Origin: a virus
Lineage: Duplodnaviria > Heunggongvirae > Uroviricota > Caudoviricetes
Reading direction: 5' to 3' (one strand)
Length of the DNA: 58,959 nt
Virus record (IMG/VR): IMGVR_UViG_2541047708_000006
The notes below the pieces were generated by a model. The model did not search any database. It had not been told where the DNA came from and worked only from the letters and a program-made list of their open reading frames with translations. Position 1 is the first letter of the stretch. Each line of letters begins with the position of its first letter. The position numbers were made by a program, and so were the translations under genes. Shown here one piece after another: positions 1-58,959 of the stretch.

Positions 1-483
1 ATGACGAAGAAAAAAGCACATAAACCTGGTTCAGCGACCATCGCGCTTAACAAGCGCGCCCGTCACGAATACTTTATCGAAGAAGAGTTCGAAGCGGGAC
101 TTGCCCTGCAAGGCTGGGAGGTTAAATCCCTGCGCGCAGGAAAAGCCAATATCAGCGACAGCTATGTCCTTCTGCGCGACGGAGAGGCATTTCTGTTTGG
201 CGCTAACATCACGCCAATGGCTGTGGCCTCCACGCATGTGGTGTGCGATCCTACCCGTACCCGCAAGTTACTTCTCAACCAGCGCGAACTGGACTCATTG
301 TACGGTCGCGTCAATCGAGAAGGCTATACCGTAGTGGCGCTCTCCCTGTACTGGAAAAATGCCTGGTGCAAAGTGAAAATCGGCGTCGCCAAAGGTAAGA
401 AACAGCACGATAAACGTTCAGATATCAAAGAACGCGAATGGCAGGTGGATAAAGAGCGTATCATGAAAAATGCCCACCGTTAA
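1..483 (+). CDS. smpB: SsrA-binding protein SmpB
   Basis: 160 aa ORF; translation matches recalled E. coli SmpB; immediately upstream of tmRNA gene. Confidence 0.97.
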
Positions 484-697
484 ACCTATATAAGCGATAC
501 TAATCAAATCCTCACCGCGCCTCCCTATCCGGTGGCGCGAATGAACATCTTATCGACTGTCAAATCTGACACAGATGTAGCCATCCCATTGCTTAATCGA
601 AAAAAAATCATACTATGCAGGCGCTAATTCCAGGATGATAACGCCTTTTGGGCTAGTCATGCTGCTCATAAATCTGGTATACTTACCGTTACACATT

Positions 698-1060
698 GGG
701 GCTGATTCTGGATTCGACGGGATTTGCGAAACCCAAGGTGCATGCCGAGGGGCGGTTGGCCTCGTAAAAAGCCGCAAAAAATAGTCGCAAACGACGAAAA
801 CTACGCTTTAGCAGCTTAATAACCTGCTTAGAGCCCTCTCTCCCTAGCCTCCGCTCTTAGGACGGGGATCAAGAGAGGTCAAACCCAAAAGAGATCGCGT
901 GGAAGCCCTGCCTGGGGTTGAAGCGTTAAAACTTAATCAGGCTAGTTTGTTAGTGGCGTGTCCGTCCGCAGCTGGCAAGCGAATGTAAAGACTGACTAAG
1001 CATGTAGTACCGAGGATGTAGGAATTTCGGACGCGGGTTCAACTCCCGCCAGCTCCACCA
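698..1060 (+). ncRNA. ssrA: tmRNA (transfer-messenger RNA)
   Basis: Starts GGGGCTGATTCTGGATTCGACGGG, contains tag-reading-frame region, ends GGTTCAACTCCCGCCAGCTCCACCA; matches recalled E. coli ssrA. Confidence 0.95.
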
Positions 1061-1215
1061 ATCATGATTGGACGGTGTAAGGACAACACCAACAAAAACA
1101 GGATGTTAGCAGTCTCAGCAGGACACCGACCAGACGGTGAGGGGACAAAAAAGGATACGCAAAGGAGCCGCGGCTCTTTAGTTACATGAAAGCCCGCTAA
1201 TGCGGGCTTTTTTTA
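1034..1215 (+). repeat. Left copy of ~180 bp imperfect direct repeat (ssrA 3' end plus downstream terminator region); prophage attL
   Basis: Same sequence with scattered mismatches recurs at 57273-57451; about 90 percent identity by eye. Confidence 0.8.
1189..1215 (+). terminator. Rho-independent terminator downstream of ssrA
   Basis: Hairpin AAGCCCGC-TAA-TGCGGGCTT followed by T-run. Confidence 0.7.
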
Positions 1216-1228
1216 TGGGATAAGACAT

Positions 1229-2149
1229 ATGAACCAACTGCAAGAAATCATTCAGATACTAAGTACTGGTGATGAAGGCACAACAAATGCTCTCATAAAA
1301 ACGAAGATCCTTCTTTTCTCTATCGGGAAAAAGGAGCTTGCTGCATGGGTAAATCATGAGATAAACGGTTATCCTGATTCAGTTTCCCTTCCAGATTATA
1401 GAATTGTTGGCACAAGAATTCTTGCAGATCTGAATAACGGCGTTCGCCTATATAGAGCTTTTCCGTTACCGATTGGTTATCTAAGTGAAGATGACTATGA
1501 AGATGCTACAACCAGTAATGTGAGGCTTTCAATCAGTCAAATCGAAGAACTAGTGACCAATGCTGGTGATAGCCATGCTCTTCAGCAGCCAATTCCTTTA
1601 GATTACGCGTTAGTTAAGTACTGCAAAGGTATCGATAAAGGCTATGAGTTAACACGCTGTTATAAAGAGATCGCACTACATAACTTTACTTCCATCTTAA
1701 CTCAGGTCAGGTCACGGCTACTTGATTTTATACTTGAACTTTCTGATCAAGTTTCTGAAATACCAGATGAGAAAAACATGACAGAAAAACTTAAAAATAT
1801 CGACACGTCTTCATTATTCCATAACTCAATTTTTGGAGACAATACTGTCATAAACTTCGGAAATGAAAACTCATTTTCTGTGAATAACCACGTCGTAAAA
1901 AACGACACTGAGTCATTAAAAGAGTTTCTCTCAGCTCAGGGGTTCCCTAAATCTGATGTTAACGATTTAGAAATTGCTATTGGTGAAGATGGCCCGATAG
2001 CTAACAAACGTGGTGAATATGGTCAATCTGTTAGTAAATGGTTGGCAAATATTGCGAGTAAAGCAGCCCATGGTACTTTGGGCATAGGAATAGCTGCTGC
2101 AACTCAAGCAGCTACAGCGGCTCTGAAAAAATACTACGGTCTATCATAA
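1229..2149 (+). CDS. Hypothetical AT-rich cargo protein (306 aa), possibly abortive-infection-like
   Basis: Long ORF with ATG 14 bp after terminator; AT-rich codon usage unlike core genes; no motif I can assign firmly. Confidence 0.7.
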   Translation: MNQLQEIIQILSTGDEGTTNALIKTKILLFSIGKKELAAWVNHEINGYPDSVSLPDYRIVGTRILADLNNGVRLYRAFPLPIGYLSEDDYEDATTSNVRLSISQIEELVTNAGDSHALQQPIPLDYALVKYCKGIDKGYELTRCYKEIALHNFTSILTQVRSRLLDFILELSDQVSEIPDEKNMTEKLKNIDTSSLFHNSIFGDNTVINFGNENSFSVNNHVVKNDTESLKEFLSAQGFPKSDVNDLEIAIGEDGPIANKRGEYGQSVSKWLANIASKAAHGTLGIGIAAATQAATAALKKYYGLS

Positions 2150-2152
2150 CCA

Positions 2153-2197
2153 TCATGGGGTGTCGGGGGTCGGAGGTTCAAATCCTCTCGTGCCGAC
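2153..2197 (+). other. tRNA-Pro 3' fragment (anticodon-stem/T-arm/acceptor 3' strand), likely att remnant
   Basis: TCATGGGGTGTCGGGGGTCGGAGGTTCAAATCCTCTCGTGCCGAC matches recalled 3' part of E. coli proL tRNA; 5' half absent, CCA absent. Confidence 0.55.
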
Positions 2198-2212
2198 AAA
2201 AAATCCCTTAAG

Positions 2213-2240
2213 AACCAGCCTATTATGGCTGGTTTTTTTA
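2213..2240 (+). terminator. Rho-independent terminator
   Basis: AACCAGCC-TATTAT-GGCTGGTT hairpin followed by T7. Confidence 0.65.
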
Positions 2241-2407
2241 TGATTGTTTTTTATGCGGAGAAATACCGGGGAATAATTGGGGTAAAACACCTTTAGGCTA
2301 TTCACTTAGCCTACCACCATCAAAATCTTTCCGAATGTATCCATCTCTTTTTTCTTATGCAGCTAAAACGAAGTCTTGATACTGTTTATTTACACAGATA
2401 AGAATAA

Positions 2408-2427
2408 TACTGTCTACAAACGCAGTA
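2408..2427 (+). promoter_or_regulatory. Putative LexA (SOS) box
   Basis: TACTGTCTACAAACGCAGTA fits TACTG-N10-CAGTA; 14 bp upstream of dinI-like ATG at 2441. Confidence 0.55.
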
Positions 2428-2440
2428 CAAAAGAAGTGTT

Positions 2441-2688
2441 ATGCGTATTGAGATCTCCATAGCCAAAGACAAAATGACCAAATGCCAAACGGTGCTGTGG
2501 ATGCGTTAAAGGAAGAATTAACTCGACGCATCAGTAAGCGTTATGACGATGTAGAGGTGATCGTAAAAGCCACCAGCAACGATGGCCTTTCTGTTACGCG
2601 CACCGCCGATAAAGATTCAGCTAAAACTTTTGTTCAGGAAACTCTGAAAGATACCTGGGAGTCTGCTGACGAGTGGTTTGTTCACTAA
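2441..2688 (+). pseudogene. dinI-like gene with apparent -1 frameshift after codon 14 (ORF track shows only 2482-2688)
   Basis: ATG at 2441 encodes [14 protein letters not shown] (DinI N-terminus) then stops; the rest of the DinI-like protein (PNGAVDAL...[10 protein letters not shown]) continues in another frame from 2482; shift lies in an A-run. Confidence 0.55.
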
Positions 2689-3296
2689 TTAACACGTAAA
2701 ATCGGTAACGGCTGGAAATCATTCAATACTCGCACTATCGGAAGTTCACCAGCCAACCGCAGCACGTTCTTGCATACGACGTGTCTGCGGTTTTTCAACC
2801 ATTTAGATACAGCACTCTCATCGCATTCATTCTTCCGCATTAAAGTATATATGACCATATCACCTTAATATTTTTCTTCTTCAGATAAAAATTGTTATCT
2901 ATGTATACTTTTAAACCGAATCCGTGTAGAGTCTCTACCTAAGTTAGTTCACAGTTACCCCTTCAGTTTGCGCCATTAACCTCCTGACTTTTGCCGCTAT
3001 CTGTAAGCATTCCTGTATACCTGAAACTACAGGGGTCATCTACGAACTTTAAGAACACCCAGGATAAAAATTGTCAACTATATTATATATAACACCATAC
3101 TAATTCGAGGTTATATGAACAGCATACTGATAATCACTTCACTACTTATCATATTCAGCATTTTTGGTCATGCTCTAATAAAATTAGGGATTGGCATATC
3201 CAATAACCCGGACAAAACCGATGTATAAGTCAACATATCCTTAATCAGACATACAATATTGCAATGAAAACCAATAATATTTTAAGGAATATCTTC

Positions 3297-3530
3297 ATGA
3301 AATCAAAAGACACCCTAAAGTGGTTCCCTGCGCAGCTTCCTGAAGTCAGAATTATCCTGGGAGATGCTGTCGTGGAAGTAGCAAAACAGGGAAGACCTAT
3401 CAATACCAGAACATTGCTTGATTACATTGAAGGAAACATAAAGAAAAAGTCATGGCTGGATAACAAAGAATTATTACAAACAGCGATATCAGTTCTTAAA
3501 GACAACCAAAATTTAAATGGTAAAGTGTAA
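3297..3530 (+). CDS. YdfK/YnaE-like small protein
   Basis: MKSKDTLKWFPAQLPEVRIILGDAVVEV... resembles recalled prophage proteins YdfK/YnaE that sit next to pin in Qin/Rac; RBS AAGGAA before ATG 3297. Confidence 0.7.
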   Translation: MKSKDTLKWFPAQLPEVRIILGDAVVEVAKQGRPINTRTLLDYIEGNIKKKSWLDNKELLQTAISVLKDNQNLNGKV

Positions 3531-3904
3531 CCCCCCTGAAAAATAATTTTTTAATGCATTAAAAAATATCAACAACTACGTTATCCCTCAACAACCTACT
3601 TTTTTACCATTTTTCCACTTTAACAACATTTTGCTCCACTTTTCCACGACCAAACAACTTGAAATCTGGTTAAAATAACATACAACACTATTATTCGTCT
3701 TCCTCGAGTCCGCCCGGATTTCGAAAAACAAACCGAGTTAAAGCCATTTTTCAAAAAATCGATTTTGGGTTACACCAAAATTACGGGACTGCATCCGAAT
3801 TCGTTTATTTTCGAACGTATACATACAAATATGTACAATAATAAGCGAAATAATTTTTGGATATGCATTATGATATGTACACCAATTTCGTATAGAGTCT
3901 CACT

Positions 3905-4495
3905 ATGTCTCGAATTTTTGCTTACTGTCGGATATCAACTCTGGATCAGACCACCGAAAATCAACGCCGGGAAATCGAAAGTGCAGGTTTTAAAATCAAA
4001 CCTCAGCAAATAATCGAAGAACACATTAGCGGCTCAGCAGCAACCAGTGAGCGTCCTGGTTTTAACCGGTTGCTTGCTCGCCTGAAATGTGGTGATCAAT
4101 TGATTGTGACAAAACTGGATCGCCTTGGTTGTAATGCAATGGATATCAGGAAAACAGTGGAACAACTGACCGAAACAGGTATCAGAGTGCATTGCTTAGC
4201 ATTGGGGGGCATTGACCTGACCAGTCCAACAGGAAAAATGATGATGCAAGTAATTTCAGCAGTCGCTGAATTTGAACGAGACCTTTTACTTGAACGCACT
4301 CATTCCGGGATAGTAAGAGCCCGGGGCGCAGGGAAACGTTTTGGTCGACCACCTGTGTTAAATGAAGAACAGAAACAGGTGGTATTCGAACGAATTAAGT
4401 CAGGTGTAAGTATAAGTGCCATTGCCCGGGAATTCAAAACCTCGCGGCAAACCATTTTAAGAGCCAAAGCAAAACTTCAGACACCTGACATATAA
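3905..4495 (+). CDS. pin: Serine recombinase, DNA invertase (Pin/Gin/Hin family)
   Basis: 196 aa; N-terminal catalytic serine motif YCRISTLDQ; C-terminal HTH; adjacent to tail fibre genes. Confidence 0.9.
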
Positions 4496-4722
4496 AAAAT
4501 AATCTCGGTGTGAGATGCTTTACGTCTTCCAAGCCCCCTTCCTTGCCGTAAATGGAAAGATACATCTAATTATAGAATTTATATGTTTTACCCTACGGCA
4601 GTGCTGGCCATTCAATATCCTGTGCAGTTGACGTATCAACACGGTTCAGCAACACCCGATACTTTTTCCAGGCTTCCAGCAACGGGGTTTCTTCCTCCGT
4701 TGCATATACAGCTCACCTTTTT

Positions 4723-5016
4723 TCACCCACGATTAACCAACAGCCAGACCAGCAGACACGCCACCACCGGCACAGCAAAATCCATCAGGCTTGCCACATC
4801 CCAAGCACGCGGATCAAAACCGCCCCACCACGGCATATTCATTCGCTTGCCATGCCCGAACATTTCAATCCAGCGATATTCTGCCTGGGTATGTTCACGC
4901 GCAATGAAGAACGTACAACCGGCTATCGCTCCGTAAGCCCAGTTTCCGGTAAAAAGACCAACCAGTATCTGCGCAGCCACAGCACAAAGTGCATGAAGTA
5001 AGGGGCTTATATCCAT
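4723..5016 (-). CDS. Small putative membrane protein
   Basis: 97 aa with two hydrophobic segments; downstream of tail fibre operon. Confidence 0.5.
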   Translation of the reverse strand: MDISPLLHALCAVAAQILVGLFTGNWAYGAIAGCTFFIAREHTQAEYRWIEMFGHGKRMNMPWWGGFDPRAWDVASLMDFAVPVVACLLVWLLVNRG

Positions 5017-5028
5017 TATTTCCTCCTT

Positions 5029-5307
5029 TCAGCTCCATTCCCGAAGCGGTGTTTCCAGCTCCACGACATAATCAGAGAATACAGAAACATCAAACAAGTC
5101 ATCAAGAATGCGAATGTTGACAAAATAACCATCATTCCGGATACAGACAGGTTCTCCCTCTTCTGTTACCCCTGTTTCTGTGTAGGTGAAACCAATTTCA
5201 TCAACTAACAGTTTATTCTGGAGGTCTTCATCTTCCGCCCAGCCAAGAGATGACAGGAAGGCCTTAAACTGCAGTTTGTCATAAAACTTCAAAGTTAAAT
5301 CTTTCAT
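5029..5307 (-). CDS. Small protein downstream of tail fibre gene (possible fibre chaperone)
   Basis: 92 aa ORF overlapping the stf stop by 4 nt (coupled); not a canonical Tfa. Confidence 0.5.
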   Translation of the reverse strand: MKDLTLKFYDKLQFKAFLSSLGWAEDEDLQNKLLVDEIGFTYTETGVTEEGEPVCIRNDGYFVNIRILDDLFDVSVFSDYVVELETPLREWS

Positions 5308-7370
5308 ACGACCTCTTTTAATTGCCTGTCATTTAATTCTTTATGCCATATGCGGAAATTGCGAATATGGCCAAACAGATGTCGTTCTCCAGTATTCGTC
5401 TGCCCTCCAAATCGGATATTTTTATCAGCGGTCACGCCATTATATTCACAATAAACTTCATTAACCGCTTTACCATTTGTCACCACATGAAAGTGACCAT
5501 CAGCTTTTGCAATACATCCAAATGTGGTTTTCTCTGCAAATACATCTGTCGCTGCGCTATTAACATACGAGCCTGAAGGGTTTGACAGACTCATATATAA
5601 CTTACCACTACCTCTGTTGATTGCTGCAATTGCTGATTGCCCGGTATTGGCTGCTGCTATATCCCACACGCGGGGTGCGGCGTTTGGTGCAATATCCCAG
5701 TTTTTATGAATCTCAAGTAAAAAAGTAAATGGTAACTTATAAAGATTATTTCTGGTGGGGATACTAACCAAATCACTGGCTCTTGTCGTTGCGCTGCCTC
5801 CTGAAATAATAAATGATGATACACACGGCCCATTCTCTACTTGTGGGGTGGCAAGATAAATATAGTCACCAGATACTGTTGCCCCACCCTGCTCAGGAGA
5901 ATACTGTATCTGAGAGCCTATTTTTAACTCACCATCAATTGCCTGAATCGTTGCCTCTGCAAAAATCCAGCCTGTGGTCTTATCCTTCCTGACTCGTGCC
6001 GTAATTCTGCCGGCAGCACCACCTGTCATATTAATTTCAAGCGTTTGCGTATCAATGTACGCATCGCCAAGAAAAGTTGTTGCACTACCATCATACTTAT
6101 CAAACCGTATACGTAACCTTACCTGTCGTTCTGTTTTAAAACGGCATGAGGTTGTCACGTACTTGTTATCGCCTGAGACATCAACTGACTTTGTTGCAGC
6201 AATTGATGCCATATTAATAGCCGAAGTTTGCCCAACCAGAGAATCGTTGCAGACAAACTTTCCATAAGTAAAACCAAAACTATCCGTCCCGGTTTCGGGC
6301 ACATCCATGTTTGATGACTTCCCCCAGCTGGCTGGACTTTCCGAATTGAGCATGTAGTTCGTTCTTTGTCCCTCAATAAGCAGGCCATCACACTCAAATC
6401 GCGGCTCATTAATTTCCGCCGTTTTCAGTTCGCCAGATTTGTTGATATATGTTGCCGTTGATGCGCGACTGAAATTAACCTGTTTATCACTGGCGACCTG
6501 AACCACATCGTCACCAATAGCTATTTTTTTATAGCCCGGAGAAAAACCCGCAATCATATCCAGTGAATCGTTAAACGGTATCCACACATCAGGCAGCGGC
6601 GGCACTATATTCGCATAGGGCTCTGCAGTCACTTCCGCTGCGACTTCTGCGCGGTCTGCCGCCTTTTCAGCCCGTGTCGCTGCCGACAGAGCCTCATCCT
6701 TTTTCTGCCCGGCCTTTGTTGCGTCTGCTGCGGCCTCCCGCGCTTTTGTGGTGGCGACTCCGGCATTTTCAGCGGCTGACTCTGCATTACGGCGGGAAGC
6801 CTCTTCACTGTCTGCGGAGGCTTCTTCTGACGCACGGGCATTTGTCTCTGAACGTTCTGCCGCTGTTGCTGCGTTTTGTGCGGCTGTTTTTGAAGAAGCT
6901 GCCGCTTTCGCGCTGTTACCTGCATTCGTCTCTGATGTTTTCGCCGCATTCCTGGACGATGCCGCTGCTGTTTCTGATTTCTTTGCTGCCGCTGCGCTCT
7001 GAGAGGCGGCTTCAGCGTTGCGTGCCACCTCTTCCACCATCTTTTCAAAACGATACAGTGCCTCCGGACGAACATCATCTTCTGTTGCAGCGCCCAGAAA
7101 ATCATTCAATGTCCCCGGCTTAGAATCCTCATACACGGTGATAGCCCCGGCATGTGAAGGCGGAAAACCTTCAACCAGCAGGATAACGCTGTACTGGCCA
7201 TACTCGACATCCATGCTGTAACGTCCGGCTTCATCCGGATTTTCTGAGGCCACCGTGTTCACCACAACCGTGGTGCTGTTACGTTTTGCTTTGAGCTGAA
7301 TGGTGCAGTTCTGTATCGGTTTTCCTGCACCGTCTTTCAGCACGCCTGAAATCTGTACTGCCATATTCAC
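5304..7370 (-). CDS. stf: Side tail fibre protein (lambda Stf-like N-terminus, Ala/Ser-rich shaft, divergent C-terminal domain)
   Basis: N-terminus MAVQISGVLKDGAGKPIQNCTIQLKA... matches recalled lambda Stf; low-complexity Ala-rich middle. Confidence 0.9.
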   Translation of the reverse strand: MNMAVQISGVLKDGAGKPIQNCTIQLKAKRNSTTVVVNTVASENPDEAGRYSMDVEYGQYSVILLVEGFPPSHAGAITVYEDSKPGTLNDFLGAATEDDVRPEALYRFEKMVEEVARNAEAASQSAAAAKKSETAAASSRNAAKTSETNAGNSAKAAASSKTAAQNAATAAERSETNARASEEASADSEEASRRNAESAAENAGVATTKAREAAADATKAGQKKDEALSAATRAEKAADRAEVAAEVTAEPYANIVPPLPDVWIPFNDSLDMIAGFSPGYKKIAIGDDVVQVASDKQVNFSRASTATYINKSGELKTAEINEPRFECDGLLIEGQRTNYMLNSESPASWGKSSNMDVPETGTDSFGFTYGKFVCNDSLVGQTSAINMASIAATKSVDVSGDNKYVTTSCRFKTERQVRLRIRFDKYDGSATTFLGDAYIDTQTLEINMTGGAAGRITARVRKDKTTGWIFAEATIQAIDGELKIGSQIQYSPEQGGATVSGDYIYLATPQVENGPCVSSFIISGGSATTRASDLVSIPTRNNLYKLPFTFLLEIHKNWDIAPNAAPRVWDIAAANTGQSAIAAINRGSGKLYMSLSNPSGSYVNSAATDVFAEKTTFGCIAKADGHFHVVTNGKAVNEVYCEYNGVTADKNIRFGGQTNTGERHLFGHIRNFRIWHKELNDRQLKEVV

Positions 7371-7422
7371 TCCACAAATAAAAAAGGCGCCATTTCTGGC
7401 GCCCGTATCTGGGTTATAAAAT

Positions 7423-10400
7423 TCAACTGATACTGATACCGGCTGTAGATTTCTTCATCACAACAACAAGAAGGTCGCTGATACTGGTCGTTGGCGTCCA
7501 GTTATTAGCACCATATGAAGAAACATTGAAAGTCAGGGTGACATGGCCGTGTCCGGCAGGCATATCAATGACTGATGAAAATACCCTGCTGACATCCGTC
7601 GCGGGTTGCTGAAAGATTTCCTGTCCGTTCTTCAGTACCTGCAGCTTACAGGTTGAATACCAGTATGACTGTTGGTTGTTGCTGTTGAAGTTTTCATGCT
7701 TACCCCCACGAAACAGAACGGGGGGGACTACTATCTGACGGTCAAAAGCCTGGTCATCGTACACAGTGACCGTTATTGTACCGCTGGCATAACTGCCATT
7801 TCTCGGAAAGGCTTTTCCCACCGTTTTGACAATATCACCTTCAATCTGGTTAGCTGACAGTTTTCCCAGAATCCGACAGTTCTGATTAATCGTGACGTTG
7901 TTGAGCGTCCCGGAGTTCGCGTTCACGTTACCGCTGATATCCGCATTTTTCGCAGAAAGTCGACCATCAGGTGTCAGTGAAAACGTTGGGGGATTGCCAC
8001 CGCTGGTAATGGTGGGAGCCGTCAGATATTTCAGGAACACTTCGTTCATGAATATCTGATCGCCCTGCCCAACAAACATCGGCTTTGTGTTGCCATTCGC
8101 AGGATTAATCATCGCAATCCTGTCCGCCGCCAGCAGCACCTGACTCTGCATACCGTCAGGAGTATTCTCAATACCGGCACCAATACCCGCGATATAAAGG
8201 CGTCCGTCCTGCATCTGCTGCAGCTTCACAGCCCACATGCTGTTCAGGTTATTATTTGTATCAACCTGAACCTTCTGTATCTGCTGGATCGCTGCACTCT
8301 GGTCTTCCAGTTTCTTATTGACGGTCTGCGTGATTTCATTGCTGACACCCGTAATGGACGTCCTGATTTCAGCCAGGTCAGGCGCAAGCTGACCGTTATC
8401 AATCTGCGTCCACAACTCCTGAGCCAGATGGGTTTTCCCTATCTCTCCTTTGAAAAAATTCAGATAGCCGGATGCATCATCACTCGGCTGGCCAACAGCC
8501 TCCACAAATGCCGATTTGCCAACGGTGTTCACACTGCGGATGTAAAAATAATAATCATGGCCCGGTTTGATATTGATACTGGCGGCTATCCAGTACAGCG
8601 CCGTGCCAAGATAGCGTGCTGTGGTTTCAACCTGCCTGATATCCGCAATCCGCTTTTCCGAGAACCAGAACTCAAACTGTACCGTCGGATCATAAACCGC
8701 AAGATGCGGCGTGGCGGTTATCTGAAAATACCCCGGTGTCAGCTCAATCTGCGACGGCGCTGCCGGTGCGGCAATCCGGAACGATACCGATGCCGGATCG
8801 CCCTGCTGCCCCCACGCATTTACTGCCCGGACTGTCAGCCTGTAGTTCCCCAGCGCCAGTTGTGTGAAGCGGTATGTGGTTTCCGCCGTCCGGGCTGTGC
8901 TGACCAGCCGCTCACTGCCGTCATCCGCTGCCACGGTCAGGCGAAGCATGAAACTCACGCCCTTCACCACCTTCGGCGTGTCCCAGCGGGCCAGTACCTG
9001 ATACTCCCCGCTGTCTGCGGTGACTTCGGCAGTCAGGTGCTGCACTGCTGGCGGCGTGACACCATTCACCGTGCCGCTCTGGTCGCCGTCAAAGTGCGCC
9101 CCGTTATCCACGATGGCTTCTTTTTCCGGTACATGCTGCACGGCGGTGATGGCATACGTGCCGTCGTCGTTCTCACGGATACTCACGCAGCGGAACAGGC
9201 GCTGGCGCAGCGTCGGCAGCTTCAGCCCCCACACGCTGTATCCGGCAACGCCGTCAGGAACACGGCTAACTTTCACCTTCACGCCGTCGGTGACGGACTG
9301 GACCTCCACGCTGACCGGATTGCCATTTCCGTCAACCAGGCTTATCAGCGTGGTGCCGGAGGATGGCAGCATGATTTCACGGTCGAGCGTCAGTGTCCGC
9401 GCCTGGCTGTTCACCGCCAGCACGCGCCCGCCGATGCTGATACCCGCATAGTCATCATCGCAGATTTCAATGACATCGCCCGGTACATGGCGAAGCCCTT
9501 CTGCGCCCACGCTGAAGTCCACGGTCTGCGTTTCCAGCAGCTCCGTTTTAATCAGCCACAGCCCGGCGCGGTGTGCCTGCCCCCGACTGGTACAGCCAAA
9601 GGCATCCATCTTCGTGACGTTACGACCGTAACGGGCAATGGCCTGCGTGTCCTCCACAAGCTCTGTCGCCGTCTCCCAGCCGTTATCCGGGTCAATCCAG
9701 TTCACCTCAACGGCATTATGGCGGTCTTTCAGGGCGCTGAAGCTGTAGCGGAACGGCGCACCATCATCCGGCATCACCACATTACTGCAGTTATAGGTCC
9801 ACACCTTATCCGATGGTCGGTCCTGCACGAATGTCAGCGTCTGTCCGTTCCATACCGGCATACAGCGCATCGCCGAGCAGAAATCACTGAGCACATCCCA
9901 CGCCTTACGCTGTGTGGTCAGCCAGGCATTACAGGTGATGCGCGGCTCCGTGCCACCAAAGCCATCCGGCACCGACTGGTCGCAATTCTGGCCGATGACA
10001 TACAGCGCCCATTTGTCCACATCCGCCGCACCGAGACGTTTCCCCATGCCGTAGCGCGGATGGGTCAGCATATCCCACAGACACCAGGCCATGTTGTTGC
10101 TGTATGCTGGCTTAAACGTTCCGTCCCAGATACCGCTGTATTGCCGCGTCTGCGGGTTATAGTTCGACGGCACCTGCAGAATGCGCCCGCGAAGATGATA
10201 ATTACGGCTCACCTGCTGACTGCCGAACTGTTCCGAGTCCACCTGCACGCCGACCAGTGCCGTGTTCGGGTAGCACTGTTTCACATCGATGATTTCGGTG
10301 TATGACGACCAGAGCGTTTTGTTCTGCAGCTGGTCTGTGGTGCTGTCCGGCGTCATCCTGCGCATCCGGATATTAAACGGGCGCGGCGGCAGGTTACCCA

Positions 10401-10905
10401 CCACCACCGAGGCCAGATACTGCGAGGTGGTTTTGCCCTTAATGGTGATGTCTTTTTCCGTCACCCAGCCACCGTTACGCTGTATCTGAACCAGCAGGCG
10501 GACTTCCGACGGATTCCTGTCCCCCTTTGAGGTGGTTTCCACCAGTGTCTGCACGCCGAAAGTAAAACGCAGACGGTCAATGTTTGCCGACGTGATGGTC
10601 CGGGTGATCGGCGTGTCATATTTCACTTCTGTACCGAGCACCGTCTCGGAACCGGAGGATTCAAACCCCTCCGGCGGAGTCTGCTCCTGCTCACCTGCCC
10701 GGAACACCACCGTGACACCGGATATGTTGGTATTCCCCTCAGTGTCCAGCACCGGCGTACTGTTCAGCAGCACGCTTTTTAATCCATCCACCGGACCTTC
10801 AACCGGCCCTTCGCTGATGGCATCGATCACACTCAGCAACTGCGTGGACTTCAGGTTGTCCTTCGCTTCGCGCGGGGTATGCCCCTTACTGCTGCCTTTA
10901 CCCAT
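7423..10905 (-). CDS. J: Tail tip host-specificity protein J
   Basis: 1160 aa; lambda J-like over most of length; C-terminal receptor-binding region differs from my recollection of lambda. Confidence 0.95.
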
Positions 10906-10965
10906 TCCTCACGCTCCGTAAACGACAAAACCGCCCGCAGGCGGTTTCACATAAAACATTTTGCA

Positions 10966-11637
10966 TCAGCGACCAATCACCACAACCTGACCACCGTCCC
11001 CTTCGTCTGCCGTGCTGATCTCCTGAGAAACCACGCGTGACCCCACGCGCATTTCACCGTACAGAACGGGCAGAACATTGCCCTGGGCAACCATGTTATC
11101 CAGTGAGGAGAAATAGGTGTTCTGTTTGCCGTTATCCGTTGTCTGTGTACGGGGAGTTCTGGCTTTCGGTGCCAGCATCTGCGCCACACCACCGAGCACC
11201 ATACTGGCACCGAGAGAAAACAGGATGCCGGTCATACCACCGGCCCCAATGGCTGCCCCCCATGCTGCAAGGGTGGCTCCGGCGGTAAAGAATGATCCGG
11301 CAATGGCGGCAGCCCCCAGGACAATCTGGAATACGCCACCTGACTTGGCCCCGGCGACTCTGGGAACAATATGAATCACAGCGCCATCAGGCAGAGTCTC
11401 ATGTAACTGCGCCGTTAACCCGGACGTGCTGACGTCCCGCCCGGCAATCCGTACCTGATACCAGCCGTCGCTCAGTTTCTGACGAAACACCGGGAGCTGT
11501 GTGGCCAGTGCGCGGATGGCTTCAGCCCCCGTTTTCACACGAAGGTCGATGCGGCGGCCAAATCGTTGCAAATCCCCGTAAAGGCAGATGCGCGCCATGC
11601 CCGGTGACGCCAGAGGGAGTGTGTGCGTCGCTGCCAT
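10966..11637 (-). CDS. I: Tail assembly protein I
   Basis: 223 aa, position and sequence like lambda I. Confidence 0.9.
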   Translation of the reverse strand: MAATHTLPLASPGMARICLYGDLQRFGRRIDLRVKTGAEAIRALATQLPVFRQKLSDGWYQVRIAGRDVSTSGLTAQLHETLPDGAVIHIVPRVAGAKSGGVFQIVLGAAAIAGSFFTAGATLAAWGAAIGAGGMTGILFSLGASMVLGGVAQMLAPKARTPRTQTTDNGKQNTYFSSLDNMVAQGNVLPVLYGEMRVGSRVVSQEISTADEGDGGQVVVIGR

Positions 11638-12278
11638 TTGTCGGTATACCTCTCTCGTTTGCTCAGTTGTTCAGGAATATGGTGCAGCAGCTCGCCATCA
11701 CCACAGTAAATGGCGGCATGATTCGGCACCGATGAACCAAAACAGCACAGCAGCACATCGCCCGGTTGTGCTGATGACAACGGCACCTGATACAGCCCTG
11801 TGGCCTCCAGATTATCCAGATAGAGATTCTGACCGTGACGCCACCAGTCATCCTCGCGATGAAAATCCGGCATCTCAATCCCCGCCAGATGATAAGCATC
11901 CCGGAACAGCGTGTAACAGTCCGTCACCCCGTGCTCAAAGCGCCGCCCGGTGAGATGCGGCACACAGCGGAACTTATGAATCGCCCCCCGGCAGACCAGC
12001 CACCACGGCAAATCACTCTGCACCTGCAGCCGCCGGTCGGCCTCACTCAGCCAGGGCAGACCACCGGGGTGACTGTGGACCAGCGCCACAATCTCACCCT
12101 GCATTTCTGCCTGCAGCCAGTCTTCCGGCGACATACGGAAATACGCCTCCGGCTCACCGGAGATATTCACGCAGGGGAAATATCTTTCCCCCTCCGGCGT
12201 GCTTACCACGAAGCCGCACGACTCCGCTGGCGCACATCGCCGGGCGTGCGCCAGAATCGCTGATTCTGTCTGTGTCAT
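11535..12278 (-). CDS. K: Tail tip assembly protein K (NlpC/P60-like)
   Basis: MTQTESAILAHARRCAPAESCGFVV...; ORF overlaps I start by about 100 nt. Confidence 0.9.
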   Translation of the reverse strand: MTQTESAILAHARRCAPAESCGFVVSTPEGERYFPCVNISGEPEAYFRMSPEDWLQAEMQGEIVALVHSHPGGLPWLSEADRRLQVQSDLPWWLVCRGAIHKFRCVPHLTGRRFEHGVTDCYTLFRDAYHLAGIEMPDFHREDDWWRHGQNLYLDNLEATGLYQVPLSSAQPGDVLLCCFGSSVPNHAAIYCGDGELLHHIPEQLSKRERYTDKWQRRTHSLWRHRAWRASAFTGICNDLAAASTFV

Positions 12279-12283
12279 GGGAT

Positions 12284-12982
12284 TTACTGCGAAAGTTTGT
12301 TAATGGAAAGGAAGCCGCCAAAGTTGCCGACGTTATTGCGAAACTTACAGCCACTCAGGCATTTGCTGCATTTATCCTTCGTGATATCGGACGTCGGCTG
12401 GTCATATTCATCCGCGACCGCCGGACCGCTATAACCGCACTCATCACCGCGATAGGTCCAGGTGCAGGTGTTGGCCAGCATGATGCGCCCCGGAAAAACA
12501 GCACCATCCGTTTCCGTCGGCGTGGACAGTACAAAAGAGGCACTCACCGCGCTCAGTTCGCTGCACTGCTCAATGCGCCAGCGGCTGATCACCTCCTGCT
12601 CCGGATCGGCGTCACTGTTTCCGTTGACGAAGTTCACCGCATCCAGAAAACGGGCGTAAACCTTACGCCTGACCACCGTTCCGCCGACCAGACTCTGCAG
12701 ATCTTCCGCCATCCCGGTGACCATACCGTACAGGTTAGAAACCGTCAGCGTGGGGCGCGTACTGGTGCCTTTGCCATTCAGTTCAAAACCACTCCCCTGA
12801 ATGGGATACGGCTGATACTGTCGCCCCTGCCAGGTGACCGGCTCACCTTTTTCGTTCTGCTCATTACAGAAAAAATAACGTTCTCCACCGACCTCTGTCA
12901 GATCGATTTCCCAGAGCACCACGCTGGCCGACTGCTCCGCACGGGTGCATTCATTCAGTGTTTCCTGCCGGATATCCTGCAT
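12284..12982 (-). CDS. L: Minor tail protein L
   Basis: 232 aa, lambda L-like, Cys cluster near C-terminus. Confidence 0.9.
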   Translation of the reverse strand: MQDIRQETLNECTRAEQSASVVLWEIDLTEVGGERYFFCNEQNEKGEPVTWQGRQYQPYPIQGSGFELNGKGTSTRPTLTVSNLYGMVTGMAEDLQSLVGGTVVRRKVYARFLDAVNFVNGNSDADPEQEVISRWRIEQCSELSAVSASFVLSTPTETDGAVFPGRIMLANTCTWTYRGDECGYSGPAVADEYDQPTSDITKDKCSKCLSGCKFRNNVGNFGGFLSINKLSQ

Positions 12983-13311
12983 CAGATCACCACCTGTTCA
13001 AACTCTGCGCTGAACTCAACACGCAGCATACTGACCCGCGACGACCATTTTGCGCAGGTCACCTTTATCTGCCGCCACTCATAAGGCGGCGTCCACAGAA
13101 AGGCTTTCCAGCCCCCGTGCTCAGCCAGAAACGACTCCAGCGCCGTGGCCTCCCAACGGGGAACAGAAAGCGTCACGCTGTACGTTTTCAGGTCGGCATT
13201 CAGCCCGGCAGGCGCTCGCTGGGAATAGCCATCACCAAAGCGCACTTTCCTGACGGAAGGGGCCGAAGCCACATCCATACCGGGTTTCACTTTCCAGCGG
13301 AAGGTCTTCAT
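12982..13311 (-). CDS. M: Minor tail protein M
   Basis: 109 aa, lambda M-like. Confidence 0.9.
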   Translation of the reverse strand: MKTFRWKVKPGMDVASAPSVRKVRFGDGYSQRAPAGLNADLKTYSVTLSVPRWEATALESFLAEHGGWKAFLWTPPYEWRQIKVTCAKWSSRVSMLRVEFSAEFEQVVI

Positions 13312-15875
13312 CGTCCACCTCCGGAGAACAGACCACCATCGCGCATCTGTGCCTGAATTTCATCACGGGCACCCTTGCGGGCCATGTCATACACTGCCTT
13401 CAGCATCTGTGGACCTGGCAGACCATTCGTACCGTCGTTCTGAATCACCACGTTGTTGTTCTGCTCAAATCTGATACCCTCTGAACGCCGCATTTGCGCC
13501 GGACTTCCGGTGCCACCGACATAACCACCGGTGGCATAGCCGCGCATCAGCCGGTAAAGATTTCCTACGCCAATCCGGCTGGTTGCCTCCTTCGTGAAGA
13601 CAAATTCACCACGGTGAACAATCCCCGCTGGCTCATATTTGCCGCCGGTTCCCGTAAATCCTCCGGTCGCAAAATGGAATTTCGCCGCAGCTGCCTGAAT
13701 GGCTGTAACGCCTGACGCTGATGCGCCGCCGCCAATGGCGCTGCCGATACTTCCGACAATCCCCACCATTGCCTGCTTAAGCAGAATTTCTGTCATCATG
13801 GACAGCACGGAACGGGTGAAGCTGCGCCAGTTCTGCTCACTGCCGGTCAGCATCGCCGCCATATTCTGTGCAATGCCATCAAAGGTCTGCGTGGCAGCAC
13901 TTTTTACCCGCGACATACTGTCCGTGGTGCTCTCTTCCCACTCACTCCAGCCGGACTTCAGGCCTGCCATCCAGCTCCCGCGAAGCTGGTCTTCAGCCGC
14001 CCAGGTCTTTTTCTGCTCTGACATGACGTTATTCAGCGCCAGAGAATTATCGCCATACTGTTCCTTCAGGCGCTGTTCCGTGGCTTCCCGCGCTGCCTGC
14101 CGGTCAGTCAGCCCCCGGTTTTTTGCATCAATGGCGGCCCGTTTTGCCCGTTGCTGCTGTGCGAATTTATCCGCCTGCTGTGCCAGCGCGTTCAGGTGCT
14201 CCTGATAGGTGACCTTGTCGCCAAGTGCAGCCAGCTGGCGTTTGTACTCCAGCGTCTCATCTTTATGCGCCAGCAGGGATTTCTCCTGTGCAGACAGCTG
14301 GCGACGTTGCGCCGCTTCCTTCAGTACCGCGAACTGACTCTCCGCCTTCCACAAATCCCGGCGCTGCTGGCTGATTTTCTCATTCGCTCCGGCATGCTTC
14401 TCCAGCGTCCGGAGTTCTGCCTGAAGCGTCAGCAGGGCGGCATGAGCACTGTCTTCCTGACGCTCTCCTGCAGACACCTTCACGCCGGACTGCTTCGGCT
14501 TTTTCAGTGTCGCTTCATAGTCCTTTTTCGCCGCCGCCATCAGCGTGTTGTAATCTGTCTGCAGGATTTTTCCGTCTTTCAGGGCCTTATTCAGTTCTTC
14601 CTGACGGGCGGTATATTTCTCCAGCGGCGTCTGCAGGCGTTCATAAGCCTTCTGCGCCTCTTCGGTATATTTCAGCCGTGATGCCTCAGACTCGGCCCAG
14701 TCCTTTGCTGCCATCTCTCTGGCCTTTTCAAGATCGGCCTGCAACGTGGCGGCTGAAAGCCCAAGTTGCGCATTCGCTCTGTCCTCCCATGCTCCCCGGA
14801 GATTAGCAAGAAATGCGGATGTTTTACCGCGCCGGTGGCTCCGGCTCTGATACCACTGCCATTTTTTGTCCGCCTCATCAAAAGCCTTTTCTGCTTTCTC
14901 CAGCATTTCCCGGGCAGTGTCCGGGCGACCAATATCCAGCACCGAATCCCACATGGATTTGAATGCCCGCGCTGTCCTGTCTGCCCAGGTCTCCAGCGTG
15001 CCCATGTTCTCTTTCAGGCGGCGGGTCTGGTCATCAAACCCTTTCGTTGCGGCCTCGTTCGCCGCCTGCAATGCCCCGGCTTCATCTCCGGAACGCTGCA
15101 ACTGAGCAACATACGCAATCTGCTCCGCCGTCACGTTATGGAACTGACGTGCCATCGCTGTCAGTCCCGACGTCGGGTCTGTGGTCAGCTTCCCGAAGGC
15201 TTCAGCGACCTTGTCCACCTCCACGCCGGATGCAGAGGAGAAACGCGCCACACTCTGGCTGATCGCCTCAAACTGCTCACCACCACGCACACCTGCATTC
15301 ACCAGCGCCGTCAGTGACTCGCTGGTCTGGTTAAACGTCAGCCCTGCCGCCTGCCCGGCTCTGGACAGGACCAGCATACGATCTGCCGTCAGTCCTGCCT
15401 GATTACCGGAAAGGACCAGCGTTTTATTGAAACTGGACAGGGTTGAGTCCCCCTGATACCAGGCATACGCCAGCGCACCGGTCGCCACCGCCAGCGAGGT
15501 GGCCCCGACCATCGGCAGGGTGATCGCACCGGCAAGCCCCCTGAACATGGGGATCATCCCGCCGAAGGAGTCCTTCACCTGACCACCCTGTTGCAGCAGG
15601 ATCAGCCACGGACTTTGCCCGCCTGCAAGCTGCGTGGCCACGTCGGTGAACTGCGCAGGCAGCATACGCATGGCAGCTTTATACTGCCCGACGGAAATCC
15701 CCGCTTTCTGTGCAGCCAGTGCCTGTCGGCTCAGCGACTGTTCAACGACTGCCGCTGTTTTTTTCGCATCACTTTCCGTACCGGAAAAATGACGCCTGAC
15801 TCTGGCCATCTGCTCGTCAAATCTGGCCGCATCCAGACTTAAATCAACGACCAGATCGCCTACCGGTTCAGCCAT
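13308..15875 (-). CDS. H: Tail tape measure protein H
   Basis: 855 aa, coiled-coil rich, lambda H-like. Confidence 0.95.
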   Translation of the reverse strand: MAEPVGDLVVDLSLDAARFDEQMARVRRHFSGTESDAKKTAAVVEQSLSRQALAAQKAGISVGQYKAAMRMLPAQFTDVATQLAGGQSPWLILLQQGGQVKDSFGGMIPMFRGLAGAITLPMVGATSLAVATGALAYAWYQGDSTLSSFNKTLVLSGNQAGLTADRMLVLSRAGQAAGLTFNQTSESLTALVNAGVRGGEQFEAISQSVARFSSASGVEVDKVAEAFGKLTTDPTSGLTAMARQFHNVTAEQIAYVAQLQRSGDEAGALQAANEAATKGFDDQTRRLKENMGTLETWADRTARAFKSMWDSVLDIGRPDTAREMLEKAEKAFDEADKKWQWYQSRSHRRGKTSAFLANLRGAWEDRANAQLGLSAATLQADLEKAREMAAKDWAESEASRLKYTEEAQKAYERLQTPLEKYTARQEELNKALKDGKILQTDYNTLMAAAKKDYEATLKKPKQSGVKVSAGERQEDSAHAALLTLQAELRTLEKHAGANEKISQQRRDLWKAESQFAVLKEAAQRRQLSAQEKSLLAHKDETLEYKRQLAALGDKVTYQEHLNALAQQADKFAQQQRAKRAAIDAKNRGLTDRQAAREATEQRLKEQYGDNSLALNNVMSEQKKTWAAEDQLRGSWMAGLKSGWSEWEESTTDSMSRVKSAATQTFDGIAQNMAAMLTGSEQNWRSFTRSVLSMMTEILLKQAMVGIVGSIGSAIGGGASASGVTAIQAAAAKFHFATGGFTGTGGKYEPAGIVHRGEFVFTKEATSRIGVGNLYRLMRGYATGGYVGGTGSPAQMRRSEGIRFEQNNNVVIQNDGTNGLPGPQMLKAVYDMARKGARDEIQAQMRDGGLFSGGGR

Positions 15876-16302
15876 ACCGGACTCCTCCTGCGATCCCTTC
15901 TGATACTGTCATCAGCATTACGTCATCCTCCGTCATGTCCGCCACATCCGGGGAAACGGGGATAACTTCATTCACATCCGGGCCAAAGCGGACGCCTCCG
16001 GCAAGCCCTGCCGCTTTCTGCATCAGCACATCATCTTCAGGCTCTTCGTCAGCCTCACGCCGGTTCAGCAAACTGAAATCCAGCGGATGCATCTCCGGAT
16101 CGCTGAAAAACAGGCTGAGCACGGTGTACGTCAGCCCGGAAAAGTGCATATCCAGCAGAACATCATGAAAATAATGGGTACTGTAAAAGCGGTGCCAGTC
16201 GGCATACTCCGTGGATGACATCCCGGCAAGCATGGCGCGCCAGTCGGGTCGCCCCATCTCACGCGCCAGTTTCAGGGCAAAACTCAGCTCACCGTCGAAC
16301 AC
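15868..16302 (-). CDS. T: T portion of tail assembly chaperone G-T (expressed by -1 frameshift from G)
   Basis: ORF in -1 frame relative to G, begins at slippery site. Confidence 0.8.
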   Translation of the reverse strand: MFDGELSFALKLAREMGRPDWRAMLAGMSSTEYADWHRFYSTHYFHDVLLDMHFSGLTYTVLSLFFSDPEMHPLDFSLLNRREADEEPEDDVLMQKAAGLAGGVRFGPDVNEVIPVSPDVADMTEDDVMLMTVSEGIAGGVRYG

Positions 16303-16706
16303 TTTCCCGCAGAAACAGGCTCTGCAGGCCCGACGTCCTCTGCCTGTTCAGGGGCATCATTCATCACAAACTCATACATACCGGACAGCCGGTACACCAC
16401 GTTTTCAGCATGAGAAATTGCCTCTGTGGGCCAGGTGGTAAGCACTTCCTGCTCAATCTGTTTAACGGCTTCATTCATGGACGGCTGCTTTGTCTTCTGT
16501 GGATGGTTATGCCACAGGGACATCGCCACCACAAAAGCACCGGTTCTGATGGCGTCTTCCACAGTAAACTTCCGGTTGCTGTCTGACTCCGCCTGTTCTG
16601 CCTGCCGTTTCATCAGGGCGAGATGCTCAATACGCTGCAGGGCTGACAGTTCAGAAAGCGTGACGGTCACGCCGTTATGTTCAAATGATTCGGTTTTCAG
16701 GAACAT
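16284..16706 (-). CDS. G: Tail assembly chaperone G
   Basis: 140 aa, lambda G-like. Confidence 0.9.
   Translation of the reverse strand: MFLKTESFEHNGVTVTLSELSALQRIEHLALMKRQAEQAESDSNRKFTVEDAIRTGAFVVAMSLWHNHPQKTKQPSMNEAVKQIEQEVLTTWPTEAISHAENVVYRLSGMYEFVMNDAPEQAEDVGPAEPVSAGKCSTVS
16302..16308 (-). promoter_or_regulatory. Programmed -1 ribosomal frameshift slippery heptamer GGGAAAG (G to G-T)
   Basis: Reverse complement of CTTTCCC at 16302-16308; located at the G/T overlap as in lambda. Confidence 0.6.
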
Positions 16707-16721
16707 CGCTGATTCTCCGGA

Positions 16722-17492
16722 TTAACTGGCGGTGACGTTGATTTCTGCAACCGCAGCAAACTCACCATTACCGGATACGACCGGAATGTTGACCTTGCCT
16801 GCAGCAACACCTTTCACGGTGATGGTCATACCACTGACCGACACGGTGGCTTTTGTTTTATCCGCAGACACCGCACGGAAGCTCTTGTCGGTTGCGCCTT
16901 CCGGCTGGAATGCCACGGTCAGCGTCGTGCTCTGCCCTTTAACCACCGAGGTGCTGGCAGGCGTCACGGTCATGCCGGTTGCCGCTGTTACCGTGCTGCG
17001 ATCTTCTGCCATTGACGGACGGCCCACATTGGTGACCTTCACCGTACGGGTGATCACTTCCTTCGCTGTCACCGCCTTACCGATGCTGCTGACCCAGCCG
17101 CGGAACACATCGACCGTGCCGTTCGGGAAGCGGATTTTATAGGCACGGGTATCACCTTCATTAAACCACGCCAGCAGCGCCTGCTGCCCCTGCTCTCCGG
17201 GCATCCACGCCAGCGTGAAGCTGGTATCTCCGGCTGATTTCTGCCCCTGTCCGGTCGCAGTCCAGTCCGCATCTTCATCATCGAGATAGCTGTCGTCATA
17301 GGACTCAGCGGTCAGTTCGCCGGGCGTCAGGTCTTTAACCTTTGCCAGACGCGACCAGTCAACGTCTGAAAGCGGGTTTGCGTAAGGGTCGCCGCTCCCG
17401 TTATAAACCCACAGTGTGGTCCCGGCCCCTTTCACCGGTGCCAGAGGATTTGGTGTTGGCATATCGTCCTCACATTTCATAGGTAATGACAT
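16722..17492 (-). CDS. V: Major tail tube protein V
   Basis: 256 aa; C-terminal Ig-like region; lambda V-like. Confidence 0.9.
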
Positions 17493-17865
17493 AAGTCAGA
17501 TCGGCTGAACTCCACAGGCCCGCATCATCGTCGCGCCGGTAGTCATAGCCACTGGCCACCATACTGGTGATCAAATCTGACAGTGCCGGGATATCGCTCA
17601 TCACCGGATAAATCCGGGACTCCATCCACGCATCCAGCTCTGAATCCGGCACATGAGCAGGCAGGAAAACTTCGATATGCAGCTCAGCCTGCCAGGTATC
17701 GCTGTCCAGCTCTTCGCCCGTGTATTCAGCGCCGGTGAGATAAACGGCAACTGCCGGAAAATCCGCCTCATCAAAAACAGCGGGGCGACCATCAAAAAGC
17801 GTCGCCCCGGTGTCATGTTTTTCCAGTGCATCCAGTACGGCTGCACGGAGTTCTGTATGTTTCAT
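17470..17865 (-). CDS. U: Tail terminator protein U
   Basis: 131 aa, lambda U-like. Confidence 0.9.
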
Positions 17866-18440
17866 CGCTTTATTACCATCCTCAGTTGATGCTGCAGCGC
17901 ATAGCCCAGCTCTTTCGGAAGACGTTCACGCCGTATCCGCTCAATATTCTGTTTAAACGCCGTGGTCAGCGGCACTGCCATCGGGATTTTCACCACATCA
18001 ATGGGGTAACGGTTTTTCCCGGCCACACGCTGCATGACATGCCACCGGCCATTTTTCAGTTGCTGAATAAACGCGCCGGGAATACGACGGTTTCCCACCA
18101 CAAGCACGCTGCCGCCACCTTTCAGGGATGAACGCTGCCCCTTTTTACGACGCCTGCGTCGGGACAGGACAACCCGCGCGTTACCCAGCTTTATTACGGG
18201 CAAATCCCCCCGGTTAACCTTGATTCTGGCCTGCGGATTTTTGACCGTGGCCCTTTTCAGCCTGGCCCTTTCCTTTACCAGTTTCCGGCGTACCTTTGTC
18301 TCACGGGCAACCTGTGACGCCGACTGCGATATCGCGGATGAAGCAACGCGGTTAATGGCCATTGCGGCGGCACCGGGCACCGCCGTTCTGCTGATACGGC
18401 TGAGGTTTTCAACGGCCTGCTCAAGACCTTTTATGGCCAT
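17862..18440 (-). CDS. Z: Tail completion protein Z
   Basis: 192 aa, lambda Z-like. Confidence 0.9.
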   Translation of the reverse strand: MAIKGLEQAVENLSRISRTAVPGAAAMAINRVASSAISQSASQVARETKVRRKLVKERARLKRATVKNPQARIKVNRGDLPVIKLGNARVVLSRRRRRKKGQRSSLKGGGSVLVVGNRRIPGAFIQQLKNGRWHVMQRVAGKNRYPIDVVKIPMAVPLTTAFKQNIERIRRERLPKELGYALQHQLRMVIKR

Positions 18441-18451
18441 ACATCCCCCTT

Positions 18452-18805
18452 TCAGCGGCGACGGTTAACGGCAGGCGGTACGCCCCGACCAAGCCAGAGA
18501 TGACAGCTTCCGCCATCATCCGGCGAAATCCGGTCTATCCAGAAGTTTTCCTCACCGATGATCAGCGTGTCGCCGCGCCGCAGCTGCCGCACATCATCAG
18601 TCCGGACAAACAGGGACGGGCTGGAGCCTTCAACGCGCACGCCCTGTCCGGCATAGCTGATATTTTCAGGGTCATCAAAAACACCACGTATCACAGCACC
18701 GGACTGCTCACCAGATGTCATGGTGGCTGACGTTCCCATGTACCCGCGTATCGTTTCATCGGCGCAGGCAATGGCAGCATCGAACAGGTTATCGAAATCA
18801 GCCAC
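18452..18805 (-). CDS. FII: Head-tail joining protein FII
   Basis: 117 aa, lambda FII-like. Confidence 0.85.
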   Translation of the reverse strand: MADFDNLFDAAIACADETIRGYMGTSATMTSGEQSGAVIRGVFDDPENISYAGQGVRVEGSSPSLFVRTDDVRQLRRGDTLIIGEENFWIDRISPDDGGSCHLWLGRGVPPAVNRRR

Positions 18806-18816
18806 AGCGCCTCCCG

Positions 18817-19212
18817 TTATTGCATTCTGGCCAGGCCGCGCTCTGTCATTTCAGCTGCCACACCGACAGAGACACGGAACGCCGTTCCCGGCAGCACAAA
18901 TGCCACAGCCTCATCCCGCGTGGCGTGAAGTGCATCAGTATGCAGCGTCACCAGTGCCACAACCGTGACCAGTTCAGCCGTATCAGTCACGGTATCCGGC
19001 TGCGCTGATACAACCTCATTTTCATGTCCGGTCAGCGCATTTTCCGGGCTGACAGATGTGTCCTGACCGGCAGCGTCATCCGTGTCATCAAGCTCCTCTT
19101 CCAGCTCTGCCACACGGAGTGCCAGTTCTTCTTTCGTCCCCGTCAGGCTGACATCACGGTTCAGTTGCTCACCCAGCACCTGAAGACGGGCAATCAGTTC
19201 ATCTTTCGTCAT
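18817..19212 (-). CDS. FI: DNA packaging protein FI
   Basis: Start placed at MTKDELIARL (codon 14 of the ORF) giving about 131 aa like lambda FI. Confidence 0.8.
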   Translation of the reverse strand: MTKDELIARLQVLGEQLNRDVSLTGTKEELALRVAELEEELDDTDDAAGQDTSVSPENALTGHENEVVSAQPDTVTDTAELVTVVALVTLHTDALHATRDEAVAFVLPGTAFRVSVGVAAEMTERGLARMQ

Positions 19213-19253
19213 GGACTCCTCCACAGAGAGAAAATGGCCCCGAAGGGCCATGA

Positions 19254-20033
19254 TTACGCCAGTTGTACGGACACGAACGCATCAGGGTCAGCCAGCAGCA
19301 TCAGCGGTGCTGACTGAATCATGGTGAACTCACGCGCCGGATCGCCGGTGGTCACCCAGTTTTTCGGGTAGCGGGCAGAGGCGTTAATACCTTCGCGCTG
19401 TGCGTCCGCATCCTGAATGCAGCCATAGGTGCGCAGACCGCGTGCCTGAGTGTTCCCCAGCACCATCGTGTTGTCCGGCAGGAAGTTCTTTTTGACGTCG
19501 TTTTCCACGTACTGTCCGGAATACACGACGATCGCCGTATCGCCATACATCCCCTTATAGGACACCGCTTCGCCCAGGTCTTTTACCGCTGTCTCCAGCT
19601 CGGAATTAGAGCCGCGACGGGTATCCAGCTTCTCCTTGACGGCTTTGAAGGAACGGAACAGCGCCCAGCCTTTCGGATCAAACACGATGATATTCACCAC
19701 GCCGCTGGCGTTCAGCGCGTAGGCTTCGATATCGTCGGTCGGGTCATACGTGGACTTGTCACGCTTGCTCCACTCCGTACCACCGGACTGTGTGATGTTG
19801 TTCGCCGCACTGCGGCCCATATCCACTTCAACCGGATCGAAGGCTTCACCGGTCATGGTGTATTTGCCCTTAAGCACGGCAGAAACTGCCTGCATCTCTT
19901 CGACCTGAGCAATGGCCAGCTCTTCGTCTCGCATGTTCTGCATGATGATGCGACGGCGGCGGTAAGCCGGGTCCGCCAGATTCTGTGGATCTTCATCCGG
20001 CAGGCGACGCAGGGTCATCTGCGGATTCACCTC
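19254..20033 (-). pseudogene. E: Major capsid protein E, 3' portion (codons 83-341) separated from its 5' portion by the inserted satellite
   Basis: Translation EVNPQMTLRRLPDEDPQNLADPAYRRRRIIMQNMRDEE... matches recalled lambda gpE from residue 83; no upstream start; stop codon 3 codons upstream of junction. Confidence 0.9.
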
Positions 20034-20034
20034 A

Positions 20035-20044
20035 TGCTTGGGTT
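20035..20044 (+). repeat. Satellite att core, left copy (TGCTTGGGTT)
   Basis: Identical 10-mer at 30768-30777; lies exactly at the break in gene E. Confidence 0.8.
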
Positions 20045-20203
20045 ACATGAGTCAATGGTGTAAGTATGTGAATGATATAAGAGGAAAAATAGAGCATAAT
20101 CTCTACCTGAATGGCTATGTTGCAATACACACTGCAATACACAGAAATCAATGTACAAACCATTCAATTATCAACCCACAAATGAAGTGAATAAAGATTT
20201 GTT

Positions 20204-20965
20204 ATGAATATTATAGATACCCTTCAAAATGACCTAGAGCGCGCAGTAGCGCTTCAAAACATACTAATTGCAAGAGCTACAGGAGCCCAGGATGAAGCTA
20301 ATAATGATTATTTGCTTCTAAGAACATATTTCTTACAAAATCCTCCTTTACATCAGCTATTACCAGAGTTTGTGAGAACTAATCGCTCACTAAAAGAATT
20401 TTGGGGATTTATAAAAAAGACTGAAAAGTATGCCCCCCGGAGAGATTTGATTTATAAGGCATTTCAGCCGATGCTGGACTATCTAGAAGGGAAAAATAAA
20501 GCTCCAGCGGATGAAGACATATCTGATGTATTAAGAAAGTTTAACGAGGATGGAGTCCACGCCGTTTGGATAAAAGCACTTGAACGGCGCCATACAGATC
20601 CGGATGGTGCGATAACCTCCGCAAGAACACTTCTTGAAACAGTTTGCAAACACATTCTTGATGATATGGGCATTCAGTATAATAATAAAAATATTGAAAT
20701 GTCAGAGCTTTATAAAACTCTTTCAAAAGAACTTAACCTATCTGCCGACCAACATACTGAAAATATCTTCAAACAAATTCTCGGCGGTTGTTCTGCAGTT
20801 GTAAATGGGTTAGGTACTCTTCGTAATAAACTCGGTGATGCACATGGAACGAACAGCTCATCAATTAAGCCATCCCCAAGGCATGCCGAACTTGCAGTAA
20901 ATTTATCAGGCTCAATGGCTCTTTTTTTAATTAACACTTGGTTAAACCTTAAAGATGGGAAATAA
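20204..20965 (+). CDS. HEPN-type Abi_C-like (abortive infection C-terminal domain) protein
   Basis: 253 aa, AT-rich; C-terminal motif LRNKLGDAHG (R-x6-H) typical of HEPN/Abi_C. Confidence 0.7.
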   Translation: MNIIDTLQNDLERAVALQNILIARATGAQDEANNDYLLLRTYFLQNPPLHQLLPEFVRTNRSLKEFWGFIKKTEKYAPRRDLIYKAFQPMLDYLEGKNKAPADEDISDVLRKFNEDGVHAVWIKALERRHTDPDGAITSARTLLETVCKHILDDMGIQYNNKNIEMSELYKTLSKELNLSADQHTENIFKQILGGCSAVVNGLGTLRNKLGDAHGTNSSSIKPSPRHAELAVNLSGSMALFLINTWLNLKDGK

Positions 20966-21187
20966 CGTATAATGAAGTAACACGAGCAATTAGTTAATCA
21001 TTATACTCAGTCGATTAATTTATTTTGACGACTCGTAAGCAATTTTTCGATGAGGGCGGAACTCCGCCCTCGGTGCTAACCTATGAGAAACGATATCTCT
21101 TCCACCGATACCATAATATTAGGTATCGCGAAGAAGCCCCAAAATCAGTGTGTTGCTTTTACTACCCAAACTACCTGTAGTTTCATA

Positions 21188-21213
21188 GTCGAGTTGCAAA
21201 TTTGCAATTCGAC
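21188..21213. promoter_or_regulatory. 26 bp near-perfect palindrome (candidate operator)
   Basis: GTCGAGTTGCAAATTTGCAATTCGAC; one symmetric mismatch pair. Confidence 0.4.
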
Positions 21214-21367
21214 TACCAGCCACAAGGCGTAAATTTGCGTCGTCAGGAATATCAACGAGTTAGCATATGAATAGGCCAAACGGCCACAAACCTCACTTTT
21301 GAGGCTTGCTCATTTATTAGCTGGCTATGGTAAGGCCCATTTTGGGGCCGTCGAGAAAATCAAAGAG

Positions 21368-21643
21368 TTATCGCCGCAGTCTGTCAGGCTTCTTCCACTG
21401 GTACGATGCAACGTTCTGGCGTTGTCCCTGCCTCCGCCTAGCTGCCAGTATAGCCAGCACTTTGGTGCGGATGACTAAGCAATCCTGTCCGTTCAGTTCT
21501 ATACCGTCACGCCACATAACCTCAGCAACCACACGAGCGTAATTTTCAGCGGTGACACTGCCCGGCTGCGTGGCCTGTTCGTCATGCTGGTGGCTGACTC
21601 CACCAGCATGGCAGATTACTTTCAGTAGTTCGGATTCAGTCAT
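21368..21643 (-). CDS. Hypothetical protein downstream of satellite TerS
   Basis: 91 aa ORF 12 bp downstream of TerS on the same strand. Confidence 0.4.
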   Translation of the reverse strand: MTESELLKVICHAGGVSHQHDEQATQPGSVTAENYARVVAEVMWRDGIELNGQDCLVIRTKVLAILAARRRQGQRQNVASYQWKKPDRLRR

Positions 21644-21654
21644 AGCGTACTACG

Positions 21655-22182
21655 TTACTTATCCTTATTCAGCTGCAACTTATCCGGTACGTTTCCTGTA
21701 CTTTCCATCAGATAATCAGCCAGTATCTGTGGGAGGTTGTCAGCAACGCCGGCACTGGCATTACAGGCTTTAGCCACTTCCTTTTTAAGTCCATCCAGCA
21801 TAGCCGGAGTCATCTGTGGGAAGCGCCTTTGCATGGTAAGCGGCAGGCTGTCCATGATAGATGAAATCTGACTCGCCAGTTTGGAAAGAACATACATACA
21901 AAACTCTGTATCAATAACGTCGCCGCGTTCGCGCTCGTTTTTAAGCTCCTGCGCCTCTGCCTGTGCTGTCAGTAATCTGATCCTGACGCGTAAAAGTTCA
22001 TCGTCATCAATATCGCCCGTTTCGTTTGTAATCTGGCTGATTGCATTGTTAACCCGATTATCTATTACACTGGCAACATCATAGAACGCCTCACGGCCCT
22101 TACGCTCGACGGGAATCACTCCCCACTTATCGAACGCAGTGGCGCTTACACGGCAACTTTTTGCCATGTTTTTTTTGTTCAT
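21655..22182 (-). CDS. Satellite small terminase subunit, divergent Nu1 homologue
   Basis: Aligns by eye with helper Nu1 (36411-36956) including C-terminal region ...LPLTMQRRFPQM...; start placed at MNKKNMAK. Confidence 0.8.
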   Translation of the reverse strand: MNKKNMAKSCRVSATAFDKWGVIPVERKGREAFYDVASVIDNRVNNAISQITNETGDIDDDELLRVRIRLLTAQAEAQELKNERERGDVIDTEFCMYVLSKLASQISSIMDSLPLTMQRRFPQMTPAMLDGLKKEVAKACNASAGVADNLPQILADYLMESTGNVPDKLQLNKDK

Positions 22183-22309
22183 CAGGTGTAATTTCATTGA
22201 TACCACAACTTAATTACTGTTTCAGGTTGGTGTATTGATTGTATTTTTCTCTTATTATTCATACAGATATAGCGAACAACAAAACCACCACCAGTCCCCT
22301 TAAAATGCT

Positions 22310-22370
22310 CATAAATAGCGAAAACCCGCGCGCCTGACGCCCCGTAGCCTGTCAGATCGCCGGAAAGGAC
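22310..22370 (-). promoter_or_regulatory. Satellite cos site (lambda-like cosN flanks, different 12-nt core)
   Basis: CATAAATAGCGAAAACCCGCG-CGCCTGACGCCC-CGTAGCCTGTCAGATCGCCGGAAAGGACCCG parallels helper cos at 37110-37175, differing mainly in the cohesive-end core. Confidence 0.7.
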
Positions 22371-22398
22371 CCGCCAGCCAGAGCAGGCCCTAATTTCA

Positions 22399-22782
22399 TC
22401 AACCAATCAGCTTATAGCGACCATCCCGTGCATTGCGGCGTACACGCTCAATCTTGAGGCATAGCGCCGCATCTGGCTTTTTTGGGACAGGTACGCGGCA
22501 ATATTCAGAAGCGCGAGGAATATTATTTATCCAGTCGATCACTTCACTTAAATACCAGGCCTTACGCCCTTCCGTAACCTGCACACGCTCCGGGAACTCT
22601 CCACTAGCCTCAAGGTTTAGCAGTGTACGACGACTCAGGGTTGTAATTTCCATCACCTGATTCATATCAACAAGGCGCTCGCTTAAACACATTTTGTCAG
22701 CGATAGCTTTTAATTCCTCTACAGCTTGATTCGGGTACATCATTTCGGCAATTGGCTTAAGGTCATTGTAATCATTCTGCAT
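22399..22782 (-). CDS. AlpA/excisionase-family HTH DNA-binding protein
   Basis: C-terminal half MEITTLSRRTLLNLEASGEFPERVQVTEGRKAWYLSEVIDWINN is an AlpA-like motif; start uncertain. Confidence 0.6.
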   Translation of the reverse strand: MQNDYNDLKPIAEMMYPNQAVEELKAIADKMCLSERLVDMNQVMEITTLSRRTLLNLEASGEFPERVQVTEGRKAWYLSEVIDWINNIPRASEYCRVPVPKKPDAALCLKIERVRRNARDGRYKLIG

Positions 22783-22793
22783 TGTATCCCCCT

Positions 22794-23135
22794 TTACACA
22801 CGAGCCAGCGGCTGAACAGAAATACCTGAGCCAACAAACGCTGCAACCTTTACTGACAGTTCTTTAACAGACTCAGGCCAGTTCAGAGCATCAACATTTA
22901 AGACACCTGTCTTATAGACCTGAGCCTGTGTTTTTTTCGCGGTGTCGATTTGTACAGCGGAAACATAAACCGCTTTACCTACGCTCGAACCATCCCATAC
23001 TACCAGTGCACCTGTTGCATCTTCCTGCATCAGTGGCGTAAATGCAGGAATTACCCCTTTATTAGCTGAAAATATCCCCAGCGTAGTCACCAGTGCTTCA
23101 GTGCCAGCCATGAGTTCAGTGTAATGAGTAGCCAT
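22794..23135 (-). CDS. Head decoration protein, divergent gpD homologue
   Basis: 113 aa; shares TPLM, LVxWDG, AxVGxxAV, LxWP, AFxG blocks with helper gpD (31068-31400). Confidence 0.7.
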   Translation of the reverse strand: MATHYTELMAGTEALVTTLGIFSANKGVIPAFTPLMQEDATGALVVWDGSSVGKAVYVSAVQIDTAKKTQAQVYKTGVLNVDALNWPESVKELSVKVAAFVGSGISVQPLARV

Positions 23136-23144
23136 TGCTCCCCC

Positions 23145-24191
23145 TTAGCCAATGCGAACGGTAACAAAACGATTGATGCGGGCCGGTATTGGCTGTGGTG
23201 CTGAATGTGTCTGCACATATTCAATAGCCGGATCACCAGGCACAATATAGTTTTTCGGTGCAAGTTCGGCTTTAGTCAGCCCCATTCGGATTAGCTCCGG
23301 ATCCTGAATACCGCCATAGGCGACAATCCCCTGAAGAGCCGTATTGCCAAGCACCATCAAATCAGGATCAAGGAAATGTTTTTCTGTTCCGTCCTCGTCG
23401 GTATAACGCCCGCTGTAAACAACAATCGCAACATCGCCCATATACCCTTTAAAACTCACCGAATCACCAAGGTCTTTAAGGGCCGTTTCCAGTTCGGAAT
23501 TAGAACCACGACGGGTATCCAGAGCCTCTTTTATCGCTCTGAATGAACGGTATTTCTTCCATACATTACCGCCCATAATGATAATATTAGTGACGCCCTC
23601 ACTAAATTCTGCGTAGCTCTCAATATCATCATTTGGATCAAAAGTTTCTTTATCCTTACCTGACCACTCAGCACCGCCAGACTGAGTGATGATATTTTGT
23701 GGTTTAATATTCCAGTCCAGCTCATAACGTTCAATACCATCGCCCTCAATGATATTTTTCCCCGTTGTGATTGCCTGAACGGCAAGCCATTCAATACGTG
23801 CACGAATAGCTTTAGCCTGATTTACAATCGCCTGTTTAACTTTAATATTACGCGCTCCAAAAGCATTGTATTGCTCAGGTGATACACCAACAGGGCGCAC
23901 AGCTAACTTATTTGGATCAATGCTGCTTTTCGGCTTCATATAGCCTGGACGAATTGTTTTTGATTCGTACCCTTCGTCACGTGAAACTTTACTACCCACC
24001 ATAGGAGAACAAAACGCTGCAATTGGGATATTTGGATCGTCGATTGTATCAAGAATAATATCGCGCGATTCAAACATTACCGAGCGAGTAAAAAACAAAC
24101 TGGTAAACAACGCATTTAGTTGTTTTTGTACATCTACAGCATTAACCACCTGTACAAGCTGGGTAGGCGAATATAAATCAACCATACGCAT
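23145..24191 (-). CDS. Major capsid protein, divergent gpE homologue
   Basis: Start placed at MRMVDLYSPTQL; C-terminal two thirds align with gpE (ITQSGGAEWSGKDKETFDPNDDIESYA..., LDTRRGSNSELETALKDLG...). Confidence 0.8.
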   Translation of the reverse strand: MRMVDLYSPTQLVQVVNAVDVQKQLNALFTSLFFTRSVMFESRDIILDTIDDPNIPIAAFCSPMVGSKVSRDEGYESKTIRPGYMKPKSSIDPNKLAVRPVGVSPEQYNAFGARNIKVKQAIVNQAKAIRARIEWLAVQAITTGKNIIEGDGIERYELDWNIKPQNIITQSGGAEWSGKDKETFDPNDDIESYAEFSEGVTNIIIMGGNVWKKYRSFRAIKEALDTRRGSNSELETALKDLGDSVSFKGYMGDVAIVVYSGRYTDEDGTEKHFLDPDLMVLGNTALQGIVAYGGIQDPELIRMGLTKAELAPKNYIVPGDPAIEYVQTHSAPQPIPARINRFVTVRIG

Positions 24192-24402
24192 CCTCTTTGC
24201 ATTCATTAAAAATAATTGTGGATATATGCTATCACCGATATTTGTCATGCGAATACATGCAACCGAGTGCAATGTTGTATAAAGTTTTGGGATAACAACT
24301 TCAGCGCGGATAATTAGTGTTAATATCTTCACTCCCTTTGGTCGGGATTTATGTAGCATGCCGGAAAATTTATTTTTTTCCGGCCTTTTTTATTGGCAAT
24401 AT

Positions 24403-24852
24403 TTAAAACGGAATATCATCTCCCCATTGTTCATTATCTCCCACTGGTGGATGGCTTCCTTGCTGATCTGCCTGTTGTTTTGCTCTGTTCAGTGCGTCAG
24501 TAGCCTGACCCTGTTGACCTTTTTTGCCGCCCGGTCGCACCGTTCGCGCACTGATTACGCTGTCTGCGATAACCTGCCAGCCCTGCCGCGTTTCACCGTT
24601 CTGTCCAGTCCACTGGCTCACCTGCATATTACCCGCCACGCTCAGGAGTTCGCCTTTGTGATGCTTTGCCAGCGCGTCGGCTTGTCTGCCAAACGCCAGG
24701 ACAGATAACCACATCGTCGCCTGACCGTCATCCGACTGACTGCAGGGCAGTGATACCGCCATACGCGCCAGCGTCATGGGGGTGCCCTTGCTGGTCTGTT
24801 TTGTCTGCGGGTCGTCCACCAACCGCCCGTAAACTGATATTTGCGCCGTCAT
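24403..24852 (-). CDS. ssb: Single-stranded DNA-binding protein
   Basis: OB-fold-like N-terminal region, Gly/Gln-rich linker and acidic C-terminal tail ending DDIPF. Confidence 0.85.
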   Translation of the reverse strand: MTAQISVYGRLVDDPQTKQTSKGTPMTLARMAVSLPCSQSDDGQATMWLSVLAFGRQADALAKHHKGELLSVAGNMQVSQWTGQNGETRQGWQVIADSVISARTVRPGGKKGQQGQATDALNRAKQQADQQGSHPPVGDNEQWGDDIPF

Positions 24853-25094
24853 GCTGCCTGCTCTCCGGACTTAATATTGATTGTTGCCACTTCCTCCGCT
24901 TCAGCAATCTCCCGTTCGGTCAGAGTGGCAAAGTTTGCAGCCGCCGTTGTCATGAATGCGCTAATCAGTTCGGGATGTGCTTTCGCGTATCCTTCCCCGG
25001 CGTTGCGGTCGATGATTTTTATCGACACCCTTAACCAGTGTTCCGTCAAATCAAGGGCGTGCGATTGTGATTTTTTTGTGTGCTTCGCTGTCAT
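24849..25094 (-). CDS. Hypothetical protein
   Basis: 81 aa ORF between iterons and ssb, overlaps ssb start by 4 nt. Confidence 0.4.
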   Translation of the reverse strand: MTAKHTKKSQSHALDLTEHWLRVSIKIIDRNAGEGYAKAHPELISAFMTTAAANFATLTEREIAEAEEVATINIKSGEQAA

Positions 25095-25146
25095 AGGCTT
25101 TATCTCACAGCAGTAAATTAAAATTTTTGCGTTTTAACCCTTCACC

Positions 25147-25368
25147 TGTTCACCTTTTGATATTTTCTCTTTTAATTCATAATGTTAATGGGTGAACAGT
25201 TTCACAAAAACTATTCACCAACTGTTCACCACTGTTCACCCTTGAAGCTCAATAAACAATCAAAAAGGTGAACAGTGAATAGTTTGGTGAACAGTTCATA
25301 AATAACTGTTCACCCTATAATATACTGATATAAAAGATATTTATGACAGGGTGAACAGTGGTGAACAG
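25147..25368. repeat. Satellite replication origin iterons (GGTGAACAG / CTGTTCACC, about 9 copies, both orientations)
   Basis: Repeated octamer TGTTCACC, the motif bound by phage P4 alpha protein at ori/crr; immediately downstream of the primase gene. Confidence 0.8.
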
Positions 25369-25381
25369 TTATTCCATAAGT

Positions 25382-27202
25382 TTAATTTTTGCTATCGTCA
25401 TTAGTGACCGATACACATGATGGCATCCAGTCTTCTGATTCCTCCGTCAGTGTCACGTTTGAACGCAAACCGTGCTTCGTTTTCCGTTTCATATACTCCC
25501 TGCCATATTCCGCCATTGCCCCCGGCATATCTTTACCGAAGCGCGTCAGTGTTACAGGTTTACCAAACCCATGTGCCCTCATATAAGCCAGATAGGCATG
25601 ATAGAGATACCTGCGTGGGCTGAATGGCACAATTTCAGCATTACCCACTAACAGGCCATCACACATTACCGATGCCATGAGATAGCCGCAGAAGTCCACC
25701 AGCGAATCCCCCTCTCGCTTTATCGCCAGTGCTTCTTCAGATTTCTGCTGCTCATATAACAGGCGTCTGGCTTCGTCCTGATCAGCAAACCGTGTAAGCA
25801 GATGGCGAATCACTACCGCCAGCTCACCTTCTATTTTTTCCGCCAGCATCGAATCGCGTTCGTTCTCCGGTACAACTTCCGAAAAATTGAATATCACCCG
25901 ACGACGTGAGATCCCCCCGCTGCGGTCACTGAATGACATGGCGTTATTGTTAACCGCCAGCACTACTGCCGGAATACGCGTTGAATAGGGGGCTTTGTGT
26001 TTCGGGTCAATTGCCACCTTGTCACCGCCTGTAATGGCCTTAATCCCTGCCCCATCACCAGCGTAGCGGGTCATATCCGGCATGATAATCAGCGAAAAGC
26101 CAACCACTAACGCACGTTCCCTTGCATCTTCCAGCGCCTTCATGCTTGCTGATACTGTATTCGCCTTACCCGCCAGCATGGTGCAAATCTCCGCCATCAC
26201 ACTTTTACCACTTCCCCCCGGCCCTGTTACCTCAATGAATAACTGCCAGTCGTACCGGTTCGCCAGCACCATGAATAATGCCGCCAGTACGCGATCTGCC
26301 TTGCGGTCATTCTCAGCCACCGAACGGCGCAACCACTTCCAGAAATTCGGCGCATGTGTTGCCAGCGTTTCCCCCTCTGCTGGTGGGCTGAAAGGTAATT
26401 CACTGGCAATTAACAACCAGTCGTTTTTGTTATGCTCCCGAAAATTACCAGTTCTGGTATCAAATACCCCGTTACTGAATCCAATCAGGTTACGGGCTGT
26501 ATTCCCCATTACAGGCAAACTTAACTTCATGGTATCTACCGCCGATTTAATGGCGTTCTGCGAATAGCTGATCTCCGCATCAATGAAAATCTGCGCCATA
26601 GCACGCTGTAACTCTTTATCCTGAACCGGCTCCCATACAACGCCGTTGTAATGATGAACGGTGTCAGAGTCGGCATTGATTGCCAGTTCGCCGCCGTAAT
26701 GTGCAAGGAGAACTTCACCGCGCTGGCTGGCCCCCATCTGATTCAACGCCAAAGATGAAGCACGCTCGTCATTTTTGCGCTCTGCCTTCTTCACTGGCAG
26801 TTCAATCACCAGACTTTCCCCATGCTCCGCTTCAGCTTTTAGGCCGACAAGGCGCGGAGTCCAGTCTTCAGGCTCTCGATCAACAAAGCTACGGTAACAA
26901 CGTGCTTCCTTTACGCCTGCAATAGCAAGTAATGTCGCAACCTTCGTCAGACTTTTCTCTGCAATCTTTCCGGCACGATAAACACGCACATAATGACGGC
27001 CTTCATCGATAATTTGCATATCATCCAGGTTTTCCAGTTGTTCCGTACCCAGAATGACTGGTGGTGTATCATCTGCTGCAATATGCTTACCTGCCCATTC
27101 ATTCCATTCTTTTGCATGGCTCCAGGCATCACTGCCAGCAAAAATGATGACTTCCGTCATTTTGTCGCGCGGTTGGTATTTTAAGTTCGGAGCACGTTTC
27201 AT
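25382..27202 (-). CDS. P4 alpha-like primase-helicase
   Basis: 606 aa; Walker A GPGGSGKS in the central region; position next to TGTTCACC iterons. Confidence 0.85.
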   Translation of the reverse strand: MKRAPNLKYQPRDKMTEVIIFAGSDAWSHAKEWNEWAGKHIAADDTPPVILGTEQLENLDDMQIIDEGRHYVRVYRAGKIAEKSLTKVATLLAIAGVKEARCYRSFVDREPEDWTPRLVGLKAEAEHGESLVIELPVKKAERKNDERASSLALNQMGASQRGEVLLAHYGGELAINADSDTVHHYNGVVWEPVQDKELQRAMAQIFIDAEISYSQNAIKSAVDTMKLSLPVMGNTARNLIGFSNGVFDTRTGNFREHNKNDWLLIASELPFSPPAEGETLATHAPNFWKWLRRSVAENDRKADRVLAALFMVLANRYDWQLFIEVTGPGGSGKSVMAEICTMLAGKANTVSASMKALEDARERALVVGFSLIIMPDMTRYAGDGAGIKAITGGDKVAIDPKHKAPYSTRIPAVVLAVNNNAMSFSDRSGGISRRRVIFNFSEVVPENERDSMLAEKIEGELAVVIRHLLTRFADQDEARRLLYEQQKSEEALAIKREGDSLVDFCGYLMASVMCDGLLVGNAEIVPFSPRRYLYHAYLAYMRAHGFGKPVTLTRFGKDMPGAMAEYGREYMKRKTKHGLRSNVTLTEESEDWMPSCVSVTNDDSKN

Positions 27203-27486
27203 TTGTTACCTCCGGCAACTAACATTGCCCGAATTTTACGGATATAGCCTGCGGCACGCCTCTGATTATCTGTCTTGCAATTTTTTACCAGAATGAAATC
27301 TCTTTCGAACTGCTGACGCGGCATAACACATTCAAAATCATAACCATCACGCAAATAAGAGACACGACGATCATCAACCGAAATAATCTTTACCCGATAG
27401 CCATAGCTATCTTTGAAAATATCCCCAAGGCTGATTTTTGAATGAGTTTGACCGCTGGCAATAAAGCCAGAAAATTTATTTTTCAT
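27199..27486 (-). CDS. Hypothetical protein
   Basis: 95 aa, overlaps primase start by 4 nt. Confidence 0.5.
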   Translation of the reverse strand: MKNKFSGFIASGQTHSKISLGDIFKDSYGYRVKIISVDDRRVSYLRDGYDFECVMPRQQFERDFILVKNCKTDNQRRAAGYIRKIRAMLVAGGNK

Positions 27487-27489
27487 TTT

Positions 27490-27714
27490 TTATTCTCCGG
27501 TATAGCTCTGGTCGTGTATTTTTATAGCTTCATCCAGCTCTTTGATGACAGGATCAAGTAACGTAATTAACGCTCCAGCTAAATTAGCATCCCGTTCATC
27601 GTGTTCCGCATTTGTTGTCCCATCAAGCCAGGTTGATAAGATTTCTCGCATATTTTTGCCACAAACGAGCGCGTTTTCAGCATGTGTCAGCACTTTAAAA
27701 TAAAGATCATTCAT
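27490..27714 (-). CDS. Hypothetical protein
   Basis: 74 aa, acidic; tightly packed in operon. Confidence 0.5.
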   Translation of the reverse strand: MNDLYFKVLTHAENALVCGKNMREILSTWLDGTTNAEHDERDANLAGALITLLDPVIKELDEAIKIHDQSYTGE

Positions 27715-28072
27715 GGCACACCTCCTGACGAATACGGGCGGCGAACATCATCACGCAGCCAGTTGGGGATTGCTGGCGGGCTTCCTGTTCGCTGGTGGCC
27801 TCGATGGTAATCACGCGCGGTTGTGCCGTACTCAGGGCGATAAAACGCCAGATGAAATTGTTTTCACATTTCTGAATAAACAGCGTGTTTTCTTCCCGCC
27901 CTTTCCAGAAAGCCGCAGTATAGCCCATCTCCTTAACCATCTTGCGCGCATCAACCAGCGTGTCAGCGGCTACATGTACCGTAGTTGCTCCATCTGCTAT
28001 GCGATCGCGATGTAGCGCCAGAAAGATGTATATAAATTTAGGGTGAGTTTGGGTATGCTGTGTTCCAGCCAT
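27707..28072 (-). CDS. Hypothetical protein
   Basis: 121 aa; first gene of leftward satellite operon. Confidence 0.5.
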   Translation of the reverse strand: MAGTQHTQTHPKFIYIFLALHRDRIADGATTVHVAADTLVDARKMVKEMGYTAAFWKGREENTLFIQKCENNFIWRFIALSTAQPRVITIEATSEQEARQQSPTGCVMMFAARIRQEVCHE

Positions 28073-28103
28073 AGTCGTTACTCCAGTTAACGGTTTGTGG
28101 TTA

Positions 28104-28208
28104 GACGCCCTAGGTGTGTTGCGAGCACCCTAGGGCGTTGTTTATAGGTATAACATCATGTTAATGTGTGTACCTATTCAACACTGATGCTAAGCAATAG
28201 GTACACAC
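28104..28208. promoter_or_regulatory. Divergent promoter/operator region with two inverted repeats
   Basis: GACGCCCTAGGTG...CACCCTAGGGCG and GTGTGTACCTATT...AATAGGTACACAC; the second abuts the ATG at 28209. Confidence 0.4.
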
Positions 28209-28403
28209 ATGTCAACTACAATTCAAAGAGATAAGCAGCCAAAAGGAGCCGGCAAAGCCCCTGCGTTTCAGATCCGAATCAATCCTGAACTCAAAGAACA
28301 GATGGCTGAATCAGCAGCTCAGGAAGGAATGAGCTTGGCCAATTGGATTAAAGAATTAGTTCGTGCTGAGCTTCGCCGTAAAGGTATAGAACCTAAAGGC
28401 TAA
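28209..28403 (+). CDS. Ribbon-helix-helix (Arc/CopG-like) small DNA-binding protein
   Basis: 64 aa; FQIRINPELKEQMAESAAQEGMSLANWIKELVRAEL fits beta-strand/helix/helix pattern. Confidence 0.6.
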   Translation: MSTTIQRDKQPKGAGKAPAFQIRINPELKEQMAESAAQEGMSLANWIKELVRAELRRKGIEPKG

Positions 28404-28435
28404 TTTTTTTAATTTTTATTGAATAGGATATTCAA

Positions 28436-29119
28436 ATGACTCCAACTCCTGACGATGCTGTATTCACTGCATCAAACATTATAAATTTCTTCGTGGCACT
28501 CGGGACTTGCACAGCAGTGTTAGTTGCATTAATTGCTAAAAAGCAATCATCTTTTGAATCAACATTTTCTCTCATGTTATCTCAACATAACAATGCTCTA
28601 AATGATCTTAGAAAAAAATCAAATTACTCAGAGTTAATTAATAAAATGATGAATGGATTGGTTTCTTTAAAAGACACTAATACACTGATGCACAATCATG
28701 ATGCTGTTTTTGGAAGCTACTTCAGAATATTATATCATCTATTGAAGTTCATTGATGAAAATGCTGGATACCATCCCTTTGATCTAGATCGTAAAAAAAC
28801 CTATACAAGCCTTGTCCGTGCACATCTAGATAATGAAATAACGTATTTACTTGCAATAAACTGTGCACATGCTAACAGTGAAAATCAATATCATTTTTAT
28901 AAAACATTGATTGAGCGCTATGCCATGTTAGAACATTTAATCTTGGATAAATCAACGCTATTGGACTATACCCCTCCAGATTTAAATGAATATCAAAAAG
29001 ATTTGCGCGTAGCAACAATAGTGGTTACCGATGATATAAAAACTATTTTTAACGAGATTGCAACAGTATATTATAAGAGCGCATTTGGAAAAAACCCTGA
29101 TTTAAAAAATTTCCTGTAA
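28436..29119 (+). CDS. Membrane-anchored protein of unknown function (candidate abortive-infection effector)
   Basis: 227 aa, AT-rich; one N-terminal TM helix (IINFFVALGTCTAVLVALIA); 33 bp downstream of the RHH gene. Confidence 0.65.
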   Translation: MTPTPDDAVFTASNIINFFVALGTCTAVLVALIAKKQSSFESTFSLMLSQHNNALNDLRKKSNYSELINKMMNGLVSLKDTNTLMHNHDAVFGSYFRILYHLLKFIDENAGYHPFDLDRKKTYTSLVRAHLDNEITYLLAINCAHANSENQYHFYKTLIERYAMLEHLILDKSTLLDYTPPDLNEYQKDLRVATIVVTDDIKTIFNEIATVYYKSAFGKNPDLKNFL

Positions 29120-29145
29120 GATATAGGGAGGAATACCTCCCTAAC

Positions 29146-29367
29146 TTACCATTCACCTCTTATCCAAGCTTGAATCTCAGAGAGTCTATAAGCCACCGCC
29201 GTAGATCCGATTTTGATTCGCTTGGGGAATTTCCCCTCCTTTTCAAGCTTCCAGCGTGTGCTGTTCGCAAGAGTGGTTAGCTCCCGACATTCTTTCTCAC
29301 GGATCATTCGGTCAATGTTAGGAATGTACTCCAGCCCCTTTTTATCAACAATTGCCATTTTTTTCAT
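29146..29367 (-). CDS. alpA: AlpA-family transcriptional regulator/excisionase
   Basis: 73 aa, typical AlpA pattern, directly downstream of integrase. Confidence 0.8.
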   Translation of the reverse strand: MKKMAIVDKKGLEYIPNIDRMIREKECRELTTLANSTRWKLEKEGKFPKRIKIGSTAVAYRLSEIQAWIRGEW

Positions 29368-29368
29368 G

Positions 29369-30604
29369 CTAACCAGCCTTTTGTTTGAGGATTGTCACTT
29401 TTGAATCAGCAGCTGCGATGCTATTGAGATATGTAGTCCAGAGTTCCAGAGCATCCAGTTTTTTAGCCATAAACTTACTCCGGTTGTAAACACCTGCCAC
29501 GCCAGGTAGCGCATGGCCTAACAGTTGTTCTACTACATAAAATTCAACACCGAGATCACTTAGATGAGTAGATAGCGTTCTTCTAAGGTCGTGTAGTGAC
29601 CATTGTTTTTCATGGCCCAAACGTTTACCGATTTTCCCCCCAATCTTGCTTACGCTTTCTCTAATTCGCAGACTTCCCAGCACATAACCAGTATGTTTTG
29701 TCTCTTCGTGAACATCCGTTACCCACTGCCGTAGAATTTCAGGTACTGGCCTGACAATTTCAACACCAGTTTTTGAGTGATCTTTCGGTACAGTCCAAAC
29801 CCAACTTTCTAGATCCCATTCGCTCCATTCTGATAATCGGGCTTCACTCATTCGACATCCAAATACTGTACAAAGCACAAACATTTTTCGCGTGTATTCA
29901 GACATTAGTTTTAAATCAGGCTCGACAAAAATTGCCTTCCAGAGCTGGCCCAGTTCGGCTTCATCCAGAACCCGATCCCGCTTACCTGCAATCTGCCCCA
30001 CATCACTCATGCGCAAATCCTTTAAAGCATCACACGTCGCGTACTGGCGTACCCGACAAAAACGAAGAGCTAATTTAGTGTCAGAAAAAACATACGCCGC
30101 CATAACTGGTGCATTACGTTTAATTCGGTCAAAACAGTCCAGCCATTCATATAGGTGAGTGTCATTTACGGGCAAATGACCGATATAGGGAAAGATATGC
30201 TTTCGAAATCTGCCAAGCGTTACAGCATGAGTTTTACGACGCACCTTACAGTAATTTTCATACCAGTAATTTAGTGCATCCTCCACTGTGACCGGCTTTA
30301 AGCGTTCTTCAGCCTGAATCTTAATCTGAATACGCGGATCACGTTTGTCAGCCAACCAACCACGGCACTCGTCGCGCTTTTCCCTTGCCTGTTTGAGTGA
30401 CATATCAGGATATTTACCCAACGTTAGCCAGACCGGAGCAGCCCGGCCACCTGCTAACCTGTAGAAGAAAACAAAGCTCACAGCCCCCTTGGTACTCACA
30501 CGAATAGAAAGCCCCTTTCCATCAGCAATGGTGATCTGCTTTTCTCTAGGTTTCCCCAGATATCCTTTAAGTGCTTTGTCGCTCAGTTTGTTCTCGCCAG
30601 CCAT
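29369..30604 (-). CDS. int: Tyrosine integrase (P4-like)
   Basis: Start placed at MAGENKLSDKALK (ORF track extends 44 codons further upstream); C-terminal HDLRRT...GH...Y catalytic signature; adjacent to att core. Confidence 0.9.
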   Translation of the reverse strand: MAGENKLSDKALKGYLGKPREKQITIADGKGLSIRVSTKGAVSFVFFYRLAGGRAAPVWLTLGKYPDMSLKQAREKRDECRGWLADKRDPRIQIKIQAEERLKPVTVEDALNYWYENYCKVRRKTHAVTLGRFRKHIFPYIGHLPVNDTHLYEWLDCFDRIKRNAPVMAAYVFSDTKLALRFCRVRQYATCDALKDLRMSDVGQIAGKRDRVLDEAELGQLWKAIFVEPDLKLMSEYTRKMFVLCTVFGCRMSEARLSEWSEWDLESWVWTVPKDHSKTGVEIVRPVPEILRQWVTDVHEETKHTGYVLGSLRIRESVSKIGGKIGKRLGHEKQWSLHDLRRTLSTHLSDLGVEFYVVEQLLGHALPGVAGVYNRSKFMAKKLDALELWTTYLNSIAAADSKVTILKQKAG

Positions 30605-30766
30605 TTTTAGCCCCAAAAAGCAATACAAGCTGCAATACAGAGATGATTGCAACACACAGATAACGAGGAAAATCCAGTGAAAGCGCCAGATAAACTTACT
30701 CTTTATTATCAAAAGATTAAGTGTAAAAACCAGCAACTACACGAAAGCCTCAGAAAGCCATGCTAA

Positions 30767-31012
30767 GTGCTTGGGTTTGACATATCCCGGTGTAAATTCA
30801 GAGGTGGAGCCGCCACGGGATCGGATAACCTCACCGGAAACAATCGGCGAAACGTACAGCGCCATGTTTACCAGTCCCGGAATTTGTGAGAGATAGACTT
30901 TCTCCGTGGTGAAGGGATAGCTCTCACGGAAAAAGAGACGCAGAAACAGCGGATCAAACTTAAATTTCTTCTCATTTGCCGCCAGCAGCTGGGCGGTTGT
31001 GTACATCGACAT
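30767..31012 (-). pseudogene. E: Major capsid protein E, 5' portion (codons 1-82), reads into satellite and stops after 9 foreign codons
   Basis: MSMYTTAQLLAANEKKFKFDPLF...GYVKPKH matches recalled gpE N-terminus, then LAWLSEAFV-stop. Confidence 0.9.
30768..30777 (+). repeat. Satellite att core, right copy (TGCTTGGGTT)
   Basis: Identical to 20035-20044. Confidence 0.8.
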
Positions 31013-31067
31013 AAAAAAATCCCGTAAAAAAAGCCGCACAGGCGGCCTTTAGTGATGAAGGGTAAGG

Positions 31068-31400
31068 TTAAACGATGCTGATTGCCGTTCCGGCAAACGC
31101 GGTCCGTTTTTTCGTCTCGTCGCTGGCAGCCTTCGGCCAGAGCACATCCTCATAACGGAACGTGCCGGACTTGTAGAACGTCAGCGTGGTGCTGGTCTGG
31201 TCAGCTGCAACCGCCAGAATGCCAACGGCAGCACCGTCGGTGGTGCCATCCCACGCAACCAGCTTACGGGTGGCGGTGTCCAGCATCAGCGGGGTCATTG
31301 CAGGCGCTTTCGCACTCAATCCGCCGGGCGCGGTTGCGGTATGAGCCGGGTCACTGTTGCCCAGCGGCTGGTAATGGGTAAAGGTTTCTTTGCTCGTCAT
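31068..31400 (-). CDS. D: Head decoration protein D
   Basis: [27 protein letters not shown]... matches recalled lambda gpD. Confidence 0.95.
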
Positions 31401-31409
31401 AAACATCCC

Positions 31410-32709
31410 TTACACTGGTGTGTTCAGCAAATCGTTAACGGCATCAGATGCCGGGTTACCTGCAGCCAGCGGTGCCGGGGCACCCTGCATCAGACGATCC
31501 AGCGCAGTGTCACTGCGCGCCTGTGCACTCTGTGGTGCTGCGGCCAGAATGCGGCGGGCCGTTTCCACGGTCATACCGGGGGTTTCAGCCAGCACGCGTG
31601 CCTGTTCTTCGCGTCCGTGAGCCTCCTCACAGTTGAGGATCCCCATAATGCGGCTGTTTTCTGCCGCAACCGCTGCGGTGATCTGCGCGTTCACGTCCGG
31701 CTGCGCCGCGCTGGCGTTTTCGCCCTCCGTCGCTGGCACCACGTCAGTAACGTCAGCCTGCGAAGCAGTGGCTGAAACAGTTGTTGATTGAGTCTCTTTG
31801 GTCATTCGCCCTCCTGAGAGACGGGATTTACGTGCATCCAGTGCATCACGCATGACGGTGATCGCATCGGTGCTGTTAACAAGTTCATCAGCCAGTCCGG
31901 CATCAATGGCCTCCTGACCGCTGTACACTGCAGCCTCGGTATCCAGCACAGCCTGCACGGACAGGCCGGTATATGCCGACACCTTCTGCGCAAATATCCG
32001 ACGGGTTGCATCCATCCGGGACTGCAGTGTCTCCCGGACGTCATCCGGAAGATGGCTGTAGGGGTTGCCATCCACCTTATGGCTGCCGCTGTAAATCAGC
32101 GTGATTTCCACGCCCTGTTTCTCCAGCGCAGCACCGTAATTACTGTGAGCCATCATGACGCCGATGGAGCCTGTCCGGGCGGTCTGCGTGACCAGACGCC
32201 GGGAAGCGGCGCTGGCAAGCAGCTGACCTGCACTGCAGTTCATGTCGTTGGCCAGCGCCCATACCGGTTTTATGTCACGCACACGGGCGATGATGTCAGC
32301 GCAGTCAAATGCCCCCGCCACCATCCCGCCGGGCGTGTCCATATCGAGCAGAATGCCGTCCACCATCGGATCGCTGGCAGCCTGTTGCAGACGGGCGATA
32401 ATGCCGTTGTAACCGGTCATTCCCGAATACGGCTGCAGCGCCCGCGTCCGGCTGACCAGCGTGCCGGACACCGGCAGCACGGCGATGCCGTTCATGACCT
32501 GATAACTGCGGGCCTGTCGTGGTCCGTCATCATTAACGGATAACGCCAGCGCCGCGGGTGCCTCTCCGGCAGTCAGGCTGTCGCCGGATACTGCATCCGT
32601 CAGGCGGCTGATCCCAAGCTGGCCTGCAAGCGCACAAAAGAAAACCCGCGCATAGGCGGGTTCAAGCATCAGCGGCTCATTAAAAGCCATGCTGGCAATA
32701 TGCGGGAGA

Positions 32710-32729
<20 letters not shown>
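31410..32729 (-). CDS. C: Head maturation protease C (with nested scaffold Nu3 frame)
   Basis: GTG start giving (M)TAELRNLPHIASMAFNEPLM...; lambda gpC-like throughout. Confidence 0.9.
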
Positions 32730-36410
<3,681 letters not shown>

Positions 36411-36436
<26 letters not shown>

Positions 36437-36956
36437 TCAGCAACCCCGGTATCAGTTCATCCAGCGCGGCTGCTTTGTTCATGGCTTTGATGATATCCCG
36501 TTTCAGGAAATCAATATGCCGGTTATCCAGCTCAGGAAAACGCCGCTGCACCGACAGGGGGATCCCGTCGAGAATACTGGCAATTTCACCTGCGATCCGC
36601 GACAGCACGAAAGTACAGAATGCGGTTTCCACTACTTCAGCGGAGTCTCTGGCATTTTTCAGCTCCTGTGCGTCGGCCTGCGCACGCGTAAGTCGATGGC
36701 GTTCGTACTCAATAGTCCCAGGCTGGAGATCTGCCTCGCTGGCAGCCCTGTAATCCTCAACCTCTTTACGGAGTTTTTCATTTTCGATATCAGCTTCCCT
36801 CTGCGCATACCACTGAATTGCCATGGCGGTATCAAATACAGATTCAACGCCCTTACTACCTCCGGAGACGCAAGGGAGTCCCTGAGACTGCCAGCGTTCA
36901 ATCGTTCGCGGATCCACGTTGAAAATTTCGGCAAGTTTCTTTTTATTAACCTTCAT
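36411..36956 (-). CDS. Nu1: Terminase small subunit Nu1
   Basis: [23 protein letters not shown]...; lambda Nu1-like; about 190 bp from cosN as in lambda. Confidence 0.95.
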
Positions 36957-37098
36957 GAAACAGTCTCACAATAAATACAGGGTCCGACATGAAAGTGCCC
37001 GAAAATGACTTTTTTAGGCGTTTTCATGTCGGACCTTTTACGGATTCGATATTAGAAAAAACAAATAGTTATGTTCGAGAAGTACCGACATGATTTTC

Positions 37099-37180
37099 CC
37101 CGGAAAAATTTCATAAATAGCGAAAACCCGCGAGGTCGCCGCCCCGTAACCTGTCGGATCGCCGGAAAGGACCCGAAAAA
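37099..37180 (-). promoter_or_regulatory. Helper prophage cos site (cosN core about 37133-37144, cohesive end GGGCGGCGACCT on minus strand)
   Basis: Reverse complement reads GGGCGGCGACCTCGCGGGTTTTCGCTATTTATGAAA..., the lambda left end; preceded by ...CCGACAGGTTACG as at the lambda right end. Confidence 0.85.
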
Positions 37181-37343
37181 TGATAATAATTATCATCTAC
37201 ATATCACAACGTGCGTGTACGCCATCAAACCACGTCAAATAATCAATTATGACGCAGGTATCGTATTAATTGATCCGCATCAACTTAACGTAAAAACAAC
37301 TTCAGACAATACAAATCAGCAACACAGAATACGGGACAACCTC

Positions 37344-37538
37344 ATGTCAACGAAGAACAGAACCCGCAGAACAACAACCCGCAACATCCGCTTTCCTAAC
37401 CAAATGATTGAACAAATTAACATCGCTCTTGATCAAAAAGGGTCCGGGAATTTCTCAGCCTGGGTCATTGAAGCCTGCCGTCGGAGACTAACGTCAGAAA
37501 AGAGAGCATATACATCAATCAAAAGTGATGAAGAATGA
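37344..37538 (+). CDS. Small hypothetical protein (possible RHH fold)
   Basis: 64 aa from internal ATG of a longer ORF; weak. Confidence 0.35.
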   Translation: MSTKNRTRRTTTRNIRFPNQMIEQINIALDQKGSGNFSAWVIEACRRRLTSEKRAYTSIKSDEE

Positions 37539-37788
37539 ATATCCCGGTTTCTTTACCTCCCCTCCCACCCCGCACAGGACTGGCGAGCGTGTGGGACAAA
37601 TATGTGAGTCATAAACGCCTTATCCTCAGAAATGCAGTTGGCATCCGAACAGGACGATATTGTAAATTCACCTAATTACGAGGCATTGCAGTAGTTGAAT
37701 TGTAGTTCTGTATTAGCCTGACAGTGACAGAATGCGATATTGACTCTGTCACAGGTGAAATAGTTTGAATGGTTAGCAGTTATGGTGA

Positions 37789-37995
37789 TCAGTCAACCAC
37801 CAAGGAATAATCCTTCGAATTCTTATCGTGCTTCACCAACGCTGCCTCAATTGCCCTGAATGCTTCCAGAGACACTTGATGTTCTATACATGCAATTACA
37901 ACATCCGGGTAACCCATCGAAATGGTGCTATTAAGCATAGTTTTTACACGAACCTGCTCCTGGGAGGGGGCATCAGTGTATTGATCTTTATGCAT
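37789..37995 (-). CDS. Hypothetical protein
   Basis: 68 aa ORF. Confidence 0.4.
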
Positions 37996-38290
37996 TTTGT
38001 CGCTCCATGCGTTTGCTCTTCACTTGCGGCTAAAAATATAACGTCAAATCACTCAGCATGAAAGAGTGAAAGTTTCAGCGCGTTTCCCTTACATAATCTG
38101 TCATTTGTATTCTCTTCAGGTATACCGGAAAGACTAGGTATTGTCACACAACCAATACCATCGACAATCGAGATTTATATCTATTCGGTAATGTTTAAAT
38201 ATAACAAAACCCCGTAAAAACGAGGTTTATGGGTAATTTGTATTGTTGAATAGCATCTGATGAGAAATTGATGCTAATACTATAAACATA

Positions 38291-38464
38291 CTAGATTAAA
38301 TCAATCTTGATATCATAGCTTTCAAGACCAGTCATTTTTTCCCGTGCAGTAAACTGGATACTGGTAACTTCTTTCCCGGTCTTTTTCTTAAGCTCAATGA
38401 TTTTTTTTGTTATATATTCAGAAATATCTGCTTCTGTTTTTGTTTTTAACTCTTCAATGTTCAT
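38291..38464 (-). CDS. GnsA/GnsB-family small protein
   Basis: MNIEELKTKTEADISEYITKKIIELKKKTGKEVTSIQFTAREKMTGLESYDIKIDLI resembles recalled GnsB. Confidence 0.6.
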   Translation of the reverse strand: MNIEELKTKTEADISEYITKKIIELKKKTGKEVTSIQFTAREKMTGLESYDIKIDLI

Positions 38465-38636
38465 CATTTCCTCTTTTAGTCTGTTATGACTGTCCTGGTA
38501 CACAGTAGTGTCAATTATATGGAGCAAACGTATAAAAGATAAGATGAAACATCGCAATAATCAACATACGACGGTCTAAATTTCACACAAACAGATAAAG
38601 ATGATTATCATTTATTATCAATGCATTAGAATCAAA

Positions 38637-38906
38637 TCAATTCAAGAGTCTCATTGCTGCTTCCAGAATTTCTTCTGAAGTTACATGTCGATCCGCTGCT
38701 ACATAAATGACTTTATGATCTCCGGTCAGAGATGGAAACCCTGCAGCCATTACAGTGAGGTGTGTTGTTTCGCCATTTGGATATTCACGCATGATGGTGT
38801 TAACTCCGGTCATCACTGGCACTACCATTGCTGGTTCAGAGTTAAAAAAAACTATTATTTTTTTCATAATGTTACCGTAATATGTGAGTATCCATCGACT
38901 AGACAC
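38637..38906 (-). CDS. Hypothetical protein
   Basis: 89 aa ORF with terminator-like sequence downstream. Confidence 0.5.
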   Translation of the reverse strand: MSSRWILTYYGNIMKKIIVFFNSEPAMVVPVMTGVNTIMREYPNGETTHLTVMAAGFPSLTGDHKVIYVAADRHVTSEEILEAAMRLLN

Positions 38907-39138
38907 TAAGCAAAAAAGCTCCCGAAGGAGCCTTCATTTTCACTTTCTTAAATCTAACGACAGATGGCTAACATTTAAGTATTGTGAAATATTATCAAAT
39001 GTAATCATCATTGATTTACAAAAGATACATTTTGCCCCGAAAGGATTTCTGTCAGAAACATCAAAAGATGATGTTCTATACTGAGAACCATGGCAACACG
39101 GGCATCTAAAGTGAATATGGTTTGTAATATTTTCTACC

Positions 39139-39351
39139 TCAAAGTGCCACTACATGAACAGCTGCAGGGCCTTTAGGTCCGTTCTCAATACCAAATTCGA
39201 CTTCCTGATTCTCAGTTAACGTTTTGAAATCGTTGCTCTGAATAGCTGAGAAATGCACAAACACATCTTTGCTACCATCTTTCGGCGTGATGAAACCAAA
39301 ACCTTTTTCAGGGTTAAACCATTTCACTAAACCAGTCATTTTGTTAGACAT
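39139..39351 (-). CDS. Cold-shock protein (CspA family)
   Basis: [19 protein letters not shown]...[11 protein letters not shown] motifs. Confidence 0.9.
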
Positions 39352-39714
39352 CATTATTACCTTTTGAAGAAGTTAGCCCTTGGGCAGAATGGTCCGAAAA
39401 AAAATATCAGAGAGAAAAACCAACAAGAAAATCTCAAGAGGTACAAATAATAAAATTATAACAATGACTGCTTCAGATAATTTTGTAACAAACCAGAACA
39501 CCATTAACGCATGATTAACCAACCATAGCAAGGATTACTTTTGTAAAGAAAAACACACGAATGAAACAATAGCTTTATTTATTAATAAAACGTGTCATTC
39601 TGTCTAATGACCTTTTATCTTACCCTTAAGATTTCAAGGATTTTGACTCATGGAAGAGTCCTTTTTATTTAAATTTCACATTCAGCGCTAAAAATAATCC
39701 GATTTAATATTAAT

Positions 39715-40742
<1,028 letters not shown>

Positions 40743-40849
40743 GGATATTTATCAGGATTTATCGGCTTCAAATCCCCGGATATGTTAAATCTTACCTCAC
40801 CAGTGATGGGCACTGGCGGGAGGAGGATGTCAATCTGATAAACACAGAG

Positions 40850-41116
40850 GTGACTATGGATTACACAAATCTACCAAAACAAACTTTTGCTGATTTAATC
40901 GCACTCAGGCAAGCAGTCGTAGCTCTAATCAACTTGTTGCCGGAGAAGGAAAAGGAATTAGTTAAAGCGCTTCTTAACAGAACTGCCGCCGATTTTTCAT
41001 CATATCCACTGACAGATGACCTTGCGGACCTTCCTGAATTAATTGCAGCGTCCGCCATTAAGCTTACTGAAGAGATTTACCCTCCTCAAAAATCTTCACA
41101 AAATTCCTGCGAGTAA
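40850..41116 (+). CDS. Hypothetical protein on opposite strand in lysis cassette
   Basis: 88 aa ORF preceded by GAGGTG RBS; overlaps end of neighbour. Confidence 0.35.
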   Translation: MTMDYTNLPKQTFADLIALRQAVVALINLLPEKEKELVKALLNRTAADFSSYPLTDDLADLPELIAASAIKLTEEIYPPQKSSQNSCE

Positions 41117-41636
41117 CTTCAATGCAATAATCGTAAAACGCCGCAAACTGCTCATCGCGGCGTTTTTTTTCATCTTCAGAAGGGATCAGCACCGACAATT
41201 TTTTATTCAGATCAGCGACGCTGCCCTCCAGTTTTTCAATGGGCGATTCAATATCATCTTTTTCTGACCGCAATGCCGTCGGTGGCGTCTTCAGAGAACC
41301 AGTAATTCTTCCCGGTAGCTTTCCTTTGTAGGTTATCCACACATTCTGCGCCTCTAAAATTATGGGGCGCTTTTCCGGCGACTGCTCATCCCCTACACAT
41401 AACCCGGCAGCAACATCCAGGAATACCTGTCTGATTCTCATTCTGGCTGCTGCCTCATAAAACTCCAGCGCGGCACCTTCAACACGGTCCAGCGAGATGT
41501 CCAGGTCAAAAATTTCACCGTCAAAGCGTTTTTTGTCCCGTAAGGCTACAGTTACCGCCACTTTATTCTCAAAATTGCGGACTCCTTTCACAACCAGTTC
41601 ATAGTCTTGTGTCATTGGATTACTCTCTTCTCGCAA
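41064..41636 (-). CDS. Hypothetical protein between holin and endolysin
   Basis: 190 aa ORF translationally coupled to holin. Confidence 0.6.
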
Positions 41637-41835
41637 CCTTACGCCTGTCTTCTTTAATCTTGAAATAAAGGTTTGTCAGATACGTCAGCAGGCCAAAAAC
41701 CAGACTACCCAGCACACCGATTGCAGCCCACTGTGACGGAGTTACTTTATCGAGTAACTGCAATGCCCAGAAACCAGCATTACCAGCCGATGTGCCATAG
41801 GCGATACCTGTTGTTAACTTATCCATTGATTTCAT
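41620..41835 (-). CDS. S: Holin
   Basis: 71 aa, two hydrophobic helices and charged C-terminus; first gene of lysis cassette. Confidence 0.8.
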
Positions 41836-42053
41836 ATCCTCACCCCGATGTACACAGATGGTGCAATATGTTTGAAAAGATCGGAGTCTATGGGTTAGTT
41901 TTTATAGCAAACGTTGTTCTCAACGGCGCTAAAAAACAGACACATTAAAAATGTGGGTAATTATTTTAAAAGAAAATCATATATTAAATAATAATACGAG
42001 ATATGTTTTCATATTTAGTGTACTGTATACGGCCATTTATACAGGAAAAGCCT

Positions 42054-42224
42054 ATGTCAGAACGTAAAGACTCAAAATCACGCCGTAATTATCTCGTTAA
42101 ATGTTCCTGCCCAAACTGCACCCAAGAGTCAGAACACAGTTTTTCAAGAGTACAAAAAGGTGCCCTTTTGATCTGCCCTCATTGCAACAAAGTATTCCAG
42201 ACAAATCTTAAAGCTGTAGCTTGA
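42054..42224 (+). CDS. Small zinc-ribbon protein
   Basis: Two CxxC pairs (CPNC...CPHC); RBS before ATG 42054. Confidence 0.5.
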   Translation: MSERKDSKSRRNYLVKCSCPNCTQESEHSFSRVQKGALLICPHCNKVFQTNLKAVA

Positions 42225-42286
42225 TTGATTTTATTCGTAACAAGTATTTTTTATATTTTAATAACATATTTAAAGCAGATAATAAA

Positions 42287-42312
42287 AAACCCGCCTGAGC
42301 GGGTTTAATATT
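42287..42312. terminator. Bidirectional rho-independent terminator
   Basis: AAACCCGC-CTGA-GCGGGTTT flanked by A-run and T-run. Confidence 0.6.
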
Positions 42313-42587
42313 GTGGTACTTTTTGTGGGAGTCATCCACTTACGCACTTTGTTTTGCTATGCCAGCAGTTAGCTTCTGCTGTAAAACTATTCATGCAGCA
42401 AACCTGCACTTCACCACAATGGTTAGCATACTTTTCCTGATTAAGTTATTGCCAAATATGCTGGCCATTGTTTCATGTATTGGACCTCCTTACTATTTAT
42501 TAAAGAGATCCAATATTCACCACTCTGTCTGTATCTCCACTCAGGCATCAGCCTTCTTCGTTATCGTATACAGACAAACTATGAATT

Positions 42588-42803
42588 TTAATCAGTAATT
42601 ATGACATTTGCTGCTGCAGGACCTTTAGCACCACTCTCTACAGAGAAGGTAACCTTTTGACCTTCAAATAAGGTTCGAAAATTATCATTCTGAATCGCAG
42701 AAAAATGCACAAACACATCTTTACTACCATCAACAGGAGAAATAAAGCCAAAACCTTTATCAGCGTTAAACCATTTTACTAAACCAGTCATTTTATTTGA
42801 CAT
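42588..42803 (-). CDS. Cold-shock protein (CspA family)
   Basis: [21 protein letters not shown]... Confidence 0.9.
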
Positions 42804-43103
42804 TCTACATTCCTTAACTTGAGCCTTTCGGCATAAATGGCTTGTATAACAGAAACGACTTCGTACTTAATTGGAGAGACTCAAAGAAGGAATAAGTGAA
42901 TAACACCTGAAATGAGAACTGCTTTAGTAAACTACTTCGTATATCGTCTGTTCTTCAAACCGACGCAATCATTAACGCATAGTTGAACATATGAAGCAAT
43001 GTTTATTTTAGACATCCAGCCATCTTCAACCCCATCAAAAAACTATAGCTTTCTTCAGGAACGTGTGTATAGTGCGCCCAGTTATCAGTATTAAGGAATT
43101 TTT

Positions 43104-43316
43104 TTGTCCCGTAAAATGACAGGAATTGTCAAAACCTTTGACGGCAAAAGCGGCAAGGGTCTTATCACCCCATCCGATGGTCGTATCGATGTCCAGCTTC
43201 ATGTTTCAGCGCTCAATCTCCGCGATGCAGAAGAAATTACCACCGGATTACGCGTGGAATTTTGCCGGATAAATGGTCTGCGTGGCCCTTCAGCTGCCAA
43301 TGTTTACCTTTCATGA
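43104..43316 (+). CDS. Cold-shock-domain protein (divergent)
   Basis: [23 protein letters not shown]...; CSD-like but lacks canonical RNP motifs. Confidence 0.85.
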
Positions 43317-43599
43317 GCTATATTAAAGCTTTAATTTCAGGCCCCATCGAATCAAACATGGAGAGTTTTCATGAATAACCCCGTCTGTCTTGATGACTGG
43401 TTGATTGGCTTTAAAAGCTTATGCTGTACTTTGACCGTAATAGCTCTGCTAATAATGTAATATGCAGACTCATTGTATCTAGGGACATAGTACTGGAAGA
43501 AAACATTTTAAACATCAGGCAAAGTCACCCGATAAATAATAAGTAAACAAACATGAATCCCGGAATGAGATTCAACATCTCTATTACCCTATTTAAAGC

Positions 43600-43630
43600 A
43601 CAAAAACCCGCTCATCAGCGGGTTTTCTAC
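43600..43630 (-). terminator. Candidate tR' terminator downstream of late promoter
   Basis: AAACCCGCTGATGAGCGGGTTT plus T-run on minus strand, about 40 nt after candidate pR'. Confidence 0.55.
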
Positions 43631-43661
43631 TTTTTCTTAACGTCGGGTATATAAAGCCCAT

Positions 43662-43690
43662 CGTTGAAAAAATTTTATCCATATTTTTTG
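43662..43690 (-). promoter_or_regulatory. Candidate late promoter pR' (-35 TTGCAT, 17 bp spacer, -10 TAAAAT)
   Basis: Read on minus strand immediately downstream of Q. Confidence 0.5.
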
Positions 43691-43731
43691 AAAAATGCAA
43701 GCATTACGTCGCCATCTTCGGCGAAAATCAT

Positions 43732-44526
43732 TTATCTCGTCACTTTTCTTAATTGCACCTCAGCATATGCTTCTTCCTGCCAGCACTTTGTAACCAGTTT
43801 ATCAATGACATCTGCATATCCTTTGTACCACTGATAATCAGTCAGGTCTGGTACCAGCTTCTGGACATGACACCGCGCCAGTGTCGTTGGTAAACGACTA
43901 AACCGGTTTCCATTGCAACGCCCACAAATCTTATAAACAGGCGCGCCATGAAGCCGGGTCCTTTTTTCATCCAGGACAATACCTTTACCCTTACACCCTC
44001 TGCACGCTGTGCTGACTTCTCCCTTACCATGACAATGCTGACATAGTTCCTTCACCCACTCTTCCTTGATAACAGACTCCCCGCTTCTGGAGTATTCCAC
44101 CACTTCGCGCAATACATTATGAAATCCAGTACCAGCACAAGGCTCACAGCGAGCCTTACTTGCCGCAGACCTGGAATAATCAGCAAAGGCAAAACTCACA
44201 AGGTAAGGGATGATCTGTAACCGGATTTCTTCACTCAATTTGTTCAATGTCGGGTTATCCAGTGCCATCGCGTAATTGAGCAGACCTTCAATCGCAAACT
44301 GAGGATCCTGAACGCCAGCTTTTGCCAGGAATAAGGCAAACCCAAGCGGTGCTTTCGACTGCACCATCCCCTGCGCAGCCATCACATCCGTAATCGTTAA
44401 ACCACCTGAGCCTGTCGCCGGTGCGGCATCACTCAATTTTGGAGATTTTGGGGAGTAATATTTTGGTAAGGCTTCAAGGTTCATGCTCGTTCTCCACTTA
44501 CGCCAGTACGCCAATTGCCAGCGCAC
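43732..44526 (-). CDS. Q: Late-gene antiterminator Q (zinc-finger type)
   Basis: 264 aa with Cys clusters (CEPCAGTG..., CQHCHGKG..., CRGCKGKG, CGRCNG); precedes pR' and lysis genes. Confidence 0.85.
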   Translation of the reverse strand: MRWQLAYWRKWRTSMNLEALPKYYSPKSPKLSDAAPATGSGGLTITDVMAAQGMVQSKAPLGFALFLAKAGVQDPQFAIEGLLNYAMALDNPTLNKLSEEIRLQIIPYLVSFAFADYSRSAASKARCEPCAGTGFHNVLREVVEYSRSGESVIKEEWVKELCQHCHGKGEVSTACRGCKGKGIVLDEKRTRLHGAPVYKICGRCNGNRFSRLPTTLARCHVQKLVPDLTDYQWYKGYADVIDKLVTKCWQEEAYAEVQLRKVTR

Positions 44527-45493
44527 GATCGATAAAACGAAATATCAGCTCCAGTTGGGAGCCATACTTCTCTTCAAATGTCACGGTATCCGCATGCAGC
44601 TCGTCGTGATGCTTTCTGCACAAAGGCAACACAAAGAGATCATGCGCTTTTGTACCCATTCCACCCTGACCGTGGCCTATCAGGTGGTGGGGATCATCAG
44701 CTGGCTTTCCACAACATGCGCACGGCTGCGTCTTAACCCAGCGCGTGTACTTTTCATTAACCCAGCGGCGACGTTTGGGGCGTAACATAAAAAACTCCGG
44801 CGACTCCGGATCCACTTTCAGCGCCAGCACCTTTTTCGCTTTATCCTGGATGATGCTGGTGGCAGGAACCGAAGGCACAAGGTCACTTTCCCGGGTGACA
44901 GATGGCACAACAGGCTTCGGTAATCTCAGTGCCTTACGGGCTGCACTTTCCGGTAAGGCATCCGCCAAATCATTACGAACCAGCCACCAGCACAGTTCCG
45001 GCATTGTCACAACGTGACTGTCATCAAAACCGAGATCCCGACGCACGACAGACAACACCCAGCGGGCACAGTTATCCGTTGCCATTGATTCCAGCCGTTC
45101 CGTGAACTGGTCACGCAGCTGGTTATCGCAGTGCCAGCACAGACGAATTGCTCCCGGAGCGTGCCGCATTGTGGTCATGTTCTCGCTGTGCCAGTCGGAA
45201 TGAGGCCACTGACAGCCCTTTTCACGAAGTAACCAGCTTTCAAGACATTCCACGCCACCAGCACGACGGATCACTGCCTCATTGCGGAACACGGCCCGAA
45301 CGGCAGGATCATCCGCCAGCGGTTGTGATGCCGCCGGAACGGCACCACTGGCGAAAGATGAATAACGTTCCGGCTCAGGCTCCAGCAGGACACGCCCCTG
45401 CATAAACAGGGGCATCAGCTCTGAACCTGGCCTGAACAATACAATCCCCATACGCGGGGCAATTTCAGGGGTCAGTAGTGCTCTCACGGTCAC
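44498..45493 (-). CDS. DUF968-like protein with C-terminal HNH-like Cys/His motif
   Basis: CACCGKPADDPHHL...CRKHHDELH at C-terminus. Confidence 0.7.
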   Translation of the reverse strand: MTVRALLTPEIAPRMGIVLFRPGSELMPLFMQGRVLLEPEPERYSSFASGAVPAASQPLADDPAVRAVFRNEAVIRRAGGVECLESWLLREKGCQWPHSDWHSENMTTMRHAPGAIRLCWHCDNQLRDQFTERLESMATDNCARWVLSVVRRDLGFDDSHVVTMPELCWWLVRNDLADALPESAARKALRLPKPVVPSVTRESDLVPSVPATSIIQDKAKKVLALKVDPESPEFFMLRPKRRRWVNEKYTRWVKTQPCACCGKPADDPHHLIGHGQGGMGTKAHDLFVLPLCRKHHDELHADTVTFEEKYGSQLELIFRFIDRALAIGVLA

Positions 45494-45494
45494 C

Positions 45495-46292
45495 TCAATG
45501 AACGGTATCGAGCAGCTTTAACAGCTCAGGGAATCGGGATTCGAAGAAATGCGGCTGCGTCTCGCGCGGATTTGCGGGACTGGTGATGTTCTTGCCGAAC
45601 ATGCAACCTTTCGCTGTCAGCGACCAGAATTTTTTGATGTTGTTAATCGCGGTACGGCTGTATCGTTCGCGCTGCTCGACGATCCCCGGTTTCACCATCT
45701 GGTGATATGCCTGATTAGCCGTCAGGCGGATACCATACTGTTTCAGCAGTGCACTCAGTGACAGTGTCGGGCGACTTGAGCCATCGTGTGCATCAGCAGG
45801 AGCATCAATGGCATAGCGCGGTGCCAGATTCGGTAAGCCAACAGCCTCCTGGAGTTTCTGACAGGCACCAAGCACTGATGAGTTAGACAGGTTTAATTCC
45901 CGGCGCATAAAGTCCAGCAGGATCACGCCAGCCTGCATCTTGTCAGCAGCCTGCCCGGATAATTTTTCCGGTGTGCTGGTTACCATATCGAAAGTACGGA
46001 TCACCTTCAGATGGAATGACGGGCTGATCCACATTGCATAGGCATACACCAGTTCTTTGCAGACATACGTCCCCTGGTTATTTCCGCCACGAATAACGTT
46101 AACTGGCTCTATATTGACCGAGTTGCAAATCTGCAACTCGCTTATTAAACGTTCAGTTTGCTCATTGCGGAGCCAGAATGCAGGCTTATGCTTATCCAGA
46201 GAACCGGCAGCCCTGTGCAGATCGTTCAGGCTGTAACGCCCATAAGCATCACGACGAACTTCAATACCATCAATAACCATCAGATTATTCAT
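45495..46292 (-). CDS. KilA-N domain protein (antirepressor-like)
   Basis: N-terminal ...YGRYSLNDLHRAAG... KilA-N-like. Confidence 0.7.
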   Translation of the reverse strand: MNNLMVIDGIEVRRDAYGRYSLNDLHRAAGSLDKHKPAFWLRNEQTERLISELQICNSVNIEPVNVIRGGNNQGTYVCKELVYAYAMWISPSFHLKVIRTFDMVTSTPEKLSGQAADKMQAGVILLDFMRRELNLSNSSVLGACQKLQEAVGLPNLAPRYAIDAPADAHDGSSRPTLSLSALLKQYGIRLTANQAYHQMVKPGIVEQRERYSRTAINNIKKFWSLTAKGCMFGKNITSPANPRETQPHFFESRFPELLKLLDTVH

Positions 46293-46311
46293 ACTTCGTT
46301 TCTCCTCTTAA

Positions 46312-46701
46312 TCAGGCGGCTGCACCCGCCGGTTTCTCATACTTACTGATAGTGATCTCGACCTTCCCTTCCGGGATAACCGGTCCCCACTCCACCAGCA
46401 TTCTTTTCACCTGACTGTCGTCTTCCCACACACCCACGTGGGTCAGGGCGTCAAACAGCGCCTTGTTATAGTTGTCCAGATCGCGGATCCGGTTATCCGG
46501 AGGAAACAACACGATCTCCACTGAAGCAGGTGCCGACGTTGGTTTCGGCAGACGACGTAACTGCTCAACTATTGCTGCGCACGCCGCGCTCTGGAATTTT
46601 CGCCCCGCCGCGCTTATCAGGCTCTTACCAGCAAACGCCCCTTTGTTAGGGTGTCGCCAGTACGTGTTCACGCTGGGCGGAAAAGGCAGGATCAGCTTCA
46701 T
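46312..46701 (-). CDS. rusA: Holliday junction resolvase RusA
   Basis: 129 aa; conserved IRDLDNYNKALFDAL acidic motif. Confidence 0.85.
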   Translation of the reverse strand: MKLILPFPPSVNTYWRHPNKGAFAGKSLISAAGRKFQSAACAAIVEQLRRLPKPTSAPASVEIVLFPPDNRIRDLDNYNKALFDALTHVGVWEDDSQVKRMLVEWGPVIPEGKVEITISKYEKPAGAAA

Positions 46702-47057
46702 ACTTTCAGGCCCCTCTCATGTAACCAGTGGGCTGCACGCAGCCTGGCGTTTTCCTCACCGGCAAGCAGTGCGCAGATAATCCCGACCGCCTCGCTGTCG
46801 TCGTCCTTCACAGCGGTATGAAGCGTTATCCCCCGTGCCACGCCACGCTTTATCGTGATGACGCCTTTTTTCTCCAGTGCGCGAAGATGCTCCACCGCTG
46901 CATTCACCGAACGGTATCCCAGCATGGTTGCCACCTCCTGATTGGTTGGCGGAAAGCCACGCTCTTTCTGATAAGAAATCAGCATATCCAGCACCTGCTG
47001 CTGGCATTGAGTTAACGTCGTCATTACGCCCCCACGTAATTCCCTGACAGATACCAC
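46698..47057 (-). CDS. LexA-N-terminal-like winged-helix DNA-binding protein
   Basis: ...LTQCQQQVLDMLISYQKERGFPPTNQEVATMLGYRSVNAAVEHLRALEKKGVI... resembles LexA DNA-binding domain; no protease domain. Confidence 0.55.
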   Translation of the reverse strand: MVSVRELRGGVMTTLTQCQQQVLDMLISYQKERGFPPTNQEVATMLGYRSVNAAVEHLRALEKKGVITIKRGVARGITLHTAVKDDDSEAVGIICALLAGEENARLRAAHWLHERGLKV

Positions 47058-47518
47058 TCTTCACCCGATGCAGCGCGCTTGCTGCTTTTCTGTAAGCACT
47101 GCTCACGACGCGCCAGAAAATTGTTTCGTTCTGGCTGGGAGTGGCTTTCACGGAATGCCGCCATCCACACGGTTGCAGCACGACGGTATAAGCCCCTTGA
47201 CTCCAGTTCTTCAGCCTGGCGGGTCAGGCACAAAATCACCCGGGGATCGTTAGTGCCGACATAGAAATTGCGCACAGGTCTGGTTTCACGAACTGGTTGT
47301 GGTTCCGGCTCCTGCGCTCTCTCAGTCAGGCGCGGGAAATGTCTGCGTGTATCTCCTTCACAACGGTGAGCCACACGCCCACTCTGACGTAACTTGCTTG
47401 CAGACTGCAGAACGCGCTGCCGTGAGTAACCTGCAAAAGCATCCGCAATGTCTCCGGAAGTACACCCAGGATGGGCTTCAATGAATTTCTGAACGTCATT
47501 TAACAGACTCATGATCAC
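47024..47518 (-). CDS. Hypothetical replication-region protein (P-like position)
   Basis: 164 aa ORF directly downstream of O-like gene. Confidence 0.5.
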   Translation of the reverse strand: MIMSLLNDVQKFIEAHPGCTSGDIADAFAGYSRQRVLQSASKLRQSGRVAHRCEGDTRRHFPRLTERAQEPEPQPVRETRPVRNFYVGTNDPRVILCLTRQAEELESRGLYRRAATVWMAAFRESHSQPERNNFLARREQCLQKSSKRAASGEEWYLSGNYVGA

Positions 47519-48441
47519 CCCCTGAATCCTGCCGGGATCTGGCTGTAGTCCACGTTGTCGTAACTGGATTTGAAGTACGGGTCTTCGCGTTTTTCGGTGT
47601 ACGTGCTGACGGACGGCGATAAGCGCAGGGAAAGCTCATCCCATTTTTCCCGCAGCTTCGACGGGCTGAGCACGTTACGGCACCAGAACGGATCGCGACT
47701 GACGCGGCTGTACATCTCGCAGATTTGTTTATGATTACGACCATCCTGCACACACATCAGGCGAATTTCGTTTGCCCAGGCTGTCCAGTTCGGTTCTTTG
47801 GGACGAACCACCTCGCCGTCACATTCGGCGGCCTGCTCGTACAGGGCGATGATTTTTTTCCAGAGCCACTGTGCGCAGGTCAAATCATCCTGCGTTCCCC
47901 ACTGGCGCTTTTTAGGGCTGAATACAACCGCATCAGGATGACGAGTTAAAAAATCCTGTTCAGCCGTCTTCGTGTCCGGTTGCGGAGCGTCCGGACGAGA
48001 AGGTTTTTTATCTGACGGATCATGTTTTGATTTTACTGACGGATCCCCGCCAGATTCTGACGGGTGAAAACCCGCTTTTTTGCCAGATTTCGACGCATCA
48101 AATTTTGACGGGTCAGATTTTGACGGGTCAGAATCTGACAGTTGAGAAAATGCCGCTGCCTGAAGCTTCGCAACGTTAAGCTGATAAACATTCGACGCAT
48201 TGCGGTTACCCTGGCGACGCGCCTTACGCGTTAACCAGCCTTCTGCTTCCAGCCGTGCGATAGCCGTTCTGACGGTACTCATCCCTGCGCCAATCTGACG
48301 GGCAATGGTTTCAATTGATGGCCAGCACACACCTTCGTCATTACTGAAATCAGCCAGGCGGGCCATAATTGCCACGCTGGATAACTTCATGCCTGATGCA
48401 GCGCAACCATCCCATACATAGCCGGTTAATTTAGTGCTCAT
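47515..48441 (-). CDS. Replication initiator (O-like, N-terminal HTH) containing internal ori iterons
   Basis: 308 aa; N-terminal HTH; central repetitive DPSK linker encoded by DNA iterons. Confidence 0.75.
   Translation of the reverse strand: MSTKLTGYVWDGCAASGMKLSSVAIMARLADFSNDEGVCWPSIETIARQIGAGMSTVRTAIARLEAEGWLTRKARRQGNRNASNVYQLNVAKLQAAAFSQLSDSDPSKSDPSKFDASKSGKKAGFHPSESGGDPSVKSKHDPSDKKPSRPDAPQPDTKTAEQDFLTRHPDAVVFSPKKRQWGTQDDLTCAQWLWKKIIALYEQAAECDGEVVRPKEPNWTAWANEIRLMCVQDGRNHKQICEMYSRVSRDPFWCRNVLSPSKLREKWDELSLRLSPSVSTYTEKREDPYFKSSYDNVDYSQIPAGFRG
48010..48140. repeat. Iterons within O-like gene (CTGACGG(A/G)TC repeats), candidate prophage origin
   Basis: At least 6 copies of TGACGG-containing repeat in about 130 bp. 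Confidence 0.6.
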
Positions 48442-48450
48442 GACCGACCT

Positions 48451-48789
48451 CTATTTCCCTGAATTTACGACGAAACTGTTCGAGCGGACTGAAGCATTCA
48501 TGCTCATAACCTTCGCGGAGGTAGATAACCCGTTGTGTTTCCGGCTCCCAACGAATGACTCTGACGGGCACTCCGTAGTGATCTTTGAACCAGCGGTTAA
48601 CTTGTCGCAAAGGACTGTCTCCTTCTGCCGGTTGAAATCACCCACAGCCCACTCTGCAAAGCTGTGGGTTACAATTTCCCTGTCACCTGGTACATTCACT
48701 GCATAGCAATATTCCACCTTCGCTTTTCCACCCGGTACAGGAAGCGCAATCAGTTGCGAGCGACGGTAGTGTGTTGTTAAACTGTTCAT
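48451..48789 (-). CDS. Hypothetical protein
   Basis: 112 aa ORF in early-right operon. Confidence 0.5.
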
Positions 48790-49043
48790 GCGTTAGTTTC
48801 TCCACAACCAGAAGCAATCGACGCCACGACGCCCGGAGCTGCACACTCGCGGGCGTCATTACTTTCTGAAATGCAAAAAATTTTGTAGACAAGTGCTGCA
48901 TGCTCCTGCAGCTTCGAAATTGAGAGATACAGCTCGTCGTTAATTGCTGTCTTCTCATGCGGTTCCACTACACCGTCTTCGATTGCTGAACGAATCTGTT
49001 TTGAATAACTGCCGATCTCTACTTTCCAGTGATGCTTACCCAC
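48786..49043 (-). CDS. Hypothetical protein (cII position)
   Basis: 85 aa ORF directly downstream of cro-like gene. Confidence 0.5.
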
Positions 49044-49046
49044 GGT

Positions 49047-49295
49047 TCACCTCCTGTTCCTGTGGTTTAAACCCATTCTGGTTTTGGCTAGATTGAAAAC
49101 GTGCCGGATAAAGAATTTGCATTTCGCTGACTTCACCATTAAAAAATTGGCTAAACGTTCTGCAAGCTCGATAGATGGAATCTGCTCCAGCCTCTCAATA
49201 CGACTCAATGTCGCTGGATTGACTTGAACACCCGCAGCAACATGCTGCAAAGTGAAACCATGCGCCTTACGCACATTTCGTAATGGTGATTGCAT
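49047..49295 (-). CDS. cro: Cro-like HTH regulator
   Basis: 82 aa XRE-type HTH (GFTLQHVAAGVQVNPATLSRIE), divergent from CI gene. Confidence 0.75.
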   Translation of the reverse strand: MQSPLRNVRKAHGFTLQHVAAGVQVNPATLSRIERLEQIPSIELAERLANFLMVKSAKCKFFIRHVFNLAKTRMGLNHRNRR

Positions 49296-49392
49296 ATACC
49301 CTCCAAATATTGCGCGTTATGCATGTTATTTCACGCAATTATTTTGCGCAAGTTGATTTGCTTATCACGCAATAAAGAAATGTAATAAACGC
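49296..49392. promoter_or_regulatory. Divergent CI/Cro operator-promoter region (oR-like)
   Basis: 97 bp AT-rich intergenic with repeated TTGCGC/GCGCAA half-sites. Confidence 0.5.
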
Positions 49393-50085
49393 ATGAACAT
49401 AGGAAACCGAGTCAGACAACTTCGCCAAGCGAAGAACATGAAAATCGCCGATCTCGCTGAAGCAATAGGAGTAGATGCGGCGAACATCTCGCGCTTAGAA
49501 ACGGGTAAGCAAAAACAATTTACCGAACAAACACTGAGTAATATTGCCAAGAGCTTAGGTGTTGATATTGCTGATCTCTTTACCTCTGCCCTCAAAAGTA
49601 ATACTGTATATAAAAACAGTAATAATGAGGATGTTGCGCAGGTGAAGGATGTGTTCCGTATTGAAATGCTGGATATCAGTGCCAGTGCGGGAAATGGCCT
49701 TATCCAGGGCGGTGATGTCATTGATGTGATTCATGCCATCGAATACAGAACTGATAATGCTGTATCAATGTTCGGCGGACGACCGGCCAATCACATCAAA
49801 GTTATCAACGTTCGTGGGGACAGTATGTGTCCAACCATTGAGCCAGGAGATCTCATCTTCGTTGATGTCAGCATCAATCAGTTTGATGGTGATGGTATAT
49901 ATGTCTTTGGTTTTGATGACAAAATATACGTTAAAAGACTTCAAATGATTCCTGACAAACTGCTGGTGATTTCTGATAACCAGATTTACCGTGAATGGGG
50001 AATTACTAGCGAAAACGAACACCGATTCATGGTCTTTGGAAAGGTCTTAATCAGTCAGTCGCAAACCCTTAAGAGACATAATTAA
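49393..50085 (+). CDS. cI: CI-type repressor (HTH plus S24/LexA-like peptidase domain)
   Basis: N-terminal HTH; C-terminal VRGDSM serine motif and later Lys; 230 aa. Confidence 0.9.
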   Translation: MNIGNRVRQLRQAKNMKIADLAEAIGVDAANISRLETGKQKQFTEQTLSNIAKSLGVDIADLFTSALKSNTVYKNSNNEDVAQVKDVFRIEMLDISASAGNGLIQGGDVIDVIHAIEYRTDNAVSMFGGRPANHIKVINVRGDSMCPTIEPGDLIFVDVSINQFDGDGIYVFGFDDKIYVKRLQMIPDKLLVISDNQIYREWGITSENEHRFMVFGKVLISQSQTLKRHN

Positions 50086-50104
50086 CCTCAATATCCCATC
50101 CATC

Positions 50105-50127
50105 GGCCACTGAAAGGTGGCTTTTTA
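50105..50127 (+). terminator. Terminator after cI
   Basis: GCCAC-TGAAAG-GTGGC then T5. Confidence 0.6.
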
Positions 50128-50149
50128 TTACCCATCATTTTGCATATTT

Positions 50150-50186
50150 CGCAAATGCCACTTGCATATCTCGCAATTTAATTTTA
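50150..50186. promoter_or_regulatory. Operator-like direct repeats (TTGCATATTTCGCAA / TTGCATATCTCGCAA), candidate oL
   Basis: Two 15 bp near-identical units with TTGC...GCAA ends. Confidence 0.45.
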
Positions 50187-50351
50187 TCTTTTGTTCCAGA
50201 CCAACTACAGGATTACAACAAAATCTGGTTGCAACACGGTGCACGGTGCATGTGTCGTAAGCGGTCAGTAAATGTCAAAAACGAACAGGCAGGACGCCCA
50301 CGAAGTAGCCGCCTGGGGCATATGAAGTCCAGGATGATTCGTTAGCAACAA

Positions 50352-50385
50352 AAAAGCGCCCTATAGGACGCTTCGCTCTTTAACA
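50352..50385 (-). terminator. Terminator for minus-strand moron
   Basis: Imperfect palindrome AGCGTCCTATAGGGCGCT followed by T-run on minus strand. Confidence 0.55.
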
Positions 50386-50399
50386 ATCTGGATGACTTA

Positions 50400-50912
50400 T
50401 TACTCAGATTTGAACTTTGGTTCTGGCAAAAGAGGAGGAGTTGAGTCCTCGAATCGTAGCCAGTGCTCCCAGATATCGTGGGATTGTAATTCCAGAAGAC
50501 CAATTTGACGTGATGCAACTGCAGTGCCAGCTATAGTTCCTCCTACATAATCAACCTGGACGGACTTTGACGCTTTCTCAATTAATTCTGTCCAAGCTTC
50601 ACTTTCCGCGTTAAAAGAAGCAGTTAATTCCTGCAGACGCTGTGGATCATCCTTGTTGTCTTGTTTCAAACGATTCAGGGCGGCCACCGAATACTTATTC
50701 TTAACCCAACTAACCTGAGCTAACTGAACTCTCTGACAAGCGTCCATATCAGTAGTTGTTTCCTGAGGCATATCAAAGCAGGAAATAAAAAAAGTCTCAA
50801 CACCATCATTTAGACTACTGCTCGGCTGGTTCAAAGCATCAGAAGCATTGGATGCTATCGGTATTATCAGTGCTACCGACAGAATCAAACGTTTAACATA
50901 AATCGCTCCCAT
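50400..50912 (-). CDS. Secreted/periplasmic protein of unknown function (moron)
   Basis: 170 aa with N-terminal signal peptide (LILSVALIIPIASNASDA); opposite strand to surrounding operon; own terminator. Confidence 0.6.
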   Translation of the reverse strand: MGAIYVKRLILSVALIIPIASNASDALNQPSSSLNDGVETFFISCFDMPQETTTDMDACQRVQLAQVSWVKNKYSVAALNRLKQDNKDDPQRLQELTASFNAESEAWTELIEKASKSVQVDYVGGTIAGTAVASRQIGLLELQSHDIWEHWLRFEDSTPPLLPEPKFKSE

Positions 50913-51379
50913 TTAATTATCCCCTCTAAGAACAGAGTCATCCAGATTAGCCGAATCCTTGTTGTTGGGGAATAACCAGGCCCACCTCGCCTGATGTGGC
51001 TAAAAGCAGGCACATAACAGCTAAGTATTTTCAACCAGAGAGAATCCTTAGCGTTGTGGTGAATGCGGCTCAGCGCACGCGGGTTAAGGTTGAGGCTGAC
51101 AGTCGACCTTCTGTGGATACCCACCCGCCTGGTGTGCAACCTTCGCCAGGCACCGGGAGGCCCCGGCACCACAACTTTATGCTGTGTGTAGTCCTGGCGG
51201 TACCAGCTTGTACCCTTGCTTCCGGCTGGTACCGCTCTTTTTACAAAACAGAGAAGAGCATCACCGGACGACGGGCTCATAACCCAATCCACCCGGGCGG
51301 CTGCCACCGCAGGTGTTCTTCTCTGTTTTGTGGAGAAACCAACCGACCTTGCAGGGTCGATATGATGAGGAGCAGCAAA

Positions 51380-51742
51380 ATGGCTAGCGAACGCAGTACC
51401 AACGTGCAGGAATTTATCGGGGAGCTGGACGGCGGCGTATTTGAAACCAAAATCGGCGCAGTTCTCAGTGAAGTCGCTTCCGGTGTGATGAACACGAAAA
51501 CCAAAGGTAAGGTCTCGCTCAACCTGGAAATCGAACCGTTTGATGAGAACCGTGTGAAAATAAAACACAAACTCTCATATGTTCGTCCGACTAACCGCGG
51601 GAAAATTTCCGAAGAAGACACCACCGAAACGCCGATGTATGTCAATCGCGGTGGTCGCCTGACTATTCTGCAGGAAGACCAGGGACAATTACTGACTCTT
51701 GCCGGTGAACCTGACGGAAAACTCCGCGCAGCAGGTCATTAA
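51380..51742 (+). CDS. YfdP-like protein
   Basis: Start placed at MASERSTNVQEF; upstream part of the long ORF has junk-like composition; similarity to CPS-53 YfdP is recalled, not searched. Confidence 0.6.
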   Translation: MASERSTNVQEFIGELDGGVFETKIGAVLSEVASGVMNTKTKGKVSLNLEIEPFDENRVKIKHKLSYVRPTNRGKISEEDTTETPMYVNRGGRLTILQEDQGQLLTLAGEPDGKLRAAGH

Positions 51743-51807
51743 TATCGTTCTTAATTAACTGATTATTTATCTCATCACTGAATATCTTTATATAGTGAGG
51801 ACTTATT

Positions 51808-52632
51808 ATGTCTCAGAACTTAGACGCAACCGCAATTAATCAAATCCATGCCCTTATTTCTGCTCAGGGTGTTAATGAAATTATCAGTAAGATTGGTGCC
51901 GACGCAGTGGCATTACCTGAAAATTTCCGCATTCATGATCTGGAAAAATTTAATTTAAATCGCTTCCGTTTCCGTGGTGCGCTTTCCACTGCCAGCATCG
52001 ATGACTTTACCCGTTATTCTAAAGATCTTGCGGATGAAGGCACCCGCTGCTTTATCGATGCCGATAATATGCGTGCCGTCAGTGTGCTTAACCTGGGTAC
52101 TATTGATGAGTCTGGTCACGCAGATAACACCGCCACTCTCAAACTGAAAAAGACAGCACCGTTCTCTGCTCTGTTGTCTGTTAACGGCGAGCGTAACTCC
52201 CAGAAGTCACTGGCAGAATGGATTGAAGACTGGGCCGACTACCTTGTGGGCTTTGATGCTAATGGTGATGCCATTCAGGCAACAAAAGCGGCTGCGGCAG
52301 TCCGTAAAATCACGATTGAAGCAAACCAGACCGCTGATTTTGAAGACAATGACTTCAGCGGCAAACGCTCCCTGATGGAGTCTGTCGAAGCGAAGACCAA
52401 AGATATTATGCCAGTGGCATTTGAATTTAAATGCGTTCCGTTTGAAGGCCTGAAAGAACGTCCGTTTAAATTACGCCTCAGCATTATCACTGGCGATCGT
52501 CCTGTACTGGTTCTGCGCATTATTCAGCTGGAAGCAGTGCAGGAAGAAATGGCTAACGAATTTCGTGATCTGCTTGTTGAGAAATTCAAGGACAGCAAAG
52601 TAGAAACCTTTATTGGTACTTTTACCGCCTGA
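51808..52632 (+). CDS. YfdQ-like (DUF2303-like) protein
   Basis: 274 aa ORF with RBS; family assignment from recall. Confidence 0.65.
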
Positions 52633-52759
52633 TTTCATTACTGCAAATGCCCCTGCGGGGGCATTTATGGAAACGTAATTGACTCAATAATCGCCGGATG
52701 GTGAGGGCTTTCTTTTACCAGAATTCAGCGCGGTGCAGCGCATATACGTGGAGAACAAA

Positions 52760-53284
52760 ATGTCATTTATTAAAACTTTTTCCGGGAAGCATTTTTATTA
52801 TGACAGGATAAATAAAGACGACATCGTTATTAACGATATCGCGGTTTCTCTTTCAAATATCTGTCGCTTTGCAGGACATCTTTCACATTTCTACAGCGTC
52901 GCCCAACATGCGGTGCTTTGCAGCCAACTGGTACCGCAGGAATTTGCTTTTGAAGCGTTAATGCATGATGCAACAGAAGCGCATTGCCAGGACATCCCGG
53001 CGCCACTGAAACGCCTTCTTCCTGACTATAAACGGATGGAAGAAAAAATAGACGCCGTAATCCGTGAGAAATACGGGTTACCCCCGGTTATGAGTACGCC
53101 CGTGAAATATGCCGATCTCATCATGCTGGCAACCGAACGCCGCGATCTCGGGCTTGATGATGGCTCTTTCTGGCCCGTACTGGAAGGTATCCCGGCAACA
53201 GAGATGTTCAAAGTTATTCCACTGTCGCCAGGCCATACCTATGGGATGTTTATGGAACGCTTTAAAGAGTTAACTGAGTCGTAA
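52760..53284 (+). CDS. HD-domain protein (YfdR-like 5'-deoxynucleotidase)
   Basis: H...H and HD motifs (AGHLSHFYSVAQHAV, LMHDATEAH); RBS GGAG before ATG 52760. Confidence 0.7.
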   Translation: MSFIKTFSGKHFYYDRINKDDIVINDIAVSLSNICRFAGHLSHFYSVAQHAVLCSQLVPQEFAFEALMHDATEAHCQDIPAPLKRLLPDYKRMEEKIDAVIREKYGLPPVMSTPVKYADLIMLATERRDLGLDDGSFWPVLEGIPATEMFKVIPLSPGHTYGMFMERFKELTES

Positions 53285-53392
53285 AAATCAGCACGTACGA
53301 ATTCAAACTCTGCCATAAAAGAACATATAAGTAATTTATTAACATATAGATATAGGTTATATTACAAATTGAAAAATTATTGGAGAGCAACA

Positions 53393-54259
53393 ATGAATCA
53401 AAATCCATTCTCATTCTATGACTTTCTTGGATATTTAATACCAGGTGGTTTTTTTATCCTATTAATGTATTTCTGTGGTTTGACATTCGATCTAGATATT
53501 GTTATTGACTTAAGTGAATTGCTCAGAGGTCAAAGTCAAATCTTTGGCATTTTGAACTACGCTTCAATAGTTATTATATCTTATATAGCTGGACATTTTA
53601 TTTCTATCACATCAGCATTTTTTATCGAAAAATACATGAATAAAGAATTAGGATATCCTTCCAAATATCTATTTAAAAAATTGATAGATACCTCAGAAAG
53701 CATTTGTAGCCCATCATGCGATGAGAGAAGCGCTGATAAAAAAACAAAAATAAAGAATCGCATAATCAAATGCGTATTATGTCCAATAATACTATGGGAT
53801 TTTATAACACAAAAACTATGTTATTCTCAATCTCTACCATTTCATTTAGCTAATACAACATGGTTAATGATCAAAGAAGGTTATGAGAAAAAGTTCATAA
53901 CAAATCGCCAATTATTACAAGATAAAAACGGACTTGATGATGATCTCTTCAGATTGGCATATCATTATGTTTATGAGTTTTCAAAACAACATCAAACAAA
54001 AATTCAAAACTATGTTGCATTATATGGTTTTTGCAGAAACATATGTTTAATCTTTATAATTTCATTTTGGGTATCAGTTCCAACCTTTATTTATCGATTA
54101 TGTACTCATAGTGATTATCTTTATAGTTTACTTTCAATAATGCTTAGCTTTTTCTTCGTCTATGTTTTCTATGTTGGTTTTGTTAAATTTTATAGAAGAT
54201 ATACTTTAGAAGTATTAATGGCATTTGCTGTACTTCAAAGTAACGACACTATTCGTTAA
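53393..54259 (+). CDS. AT-rich multi-pass membrane protein of unknown function
   Basis: Hydrophobic helices at both ends; GGAGAG RBS 5 nt before ATG 53393; low GC. Confidence 0.65.
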   Translation: MNQNPFSFYDFLGYLIPGGFFILLMYFCGLTFDLDIVIDLSELLRGQSQIFGILNYASIVIISYIAGHFISITSAFFIEKYMNKELGYPSKYLFKKLIDTSESICSPSCDERSADKKTKIKNRIIKCVLCPIILWDFITQKLCYSQSLPFHLANTTWLMIKEGYEKKFITNRQLLQDKNGLDDDLFRLAYHYVYEFSKQHQTKIQNYVALYGFCRNICLIFIISFWVSVPTFIYRLCTHSDYLYSLLSIMLSFFFVYVFYVGFVKFYRRYTLEVLMAFAVLQSNDTIR

Positions 54260-54261
54260 TA

Positions 54262-54507
54262 ATGTTGCTCCCGTGTGCAGACGGGATAATGGAGAAACGT
54301 ATGCTGAACCTCGATTGTGTTCCTATCTCAACTTATTGCAAAGAAACTGGCGAAACTCCTGAAGCAATAAACAAACGTGTACAGCGCGGTGTTTGGCGTG
54401 AAGGTGTTCAGGTTTTAAAGGTTGAAGGCGTTAAGGAGAGGTGGATTGATCTTAGTGAGGTTGCAAAATGGGCCAGACAAAACTGCTCAAACTACCGCGC
54501 GGCGTAA
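54262..54507 (+). CDS. xis: Putative excisionase
   Basis: 81 aa ORF overlapping int start; position upstream of int; weak motif. Confidence 0.45.
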   Translation: MLLPCADGIMEKRMLNLDCVPISTYCKETGETPEAINKRVQRGVWREGVQVLKVEGVKERWIDLSEVAKWARQNCSNYRAA

Positions 54508-55640
54508 CAATCAGGAAACACCACCAGGGAGAAACGATCAATATAACTTTCACCTACAAAGGAGTTAGATGTCGTGAGCCGCTTTCCAATCTGGAAGTAA
54601 CACCAAAGAACATTAAATACGCCGAGCGTACACTCGGCGAAATCCATAATAAGATCGAAAGGGGAACATTCATTTATGCAGAATATTTTCCCCGTTCTGC
54701 TCGTTTGAAAATTTTTGGTAATGCTGCTGCAAGCAAAACGGTAAAGATGTACCTAGACGAATATCTTGAAATCTGCGAAACAAGAAAACTTTCACCCTCT
54801 ACGATTGGTGGCTATAAAAAATGCCGTAGTGCGTTAGCCTCACTTCACATTTGCCCTGCAAGTGAATTAACACCAGCAACCCTGAAAGCGTGGATTCAAA
54901 GCCAGAAAACAACCTTAAAAACCATTCGCAACCAGTTATCTTTCCTACGGTCAGCACTTGATGAAGCCGTGACCGATGGGGTACTTCAAATTAACCCCGT
55001 ATCGTTAGTAACAGCTTCGCGCTACCAAAGTGATAAGTCAGAAGCAGAAAGCAGCTATGTGGTTGATCCGCTATCACCAGCAGAAGTTGATGCATTACTA
55101 GCAGCAGCCGGAAACAAACAATGGGAAAATCTGTTCCGGTTCGCCATACATACAGGCCTGCGTAGTTCTGAATTATGTGCCCTACGATGGCATGATATCG
55201 ACTTTGTTGGAAAAACAGCCCATGTTCAGAGCGCAAGTGTTGTCGGAGTTATCAAAGGAACAAAGACAAAAGCCGGTACCCGTAAAGTTGAACTGACTGA
55301 AGAAGCAATGTTGGCGTTGATAAACCAGAAGCCATTTACATTCATGAAGGATGCTACTGTCTTTGAAGATCCAAAGACCAATAAACCCTGGGCAAGTGCT
55401 GATGCAATCAGGAAAAAAGCATGGGTGCCAACATTGCGAAAAGCAGGTATTCGTTACAGAAATCCATATCAAACTAGGCATACATTCGCCACCCGCCATA
55501 TCAGCCGGGGAGCAAACCTGTTTTGGCTTGCAGCTCAAATGGGGCATAAAGGGCCGGAAATGTTATTTCGTCATTATGGTTCATATTTAAAGGAATATGA
55601 CGGTAATACGACCAGCAATATCACAAAAAAAGCCACTTAA
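54468..55640 (+). CDS. int: Prophage tyrosine integrase
   Basis: 390 aa; C-terminal RHTFATRH...GH...FRHYGSY catalytic motifs. Confidence 0.9.
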   Translation: MGQTKLLKLPRGVTIRKHHQGETINITFTYKGVRCREPLSNLEVTPKNIKYAERTLGEIHNKIERGTFIYAEYFPRSARLKIFGNAAASKTVKMYLDEYLEICETRKLSPSTIGGYKKCRSALASLHICPASELTPATLKAWIQSQKTTLKTIRNQLSFLRSALDEAVTDGVLQINPVSLVTASRYQSDKSEAESSYVVDPLSPAEVDALLAAAGNKQWENLFRFAIHTGLRSSELCALRWHDIDFVGKTAHVQSASVVGVIKGTKTKAGTRKVELTEEAMLALINQKPFTFMKDATVFEDPKTNKPWASADAIRKKAWVPTLRKAGIRYRNPYQTRHTFATRHISRGANLFWLAAQMGHKGPEMLFRHYGSYLKEYDGNTTSNITKKAT

Positions 55641-55650
55641 GTGGCTTTAT
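55624..55650. terminator. Bidirectional terminator between int and downstream operon
   Basis: AAGCCACTT-AAGTGGCTT palindrome flanked by A-run and T-run. Confidence 0.6.
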
Positions 55651-55653
55651 CAA

Positions 55654-56043
55654 TTAGGAGGCTCTCGATTTAAGCATTTCCGTACACTTAGCAAAGAGCC
55701 TCTCAGTTGTTAGAATCGCAACTTCAGACTGTTTAGAAGTGACCGATTGATCAAGTCGATAGTCTGCAACAATCCTCTGAGCTTTAAGTTGACTCAGGAT
55801 AAAACTAATCCCTTTTAGATATCTAGCTTCATATACTTCACTTCCTCTTGAAGCATCACCCTGCAAATAATTGATTAGCCCCTGATGACTGTCTTTCGGC
55901 CCGTTTACCATACAAGGCAAGACATGATGGTAAGCGCCATAGTAGGATCTTGCTATAGCATTTCGATAGCCGATTTCGTCATTACGTTGATGACAGTCTT
56001 TTGCAAAACCGAGAAAATCTTGACTATTAACCGGCATGTGCAA
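55654..56043 (-). CDS. Hypothetical protein, possible HEPN-like fold (second gene of two-gene operon)
   Basis: 129 aa; helical; RSYYGAYHH segment; overlaps upstream gene by 17 nt. Confidence 0.6.
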   Translation of the reverse strand: MHMPVNSQDFLGFAKDCHQRNDEIGYRNAIARSYYGAYHHVLPCMVNGPKDSHQGLINYLQGDASRGSEVYEARYLKGISFILSQLKAQRIVADYRLDQSVTSKQSEVAILTTERLFAKCTEMLKSRAS

Positions 56044-56842
56044 CCCTCCGGGTAATCAGACCTAATTCGGAGATAGCATTCTGCTCAATATGAGTGTCTT
56101 TACATTCAAACCAAACAGTAAAATCTTTACCGACTAAACAATCGTGCTCAGCCATTGAAAAAGCAAGCTCAATATTCATATCAGCGATTTGTTCAGCATC
56201 AGAAGACTTTGTCATGAATACAATCGCATTCACTTTCTCTTCCGAAATATTATAAAAACGCATTCCCGAAAGATGAACCTTCTGAGAATCCATGACATTG
56301 GCTACATTATTGAAAATAAGTTCATATTCTAAACCAGAAAGATCGGCACGTTGCTTAAAGGATTCGACCTGGGAAACAACTTCATCAAAATTGTTGTCCA
56401 TTTTTTCAGGCTCCTTATCTCCGAACAATTTAGAGTATGACTGGAAATACTTCTCCGCCAACGCCATTTTCCCCATAAAGAGGGAGTTTTCATAAGCTTG
56501 AAGATAAATAAACGGGGATACGAAGCTTTCAGCAAGCTTAATGCTTGTTTCAAAGCTTTTCTTCAACGTACCGTAATCTGACAAGAAAACAAGAAAATTC
56601 TTTGCAACAACCTTATTATGGCATACCTGCAAGGAACGCTCAAAGAAGCCTATCGCCTCATTCACTTGACCATGTGCACCATAGACCAACGCTAAAAGAT
56701 AGTCCTCAGAGACAGGATCTCTAATTGCTTCAATCTCACGTAACATCCTTCTAAAGTTAAAGTCATCAATCCTCACTCCATCTTTGAGGTATTTAGTTAG
56801 CCCCGCGCTAATAACTGATGCTTTTTTTGCTGGCTGCAACAT
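56027..56842 (-). CDS. Hypothetical protein (first gene of two-gene operon between int and attR)
   Basis: 271 aa ORF, AT-rich, AT-rich promoter region upstream (56843-57270). Confidence 0.6.
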   Translation of the reverse strand: MLQPAKKASVISAGLTKYLKDGVRIDDFNFRRMLREIEAIRDPVSEDYLLALVYGAHGQVNEAIGFFERSLQVCHNKVVAKNFLVFLSDYGTLKKSFETSIKLAESFVSPFIYLQAYENSLFMGKMALAEKYFQSYSKLFGDKEPEKMDNNFDEVVSQVESFKQRADLSGLEYELIFNNVANVMDSQKVHLSGMRFYNISEEKVNAIVFMTKSSDAEQIADMNIELAFSMAEHDCLVGKDFTVWFECKDTHIEQNAISELGLITRRVAHAG

Positions 56843-57272
56843 TAAAAACCTTATCTTACAAATAGTTGGTAATGATGTTGAATTATTTTTTGTTCTTTAT
56901 GGCTAATAAGATTACATGAAGGGACAACTTCTGGCCACCTTAGAAAACACTCACTTTAGTAACAAGAGTCAATAATATTGTTGACAAATCACAAAAAAAC
57001 AAACTTATCCAAAACAATCTGGTTTATTACAAAGCCTCTGTGCATAAATCTGTGTATAACATCATTTTTACACACATTTTTATAAAAATATTTTTTAGCA
57101 AAAAATGCTATCTATCTCCGAAACTGCAACCACAAACCATTAATTCCAAATGAAACTATTTTAAAATAAATAGTAAGACAGTAACAGGACGGAAAAAGTT
57201 CCGCAAAAGAGCCGCGTGTAAAATCAACAATATTTGGCTATTTAAATTCAATGAATTACATAACTATGGACA

Positions 57273-57451
57273 CGGGTTCAACTCCCGCCAGCTCCACCAA
57301 TCATGATTGGACGGTGTAAGGACTACACCAACAAAAACAGGAAGTTATAAGTCTCAGCAGGACACCGACCAGACGGTGAGGAGACAAAAAAGGATACGCA
57401 ACGGAGTCGCGACTCCCTATGACATTAAAGCCCGCTGATGCGGGCTTTTTT
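57273..57451 (+). repeat. Right copy of direct repeat: partial ssrA 3' end (57273-57299) plus downstream region; prophage attR
   Basis: CGGGTTCAACTCCCGCCAGCTCCACCA then sequence paralleling 1061-1215 with scattered mismatches. Confidence 0.8.
57427..57451 (+). terminator. Rho-independent terminator (duplicate of ssrA terminator)
   Basis: AAGCCCGC-TGA-TGCGGGCTT plus T-run. Confidence 0.6.
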
Positions 57452-57882
57452 ATTGGTCCTGACCCGCCCTGAATAGAATTCATCCAATTACAGTCCAGAC
57501 ATATACAGTATCCCTCAGCTCAGTATCAGCTTCTCGACAAATGGTCACTGTTATTTACCCGTTGCCAGAAAGAGAATAATTTGCCCCCATAGCCAGCCTT
57601 CCTGGAATCTGTATATTCATTAATATTGTTATCGATTCCATCAAGTAACATAGGTTGGATGCGATTGATCTTACTCACATTAGTCGACACGGAACTCAGT
57701 AAGTTGAACTCTGAAAAAGCAGTTTAAATAGCATTTAAACAAATGCCACCAGTTCGAAAAAGAGTATAAGCACACTTAATATATTGTTTTAATTATTCAT
57801 TTCCTTTCAACCCAATTCTTATCCCTCACATTATTTGTTATTAATTTGTTGTTTTTGATCACAATAAGAAAACAATATGTAA

Positions 57883-58959
<1,077 letters not shown>

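Follow-up and report, generated by a model that had tools for sequence, protein, structure and literature searches.

The 10.7-kb helper-embedded PICI that resides in the prophage analysed here probably owns a working cos, called site A in the following, at which the satellite's small terminase (TerS) acts together with the large terminase (TerL) of the helper; its 12-mer, which differs from that of the resident helper, is best read as a tolerated allele of cosN. For the contacts between the two proteins our confidence is lower. The sequence under study, the whole stretch of 58,959 bases, is here called the window.

Satellites of the PICI type disseminate genes of virulence and defence, and the specificity of their packaging sets which helper they can exploit. 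For E. coli satellites of the cos type, the arrangement described here is a third one: a private cosB is combined with an own TerS of the Nu1 family, and only the TerL-dependent parts of cos are kept. In the other two, the helper's whole cos is borrowed, or an Rpp goes with a private cosB. As such, a satellite cos with a variant core is a real and fairly ordinary feature; the embedded configuration (PMC10111431) and variation in cosN's right half (PMC4669245) are already known.

Anatomy of the two cos sites

The window contains two related sites, A (22310-22373) and B (37112-37175), both of them confirmed at these positions. They have the same orientation and lie 14.8 kb apart in the composite prophage; every relevant gene is encoded on the minus strand. 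Common to the two sites are flanks of 21 nt and 31 nt; the 12-mer enclosed by these is different at 5 of its 12 positions. The left flank, CATAAATAGCGAAAACCCGCG, is identical at 21/21 positions (22310-22330 vs 37112-37132), the right one, CGTA.CCTGTC.GATCGCCGGAAAGGACCCG, at 29/31, and beyond both flanks the similarity ends sharply in the alignment. When all 58,959 bases were searched for the flank pattern and as many as 3 mismatches were allowed, exactly these two sites came up, with 0.00 expected from 100 shuffles. On the plus strand the 12-mers read CGCCTGACGCCC at site A (22331-22342) and AGGTCGCCGCCC at site B (37133-37144). Read on the minus strand, which is that of the genes, they become GGGCGTCAGGCG and GGGCGGCGACCT, respectively, the latter being the lambda cohesive end as quoted (PMC12315714). 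With the lambda convention applied to site A (bp 1 = 22342, minus strand), the two cores differ at bp 6, 8, 9, 10 and 12.

The flank identities and the chance expectation of 0.00 bear out the original prediction that site A parallels the helper cos; the sequences had been quoted correctly, while the coordinates given for the site (22311-22368) were 1 to 5 bases off. Five differences in 12 also agree with its statement that the 12-mer is unlike that of the resident helper, and the attribution of a lambda-type cos to the satellite is supported.

The anatomy of site A is easily read from left to right on the minus strand. Its cosQ (22366-22372, GGGTCCT) is identical to that of the helper at 37168-37174 and invariant in 79 satellite and 79 helper loci; as in cos sites of the lambda type, it precedes the left nick by about 30 bp. 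cosQ is the element of packaging termination (PMC4669245, PMC9026076). In the entropy profile, the spacer between cosQ and cosN (22343-22365) is hypervariable in a patch from about bp -17 to -5, and its TACG beside the nick is invariant. Then follows the cosN 12-mer at 22331-22342, the putative 5' cohesive end GGGCGTCAGGCG, with nick positions that we infer from lambda. Both the left nick, TACG|GGGCG, and the right nick, GCG|CGCGGG, are present, each with its CG; bp 1-5 are those of the helper, and bp 6 is T instead of G. The 21 bases to the right (bp 13-33, CGCGGGTTTTCGCTATTTATG, 22310-22330) are identical in satellite and helper. They are the right-hand edge of the common cos core and a junction between modules.

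From there on, the satellite goes its own way. In its specific cosB (22207-22309, minus strand, 103 bp) the alignment with the helper's cosB breaks down, and the segment is nearly invariant among related satellites. Helper R-like sites were not found near the satellite cos, and searches of the satellite cosB for lambda-style R3/R2/R1 repeats and for the IHF consensus yielded neither internal R-type repeats nor a match; weak resemblances, GGTTGGTGT, occur at about bp 110-118. Singled out by conservation alone is one block, GGTGGTGGTTTTGTTG (22277-22292, minus strand), the candidate TerS-binding element, to which TerS may bind. It occupies bp 51-66, the position of R3 in lambda, has zero entropy in 79 satellites and is unique in the window at the stringency used. 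In lambda-type cosB, the TerS-binding site at the R3 distance covers about bp 48-65. In these respects the satellite cosB is similar to the simple one of N15 and to the "R3-PICI" proposal (PMC4669245, PMC9026076). That the flanking elements recognised by terminase are conserved, as had been predicted, is accordingly correct for cosQ, the left half of cosN and bp 13-33, and incorrect for cosB, the part that TerS recognises, since the R-like sites of the helper are absent near the satellite cos.

The helper cos is built on the lambda plan. Its core (37112-37175, minus strand) comprises cosQ at 37168-37174, GGGCGGCGACCT at 37133-37144 and bp 13-33 at 37112-37132. Its cosB (36981-37093, minus strand) contains three R-like sites, TCATGTCGG(A/T)(C/A)C, at 37082-37093 (minus), 37024-37035 (plus) and 36981-36992 (minus), which correspond to bp 52-63, 110-121 and 153-164. 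The outer sites are direct and the middle one is inverted; arrangement and spacing are those of the complex cosB of the lambda type (PMC4669245). Downstream of site B there is a complete terminase operon of the lambda type, with Nu1 (36411-36956, minus strand; Pfam Phage_Nu1, 1e-89) starting at bp 189, and gpA, the TerL (34511-36436, minus strand; Pfam GpA_ATPase and GpA_nuclease), next to it; portal, protease and decoration genes come after. The TerL of the helper is presumed to be the nuclease that cuts both cos sites.

The helper, too, shows a peculiarity. Its R-like sites, TCATGTCGG.., are unlike lambda R, though phages with a lambda-type cosB have a nearly identical gpA. Its Nu1 is 79% identical to that of PhiR46_1, a phage with lambda-type cosB. 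It seems that the helper packages with a specificity of its own while it uses a shared TerL.

The satellite and its small terminase

The satellite as a whole extends from 20035 to 30777 (minus strand, 10,733 bp) and sits inside the helper's capsid gene E. It is bounded by 10-bp repeats, TGCTTGGGTT, at 20035-20044 and 30768-30777, which leave E split into an N-terminal fragment (30768-31012) and a C-terminal one (19254-20048); the intact E of a related contig (L360) maps to 19254-20048 and 30768-31012 with an overlap of 16 nt. Among its genes are a tyrosine integrase, two AlpA-type regulators, a D5-type primase, an SSB, the Nu1-family TerS and Abi-type genes, further an E-like capsid gene (23145-24359) and a D-like decoration gene (22794-23135). 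Integrase, AlpA and primase, the lack of a full virion set and a size of 10,733 bp (about 10-20 kb are expected) mark a PICI. Core genes co-oriented with the late genes of the helper (minus strand), the split E and the 10-bp repeat mark the helper-embedded kind (HE-PICI), a configuration known from 11capE in 50icd, with 201 cases of the capE type (PMC10111431). The same module of cos and TerS is found elsewhere: L360 has it in a satellite that sits within a portal gene, L361 in an island of the chromosome with clpS and cspD as its neighbours, and in O157:H7 (L001) it adjoins phoQ. Four copies of the satellite make 42.9 kb and would fill a lambda-sized head; multimers of EcCICFT073 are reported to fill the head likewise, as PMC10111431 relates with reference to Fillol-Salom 2018.

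Some further features of the element deserve mention. Defence-like cargo is present as an Abi_C-family gene (20204-20965, plus strand) between the TerS gene and the att site, and as a putAbiC-family gene (28436-29119, plus strand) with a HicB-like gene (28209-28403, plus strand) between alpA and the replication genes. In relatives, a restriction endonuclease occupies the Abi_C-equivalent spot (L002), and a TIR-domain protein the putAbiC-equivalent one beside alpA/int (L359). Just downstream of the primase, at 25191-25379, three direct repeats of a motif of the GGTGAACAGTT.. type are spaced by about 95 and 74 bp; the GGTGAACAGTT repeats may be the iterons of the satellite's replication origin.

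Directly after cos comes the gene of the satellite TerS (21655-22206, minus strand), with a longest reading frame of 183 aa. The protein matches Pfam PF07471 (Phage_Nu1) with 1e-24 and 87.4 bits (cut-off 30) over model positions 34-162, and phrog_57, "terminase small subunit", with 3e-53 over residues 3-177. Possible starts at 22206, 22197 and 22182 lie at distances of 137, 146 and 161 bp from the base with which the putative cohesive end begins. An ATG start at 22197 or 22182 is likely; depending on the start, the protein has 175-183 aa. The Pfam and phrog_57 matches and the distance of 137-161 bp confirm that, as had been proposed, a Nu1-like gene stands beside cos in the layout of lambda cos and terS. 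On the other side of cos, an AlpA/HTH-type regulator gene (22399-22782, minus strand; Pfam Phage_AlpA 7.5e-9, phrog_2790) ends 27 bp upstream of cosQ; it is part of the module left of cos.

The satellite TerS is 34% identical overall to the helper's Nu1, and the identities are concentrated in the C-terminal two-thirds: 19 fall into the 75 N-terminal alignment columns and 44 into the remaining 127. Small terminases of the Nu1 family contact their TerL via the C-terminus and cosB via an N-terminal winged helix. This distribution of identities fits a putative change of DNA-binding specificity, with oligomerisation and TerL contact probably retained. In none of 80 related loci was a gpA homologue found within 1.5 kb of TerS, and this family of TerS therefore depends on a foreign TerL.

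A chain of events can be proposed. The satellite would retain what the helper's TerL and termination need, i.e., cosQ, the CG dinucleotides at the nick sites, bp 1-5 and bp 13-33, and would swap the part that chooses whose DNA is packaged, by means of a private cosB with an element at the R3 position and an own TerS. The satellite cosB would be bound by the satellite TerS via its diverged N-terminal DNA-binding domain. The conserved C-terminal part of the same protein would then recruit the helper's TerL, and TerL would nick 12 bp apart to leave the 5' overhang GGGCGTCAGGCG, with cosQ serving termination. The satellite 12-mer would depart from that of the helper only in cosN's right half, to which lambda-type TerL is known to be indifferent. 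Since both chromosome ends would stem from the same satellite cos in a concatemer, they would be complementary and permit circularisation, whatever the allele.

What supports this proposal directly is the anatomy of the site, its conservation pattern, the sharing of alleles (see below) and the near-identity of TerL. The nick positions, the binding of TerS to cosB and the pairing of TerS with TerL we infer. From the literature it is known that E. coli PICIs keep cosQ and cosN and change cosB (PMC6739421, PMC9026076). Experiments on related elements speak against the proposal: the only HE-PICI that was induced experimentally gave no detectable particles (PMC10111431), and TerS-encoding E. coli PICIs, which are mentioned in the literature without characterisation, showed no transfer from their native strains when tested (PMC6092414).

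The pattern of conservation in TerS also permits a different partner. Possibly, though we have our doubts, the satellite protein resembles an Rpp in forming mixed oligomers with the helper's Nu1 via the conserved central and C-terminal region; the mixed complex might then block helper packaging and be redirected to the satellite cosB. The oligomerisation/C-terminal part is indeed the most conserved one between the satellite TerS and the helper's Nu1, the gene stands where rpp would be, right behind a PICI cos whose cosB is private (PMC9026076), and Rpp has a TerS-like winged-helix domain, too (PMC6739421, PMC9026076). The satellite protein, however, is a full-length member of the Nu1 family, C-terminal segment included, whereas Rpps, which bind the TerS of the helper, have 139-154 aa and an oligomerisation domain of different origin (PMC9026076). 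A comparison of the satellite TerS with solved structures yielded no chain at E<=1, which is a weak negative, as the search also missed the solved fragment of lambda TerS; its DNA-binding fold is assumed from family membership. A mixed complex of this kind is an alternative that is compatible with the main explanation, the use of a private cos with the helper's TerL.

Core alleles in satellites and phages

How the variant core is to be understood was judged from two samples of IMG/VR loci, 80 satellites and 79 helpers, which were anchored on TerS proteins and, thus, are unbiased as to cos sequence. The samples include clonal relatives, so the following allele counts are not independent events. 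In the satellites the canonical core occurs 56 times, GGGCGTCAGGCG 9 times, GGGCGGAAGGCG and GGGCGGAGACCT 4 times each, GGGCGGCAGACG 3 times and GGGCGTCGACCT twice, and two are singletons. The helpers have the canonical core in 60 cases, GGGCGGAAGGCG in 15 and singletons in four, one of which is GGGCGTCAGGCG. The canonical allele thus makes up 70% of the satellites and 76% of the helpers. Column by column, the entropy follows the same pattern in 79 satellites and 79 helpers: cosQ, TACG|GGGCG, C11 and bp 13-34 are fixed in both sets; the spacer patch from about -17 to -5, bp 6-10 and bp 12 are variable in both.

Phages share the variant, as well. Three IMG/VR prophage contigs with a phage context (L128, L174 and L187) have exactly CGCCTGACGCCC, together with a Nu1 about 80% and a gpA 99-100% identical to those of the window; a pattern scan of IMG/VR revealed about 35 contigs with CGCCTTCCGCCC in the same phage context. 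A deposited phage genome, PhiR46_1 (PV340565), has the core GGGCGGAAGGCG and a gpA that is 99.1% identical to that of the window. The variant core is no satellite-specific trait; lambda-like phages and their satellites have several alleles, of which this is one. A "nicked core that has diverged", understood as a change specific to the satellite, was therefore not upheld: 56 of 80 satellites have the canonical core and 9 of 80 have GGGCGTCAGGCG, and phages with a 99-100% identical TerL carry it or a close variant.

These data also dispose of site A as a relic. It might have been a phage cos fragment that came in by recombination and remained unused, with a 12-mer that decayed as nothing cuts it; the 5 of 12 core positions that differ from the resident helper, and the absence of particles from the one HE-PICI tested (PMC10111431), could be taken in that sense. 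Yet cosQ, the nick CGs, bp 1-5 and bp 13-34 are as invariant in 79 satellites as in 79 phages, the distance from the site to the TerS gene downstream of it is always the same, and the allegedly decayed allele recurs unchanged in 9 satellites and occurs in phages, too, which points to a maintained allele and not to drift. The conservation pattern leads us to reject this highly improbable reading.

Tolerance of a variant core is in line with lambda genetics. Natural differences at bp 7-12 are common; mutations in the right half are harmless, and G2C is deleterious (PMC4669245). Lambda TerL cuts the cosN of lambda and of N15 equally well, and TerS bound to cosB positions TerL and makes nicking of the bottom strand insensitive to sequence (PMC4669245). 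The map of natural variation obtained here agrees with these published findings: bp 1-5, C11 and bp 13-34 are fixed, bp 6-10 and bp 12 are free. The G to T exchange at bp 6 sits just outside the zone of bp 7-12 that is experimentally tolerant. In the searchable literature, the exact 12-mer with its five differences was not found in a cos context; it may be listed in Vahanian et al. 2017, which is said to be a survey of cosN variation.

Of course, a variant core could also demand a nicking specificity of its own, in which case phages with a matching core, and not the resident one, would be the true helpers. A minority of helper-type phages with the same core does exist (L128, L174, L187). Their gpA, however, shares 99-100% identity with the resident helper's, which implies that there is no distinct nuclease, and lambda TerL displayed no preference for a cosN allele in published tests (PMC4669245). 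Nor does the core follow TerS: satellites with the same flank and TerS proteins 86-100% identical have four different cores, the canonical one included, and those with 100% identical TerS have canonical, TCAGGCG or GAAGGCG cores. The occurrence of the same TerL in phages with that core made us discard the variant core as a mark of a different true helper, an idea that retains hardly any plausibility. The same core alleles move between helpers and satellites. For matching a satellite to its helper the cohesive-end sequence is unusable; cosB and the type of TerS are informative.

Nor is a mismatch with the resident helper exceptional; it recurs in other composite prophages. In another capE composite (L359) the satellite core is TCAGGCG and that of the helper is canonical; the reverse is seen in L138, with a canonical satellite core and GGGCGGAAGGCG in the helper, and in L360 the two are matched. 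Three further IMG/VR contigs hold a variant and a canonical site; as they come from a scan directed at variants, no frequency is drawn from them.

Modules also meet at cos. Over the 1.2-kb stretch searched (21600-22800), E. coli K56-43-un (NZ_CP053079.1) is 100% identical to the window. The E. coli hits H21-H23 are about 97-99% identical to it only from 22302-22310 rightwards, a part that takes in cos together with the HTH and D-like genes. L002 (E. coli T-HYM1, NZ_CP141767.1; its cos is at locus position 5041), a relative embedded in capE, agrees with the window's satellite in the HTH gene, cosQ, spacer and variant core; right of bp 33, it has a lambda-type cosB and no intact TerS gene. Between the window and L002, two packaging strategies are swapped exactly at cos. 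Islands of the O157 type are similar to the window over the TerS gene, cosB and cosN, and the similarity stops at 22346-22374. The spacer alleles (22343-22365, 37145-37167 and related loci) are discrete, common to phages and satellites, and shuffled relative to the core alleles. The breakpoints in H21-H23, L002 and the O157-type islands, together with this shuffling, imply that exchange at or beside cosN is frequent. Its source may be ordinary recombination in the conserved flanks or packaging from one cos to another.

The latter process leads to the question of whether the core difference is adaptive. Cohesive-end alleles might act as incompatibility groups that keep the ends of satellite and helper from pairing, which we deem unlikely. 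Packaging from cos to cos would create ends with 5 mismatches in 12 that do not circularise, and the mismatch would suppress chimeras or the formation of hybrid cos sites. The right half of cosN and the spacer would then be kept polymorphic by selection, and the alleles would be compatibility groups among co-resident lambda-like phages and satellites. Variation is concentrated in two short patches, with a surrounding region of about 200 bp that is nearly invariant; the alleles differ at several positions at once and form two clusters; mismatched pairs of satellite and helper occur in both directions (the window, L359, L138); and a mismatch of 2 nt already costs about a fourfold drop in yield (PMC4669245). 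Relaxed constraint alone, however, predicts the same pattern, as right-half changes proved harmless in mutagenesis (PMC4669245). Matched pairs exist too (L360), the canonical allele is common to 70% of satellites and 76% of helpers, and several of the mismatched pairs, among only about seven pairs available in all, stem from a scan aimed at variant cores, which biases their frequency. All this leaves selection for incompatibility, or a polymorphism generated by composites with two cos sites, with a small chance of being right. In such composites, packaging from cos to cos could reshuffle the modules of spacer, core and cosB, and module junctions exactly at cosN, as between the window and L002 or the O157-type islands, would be explained.

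Relation to known packaging systems

With lambda cos, site A and its surroundings have in common the cosQ sequence GGGTCCT, the distance from cosQ to cosN, the left nick TACG|GGGCG, the CG of the right nick, bp 13-33 (identical to those of the resident helper), a conserved block where R3 would lie (bp 51-66) and a Nu1-family gene 137-161 bp from the end. They differ from it in the 12-mer at bp 6, 8, 9, 10 and 12, in the lack of a TerL gene after TerS, and in an unrelated, shorter cosB without detectable R2/R1 repeats or IHF consensus. Natural variants of cosN are familiar: N15 and phiD326 differ at bp 9 and 12, Gifsy-1 at bp 8, 9 and 11 (for N15 and Gifsy-1, see PMC4669245). In all of them, mEp213/LLS with GGGCGGCGCGCT included, the right part changes as in the satellite, and the left half, the nick CG and cosQ are conserved; the satellite core differs in having five changes, bp 6 among them.

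The closest relatives in terms of configuration are the capE-embedded elements. Like 11capE in 50icd (PMC10111431), the satellite sits in a lambda-type E, is co-oriented with the late genes, has a 10-bp identity block at att, measures about 11 kb and carries its own capsid gene. 11capE, in contrast, is reported without terS and with 258 bp of cos at 90% identity with its helper (PMC10111431); the satellite of the window has only about 64 bp of cos in common with the helper and, in addition, its own cosB and TerS. L002, in which the same variant core is joined to a lambda-type cosB, is a relative of the 11capE kind.

SaPIs are no more than functional analogues. There, too, a small terminase of the satellite and the large one of the helper select satellite DNA; their TerS, however, belongs to another protein family and directs headful (pac) packaging, whereas the present system is of the cos type with a TerS of the Nu1 family.

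The cos-rpp system of the EcCICFT073 type (Fillol-Salom 2018, 2019; Murialdo and Feiss 2022) also combines a helper-like cosQ and cosN with a private cosB and has a specificity gene directly downstream of cos; E-like and D-like genes, AlpA, primase and integrase are shared as well. The differences are that this downstream gene encodes a full-length Nu1-family TerS and not an Rpp, that the cosN core is not identical to that of the helper in its right half, and that the satellite resides in a capsid gene of the helper instead of the chromosome. An IMG/VR satellite contig, L243, recalls the two cos sites reported in EcCICFT073: it has two opposed cos sites, at 1362 (plus) and 2240 (minus), about 880 bp apart, one with a satellite-type cosB and the other with a lambda R3-type cosB.

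Follow-up and report, generated by a model that had tools for sequence, protein, structure and literature searches.

Positions 25139-25367 of the window, i.e., the whole 58,959-bp stretch of DNA that was analysed, are very probably the replication origin of a helper-embedded PICI of about 10.7 kb, at which the adjacent SF3 helicase-initiator reads the octamer TGTTCACC through its C-terminal winged helix. The evidence comes from the number and layout of the octamers, their likeness to the ori of satellite phage P4, the domains of the neighbouring protein, and the way iterons and protein change together among relatives.

The window contains 12 copies of TGTTCACC. In dinucleotide-preserving shuffles of the window, from which the expected count was taken, the octamer occurs 1.91 times on average and at most 5 times. 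Nine of the 12 copies lie within 25147-25367, on both strands, where the shuffle rate gives a Poisson expectation of about 0.007 copies in 222 bp. This bears out the sequence-only reading, which had reported nine octamers in both orientations over about 220 bp. Its placement of the cluster directly downstream of the gene at 25382-27202 with the Walker A motif GPGGSGKS also holds, as the gene-side edge of the cluster lies 14 bp past the stop codon of this minus-strand ORF. All nine clustered octamers share an extension to the 9-mer CTGTTCACC. A tenth clustered copy has one mismatch (CTATTCACC, 25211-25219) and two more have two mismatches (CCTTCACC, and AGTGAATA on the minus strand); the slots of the latter two are filled by better copies in relatives. 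The cluster therefore has 12 sites, nine exact and three degenerate. The remaining three TGTTCACC copies (7256, 9408 and 13613) are single and lie outside the satellite, and a second TGTTCACC cluster was not found in the island at 20035-30777. An Rfam scan of 19500-31500 with E up to 0.1 gave no RNA element matches in or near the cluster. Neither promoter-like nor terminator-like signals were found in 24700-25600, i.e., the region has no such signal of its own, which places the cluster inside an operon running from the upstream genes through ssb.

Table 1. Parts of the proposed origin, domains of the initiator and neighbouring genes of the island.
Feature	Position	Strand	Remarks
Left-module outer iteron pair	25139-25154	+	Degenerate CCTTCACC (25139-25146) abutting exact TGTTCACC (25147-25154)
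Left AT-rich spacer, candidate unwinding element	25155-25190		Conserved TTCATAATGTTAAT beside lone iteron
Left-module lone opposite iteron	25191-25198	-	
Left-module iteron triplet	25212-25240	+	TATTCACC at 25212, TGTTCACC at 25223 and 25233; spacing 11 and 10 bp
Central spacer, dyad centre of the inverted modules	25241-25266		
Right-module iteron triplet	25267-25293	-	Exact at 25267 and 25286; degenerate AGTGAATA at 25274-25281
Right-module lone opposite iteron	25307-25314	+	
Right AT-rich spacer	25315-25349		IHF-like motif TATCAGTATATTA on minus strand
Right-module outer iteron pair	25350-25367	-	10-bp spacing
C-terminal winged-helix origin-binding domain	25421-25711	-	aa 498-594
D5_N and SF3 helicase core	25793-26716	-	aa 163-470, Walker A GPGGSGKS
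N-terminal domain of about 135 aa in place of alpha's primase region	26798-27202	-	aa 1-135
Single-strand DNA-binding protein gene	24403-24852	-	Downstream of origin, same operon; same order in EcCICFT073
Conserved 81-aa ORF, phrog_1231	24849-25094	-	Between origin and ssb
DUF4222 gene	27199-27486	-	Overlaps initiator gene start; same position in EcCICFT073
alpA, canonical	29146-29367	-	Next to int
int	29369-30604	-	

The 12 sites form two mirror-image six-site modules (Table 1), in each of which an AT-rich spacer of 43-44 bp separates an outer pair of sites from a lone opposite site followed by a triplet. With the gene read as the plus strand, the order is 2 direct sites, the AT-rich spacer, 1 opposite site, 21 bp, 3 direct sites and a 26-bp centre, after which the mirror image follows. 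Distances between sites are mostly close to multiples of the helical turn (10, 11, 21 and 43-44 bp). The two spacers are the AT-richest DNA of the region, with 13% GC at 25160-25189 and 20% GC at 25320-25349. A non-iteron motif, A[AT]CA[AG]NANGTTA, is found by the lone site (25168-25190 and 25318-25332) and is conserved in all aligned origins, including a counterpart in P4 (L001) at 9361-9375. The motif resembles the IHF consensus WATCAANNNNTTR, with a perfect match in the E. coli variant L003. It might be the site of a bend by which the outer pair comes to lie beside the inner sites.

The RefSeq record of P4 lists 'ori type 1 repeats' both in ori (9310-9413) and in crr (4291-4590), which lies directly 3' of alpha, and these repeats are TGTTCACC or near copies of it. 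The sequence-only reading had named the window octamer as the one bound by P4 alpha at ori and crr, and it is identical to the 'ori type 1 repeat' of the record. We take it that alpha binds this octamer, based on the annotation of the record and the PDB entry 1KA8. The similarity to ori also extends to the arrangement of the sites. The six sites of P4 ori are oriented - - - + - - and spaced at 10/11/22/43/10, while the spacings in the window are 10/11/21/44/8 for the left half, read on the reverse strand, and 7/12/21/43/10 for the right half. P4 ori and each window half are thus the same module, i.e., three sites, one opposite site, an AT-rich stretch of about 35 bp and two sites. In a MAFFT alignment, P4 9298-9425 is collinear with window 25255-25380 and with the reverse complement of 25135-25252, also across the spacer bases beside the lone site (TTCACCC.TTAAC.T.ATG). 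However, P4 ori has a single module, whereas the module of the window is doubled and inverted at one site beside the gene.

P4 crr has the same octamer and the same position relative to the gene as the window cluster, but its layout differs. It consists of two direct 120-bp repeats with 2 sites, a spacer, inverted sites and 1 direct site, and the number of inverted sites per repeat is 2 as annotated in the P4 record and up to 4 when degenerate copies are included. The window modules, on the other hand, are inverted and have the order 2-1-3. Since the layout matches ori and the order of octamers in crr is different, the alignment identifies the window cluster as two inverted P4 ori cores sitting in the crr position of P4, and each module as a homologue of the P4 ori core. 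A motif scan and a comparison with P4 ori and crr had been proposed as checks of the sequence-only reading; they return an enriched cluster of which both halves align to P4 ori. Its suggestion of a P4-type origin thus stands for the octamer and for the ori layout, present twice and inverted, but not for the crr layout or the primase. Other differences from P4 are found around the origin. The crr of P4 lies several kb from ori, while the window island has a single compound cluster and no separate crr. P4 has type 2 repeats beside ori, and the window has none (CAYTTAAAGY is absent). Additionally, P4 morphogenesis or regulatory genes, such as the sid, psu, delta and epsilon set, were not found among the scanned island ORFs, which include lambda-type head and packaging genes instead.

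Pfam assigns three domains to the 606-aa product of the ORF, namely D5_N at aa 163-292, the SF3 helicase core (DUF5906) at aa 326-434 and Pox_D5 at aa 497-592. We take PDB entry 1KA8 to be the origin-binding winged-helix domain of P4 alpha. In a search against the PDB, aa 498-594 matched this entry, deposited as 'putative P4-specific DNA primase' (E=1.9e-24), and residues 238-441 matched 7OLA, the SaPI5 PriRep self-loading helicase (E=2.6e-10). By BLASTP, aa 149-596 are 51% identical to residues 323-771 of P4 alpha, covering its helicase and origin-binding parts. The match to 1KA8 and this identity show that the initiator was rightly described as alpha-like. The label 'primase', on the other hand, is unsupported. 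Pfam and NCBIfam assign Zn_Ribbon_Prim (aa 30-66) and Toprim (aa 210-299) to P4 alpha, whereas both are missing from the window protein, of which the first 148 residues have no Pfam or NCBIfam match; an hhalign comparison of the N-terminal profile to alpha aa 1-340 gave a probability of 0.8%. An unrelated domain of about 135 aa is found there instead. This domain has an alpha/beta fold that is at most weakly Toprim-like, and the catalytic acidic motifs and the Zn ribbon are absent. Its homologues form a conserved module of about 135 aa with invariant IFAG, D44, P48, R73 and AG77-78. E. coli also has proteins in which this module is fused to helicase bodies of a different kind.

The relatives used for comparison comprised 80 loci from one-genome-per-species contigs in addition to L002 (an induced Klebsiella or E. 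coli element), the E. coli variants L003 and L004, and EcCICFT073 (L085). The gene has the twelve-slot layout on its 3' side in Escherichia, Klebsiella, Raoultella, Kluyvera, Pectobacterium, Enterobacter, Lelliottia, Erwinia, Pseudocitrobacter and Oceanisphaera. In 18 representative origins this layout is constant, while the octamer has changed in every slot together, giving the lineage types TGTTCACC, TGTCTACC, TGTATACC, TGTTCAT(A) and TGTA(T/C)A(G/C), the last including TGTATAG. Among five origins of the TGTTCACC type, the iteron columns are 83% conserved compared to 57% elsewhere (Mann-Whitney p=1e-8).

One part of the initiator, at aa ~571-585 (KRKTKHGLRSNVTL), varies with the iteron sequence. 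The segment after the last helix of the binding domain reads 'KRKTK.G[IL]RSN' in proteins with TGTTCACC ('KRHTKQGIQTN' in P4), 'KR..CT[KR]GPDKGR.I[ST]N' with TGTCTACC, 'KERKNRGMVTN' with TGTATACC and 'KERKTRGVVTN' with TGTTCAT. The comparison with L004 illustrates this. Each 30-residue bin of aa 151-570 is 83-100% identical between the two proteins, whereas identity falls to 20% in aa 571-600, and it is precisely the octamer that distinguishes the two origins (TGTTCACC vs TGTCTACC). The link between segment and iteron is nevertheless not one-to-one, as EcCICFT073 has TGTCTACC but a segment unlike that of L004. From standard winged-helix topology, the variable segment should be the beta-hairpin wing; the placement follows this general topology, a single-sequence model of the C-terminal domain having a pLDDT of only 38. 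The near-identical initiators of Pseudocitrobacter faecalis (L077) and Escherichia sp. ESNIH1 (L079) differ by two residues at the predicted wing tip (KNRGM vs KTRGV) and have origins with TGTATACC and TGTTCAT, respectively; the two thus form a minimal pair, provided by nature, in which specificity could be studied.

Three different N-termini are found on one and the same body of helicase and binding domain, i.e., the PICI-type of 135 aa, the P4-type and a third type. The P4-type with Zn ribbon and Toprim is found in Xenorhabdus, Photorhabdus, Pantoea, L016 and L074, and the third, unrelated N-terminus in Pectobacterium, Serratia and Lelliottia (loci L014, L017 and L021). In Pectobacterium, proteins of the third type reach 86% identity with the window protein over the part that starts at aa 153. 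The long-form Xenorhabdus proteins are 65-67% identical to the window protein, compared to 51% for P4 alpha, and their genes are directly followed on the 3' side by an ori-type module. The separation of ori and crr in P4 is therefore unusual within the family. Within E. coli, the origin DNA is present at an identity of at least 90% in 592 of 5426 complete genomes (11%), in up to six places per genome, and at an identity of at least 95% in 565 genomes. Among the matches listed, the edge of the initiator gene is the only annotated feature under the origin.

Computation gave the sites, their arrangement, the homologies and the joint variation of protein and iterons, whereas the binding stoichiometry, the melting site, the direction of replication and the source of primers are inferred. 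Each six-slot module may be filled by the six winged-helix domains of a single hexamer, where the correspondence of six to six is numerology. Two hexamers would then assemble in opposite orientation on the inverted modules, and the AT-rich spacers, with their 13-20% GC, would melt. The helicases would load themselves and move apart, giving bidirectional replication, with the SSB of the satellite coating the unwound strands. Priming is presumably performed by a host enzyme, since the initiator has no recognisable primase domain. Evidence against an active origin comes from 11capE, the one helper-embedded PICI studied, for which two of three repeats showed weak or undetectable replication once the element had excised (PMC10111431).

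The position of the cluster could also suggest another function, as directly 3' of an alpha-like gene is where crr is found in P4, and copy control is a common further role of iteron arrays in plasmids. The cluster would then be a crr-like enhancer or a copy-number or incompatibility element that acts by titration or handcuffing, and the true origin would lie elsewhere. However, the island has no second TGTTCACC cluster, the layout of the sites fits P4 ori and not crr, and the homologous gene and region of EcCICFT073 suffice for plasmid replication (PMC6092414). We therefore consider it very unlikely that the cluster has this function in place of that of an origin, while it may have a dual role as both origin and copy control element.

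Even less probable is that the repeats have no role in replication and are an operator or roadblock by which pri-rep-ssb transcription is autoregulated or terminated. A protein bound to the cluster would indeed meet RNA polymerase, as the cluster lies inside a unidirectional operon, but transcription through an origin is compatible with firing and often helpful. Moreover, the protein is a helicase and not a repressor, and twelve phased sites with two AT-rich spacers and homology to a mapped phage origin are the architecture of an origin. The three degenerate slots out of 12, together with the limited autonomous replication of 11capE (PMC10111431), could alternatively mean that a P4-like replicon was acquired by recombination and has since decayed, so that the cluster is only its non-functional relic. 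A relic is hard to reconcile with an intact gene, with iteron columns that are more conserved than the spacers, with sites that change in concert with the protein across genera, and with DNA of at least 95% identity kept in 565 E. coli genomes; this reading is thus highly improbable. A functional origin of the PICI remains the explanation that best accounts for these observations.

The island that carries the origin is bounded by 10-bp direct repeats, AACCCAAGCA, which are the att cores (20035-20044 and 30768-30777), and it splits a lambda E-like major capsid gene (19254-20030 and 30737-31039) at about codon 82. This position is the site E:Phage_cap_E:80, for which Williams and colleagues reported 'helper-embedded PICIs' (PMC10111431), and the window island has this same helper-embedded configuration. 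The presumed helper is a lambdoid prophage located beside the tmRNA gene (698-1060) and not at icd. It has an exact lambda cosN (AGGTCGCCGCCC) at 37133-37144. The exact lambda cosN is absent from the island, which has a cos-like segment at about 22300-22375 that is 85% identical to the cos flanks of the helper (37097-37175), and several positions of its 12-nt core, CGCCTGACGCCC, differ from the helper core. Scans of the island ORFs identified lambda E-like capsid, D-like decoration, Nu1-like terS, AlpA, SSB and Abi-like genes. With E-like, D-like and Nu1-like genes and a cos-like site in the island, the earlier description of a satellite that combines P4-type replication with lambda-type packaging is a fair one.

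The Nu1-type small terminase gene (21655-22206, minus strand; PF07471, E=1e-24) adjoins the cos-like site. Between the decoration gene and the cos-like site there is also a second, longer AlpA-family gene of 127 aa (22399-22782, minus strand). The DUF4222 gene was considered as a counterpart of P4 Cnr (ORF106) and rejected, as similarity is absent. Genes of low GC are found at two places on the opposite strand. At one there is an AbiJ/Abi_C-like gene (20204-20965, +; PADLOC AbiJ E=2e-21, Pfam Abi_C E=1e-23), and at the other a putAbiC-like gene (28436-29119, +; PF16872, E=3e-16) that follows a small RHH/HicB-like gene (28209-28403, +). These low-GC genes are candidates for anti-phage cargo of the satellite. 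Just inside the island ends, GCAATACA..CTGCAATACA repeats are found at 20122-20145 and 30620-30643, and these are probably arm-type binding sites of the integrase.

The site-by-site match to the P4 ori core and the absence of the primase domain were not found in the searchable literature and appear to be unreported. A full-text literature search for bare TGTTCACC gave unrelated primer sequences only, and iteron sequences are absent from the supplements of PMC6092414. A detailed match to P4 ori combined with an initiator that has no primase domain is a useful refinement and not a surprise. It shows that the origin organisation of PICIs is not unique to PICIs. It also corrects the annotation of a feature that is very common in E. 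coli and yet goes unannotated, the adjacent gene of which is named 'DNA primase family protein' in RefSeq even though it has no detectable primase domain.

The replicons of P4 and of Gram-negative PICIs could tentatively be viewed as one modular family, built from six-site ori modules, a predicted wing recoded over about 15 residues, and a swappable N-terminal priming module. The PICI N-terminus would in that case be a catalytically dead domain, either derived from Toprim or unrelated to it, which recruits the primase of the host and makes no primers of its own. We regard this as possible but doubtful. If true, P4 alpha and the window initiator could fire or disturb each other's origins in a shared cell, since the PICI uses exactly the octamer and layout of P4. 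P4-like elements are found in about half of E. coli genomes (PMC8628076). Cross-activation or exclusion between co-resident P4-like and PICI satellites that share the iteron can now be tested, as can the source of priming for an SF3 helicase-initiator that has lost its primase. In addition, the natural wing swaps between TGTTCACC and TGTCTACC, with more than 80% identity elsewhere in the helicase and binding domain, provide a ready system for studying how a winged helix reads an origin.

Among the closest described systems is that of EcCICFT073, the prototype for origins of Gram-negative PICIs. These origins are reported to lie 3' of the initiator gene and to consist of iteron sets on either side of AT-rich DNA (Fillol-Salom et al., 2018, PMC6092414). 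The cloned rep-ori of EcCICFT073 maintains a temperature-sensitive plasmid in E. coli DH5alpha, and deletion of rep abolishes maintenance while deletion of ori reduces it (PMC6092414). EcCICFT073 Pri-Rep is 44% identical to the window protein over its full length and has the same N-terminal domain. As this protein shares the primase-less architecture, the host evidently supplies the functions that are missing from initiators of this type. The EcCICFT073 origin has the same 2-1-3|3-1-2 slots directly 3' of pri-rep, and the gene order DUF4222, pri-rep, ori, small ORF and ssb is that of the window. However, EcCICFT073 uses the octamer TGTCTACC and not TGTTCACC, its wing sequence differs as well, and its second spacer is not AT-rich, whereas both window spacers are. 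In contrast to EcCICFT073, the window island is embedded in the capsid gene of its helper and has a Nu1-like terS; both EcCICFT073 and 11capE, the founding island, are described without terS.

The SaPIs provide a more distant comparison. Their ori also lies directly 3' of rep and has opposed iterons around AT-rich DNA, and the C-terminal winged helix of SaPI Rep reads the iterons, with two hexamers proposed to load (PMC9371898). The helicase core is detectably homologous to that of the window initiator, as seen from the match to 7OLA, but the relationship is distant. SaPI iterons are only 5-6 nt long and unrelated in sequence to the window octamer, and the SaPI primase is a separate or fused protein of the prim-pol type. 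Four features of Gram-negative PICIs, on the other hand, are found in the window. The origin is 3' of pri-rep, the iterons flank AT-rich DNA, the replicon is homologous to that of EcCICFT073, and int, alpA and pri-rep are all on the minus strand of a 10.7-kb island, where PICIs are islands of 10-20 kb with these genes in one direction. Collectively, the origin is best filed under the class already described for Gram-negative PICIs, here in a helper-embedded form (PMC6092414; PMC10111431).

Follow-up and report, generated by a model that had tools for sequence, protein, structure and literature searches.

A phage satellite embedded in the capsid gene of its host prophage probably combines a repressor switch with a single-gene defence cargo; the cargo would be transcribed downstream of the repressor gene and lies in a defence hotspot of the element, a helper-embedded PICI. 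On this reading the locus would form one transcription unit with two separable parts: a regulatory switch that belongs to the satellite backbone, and a swappable defence cargo. The switch comprises an Arc-like ribbon-helix-helix (RHH) protein and its predicted operator, and the cargo is a membrane protein of the putAbiC family. The window is the whole stretch of DNA that was analysed, 58,959 nucleotides in length, and all positions refer to it.

A satellite within the prophage capsid gene

The satellite is a helper-embedded PICI (HE-PICI, capE site) of ~10.7 kb, with int, alpA and primase genes, that lies within the prophage major capsid gene E and encodes a capsid E homologue of its own. The lambda-like E gene that it interrupts is found in two pieces, 30737-31039 and 19254-20030, each annotated in RefSeq as a partial major capsid gene. 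Both satellite/E junctions carry the 10-bp repeat TGCTTGGGTT. The RHH and cargo genes sit between the icd-like/primase genes and alpA-int, which confirms the gene order given by an earlier, sequence-only reading of this DNA. The features of the locus are as follows.

27707-28072, minus strand: icd-like gene (NF033153, E 6e-23), first gene of the leftward operon
28104-28139, unstranded: IR1, a near-palindromic hairpin with outer stem ACGCCCTAGG/CCTAGGGCGT and conserved core TGTGTTGCGAGCAC
28138-28167, plus strand: candidate weak promoter for the RHH and cargo genes, TTGTTT-18 nt-TAATGT, picked by eye from the alignment with low confidence
28164-28178, unstranded: left arm of IR2, ATGTGTGTACCTATT, a predicted RHH operator half
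28187-28215, minus strand: predicted sigma-70 promoter of the leftward icd-like/primase/capsid operon, 10/12 consensus matches
28196-28210, unstranded: right arm of IR2, AATAGGTACACACAT, a predicted RHH operator half
28209-28403, plus strand: 64-aa Arc-like RHH protein (YlcI/YnfO family), from profiles, sequence and fold
28436-29119, plus strand: 227-aa single-pass membrane protein, Pfam putAbiC (AbiC/AbiP group; PF16872)
29124-29143, unstranded: GC-rich hairpin GGGAGG-AATA-CCTCCC (-17.6 kcal/mol, z -3.8), right edge of the variable block
29146-29367, minus strand: alpA (AlpA-family regulator/excisionase; PF05930, E 1.4e-15), conserved right flank of the slot
29369-30604, minus strand: satellite tyrosine integrase (1236 nt; RefSeq tyrosine-type recombinase/integrase)

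The cargo gene encodes a putAbiC membrane protein

Both open reading frames are real, and remote homology searches and structure prediction were run for each product, giving a putAbiC protein with an all-alpha model for the larger and an Arc-like fold for the smaller. The 227-aa protein matched the Pfam model putAbiC (E 2.8e-16), scoring 60.2 bits where the cut-off is 22, over profile positions 2-78 of 80, and RefSeq already names it "putative phage abortive infection protein". The sequence-only reading had found no characterised family for this protein and had supposed an undescribed effector; the family match and the existing name overturn that view, while its guess at a membrane protein of a kind associated with abortive infection was supported. 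Weak matches to the PADLOC AbiC and AbiP profiles (E 3e-4 each, 18-19 bits) cover residues 67-161 and overlap the putAbiC match. PF16872 was present in 33/33 close homologues, and a profile search returned 356 relatives, with the domain in all of the best 120 of these. Most of the relatives found are 280-310 aa long and have a longer N-terminal region; the window's protein falls within a compact subgroup of 222-240 aa. A literature search on putAbiC found no papers.

The AT-richness and the single N-terminal transmembrane helix ascribed earlier to this protein were also borne out. The gene has a G+C content of 0.323; that of the satellite is 0.446 and that of the window 0.483. The lone hydrophobic stretch spans residues 15-33 (Kyte-Doolittle mean 2.4), and values elsewhere, sampled every tenth residue, were at most 0.7. 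The predicted structure is all-alpha (pLDDT 88.5), with a first helix at residues 12-59; for the extramembrane all-helical domain, no solved structural relative or functional fold match was found. An acidic 13-residue N-terminal tail precedes the helix and KK directly follows it, so by the positive-inside rule the conserved, all-helical domain of ~190 residues is predicted to face the cytoplasm, with the short acidic tail outside. Homologues in putAbiC have invariant His, Arg and Glu residues; the invariant positions are H51, R97, H101, K104, R128, N142, H145, E160, E166 and H167. A HEPN-like motif was considered and rejected, as the invariant R97-x3-H101 is shorter than Rx4-6H and there was no HEPN fold match. 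We infer that the 227-aa protein is a single-gene anti-phage cargo.

The cargo occupies a sharply bounded variable slot

Comparison with sister satellites showed that the cargo gene lies in a slot that runs from the RHH stop codon to the alpA stop codon and is sharply bounded. In sister E. coli satellites the flanks are 97-99% identical (alpA, ~97% nucleotide identity), whereas the content of 28404-29145 is non-homologous in four of them (L002, L003, L018 and L019). At the right edge, the hairpin at 29124-29143 lies where the cargo gene and alpA converge, between their stop codons, and homology to the sister satellites picks up again at 29145-29149. This hairpin was not called in the terminator scan because it lacks a T-run.

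The slots of sister satellites hold PD-T7-1 (E 1e-124), a Pycsar-type TIR protein (TIR/PDC-S35), DUF5677, DUF2971 with SWIM, and proteins without assignment. We read the genomic context of RHH homologues from the contigs that encode them. Behind the commonest RHH allele found (at least 1000 contigs) the slot is empty. The RHH gene, IR1, IR2 and the promoter are retained with an empty slot in L021 and L026-L033. Near-identical RHH proteins with identical IR2 arms are followed by unrelated cargo. Thus, this is a small locus of high turnover, with conserved backbone genes on both sides and defence genes among its contents. The sequence-only reading had likened it to the hotspot of P4-like elements; the likeness extends to the variable cargo slot, but not to the element, which is a helper-embedded PICI in gene E.

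The placement of cargo also varies. In one sister element the TIR gene is on the opposite strand, and in another the cargo starts 292 nt downstream, so that co-transcription with the repressor cannot be taken as general. Other observations point to some linkage of the RHH and cargo genes. Among close relatives the RHH block is 66-78% identical, compared with 97-99% for the flanks, and allele and cargo both differ; the 5' end of the icd-like gene (from ~28030) shares this mosaic block with IR1, IR2 and the RHH gene. In addition, L034-L037 carry the same RHH protein with a cargo gene of 449-454 aa directly downstream, in a setting that differs from the usual satellite frame.

The small protein is an Arc-like RHH protein

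That the 64-aa protein is RHH-like, as had been noticed from its sequence, was confirmed by several comparisons. It matched Pfam HicB (27.4 bits, cut-off 21), NCBIfam YlcI_YnfO_N (37 bits, cut-off 30) and the PHROG 'Arc-like repressor' (E 9e-8), with sub-threshold matches to RHH_1, Arc and CopG. Its top PDB sequence match was P22 Arc (E 0.02, residues 12-59). The six best Foldseek PDB matches of its AlphaFold model were all Arc chains, and the leading matches were Arc, NikA, AmrZ, VapB and CopG. The model has two helices, at residues 26-38 and 43-57, and the N-terminal strand is unformed, as expected in a monomer model because this strand pairs across the dimer.

The protein lacks the make-up of a HicAB antitoxin, in which HicB has an N-terminal RNase-H-like domain and a HicA toxin gene lies alongside. 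The HicB match covers the C-terminal RHH part only (model positions 20-50 of 51), the protein consists of the RHH domain alone, with no extension for toxin binding, and the annotation of the neighbouring genes includes no HicA. We regard it as a satellite backbone gene, encoding a predicted repressor that acts at IR2. Cross-talk with the prophage's own YlcI paralogue was considered and set aside, because the two proteins share only 28% identity and the window has no second IR2 site.

IR2 brackets a conserved, predicted promoter of the opposite operon

IR2 consists of perfect 15-nt arms (15/15 complementary) at 28164-28178 and 28196-28210, with 17 nt between them, and folds at -20.1 kcal/mol (z -3.4). 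No other copy of the pattern was present in the window at fewer than 3 mismatches. The right arm covers the Shine-Dalgarno element (AGGT) of the RHH gene and the first two bases of its ATG start codon, and abuts the -35 element of the leftward promoter. The left arm is situated close to +1 of the leftward promoter and overlaps the candidate -10 element of the rightward one.

Both inverted repeats are kept in 11 diverged lineages, where 14/31 pairs of IR1 and IR2 are altered on both sides, a level of covariation reached in 0/500 shuffles. The arms of IR2 change in concert across lineages and the loop varies freely. Moreover, the arms co-vary with RHH residues 19 and 21, which align to Arc Gln9 and Asn11. 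The residue pair A/Q is accompanied by the arm sequence GGTACA, P/H by GGTGT(A/G), and Q/R by GGTG(A/G)(C/T)C; further classes are M/N with GGTCTA and T/Q with ACGTACG.

The leftward promoter reads TTGACA (28215-28210), 17 nt, TAGCAT (28192-28187), and TTGACA-17/18-TAnnnT recurs at the equivalent position in 10/11 lineages. Judged by its sequence, it is a strong and conserved promoter, and it presumably functions as one. IR2 brackets this opposite-strand promoter, and its main predicted target is therefore the leftward icd-like/replication operon. Both repeats, and the overlap of the second with the start codon, had been noted from the sequence and are real, but their interpretation as sites for autoregulation stands only in part: IR2 does cover the RHH gene's own start, whereas IR1 is a separate hairpin (below), and the position of IR2 suggests an operator that serves other control besides autoregulation.

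The evidence for a rightward promoter is of a different kind. Five lineages have the candidate at a matching position, as TTGnnT-17/18-TA(A/G)nGT, but it fell below the thresholds in both promoter consensus scans. A search for a plus-strand promoter of an antisense RNA or of the RHH gene itself returned none with at least 8/12 consensus matches at a conserved position. The gap between the RHH and cargo genes is 32 nt, with an AGGA Shine-Dalgarno element 8 nt before the cargo ATG, and the terminator scan predicted no terminator between the two genes.

IR1 is a separate covarying hairpin

IR1 has the ribosome-binding site of the icd-like gene on one side and the control region of the RHH gene on the other. 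It has perfect 10-nt arms at 28105-28114 and 28129-28138, which extend to 16 pairs (28104-28139), and folds at -25.7 kcal/mol (z -4.7). Of the 16 pairs, 8 are changed on both sides, and the helix is 92.5% paired in the 11 lineages. The core is found in both orientations among near-identical elements. IR1 is a hairpin in its own right, which covaries independently, and it is not a site of the RHH type. A role as a plus-strand terminator, argued from G-U pairs, was dropped, as the core is flipped in L026 and L013.

At gathering scores, Rfam found only a tmRNA and two cspA elements in the whole window. The sub-threshold matches on IR1 were to SymR (27 bits, where 61 is needed) and the R1162 antisense RNA (26 against 55). 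We also considered an immunity RNA of the P1 c4 or P4 CI type upstream of the icd-like gene, and rejected it because neither C4 nor isrK was matched when 27600-29400 was searched with E values up to 5.

A model for the locus

We propose that the Arc-like repressor binds both arms of IR2, ~32 bp (three helical turns) apart. Bound at the right arm, it would adjoin the -35 element of the leftward promoter, which would drive the icd-like, replication and capsid genes, and would cover the RHH ribosome-binding site and start. Bound at the left arm, it would sit where leftward transcription starts and would cover the weak promoter presumed for the rightward direction. From these arm positions, the bound repressor would hold the main operon off and limit its own synthesis. 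The cargo would be made during satellite quiescence, because its gene lies so closely behind that of the repressor with no predicted terminator between them. By analogy with lactococcal AbiP, the cargo protein would be harmless until triggered by a phage product, and would then bind nucleic acid at the membrane, thereby stopping phage replication or the switch from early to late expression.

A wider proposal is possible, and we put it forward tentatively: the block of RHH gene, IR2, leftward promoter and IR1 may be an unrecognised master repressor switch of many Gram-negative PICIs and helper-embedded PICIs. Such a switch may have several 'hetero-immune' operator specificities, defence genes may be passengers inserted into the transcript of the repressor, and IR1, a covarying hairpin that can flip, may add RNA-level control of the icd-like operon. 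Published work on Gram-negative PICIs describes activation by AlpA, and not a repressor; our literature search on PICIs and ribbon-helix-helix proteins returned nothing relevant. The EcCIMP1 'repressor' is an unrelated, PerC/ANR-like protein.

Alternative explanations

Two other functions for the membrane protein were weighed. It could be a superinfection-exclusion factor that blocks DNA entry at the inner membrane in the manner of Sie or Imm, without cell killing. The N-terminal anchor, the prophage and satellite setting, and the expression expected from a quiescent element would all suit such a factor, and the family takes its name from old lactococcal phenotypes. Exclusion is nonetheless unlikely, as its family relatives take effect once the DNA has entered (AbiC at the level of capsid protein production, AbiP at replication or the transcription switch), the predicted topology places the conserved domain in the cytoplasm, and the invariant residues speak for ligand or nucleic-acid chemistry and against a passive plug. 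A part in the satellite's own life cycle, whether in interfering with the helper prophage, in tethering replication or packaging to the membrane, or in timing lysis, appears very unlikely. Satellites do encode helper-interference functions, and this one is inserted in its helper's capsid gene, but the cargo gene is missing from most sister satellites, whose backbone is still complete. There, recognised defence genes (PD-T7-1, TIR) take its place, and the gene is also found in an ICE and in non-satellite islands.

The remaining alternatives concern regulation. The sequence-only reading had presented the two genes as a regulator-effector pair. As a dedicated module, the RHH protein would specifically regulate the membrane protein at the level of transcription or serve as its antitoxin (a regulated toxin or a type II toxin-antitoxin system), and the two would act and move together. 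RHH antitoxins are common, RefSeq labels some RHH alleles 'HicB family antitoxin', and the genes are adjacent and co-oriented. RHH and putAbiC genes are found together again in E. coli, Enterobacter, Klebsiella and Pectobacterium satellites, with the Enterobacter allele beside putAbiC being the nearest to that of the window, and both the co-divergence of RHH block and cargo in otherwise 97-99% identical satellites and the pairing with a 449-454-aa cargo outside the usual frame speak for a module. We nevertheless consider it distinctly unlikely. The commonest RHH allele and L021 have no cargo, near-identical RHH proteins with identical arms precede unrelated genes, and putAbiC homologues lack any RHH gene in three other element types (a Morganella island, an Atlantibacter ICE and a CP4-57-like Salmonella island). 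The RHH protein has neither a toxin-binding extension nor a HicA partner, and the promoter that IR2 surrounds belongs to the opposite operon. A dedicated pair is thus not supported, and conservation as a pair did not hold across related satellites, in which the slot behind the RHH gene can be empty or hold unrelated cargo. We give very little credence to the view that IR2 is an RNA hairpin for translational control, and not a protein operator. Its perfect 15-bp stem would sequester the AGGT and AUG of the RHH gene, and its folding energy is in keeping with this; but the predicted leftward transcript would begin within the loop (~28180), and the rightward one has its candidate -10 on the left arm, so that neither would include both arms. 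Furthermore, the arm sequence tracks the RHH beta-strand residues, and the arms are fixed while the loop varies freely. The repressor switch with a swappable defence cargo thus remains our preferred explanation.

Significance

The locus is an ordinary further example of defence genes carried by phage satellites, and its significance is modest. It adds one more putative single-gene defence of the AbiC/AbiP type to satellite cargo, as expected from work on P4, P2 and PICI hotspots. Since the slot is sharply bounded and holds the validated PD-T7-1 together with unassigned proteins, it can be mined for new defence genes in helper-embedded PICIs. The layout of RHH gene, operator and promoter suggests a repressor switch in Gram-negative PICIs. 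Finally, an enterobacterial AbiC/AbiP homologue offers a tractable E. coli model for a family whose mechanism has been unresolved since the early 1990s.

Comparison with known systems

The 227-aa protein resembles lactococcal AbiC and AbiP as a putAbiC member, a single-gene system borne on a mobile element, and a gene of low G+C content. Proteins of the AbiC/AbiP group have an N-terminal transmembrane anchor, of one helix in AbiP and two in AbiC (PMC13064643). The window's protein has such an anchor in its single stretch at residues 15-33, and shares with AbiP the arrangement of one N-terminal anchor helix and an all-helical extramembrane domain. AbiP binds RNA and single-stranded DNA, and AbiC and AbiP differ in phenotype (PMC13064643). 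The protein described here differs from both in coming from Gram-negative Enterobacterales, in belonging to a compact subgroup, and in its weak direct profile similarity (E 3e-4).

An anti-phage hotspot has been defined as a small, high-turnover, defence-enriched locus between conserved backbone genes (Rousset et al. 2022). The present slot is comparable to the P2 and P4 hotspots and to PICI-borne immune systems as a 1-2 kb, high-turnover locus whose contents include both recognised and candidate defence genes. A repressor gene and the integrase flank one published hotspot (Rousset et al. 2022). In P2 and P4 the hotspot adjoins cos. Here, by contrast, the backbone is that of a helper-embedded PICI and the flanks are an RHH repressor and alpA. 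The closest match in overall structure is to the '11capE' HE-PICIs (Tommasini, Mageeney and Williams 2023), which share int and alpA, primase, an own capsid E homologue, a size of ~10.7 kb, insertion within prophage E, and a variable zone between alpA and the replication genes. The contents described for that zone are Bro-N proteins and C4/isrK immunity RNAs (Tommasini, Mageeney and Williams 2023). The zone in our satellite differs in giving no C4/isrK match and in carrying an RHH repressor and a defence gene.

P22 Arc is likewise a small RHH protein (~53-64 aa for the two), and is the best match of the 64-aa protein in both sequence and fold; the PxFxxR strand motif of the latter aligns with the DNA-reading strand of Arc. 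In the P22 immI region, Arc and Mnt control closely spaced, opposed promoters, and the operator predicted here also overlaps core elements of two opposed promoters. The two proteins share ~30% identity, the predicted operator has two 15-bp arms ~32 bp apart compared with a single 21-bp site for Arc, and the gene downstream is putative defence cargo rather than an antirepressor. Lambda rexAB, transcribed with cI, and P2 old, tin and fun(Z) are defence genes expressed from a quiescent element. Their protein families are unrelated to the cargo described here, for which co-transcription is predicted; the likeness is that the putative defence gene stands directly behind a predicted maintenance repressor, and would thus be made in the dormant state.

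Results

Satellite architecture and insertion site

A phage satellite interrupts gene E, the lambda-like major capsid gene of the surrounding prophage. The prophage gene is split after ...GYVKPKH, with the satellite between its halves, and the element matches the published helper-embedded PICI type 'capE' ('11capE'; Tommasini, Mageeney and Williams 2023). The 10.9-kb satellite region searched was 100% identical to the genome of E. coli O2:K2:H1 strain C 237-04. Both ORFs of the sequence-only reading, a ribbon-helix-helix (RHH) gene and a larger gene, are present; 32 nt separate them, an AGGA Shine-Dalgarno element precedes the second, and no other plus-strand gene lies between alpA and the icd-like gene.

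Features of the satellite and its junctions
19254-20030, prophage E, C-terminal part
20035-20044 and 30768-30777, 10-bp repeat TGCTTGGGTT at both junctions
~20045-30767, phage satellite, ~10.7 kb, genes read on the minus strand
23145-24359, minus, the satellite's own E homologue (lambda-E-like capsid gene)
25382-27202, minus, primase, after two small ORFs
27707-28072, minus, icd-like gene, then the two small ORFs
28104-28139, IR1, perfect 10-bp repeat, 16-pair hairpin when extended
28164-28178 and 28196-28210, IR2, perfect 15-nt arms, the right arm extending into the ATG
28215-28210 (TTGACA), 17 nt, 28192-28187 (TAGCAT), strong promoter by consensus scan
28209-28403, plus, 64-aa RHH protein
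28436-29119, plus, 227-aa putAbiC protein
29146-29367, minus, alpA
29369-30604, minus, integrase
30737-31039, prophage E, N-terminal part
Also minus: SSB, decoration protein (D-like), HTH protein, Nu1-like small terminase

Satellites of Klebsiella (L009, 8166-8747), Pectobacterium (L022, 7131-7703) and Kluyvera (L012, 7837-8460) appear to occupy another prophage late gene, a head protease (ClpP/S49 family) adjoining the portal gene, in line with a late-gene preference published for this integrase clade. At the satellite's other end, a second cargo slot separates the Nu1-like gene from the attachment site. Here it carries an AbiJ/Abi_C protein (20204-20965, plus strand; Pfam Abi_C E 1.3e-23, PADLOC AbiJ E 2e-21) containing the HEPN-type motif RNKLGDAH; the corresponding content of related loci is a 311-aa protein of unknown kind in L001 (4439-5374) and an Mrr-like restriction endonuclease in L003 (2539-3411). 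Elsewhere in the window are the tmRNA gene ssrA (296 bits; 698-1060, near the left end) and, within the prophage region, two cspA-type thermoregulator leaders with cold-shock-protein genes (39093-39509, 42525-42964).

An Arc-like protein and its candidate operator

The RHH-like character of the 64-aa protein was borne out. HicB (Pfam) and YlcI_YnfO_N (NCBIfam) scored over cut-off, with weaker Pfam matches to RHH_1, Arc, CopG and NikA; the PHROG match was 'Arc-like repressor' (E 9e-8), and RefSeq names the protein 'YlcI/YnfO family protein'. P22 Arc was the best PDB sequence match, KGAGKAPAFQIRINPEL aligning with Arc KGMSKMPQFNLRWPREV. In the AlphaFold model (pLDDT 77; helices 26-38 and 43-57), Arc chains were the top six Foldseek matches in the PDB, followed by other RHH proteins. 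A YlcI/YnfO-family RHH gene of the prophage itself lies near the cos/terminase end (37344-37538, plus strand). It also begins ATGTCAAC (Met-Ser-Thr), yet its product shares only 28% identity with the satellite protein, and the surroundings of this gene showed no IR2-like site.

The two inverted repeats noticed upstream, the second over the start codon, are real and kept in 11 diverged lineages. Across IR1 and IR2 together, double-sided changes occur at 14 of 31 pairs, a covariation reached by none of 500 shuffles. The strong promoter points leftward, toward the icd-like, primase and capsid operon: its -35 comprises RHH codons 1-3 and adjoins the right IR2 arm, its -10 falls within the IR2 loop, and its predicted start (~28180) abuts the left arm. 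TTGACA-17/18-TAnnnT recurs at this position in 10 of the 11 lineages, even where the operator sequence differs. The arms, whose centres are 30-32 bp apart in most lineages, change in concert and track the RHH residues aligned with the base-reading Gln9 and Asn11 of Arc.

RHH residues 19/21 and operator core
A/Q, GGTACA
P/H, GGTGT(A/G)
Q/R, GGTG(A/G)(C/T)C
M/N, GGTCTA
T/Q, ACGTACG

The IR2 site occurs once in the window. From promoter placement, concerted arms, residue tracking and this unique site, we lean slightly toward IR2 as an operator through which the RHH protein would repress its own gene along with the main operon of the satellite. The autoregulation proposed for the repeats would thus stand for IR2, extended to the main operon; IR1 is something else. 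No rightward promoter serving the RHH gene and its cargo was detected in either consensus scan, and a weak, positionally conserved TTGnnT-17/18-TA(A/G)nGT can only be proposed as a candidate.

Cargo turnover between the RHH gene and alpA

Sister E. coli satellites at the same capsid-gene site are ~97% identical over int-alpA (29146 onward) and up to 99% identical on the replication side; their content between the RHH and alpA stop codons is unrelated.

Slot content in related satellites
L002 and L020, 241-aa unknown protein
L003 (E. coli SCU-316), 10596-11678, 360-aa PD-T7-1 homologue (PADLOC E 1e-124)
L018, Pycsar-type TIR protein, opposite strand
L019, SWIM and DUF2971 proteins
L012 (Kluyvera), DUF5677 protein, 395 aa

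PD-T7-1 is an experimentally selected defence gene, and its close homologue in L003 supports use of the slot as a hunting ground for defence genes; new candidates come from L002 (the 241-aa protein), L012 (the 395-aa DUF5677 protein) and L038 (a 454-aa protein). The cargo slot between the replication genes and alpA-int was correctly recognized, with the RHH gene belonging to the backbone rather than to the cargo.

The RHH gene is present beside an empty slot in a classical PICI at tqsA (L021). The commonest RHH allele found (at least 1000 contigs, including EPEC E2348/69) likewise has an empty slot, with alpA 55 bp on and IR1, IR2 and the promoter motif all kept. Conversely, putAbiC homologues unaccompanied by an RHH gene are found beside rpoD in Morganella, within a conjugative element of Atlantibacter, and on a CP4-57-like island of Salmonella. 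The homologues in satellites of Enterobacter, Klebsiella and Pectobacterium again occupy the RHH-alpA slot, despite different replication and capsid modules.

The RHH block, 66-78% identical among close relatives, differs where the cargo does, forming a mosaic block from ~28030 (or 27863-28093, by relative) to 29145. Four loci outside the usual satellite frame (L034-L037, 3001-4567) encode the same RHH protein and, immediately behind it, a 449-454-aa cargo product, with FRG, DUF3892, Nu1-like and TrbL genes alongside, so repressor and passenger are able to move together. Both observations indicate that switch and passenger are often exchanged jointly.

The 227-aa protein belongs to the putAbiC family

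The AT-rich composition (G+C 0.323 against 0.446 for the satellite) and single N-terminal membrane helix (residues 15-33) of the larger protein were confirmed. It had been thought to match no characterized family with confidence; in fact it matches Pfam putAbiC (PF16872) at 60 bits (cut-off 22), with weak PADLOC AbiC and AbiP matches on the same region, and is already listed in RefSeq as 'putative phage abortive infection protein'. The pair occurs at ≥99.9% identity in 11 of 5,426 complete E. coli genomes, and 33 close homologues (48-83% identity) come from Enterobacter, Klebsiella, Morganella, Pectobacterium, Salmonella and others. A profile search returned 356 relatives; all of the best 120 listed carry PF16872, and most of those listed are 280-310-aa proteins of Vibrio, Photobacterium or Pseudoalteromonas with a longer N-terminal region. 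Homologues share invariant polar residues (Q50, R97, H101, K104, R128, N142, C143, E160, E166, H167) and a terminal AFG motif. The confident AlphaFold model (pLDDT 88.5, pTM 0.78) is all helices, the first spanning 48 residues and including the membrane segment. With a short acidic N-tail before the helix and conserved lysines directly behind it, the conserved domain is predicted to lie on the cytoplasmic side. This gene is probably defence cargo of the AbiC/AbiP kind.

IR1 and the start of the icd-like gene

Covariation of the outer IR1 stem does not follow the RHH allele. Within the hairpin, a 14-nt core is conserved, but its orientation is reversed between elements that are nearly identical elsewhere and share RHH protein and IR2 (TGTGTTGCGAGCAC vs GTGCTCGCAACACA in L026 and L030, ~-105 to -70 from the RHH start); the hairpin thus seems able to flip. 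A T-rich tract lies 3' of IR1 on the plus strand. No Rfam family matched IR1 at threshold; sub-threshold matches were SymR (plus strand) and R1162 antisense (minus strand). The first 14 icd-like codons (28030-28072; MAGTQHTQTHPKF...) share a conserved block with IR1, IR2 and the RHH gene in Enterobacter, Klebsiella and Kluyvera satellites, and the rest of the icd-like gene diverges. That only this 5' end is conserved hints at an overlapping non-coding function, perhaps an antisense RNA or the promoter for one.

Discussion

We consider a repressor switch combined with AbiC/AbiP-type defence cargo reasonably likely. In a quiescent satellite, the RHH repressor would sit on IR2, silencing the leftward operon and holding down transcription of its own gene. 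With no terminator predicted in the 32 nt before it, the cargo gene would be expressed at a low constitutive level; the product would be anchored in the inner membrane, its helical domain on the cytoplasmic side. When a competing phage infects the cell, some phage product might activate the putAbiC protein, which would abort phage development, probably by nucleic-acid binding as in AbiP.

Other readings fare less well. IR2 overlaps the RHH start codon, where it might act as a translational RNA hairpin; however, neither predicted transcript holds both arms, which argues for a DNA operator and leaves the hairpin highly improbable. The two genes might also form a dedicated pair, regulator with effector or antitoxin with toxin. 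Adjacency is what that reading explains, but each gene occurs without the other; as cargo, the effector therefore stands alone as a self-sufficient single gene, with no obligate RHH partner, and we regard such a pair as quite unlikely. The membrane helix would also suit superinfection exclusion at the membrane, which we think unlikely, and a role for the cargo in the satellite's own life cycle is very doubtful, the gene being absent from most sister satellites.

Much of this setting is established. Defence hotspots between conserved phage or satellite genes are known, one of them between a repressor gene and an integrase (Rousset et al. 2022), PICIs carry immune systems, and the putAbiC family already has its Pfam entry and RefSeq name. 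In the literature we found neither a PICI variable zone with an Arc-like repressor and operator classes around the main-operon promoter nor defence genes on that repressor's transcript; the emphasis there is on AlpA activation, Bro-N proteins and C4-type RNAs. The evidence allows that a PICI variable zone may hold an Arc-like repressor switch with defence genes on its transcript.

Lactococcal AbiC (two transmembrane helices) and AbiP (one) form one structural family without assignable function; AbiP is membrane-anchored, binds RNA better than ssDNA, is non-toxic in the absence of phage, and blocks phage DNA replication and the early-to-late transcription switch (PMC13064643). The Pfam family, membrane helix and all-helical model of the 227-aa protein agree with that 2026 review. 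The best PDB match of the RHH protein by sequence and fold is P22 Arc, and switch and cargo are often exchanged as a block, much like lambdoid phage immunity regions. Whereas the variable zone of published capE-type PICIs holds Bro-N proteins and C4-type RNAs, here it holds a predicted Arc-like repressor and a probable defence gene.

Follow-up and report, generated by a model that had tools for sequence, protein, structure and literature searches.

A probable lambda-type Q/pR'/tR' late-control module of the YdfT (QuuQ) kind, with a very short predicted leader RNA

Results

The Q gene

The window, that is, the entire stretch of 58,959 nucleotides that was analyzed, carries on its minus strand a gene for a Q antiterminator, followed by a compact set of putative control elements and, further downstream, by the late genes (Table 1). 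The product of the Q gene matches the Pfam family PF03589 ('Antiterm') with an E-value of 1.3e-52, aligns with lambda Q over the full length at 34% identity with a gap of 48 residues on the lambda side (BLASTP, E = 2e-40), and matches the Q-lambda chains deposited in PDB under 7UBM (E = 1.4e-36), 4MO1, and 7UBJ. The protein is full length and every family-invariant residue is present. Its zinc-ribbon 'arm' carries an extra DnaJ-like CxxCxGxG zinc insertion of about 48 amino acids (Pfam PF00684, E = 8.4e-8). In lambda Q, this arm contacts positions 11–13 of the Q-binding element (QBE) as well as sigma region 4; because the insertion sits in the part of the protein that contacts both DNA and sigma, the details of Q loading may differ from those of lambda. 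PF03589 represents the Q-lambda family, which is separate from the Q21 (PF06530) and Q82 (PF06323) families (Yin et al., PMC9388147).

The mechanically called reading frame opens with a GTG at 44526. We instead place the start of Q at the ATG at 44484, which has a GGAG 6–7 nt upstream and is aligned with Met1 of lambda Q, a choice that is also favored by the identical 753-nt coding sequence of phage 2H10 (gp48) and of K-12 ydfT. The gene ends with a TAA codon (43734–43732), and the DUF968/HNH gene upstream of it, also on the minus strand, ends at 44498. A CII-type paQ box (TTGC-N6-TTGC) antisense within Q was not found.

Table 1. Features of the Q/pR'/tR' locus and of the adjacent late region, in order of position in the window
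Feature	Position	Strand	Basis or remarks
First late (lysis) gene, phage-21-type holin	41620..41835	-	PF04971, E = 7e-34
Strong terminator after the cspB-like moron	42287..42306	-	-15.4 kcal/mol, z = -6.2
cspA-type thermoregulator of the cspB-like gene	42525-42964		Rfam RF01766
cspF-like gene, convergent	43104-43316	+	Lies between tR' and the holin gene
Weak second hairpin 3' of tR'	43554..43574	-	-9.1 kcal/mol, z = -1.9; significance doubtful
tR' intrinsic terminator, stem AAAACCCGCU / AGCGGGUUUU, loop GAUG, then U5-GUGCUUU	43598..43626	-	Fold, SfV annotation, relatives
A-rich single-stranded linker (AAGAAAAAGUAG...)	43627..43638	-	Predicted fold; variable among relatives
Predicted 5'-terminal RNA hairpin (+1..+27), AACG/CGUU and UGGG/CCCG pairs	43639..43665	-	MFE fold
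Predicted transcription start (43665) and putative sigma-dependent pause element AACGAT (+1..+6), then discriminator-like GGG	43657..43665	-	Identity with lambda pR'
pR' -10 hexamer TAAAAT, 5/6	43672..43677	-	TA...T invariant among relatives
17-nt spacer TTTTCAAAAAATATGGA, candidate Q-binding element	43678..43694	-	Invariant sub-sites and likeness to lambda
pR' -35 hexamer TTGCAT, 3/6 versus TTGACA	43695..43700	-	TTG invariant among relatives
Q antiterminator gene, 250 aa, YdfT/QuuQ type	43732..44484	-	PF03589, PF00684, BLASTP, PDB matches

Promoter, candidate Q-binding element, and pause element

A promoter 3' of Q, with the hexamers TTGCAT and TAAAAT separated by 17 nt (minus strand, 43700–43672), had been proposed in the original prediction, and both the hexamers and their spacing proved to be correctly described; the -35 hexamer begins about 30 nt past the Q stop codon. 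The label 'near-consensus' was overstated, as only 8 of the 12 positions agree with the consensus. A generic promoter scan that required 9 of 12 positions did not list the site, which we attribute to this threshold and not to the absence of a promoter. Since hexamers of such quality are common by chance, they prove little by themselves, and it is their position and conservation that make the promoter credible. The alignment with the pR' promoters of lambda and P22 is free of gaps, with an equal spacer of 17 nt, an equal distance of 6 nt from the -10 hexamer to the pause element, and an identical AACGAT plus GGG, and 11 of the 17 spacer bases are identical to those of lambda pR'.

Within the spacer, we distinguished two sub-sites, TCAA (43691–43688, at -26 to -23) and TG(G) (43681–43679, at -16 to -14), which are 10 bp apart and are separated by bases that vary among 48 distinct sequences of the clade. 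The lambda QBE comprises 13 bp and is contacted at positions 1–4 and 11–13 (PMC9388147); the geometry of the two sub-sites fits these contacts, and we consider them the candidate Q-binding site.

The sequence AACGATGGG (43665–43657) lies exactly 6 nt (TTTTTC) past the -10 hexamer and is identical, in both sequence and register, to positions +1 to +9 of lambda pR', where AACGAT at +1 to +6 and the adjoining GGG are documented (PMC4005639). The 59-kb window holds a single match to the composite pattern TTG-N20-TANNNT-N6-AAYGATGGG, compared to an expectation of 0.01. Among the 48 distinct clade sequences, the invariant bases are the TTG of the -35 hexamer, TCAA at -26 to -23, TG at -16/-15 (the invariant part of the second spacer sub-site), TA...T of the -10 hexamer, and AA..AT.GG of the pause element, which is the pattern to be expected if a sigma-70 promoter, a two-part Q site, and a sigma-dependent pause element were under selection. 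The pause element had been overlooked in the original prediction; it is the decisive element that raises the module above chance.

Two further elements of lambda pR' were sought at the corresponding positions. During Q loading in lambda, sigma region 4 is repositioned and docks on a -35-like element, TTGACT, just 5' of the pause element (PMC9388147); this position reads TTTTTT in the window, a match at 3 of 6 bases, and TTTTCC or TTCTCC in relatives. The -35-like element is an accessory of lambda and is not universal. In lambda, a T-N-Y-G consensus at +14 to +17 goes with the scrunched paused state (PMC9191641); it is likewise missing at about +14 to +17 of the window, which reads ATAT; the nearest fit is TATA at +15 to +18, both here and in K-12, and TATG at +15 to +18 in most relatives. 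Taken together, the lack of the -35-like TTGACT, the lack of T-N-Y-G, and the larger arm of Q suggest that pausing and loading may differ quantitatively from those of lambda, and do not suggest another kind of system.

The terminator tR'

Consistent with the claim that a strong terminator closely follows the promoter, a stem opens about 40 nt past the predicted start at 43665. The hairpin reads AAAACCCGCT-GATG-AGCGGGTTTTT in the DNA (43626–43602, with the GC core at 43622–43607 and the U tract at 43606–43602) and AAAACCCGCU-GAUG-AGCGGGUUUUU in the RNA (43626 to 43602), followed by GUGCUUU, and the predicted 3' end of the RNA lies at about 43602–43598. The folding energy of the hairpin is -18.1 kcal/mol (z = -6.1), and not one of 200 shuffled sequences was equally stable. 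Our terminator scan listed this hairpin on the plus strand only, because it had treated the U tract as stem sequence. When read on the plus strand, the hairpin folds at -14.1 kcal/mol and has the tail UUUUCUACUUUUU; being symmetric, it could terminate transcription in both directions, including plus-strand transcription from the side of cspF.

The database record of SfV has a 'putative rho-independent terminator' annotated at the equivalent position, and we found a terminator at the matching place in nearly all relatives. These terminators comprise at least eight different GC-rich stem sequences at the same distance, with predicted RNA ends between +54 and +71, mostly between +63 and +68. Since the stems turn over while the distance is fixed, selection appears to act on function and not on sequence. 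No 3' end at the predicted tR' is among the entries listed in the K-12 Term-seq supplements, which are possibly incomplete and hence uninformative on this point. The one 3' end that these supplements do list is Rho-dependent and lies antisense to ydfT.

The downstream late region

The holin gene lies 1.83 kb downstream of the predicted start site and is followed, on the same (minus) strand, by lysozyme-, Rz-, and terminase-sized open reading frames. The lysis, terminase, head, and tail regions of the window are complete and are 97–98% identical to deposited phage genomes, with the head and tail regions matching lambda-like phages.

Distribution and conservation

A locus search based on an alignment of Q proteins reached no further than the closest 80 loci, and distant Q proteins were therefore sampled by tblastn of a phage collection. 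The module is present in 1957 of 5426 complete E. coli genomes and, being carried by about one-third of them, comes as no surprise. The segment from pR' to tR' is 100% identical in Escherichia phage 2H10 and 82–92% identical in PhiR42_1, HannyBb, Tritos, SfV, mEp460, Ayreon, and fifteen Stx2c-converting phages. The K-12 copy (94% identical) lies downstream of ydfT (quuQ) in the Qin prophage, where the gene order is the same as in the window (ydfU, ydfT, cspF, cspB, ynfU, holin). Furthermore, the architecture is kept in at least eight enterobacterial genera (Escherichia, Shigella, Mangrovibacter, Kosakonia, Phytobacter, Atlantibacter, Scandinavium, and Buttiauxella), with Q identities ranging from 63% to 95%. 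However, in one group of loci (L032, L033, and L038), promoter and pause element are degraded although Q is 96% identical. Our literature search found no description of a pR' promoter or pause element of the quuQ/ydfT type.

Length and predicted structure of the pR' RNA

The transcript was originally predicted to be very short, and we likewise obtained a predicted length of about 64–68 nt for the unmodified RNA, which is normal for the Q family. The predicted unmodified RNA measures about 55–71 nt in eight sampled phages of the Q-lambda family (P22, ES18, mEp237, Fels-1, Erwinia EhrS_59, Klebsiella RAH1, Yersinia YeP1, and Proteus Brookers), while in the ninth sampled phage, mEp515, no promoter or pause element was recognizable directly 3' of Q. 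The 6S RNA of lambda is 194 nt long; because all eight phages give about 55–71 nt, we regard compactness as the norm and this RNA as the outlier. Short terminated late-promoter RNAs of the phages 21, phi80, 82, and P22 have already been published, as cited in PMC7547250.

For the 69-nt stretch that begins at 43665, the predicted folding energy is -25.3 kcal/mol (z = -5.0), and the probability that nucleotides 1–4 are paired is 0.94, compared to 0.22 in shuffled sequences. Across 28 relatives, 94.6% of the cells of the 5' hairpin are paired. Within the clade, however, there is no double compensatory change, all variation in the hairpin is one-sided and wobble-compatible, and a column-shuffle control equals the observed pairing, so that this high value is no proof of structure. 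Single mutants that break a pair also occur (AAAGAT, AACAAT).

For the diverse members of the family, MAFFT combined with RNAalifold gave no consensus structure, because the loops differ in length and the 3' arms were misaligned; in place of an alignment-based consensus, we therefore folded each sequence individually and compared it with shuffles. In most leaders of the Q-lambda family, the first 4–5 transcribed bases pair with their complement 13–25 nt downstream (AACG/CGUU in the window; AACGA/UCGUU in lambda, P22, mEp237, and Brookers; AAGGA/UUCUU in YeP1; AAUCA/UGAUU in Fels-1). Of 17 diverse leaders, 12 have this hairpin as their dominant structure, and the probability of pairing is then 0.72–0.94 versus 0.19–0.38 for the shuffles; other folds are preferred in ES18, EhrS_59, RAH1, and a further relative (L009). 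A search of Rfam, both at gathering thresholds and by an E-value scan, assigned no family to the short RNA and returned only sub-threshold resemblances to leaders and terminators. We consider the recurrence of the 5' hairpin, together with the near-constant length of the RNA, as suggestive only.

An AUG at +5 to +7 opens a frame of 22 codons that ends just past the terminator. We rejected it as a coding sequence, as it has no Shine-Dalgarno sequence, reads MG-stop in lambda, and is shifted in K-12.

Discussion

Our analysis directly established the homology of Q, the sequences and register of the elements, the fold of the terminator, the conservation, and the gene order. The view that the locus is arranged for Q-dependent antitermination, which was put forward in the original prediction, is supported by the identity of Q, by the register of the promoter relative to lambda and P22, by the terminator, by the late genes, and by conservation. 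We thus consider it very probable that the whole cassette, comprising Q, pR', a pause signal, and a terminator, is a late-gene control region of the Q-lambda type in a lambdoid prophage. The module is a typical, previously uncharacterized member of the textbook Q/pR'/tR' system, and it is the commonest version of this system in E. coli.

Homology to lambda and P22, from which we deduce where transcription starts and pauses, where Q binds, and that readthrough depends on Q, suggests the following mode of action. Using the moderate TTGCAT-17-TAAAAT promoter of the minus strand, host sigma-70 RNA polymerase would initiate at about 43665, and sigma region 2 would then rebind the -10-like AACGAT at +1 to +6 of the non-template strand, so that polymerase pauses when the transcript has reached a length in the mid-teens. 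Without Q, polymerase would escape from the pause and stop at tR', releasing the short RNA and leaving the lysis and morphogenesis genes silent. Once Q has accumulated after induction, it would bind the spacer between the -35 and -10 hexamers, probably at TCAA...TGG, and load onto the paused complex, which would thereby become resistant to terminators. The modified polymerase could then pass tR', run antisense over cspF, cross the cspB terminator at 42306–42287, and enter the holin gene and the late operon.

Two alternatives would deprive the module of this role. The hairpin at 43626–43603 might mainly terminate a convergent unit on the plus strand, consisting of cspF and a small open reading frame, and its place after promoter-like hexamers would then be coincidental. 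The scan does report it on the plus strand, where fold and tail are as given above, and transcription from the side of cspF converges there. However, SfV, the Stx2c phages, P22, mEp237, YeP1, and ES18, none of which has cspF, keep a terminator that ends 54–71 nt past this kind of promoter and pause element, and of the two strands it is the minus strand that has the better U tract. We therefore hold this explanation to be extremely improbable: a role of the hairpin on both strands is plausible, while an exclusive role on the plus strand is not. It is also very unlikely, if slightly less so, that the prophage is decaying and that the module is no more than an inactive remnant, with elements that can still be recognized and yet control nothing. 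Such decay is called to mind by the presence of the module in the cryptic Qin prophage of K-12, by the relatives in which a nearly identical Q accompanies a degraded promoter and pause element, and by the lack of the T-N-Y-G pause consensus in the window's own copy. Against it stand the intact Q with its complete set of family-invariant residues, the perfect identity of the pR'-tR' segment to the deposited genome of phage 2H10, the completeness of the lysis, terminase, head, and tail regions and their near identity to deposited phage genomes, and the fact that all critical bases of the promoter and pause element are intact.

A third possibility would add to the antitermination switch: the RNA of about 66 nt might itself be functional and not only a by-product of antitermination, acting either as a trans-acting sRNA similar to StxS or as a stabilizer at the 5' end of the late mRNA. 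StxS demonstrates that transcripts running from pR' to tR' can be Hfq-binding regulators (PMC7547250). By analogy with this precedent, the 5'-terminal hairpin, the A-rich (ARN-like) linker, and the terminator with its U tail, at a constant length, may be seen as resembling an sRNA-like architecture. The prevalence of the 5' hairpin in the diverse family members, above the level of the shuffles, and the maintenance of a length of 54–71 nt despite the turnover of terminators point in the same direction. On the other hand, conservation is poor in the linker that would act as the seed, and the U tail, with 5 U in the window and 4 in K-12, is short. The clade offers no double compensatory changes and no pairing beyond the column-shuffle control, the hairpin is unfavored in ES18, EhrS_59, RAH1, and L009, no Rfam family matches, and the constant length could reflect a spacing that is needed for Q loading. 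On balance, a function of this RNA seems unlikely to us. We give the same small chance to the broader proposal that the short pR' leader RNAs of the Q-lambda family are selected structured RNAs, characterized by a hairpin at the extreme 5' end in which the transcribed pause element pairs with its complement, an A-rich linker, and a terminator that keeps the length close to 65 nt, and serving as Hfq-dependent trans-acting sRNAs like StxS or as elements that stabilize or license the long late mRNA.

As the switch is a textbook one, the module carries little weight as a discovery. Its practical value lies in coordinates, at the level of single bases, for the promoter, the pause element, the candidate Q-binding site, and the terminator of a YdfT/QuuQ-type module, which in K-12 Qin, SfV, 2H10, and the Stx2c phages has so far been annotated only as an 'antitermination protein' (in SfV also as a terminator). 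In the Stx2c phages, the module lies upstream of the methylase, the tRNAs, and the toxin region, and it would therefore be the module that controls toxin expression. The comparison additionally shows that most of the family has an RNA of about 65 nt that begins with a hairpin, and that lambda, with its 6S RNA, is atypical. If it were true that the pR' RNA functions, it would rank among the very widespread RNAs encoded by prophages, being made by those resident in about one-third of E. coli genomes, including K-12 with its Qin prophage.

Comparison with known systems

The closest well-studied system is the Q/pR'/qut/tR' system of lambda with its 6S RNA. The two share a PF03589 Q protein, a TTG-type -35 hexamer, a 17-nt spacer, a TAAAWT -10 hexamer, and a distance of 6 nt to AACGATGGG at +1 to +9, and in both an intrinsic terminator precedes the lysis genes. 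They differ in the length of the RNA, predicted to be about 66 nt in the window versus 194 nt in lambda; in the TTGACT -35-like element and the TNYG at +14 to +17, both of which lambda has and the window lacks; and in the 48-aa zinc-finger insertion in the arm of Q, which is absent from lambda Q. Moreover, unlike lambda, the window has 1.8 kb of morons between tR' and the holin gene, namely the antisense cspF and a cspB with its own thermoregulator and terminator.

P22, with gene 23 and its late promoter, similarly has an antiterminator of the Q-lambda family, a lambda-like promoter, and an AACGAT pause element, and its module is as compact as that of the window, the P22 terminator ending at about +59. 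As PMC7547250 notes with a citation, P22 was already known to make a short RNA from its late promoter. In contrast to the window, the P22 promoter is nearly identical to that of lambda, with TTGACT as the -35 hexamer and TTGACT again as the -35-like element, gene 23 is without the zinc insertion, and the holin gene follows within about 0.4 kb.

The Q regions of K-12 Qin (ydfT (quuQ)-cspF-cspB-essQ), SfV, and the Stx2c phages are direct orthologues of the module, with Q identities of 93–96% and pR'-tR' identities of 83–94%. They do not differ from it in kind, and their annotation covers only Q or, in SfV, Q and the terminator. Finally, StxS of the Stx1 and Stx2a phages, a pR'-derived, Hfq-binding regulatory sRNA (PMC7547250), resembles the predicted RNA of the window in its origin, being a constitutive pR' transcript that ends at tR' in lysogens. 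It differs in that StxS is a 74-nt RNA that results from RNase E cleavage of a longer precursor (PMC7547250).

The 5′ end and length of the late leader

In the predicted folds of most late leaders of the Q-lambda family, the transcribed pause element (+1 to +5) is base-paired to a complementary stretch located 13-25 nt downstream, so that the predicted hairpin begins at the 5′ end of the RNA. The arm pairs vary from clade to clade (AACGA/UCGUU, AAGGA/UUCUU, AAUCA/UGAUU and AAUG/CGUU). Compared with shuffled sequences, this hairpin dominated the folding of 12 of the 17 leaders; it was not dominant in ES18, EhrS_59, RAH1 and L009. We found no description of a 5′ hairpin of Q-lambda-family leaders in the literature searched.

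Examining the region +1 to +75 after each Q in relatives L004-L100 and L182-L190, we determined that the terminated pR′ RNA is predicted to be 54-71 nt long, with a mode of about 65 nt. This length is held although at least eight unrelated stem sequences substitute for one another as the terminator hairpin, and although the linker sequence is variable among the same relatives. Lambda, with a 194-nt pR′ RNA, is the outlier. The near-constant length could reflect a spacing constraint, imposed either by Q loading or by the RNA itself.

The AUG within AACGAUG, at +5 to +7 of the window leader, opens a 22-codon frame that closes at a UAA just past the terminator. We rejected this frame as coding because no Shine-Dalgarno sequence precedes the AUG, and because the equivalent frame reads MG-stop in lambda and has undergone a frameshift in K-12.

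Features located in this analysis
Feature	Position	Strand	Details
Predicted 5′ hairpin	window 43639-43665	-	also in L001 (lambda) 885-908, L184 (P22), L185, L186, L189, L190
Leader frame (rejected as coding)	window 43595-43661	-	MGFIYPTLRKSRKPADERVFVL
Insertion in Q, ~48 aa relative to lambda Q	residues ~117-164 of Q (window 43732-44484)	-	PF00684
41-aa ORF	window 43421-43546	+	downstream of cspF; antisense to late transcript
cspA-type RNA thermoregulator	window 42525-42964	-	RF01766, 156 bits; ahead of cspB-like gene
Terminator of cspB-like moron	42306-42287	-	
YnfU-like zinc-binding protein ORF	window 42003-42224	+	CxxC...CxxC; antisense to late transcript
cspA-type RNA thermoregulator	window 39093-39509	-	RF01766, 107 bits; ahead of cspI-like gene
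tmRNA gene (ssrA)	window 698-1060	+	RF00023, 295.8 bits
Stx2c phage LC727882, module and flank	L182 3501-6870		then lipoprotein-like ORF, DNA methylase, tRNA-Met/tRNA-Arg

Variant control regions and the Q insertion

The related locus L047 (IMGVR_UViG_2565956633_000004) carries, at about 3290-3400, a natural hybrid late-control region. Its upstream part (Q, -35, spacer and -10) is of the window type, and the junction with the 6S leader of lambda itself falls precisely at AACGATGGG. The common pause element appears to be a recombination joint between late-control modules. Relatives L032-L035, L038 and L062 encode a Q 96% identical to that of the window, and the control region downstream is degraded: it reads ATTGTA, then CAAAGA where the -10 element is expected, and AATGATGAG, the 5′ hairpin is missing and the terminator is weak. 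In these relatives, pR′ is probably decaying or re-specified.

The insertion in the window Q, which is longer still in the more distant relatives L018-L020, holds extra CxxCxGxG motifs of the DnaJ-type zinc finger and sits within the zinc-ribbon arm. In lambda Q, which lacks the insertion, the equivalent arm touches the QBE and sigma region 4.

Genomic surroundings and Stx2c-converting phages

Both thermoregulator matches fall inside the late region, and the cspB-like and cspI-like morons bring their own putative cold-responsive 5′ UTRs. Q-modified transcription would cross the YnfU-like ORF and the 41-aa ORF head-on; at the place equivalent to the latter, K-12 has an annotated 29-aa hypothetical protein. 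Since the tmRNA gene lies near the window start, we suggest that the lambdoid prophage is integrated at the ssrA attachment site.

In Stx2c-converting phages, Q shares 96% identity with the window Q and is accompanied by the same type of pR′/pause/tR′ module. Thus, in these phages, the window-type module heads the late region that carries stx2c, the toxin genes lying beyond the compared stretch of LC727882.

Follow-up and report, generated by a model that had tools for sequence, protein, structure and literature searches.

The early-left leader of the phage record analysed here, a stretch of 58,959 nucleotides (IMGVR_UViG_2541047708_000006, Caudoviricetes; hereafter the window), encodes a 64-nt structured RNA, which we call X and which is a new RNA family, whatever its role. 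X is the obvious candidate answer to the question of how early-left transcription is antiterminated here, and the seemingly missing antiterminator is best explained by X plus a ribosomal-type boxA. How lambdoid phages that have neither N nor put pass their early terminators is a recognized gap in knowledge (PMC12315714), for which X provides a concrete and easily testable candidate. If it acts as an antiterminator, X would explain early-left expression, including that of xis and int, in very common N-less lambdoid prophages of Enterobacterales; the prophage types concerned are e14, SfV/SfII/SfIV, ST64B, mEp460, SPN3UB, mEp237, phiNP, and ZF40. The explanation of the locus that we favor, with confidence slightly above even, joins an exported moron of the DUF1311/LprI type to early-left read-through based on X and boxA. 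The neighboring leader matters more than the moron, which taken alone is one more exported DUF1311-fold prophage accessory protein, unsurprising and possibly an exclusion or cell-wall factor.

Organization of the cI-yfdP region

Operators of the form TTGC-N7-GCAA at 49358, 50140, and 50162 flank the cI-type repressor gene, and these three are among six occurrences of the pattern in the window. The first-pass annotation had placed a gene antisense between the cI operator region and the early-left genes. The layout below agrees with this placement, with the moron gene on the minus strand and yfdP and all that follows on the plus strand.

49393-50085, plus strand: cI-type repressor gene with HTH and Peptidase_S24 domains (Pfam), annotated as an XRE-family regulator
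50105-50122: cI terminator, from a terminator scan
50140-50190, plus strand: oL/pL, two operators and a predicted promoter pointing away from cI
50140-50154 and 50162-50176: the oL operators, TTGCATATTTCGCAA and TTGCATATCTCGCAA
50162-50167 and 50185-50190, plus strand: predicted pL, -35 TTGCAT and -10 TATCTT at 17-nt spacing, by consensus match only
50229-50345, plus strand: 38-aa arginine-rich ORF with a TTG start, overlapping X
50280-50343, plus strand: X, a 64-nt three-way-junction leader RNA, from alignment, covariation, and de novo folding
50280-50285 with 50338-50343, 50288-50298, and 50312-50316 with 50329-50333: helices P1, P2 (GGC-AGGAC-GCC), and P3 of X
50354-50373 (50374-50353 read on the minus strand): hairpin AAGCGCCC-TATA-GGACGCTT, intrinsic terminator for the minus-strand gene
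50375-50387, plus strand: boxA, GCTCTTTAACAAT, perfect rrn-type
50385-50408: left arm of an inverted repeat flanking the moron ORF, imperfect over 24 nt and perfect over 13 nt, AATCTGGATGACT
50400-50912, minus strand: moron gene, 170 aa, phrog_7681, WP_000500991.1, DUF1311/LprI fold
50925-50948: right arm of the inverted repeat, AGTCATCCAGATT, overlapping the 5' UTR of the moron and the beginning of border block (a)
50942-51020, plus strand: border block (a), conserved, forming the right edge of the cargo slot
51023-51245, plus strand: sRNA module resembling STnc100, with a conserved intrinsic terminator at its end
51197-51245, plus strand: this conserved terminator, GCGGTACCAGC...GCTGGTACCGC (51197-51235) followed by TCTTTTTAC
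51243-51331, plus strand: long hairpin, conserved, situated between this terminator and yfdP, from a repeat search and alignment folding
51380-51742, plus strand: yfdP, the earliest recognizable gene of the early-left set
51808-52632, 52733-53284, 54262-54507, and 54468-55640, plus strand: yfdQ, yfdR, xis, and int, downstream of yfdP

X is a conserved three-way-junction RNA at the 5' end of the pL transcript

We aligned 104 distinct copies of X (alignment A1). Under the three-helix fold 94.4% of the cells were paired, as against 22-42% when the pairing was slid, and 10 of the 14 pairs had changed on both sides. De novo folding with RNAalifold returned the same structure, and the covariance model R1 for X gave one 91-bit match in the window. 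The invariant stretches are AGGCAGGA-GCCCACGAAGUAGC, GC..A.GAA, and AUGA, an invariance that, for part of the core, is partly imposed by the search patterns used. A second set of 102 copies, recovered from IMG/VR with a half-core pattern, has a core that is near-invariant even in columns free of the search constraint; a loop-plus-junction pattern tried on the same collection produced chance matches only and was dropped. The distinct copies number more than 200. X had no match in Rfam 15, its core sequence had none in the literature searched, and the records examined carried no annotation for it. It belongs in annotation pipelines as a new RNA family.

Two early pairings, a hand-drawn one of ACAGGC with GCCUGG and a single-sequence MFE fold, were contradicted by the covariation and abandoned. 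A possible pseudoknot pairing GUAGC (positions 32-36) with the P3 loop was dropped as well, as the loop positions vary without compensation. Matches to a 22-mer of the X core outside Enterobacterales, in Reyranella, Delftia, Rhizobium, Gordonia, and Haloarchaeobius were set aside as coincidence, being conserved coding sequence with the rest of X absent. Rfam gave no hammerhead, other ribozyme, or riboswitch match at E≤10. Counts of G.U versus A.C did not discriminate the transcribed strand, so the orientation of X rests on genomic context.

The copies lie just past the cI operon. Of 5426 complete E. coli genomes, 1854 (~34%) contain X, among them K-12, where it lies in e14 between cohE/ymfK and ymfJ; X also occurs across Enterobacterales. 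At 94 loci the same-strand gene upstream of X was examined and was cI-type in most (HTH_3 in 58, Peptidase_S24 in 37, Phage_CI_repr in 16). In most relatives 10-19 nt separate the predicted promoter from X downstream of it and, because the -10 element ends a median of 15 nt before P1 begins, X sits right at the 5' end of the transcript from pL. It usually begins ~8 nt from the predicted pL start; in the window this distance is ~83 nt, which counts against the read-through proposal made below. After P1 the sequence differs between X subfamilies, and the genes downstream are unrelated from phage to phage. Small ORFs called over X are probably spurious; the same is possibly true of ymfH, the K-12 e14 annotation of the region corresponding to 51243-51331, which is a frameshifted pseudogene in the window.

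The window contains neither an N-like protein nor a put RNA

The first-pass annotation saw no N-like ORF and asked how early-left transcription is antiterminated. The first point holds, since none of the early-left ORFs of the window matched an N family in Pfam or PHROG. N-like proteins were likewise not found at X loci of Escherichia, Salmonella, or Klebsiella, and N-like ORFs (phrog_271) occurred only at Xenorhabdus-type X loci. In these Xenorhabdus-type prophages X is accompanied by N-like proteins and by nut sites of the canonical boxA/boxB kind, so it is not simply a substitute for N. Nor did the interval 50130-50400 contain an N-like gene or a known antiterminator RNA, with no Rfam match and put-model scores of at most 3.1 bits. 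This interval is not empty, though: it holds the conserved X, at the pL transcript's 5' end.

The 38-aa arginine-rich ORF at 50229-50345 was considered as an N-like gene and rejected, as it overlaps X and its coding sequence is not conserved. It has no Pfam or PHROG match, the promoter position in most relatives leaves no space for its start codon, and in the alignment the P3 variant GGTAGATGA of ZF40/Xenorhabdus-type copies places an in-frame TAG in its reading frame.

For put we built a second covariance model (R2) from putL, putR, HK639, phiEt88, CobraSix, and S9-5. R2 recovered putL (96.6 bits) and putR (54.7 bits) and found no put RNA in the window or in eight X-bearing loci; with filters off, its best score in 48900-51500 was 3.1 bits. 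A homology of X to put had first been suggested by ACGAAC-GGC and CAGGAUGA, which group-1 copies of X have in common with putL. This idea was rejected, as CGAAC is part of the variable P1 helix of X and is CCACC or UCAUC elsewhere, neither covariance model matches the other family, and the folds differ.

X does have features in common with put of HK022/HK639. X, too, is a cis-located structured RNA of the ~65-75 nt class at the 5' end of a pL transcript, where putL also lies (PMC9378689), in an N-less lambdoid phage; as described for put (PMC9378689), it has a core strongly conserved from host to host, and there are terminators downstream. X is a three-way junction; put, in contrast, has two stem-loops and a triplex or pseudoknot. 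The two have no sequence or structural match, R1 has no match in HK022, and the set of phages retrieved by BLAST with putL is disjoint from the X phages. R1 detects X once per prophage, with no copy on the pR side, and this again counts against the read-through proposal; HK639 likewise carries only putL. HK022 putL makes polymerase read through terminators, and the same role is given to X, with its unrelated fold, only as a proposal.

X and boxA form a candidate early-left antitermination device

In the window X is followed by a conserved unit made up of an AAAAAA run, a GCGYCC-loop-GGRCGC hairpin, and then GCTCTTTAACAAT, which we take to match the E. coli rrn boxA core letter for letter. At 19 of 104 loci X is followed, 3-105 nt further downstream, by a boxA that is exact or has one mismatch; our own estimate of the chance expectation is ~0.002 per locus. 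The hairpin/boxA unit recurs in relatives with different cargo, some of which have a plus-strand gene after it. Read on the minus strand, the hairpin has nine pairs and runs into TTTTTTGTT, a T-run; on the plus strand it is weaker, with a C.A mismatch in place of a G.U pair, and the underlying GCGCCC..GGACGC asymmetry is present in all relatives that have the unit. The description of this element as the moron's own terminator is therefore right in that a real hairpin with a T-run is present, but the hairpin is half of a conserved unit that serves other cargos too.

With its perfect boxA the pL leader of the window resembles the N-nut system of lambda and P22 as well as rrn operons, in which the hairpin also precedes boxA. 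It differs from the former in having no N protein and from both in that its hairpin doubles as the terminator of an antisense gene. Because the loop is UAUA and the hairpin precedes boxA, it is not boxB-like. No GNRA-like boxB pentaloop was found beside the window boxA, true boxB hairpins being confined to two loci (L115 and L121), and no boxC-like sequence was seen in the window leader.

A polymerase leaving pL would also meet the terminator at 51197-51245, whose stem shows compensatory changes in 13 loci and whose T-tract is invariant. This terminator closes a module that matches STnc100 (Rfam RF02076) over its full length (51023-51244; 37.5 bits, E=3.6e-6, against a gathering score of 47 bits) and was not reported in a whole-window run at the gathering threshold. 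The alignment with STnc100/PasD takes in the CACCGGGAGGC-CCCGGCACCA motif at its center as well as the terminator at the end; the described copies, however, belong to late regions, close to Q or downstream of stx, whereas the window module is early-left.

The prophage has no N; its pL transcript starts instead with X and continues into boxA at 50375-50387. We propose that nascent X, alone or, as it may do, jointly with NusB/NusE loaded at the adjacent boxA, would modify the RNA polymerase that made it, and the modified polymerase would pass the moron hairpin and the 51197-51245 terminator and reach yfdPQR, xis, and int. After induction, pL transcription would cross the moron gene antisense. 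X plus boxA would most likely be the early-left antitermination device, a role that we infer; as an alternative to read-through, yfdP could have its own promoter. The further idea that X founds a second class of cis-acting phage RNAs, unrelated in structure to the first, that bind elongating RNA polymerase and confer terminator resistance is tentative, and we would put it at clearly less than even.

X might instead be a 5' leader element with no part in antitermination, such as a stabilizing or RNase-processing structure, a ligand or temperature switch, or the body of a trans-acting sRNA, set free as a short RNA by termination or processing just downstream of X. A compact three-way fold such as that of X, in which the nucleotides of junction and loops do not vary, is typical of RNAs that bind a ligand or a protein, X stands alongside N/nut in some prophages, a hairpin follows it in the subfamily of the window, and prophage regions are rich in Hfq-binding sRNAs (bioRxiv 10.64898/2026.05.13.724894). 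We nevertheless consider such a role unlikely, if well worth keeping in mind: no expression platform or terminator is conserved after X across the family, repression together with pL in lysogens would be unusual for a trans-acting regulator, and the conserved terminator further downstream is left unexplained.

More doubtful still is that X serves as a protein-recruitment site analogous to nut, which together with boxA would load an unrecognized phage or host antiterminator protein and would have no autonomous action on RNA polymerase. Known N-binding sites are hairpins of ~15 nt and not 64-nt junctions, and where a canonical boxB is present it is a hairpin separate from X, so that X is not needed as an N-binding site. 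The downstream genes are unrelated between phages and thus offer no co-inherited protein partner, and the Escherichia, Salmonella, and Klebsiella loci yielded no N-like protein. What speaks for recruitment is the presence of boxA, perfect in the window, near X at 19 of the 104 loci, the order of X, boxA, hairpin, and N-like ORF encoding an arginine-rich motif in the Xenorhabdus type, and the lambda-type boxB GCGCUGAAAAAGCGC in L115 and L121.

The moron gene occupies a variable cargo slot between X and block (a)

BLAST comparison with collinear phages gave sharp slot edges at 50343/50344 and 50981/50982. In phage Eeyore and one further locus (L080) the slot is empty and X is joined straight to border block (a), which from 50982 on is common even to phages of this kind. 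SfV, SfII, Kati, and further loci (including L055, L056, and L091) carry other cargo, and at least five unrelated cargos share the two junctions. Among ~140 X-bearing loci the moron gene was present only in L001, a record identical to the window, and its protein forms only ~20 clusters. Homologues in Klebsiella variicola and E. albertii keep the order cI, X, hairpin/boxA, minus-strand gene, block (a), yfdP, and the Klebsiella locus carries the same 24-nt inverted repeat. The gene, antisense at the site that N occupies in lambda, is thus present or absent among otherwise collinear phages, in line with the insertion that the first-pass annotation had proposed. Because homologues occupy the same slot and related phages have other cargo or none there, the moron lies in a recombination hot-spot.

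We envisage that the moron was dropped into this hot-spot of the pL leader, bracketed by the 24-nt inverted repeat, and that it would be expressed from the prophage on the strand opposite pL. Its transcript would end at the orientation-biased hairpin, so that no antisense transcription would run into pL and cI. Judged by traits generally known for lambdoid morons, the gene resembles classical examples (lambda bor and lom, HK97 gp15-type exclusion genes) in its absence from close relatives, its terminator, its predicted exported product, and its likely expression from the prophage. It differs from them in lying inside the pL leader, antisense and bracketed by an inverted repeat, and in lacking both a recognizable promoter (no sigma70-like promoter at a plausible position within 218 nt upstream) and a deviating GC content (0.42-0.45 across the gene vs 0.38-0.45 in cI and the leader). 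The moron is a real but fairly ordinary prophage add-on, one more of a known sort.

That the ORF is instead an ancestral, integral early-region gene, for example for superinfection exclusion, with the slot variation reflecting ordinary module exchange, would suit its GC content, the lack of a promoter of its own, and its identical position in three genera with different immunity regions, but is very improbable given the empty sites, the unrelated cargos at the same junctions, the flanking inverted repeat and terminator, the small number of protein clusters, and the rarity of the gene among X-bearing loci. The two descriptions are close to each other, as the moron may itself be an exclusion gene.

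The moron encodes a predicted exported protein of the DUF1311/LprI fold

The moron ORF has an ATG start with a Shine-Dalgarno sequence (GAGGGG) 7-12 nt upstream. Homologous proteins of Klebsiella and E. albertii share 55-93% identity with its product, and 51 columns of the alignment do not vary, so the ORF is not a chance one. The N-terminus, MGAIYVKRLILSVALIIPIASNA|SDA, combines a basic n-region (K7, R8) with a hydrophobic core of 12 residues, in which the 9-residue Kyte-Doolittle mean reaches 3.3, and a small-x-small site, S-N-A. This segment is kept in the aligned homologues, and residues 1-25 are unstructured in the AlphaFold model (pLDDT <50). These Sec-type signal-peptide-like features support the initial call of a secreted-protein gene. 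The protein, predicted to be Sec-exported, is probably also disulfide-bonded; C45 and C59 are invariant in the family alignment.

The annotation of phrog_7681 is 'hypothetical', and the homology search that had been suggested as a check placed the family in DUF1311/LprI. The window protein itself scored 17.1 bits against Pfam PF07007 (E=0.0076, residues 50-137), under the gathering score of 22 bits. A family HMM built from an 11-sequence alignment matched 246 proteins at E≤1e-3, and all ten of the remote matches that we sampled hit PF07007 at E≤0.01, nine of them above the gathering score (best E 8e-20). The AF2 model (pLDDT 76.5, pTM 0.72) contains helices at 53-85, 90-121, and 125-152. Its best Foldseek matches in the PDB were 3gi7_A and 3gi7_B (DUF1311), with a probability of 1.00, a target-normalised TM of 0.69-0.80, and an rmsd of 2.2 Å, at a weak E of 0.16. 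By profile and by predicted structure, the product is a divergent protein of the DUF1311/LprI fold, predicted to be periplasmic.

Its relatives include P. putida PP0307 (PDB 3gi7), Salmonella ScwA, and the N-terminal domain of M. tuberculosis LprI, with which it has in common a secreted-type helical domain of ~100 residues and conserved cysteines. It differs in additional N- and C-terminal beta elements, in a conserved C-terminal STPPLLPEPKFK tail, and in being encoded on a prophage. ScwA is a horizontally acquired periplasmic LprI-domain protein with four cysteines that controls MltD levels; it does not inhibit lysozyme, and no biochemical activity, inhibition included, has been demonstrated for the DUF1311 domain as such (PMC7933661). 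By analogy with ScwA, the most likely activity of the moron protein would be to bind or modulate peptidoglycan-cleaving enzymes, which might be those of the host, a host-defence lysozyme, or those of an incoming phage. Given such an activity, the moron would act as a lysogen fitness or exclusion factor.

Immunity region and prophage setting

The window is a segment of an E. coli chromosome with a lambdoid prophage, probably inserted in the ssrA-proximal region near 698-1060 (+), and 3.4 kb of it are 100% identical to strain C 237-04 (NZ_CP109921). The following features are relevant here:

39093-39509, minus strand: cspA thermoregulator family match, 107.5 bits
42525-42964, minus strand: cspA thermoregulator family match, 156.5 bits
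49047-49295, minus strand: cro
49358 (in oR), 50140 and 50162: operators TTGC-N7-GCAA, by pattern search
49393-50085, plus strand: cI, with HTH and Peptidase_S24 domains (Pfam)
50105-50122: cI terminator, by terminator scan
pL-like promoter TTGCAT-17-TATCTT, directed away from cI: predicted from consensus
50280-50343, plus strand: X, a 64-nt leader RNA with helices P1, P2 and P3
50400-50912, minus strand: flagged ORF (the moron), 170 aa
51380-51742, plus strand: yfdP, first of the next plus-strand genes

Beyond the trio around cI, the operator pattern has only three more matches in the entire 59 kb. From yfdP onwards the plus-strand order is yfdQ (DUF2303), yfdR, an unknown gene, xis and int; the flagged ORF sits on the opposite strand, with pL on one side and yfdP on the other. 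According to the two cspA thermoregulator matches, the prophage has a pair of genes resembling those for cold-shock proteins, each with a cspA-type 5' UTR.

Absence of N and put

The first-pass annotation had seen no N-like gene, and indeed the early-left ORFs gave no N-family match in Pfam or PHROGs. The sole N-looking feature is a 38-aa arginine-rich ORF (50229-50345) that overlaps X. We rejected it as N: most relatives have the promoter 10-19 nt upstream of X, so the start of the ORF is not conserved, and the ZF40/Xenorhabdus subtype has an in-frame stop. BLAST with HK022 putL retrieved a separate set of phages (HK75, O276, phiEt88, HK639 and others). Six put sequences went into a covariance model, which recovered putL with 96.6 bits and putR with 54.7 bits; its best score over 48900-51500 with filters off was 3.1 bits. 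Rfam 15 returned nothing at E<=10 for 50130-50400, so neither search found a known antiterminator in the stretch where one had been proposed to be sought.

A conserved structured RNA in the pL leader

The 67 nt before the left border of the moron's insertion site (about 50277-50343) are conserved far past close relatives. BLAST detected X in 49 phage records from Escherichia, Shigella, Salmonella, Klebsiella, Citrobacter, Yersinia, Pantoea and Pectobacterium, none of which carries a feature annotation at X, and the core sequence was not found in the literature searched. In every case examined X lies 76-540 nt (median 167) past the end of a same-strand repressor-type gene, independently of the genes downstream (yfdP/Q, RecE/Kil, Gam/RecT, others). 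A search for the 22-nt core of X in a single genome of each species gave about 90 additional copies, all in Enterobacterales with two exceptions that look like mis-assigned contigs. These loci, labelled Chryseobacterium sp. 18061 (L056) and Pseudomonas lundensis I31 (L073), have a typical enterobacterial X and enterobacterial-looking flanks, and probably stem from contaminated or mislabelled assemblies, not from a broader host range. Core matches (N = A) in Alpha- and Betaproteobacteria (L032, L035, L038, L045, L057, L061, L065 and others) were dismissed as coincidence, the rest of X being absent; they lie in conserved GC-rich, protein-coding-looking sequence (GGGCAGGAAGCCCACGAAGTAGCAGGG.TG.CCGGC...GCCGATCTCGCTGTC), which matters for pattern searches for X.

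The 104 distinct X sequences align without gaps, and two helices are rich in compensatory change: P1 occurs as ACGAA/UUCGU, CCACC/GGUGG and UCAUC/GAUGA, and P3 as CCUGG/CCAGG, CUACC/GGUAG, CCGAC/GUCGG and CCGGU/ACCGG. Between them, P2 is an invariant mini-hairpin, GGC-AGGAN-GCC, and the single strands CACGAAGUAGC, GC..A.GAA and AUGA are likewise invariant. Across these sequences 94.4% of cells are paired, compared with 22-42% when partners are slid by 1-3 columns, and double-sided changes occur in 10 of the 14 pairs. The covariation score was 0.608 versus 0.159 in shuffles (0 of 500 reached the observed value), and RNAalifold recovered the same three helices de novo. Because the search pattern had imposed part of the core invariance, we collected a second set from IMG/VR, selected by the 3' half-core and loop only. 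In these 102 further distinct copies the unconstrained positions (A14, GGC, AGGA, G23, AUGA) are 91-100% conserved and 92.6% of cells are paired. That X is a functional structured RNA is, in our judgement, close to certain, and it constitutes a new, widespread RNA family. Among 5426 complete E. coli genomes, 1854 contain X, at one to four copies each; the single K-12 copy belongs to e14 and is flanked by ymfK (cohE) and ymfJ.

Several public records have small "hypothetical protein" ORFs (33-51 aa, either strand) called over X, such as those at 3593-3709 in locus L143 and 770-886 in L144 (E. albertii), CDS0002 in Kati and CDS0025 in Eeyore; these are likely annotation artefacts. RecE/Kil-type (Gifsy-like) phages show, after X, a second conserved non-coding stretch, AACGCGCAGCAGG...AACGTTCCGCYRGCC.GGCG, which could be a further leader structure. 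It accompanies group-2 X (L012, L014-L019, L022, L023 and others, among them SPN3UB, mEp237, SEN34 and a Klebsiella ST846 phage) and is absent from the window's subfamily.

Position of X and terminators ahead of yfdP

In 132 distinct upstream regions a good sigma70-like promoter was located within 150 nt; there, the gap between the -10 element and the first base of P1 had a median of 15 nt (10-19 nt in 74 regions). X therefore starts around +8 of the pL RNA; HK022 putL spans +2 to +74 (PMC9378689). The window and SfII have about 70 extra nt between pL and X.

K-12 annotation names the GC-rich block at 50982-51379 ymfH, whose counterpart in the window is recorded as a "frameshifted" pseudogene; the K-12 counterpart of 51023-51379 lies at 3225-3612 of the e14 locus (L141). 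Judged by its sequence, the block before yfdP looks like a structured RNA and not like a coding region, and ymfH may not be a genuine ORF. Over its full length the Rfam sRNA STnc100 aligns to 51023-51244, at a score (37.5 bits, E=3.6e-6) short of the gathering threshold. At its end this module has an 11-bp GC-rich hairpin with TCTTTTTAC after it; in 13 diverged loci compensatory changes (GGCGGTACC/GGTACCGCC versus GTCGGCGTC/GACGCCGAC) preserve the stem, and the T-tract is invariant. A conserved 25-bp hairpin lies further downstream. Given this conserved intrinsic terminator, the pL transcript must pass a terminator to reach yfdPQR, xis and int; alternatively, these genes may have promoters of their own.

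A cargo slot with a shared hairpin/boxA unit

Comparison with SfV, SfII and Kati revealed sharp junctions at 50343/50344 and 50981/50982 (or 50941/50942), with 94-98% identity beyond them and unrelated sequence between. The slot holds orf33 (+) in SfV, a 63-aa gene (-) in SfII, a 68-aa (+) and a 144-aa gene (-) in Kati, and further ORFs of 151-216 aa (-) in other genomes. It is empty in phage Eeyore and one Buttiauxella prophage, where the flanks are 4 nt apart. This polymorphism bears out the proposal of an inserted moron. The gene is absent from about 140 related loci, the sole exception being a record identical to the window (L001), and homologues in Klebsiella variicola (71% identity) and E. 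albertii (65%) occupy exactly the same position beside different immunity regions. These comparisons place the moron in a hot-spot. Two classical marks of morons were not seen: its GC content is not deviant, and a search for its promoter found none.

An imperfect inverted repeat of 24 nt with a perfect stretch of 13 nt (AATCTGGATGACT / AGTCATCCAGATT) lies at 50385-50408 and 50925-50948; it exactly brackets the moron and is also present at the Klebsiella homologue locus; a shorter core, AATCTGGAT / ATCCAGATT, is part of the conserved slot borders. The repeat could pair the 5' UTR of the moron mRNA with its 3' end, could loop the cargo out of the pL transcript, or could be a relic of an insertion or recombination mechanism.

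The first-pass annotation gave the moron its own terminator. A 9-pair hairpin with a T-run does follow the stop codon, but it belongs to a shared conserved unit (AAAAAA, GCGYCC-loop-GGRCGC, TT-N-GCTCTTTAACAATC) found with variable loops in at least 10 other loci. This unit precedes a plus-strand gene in Kati and in locus L024, and in group-2 phages lies 76-81 nt downstream of X. On the minus strand it is a good intrinsic terminator, with a G.U-containing stem and a U-run; on the plus strand a C.A mismatch interrupts the stem, after which comes CGCUCUUUAACAAU, a perfect boxA that matches the E. coli rrn boxA core over 13 nt. Since this asymmetry is kept in all copies, the unit seems built to halt antisense transcripts before they reach pL and cI, and at the same time to present boxA to pL transcripts. 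A recognisable boxA is found in only 19 of 104 X loci.

Proposed early-left antitermination

Asking how early-left transcription is antiterminated proved productive; the stretch thought to be empty holds X and a boxA. The most economical reading is that X, with boxA where present, would act in cis to make pL transcription processive. Its near-invariance from Pectobacterium to Escherichia hosts would fit a ligand that is itself so conserved, such as RNA polymerase or the Nus factors. The same early-left type occurs in phage LLS, for which an RNA mechanism had been suspected because N is missing (PMC12315714). The function proposed for X is analogous to that of putL, whereas the structures are unrelated.

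The odds that X is a strict antiterminator are somewhat below even. Caution is advised by its single copy: the X covariance model gave one hit in the window (91 bits), with no pR-side copy. The low share of X loci with a recognisable boxA also calls for caution. In Xenorhabdus-type prophages, canonical nut sites and N-like ORFs come after X. There, L115 and L121 have boxA and a lambda-type boxB, GCGCUGAAAAAGCGC, and L117, L136 and L100 have boxA and a GATTCA-GGCATTCT-TGAATC hairpin; the N-like ORFs that follow have the arginine-rich motif AARRYERRAAFLAKK. Among 82 first downstream ORFs, 7-8 are N-like. X and N-type systems can thus coexist, and X is not just a stand-in for N; HK022 pairs put with the N homologue Nun (PMC9378689). 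X is unlikely, at perhaps one chance in four, to be another kind of leader or sRNA element, and less likely still to be a loading site for an unknown protein. With X and boxA as a putative processivity device, early antitermination in lambdoid phages that lack N can be put to a direct test, in E. coli K-12 too.

The cargo protein and its predicted export

The moron was proposed to encode a secreted protein, and the ORF has an ATG start, a GAGGGG ribosome-binding site and an N-terminus organised like a Sec signal peptide (K7/R8, a hydrophobic core of 12 residues, S-N-A|S). This organisation is kept in homologues and forms the sole disordered segment of the structure model. About 20 clusters of homologues (Escherichia, E. 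albertii, Klebsiella) share 55-93% identity and 51 invariant columns, which marks the moron as a real gene; two cysteines are invariant. The protein is "hypothetical" in RefSeq (WP_000500991.1) and of unknown function in PHROGs (phrog_7681), and scores 17.1 bits against Pfam LprI/DUF1311, below the cut-off of 22. Searching 1.8 billion representatives with the family profile gave 246 proteins, mostly of about 140 aa and aligned to residues 51-166; all 10 remote matches sampled hit Pfam LprI/PF07007 at E<=0.01, 9 of them above the gathering score. The AlphaFold model (pLDDT 76.5) has a three-helix core with small beta elements, and its top PDB match is the DUF1311 protein PP0307 (3gi7; probability 1.0, E=0.16, TM 0.69-0.80 on target, rmsd 2.2-4.0 A).

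Because of these profile-level and structural matches we file the product as a divergent member of the DUF1311/LprI superfamily with predicted periplasmic export. The earlier observation was correct but modest, adding a further member to the moron class. The family name LprI overstates what is known of function. In M. tuberculosis LprI, lysozyme inhibition resides in the MliC domain; Salmonella ScwA, the one studied Gram-negative LprI-domain protein, is periplasmic and DsbA-dependent, affects how much of the lytic transglycosylase MltD is present and is not a lysozyme inhibitor (PMC7933661). Our best guess, by inference only, is that the moron product binds or modulates peptidoglycan-cleaving enzymes.
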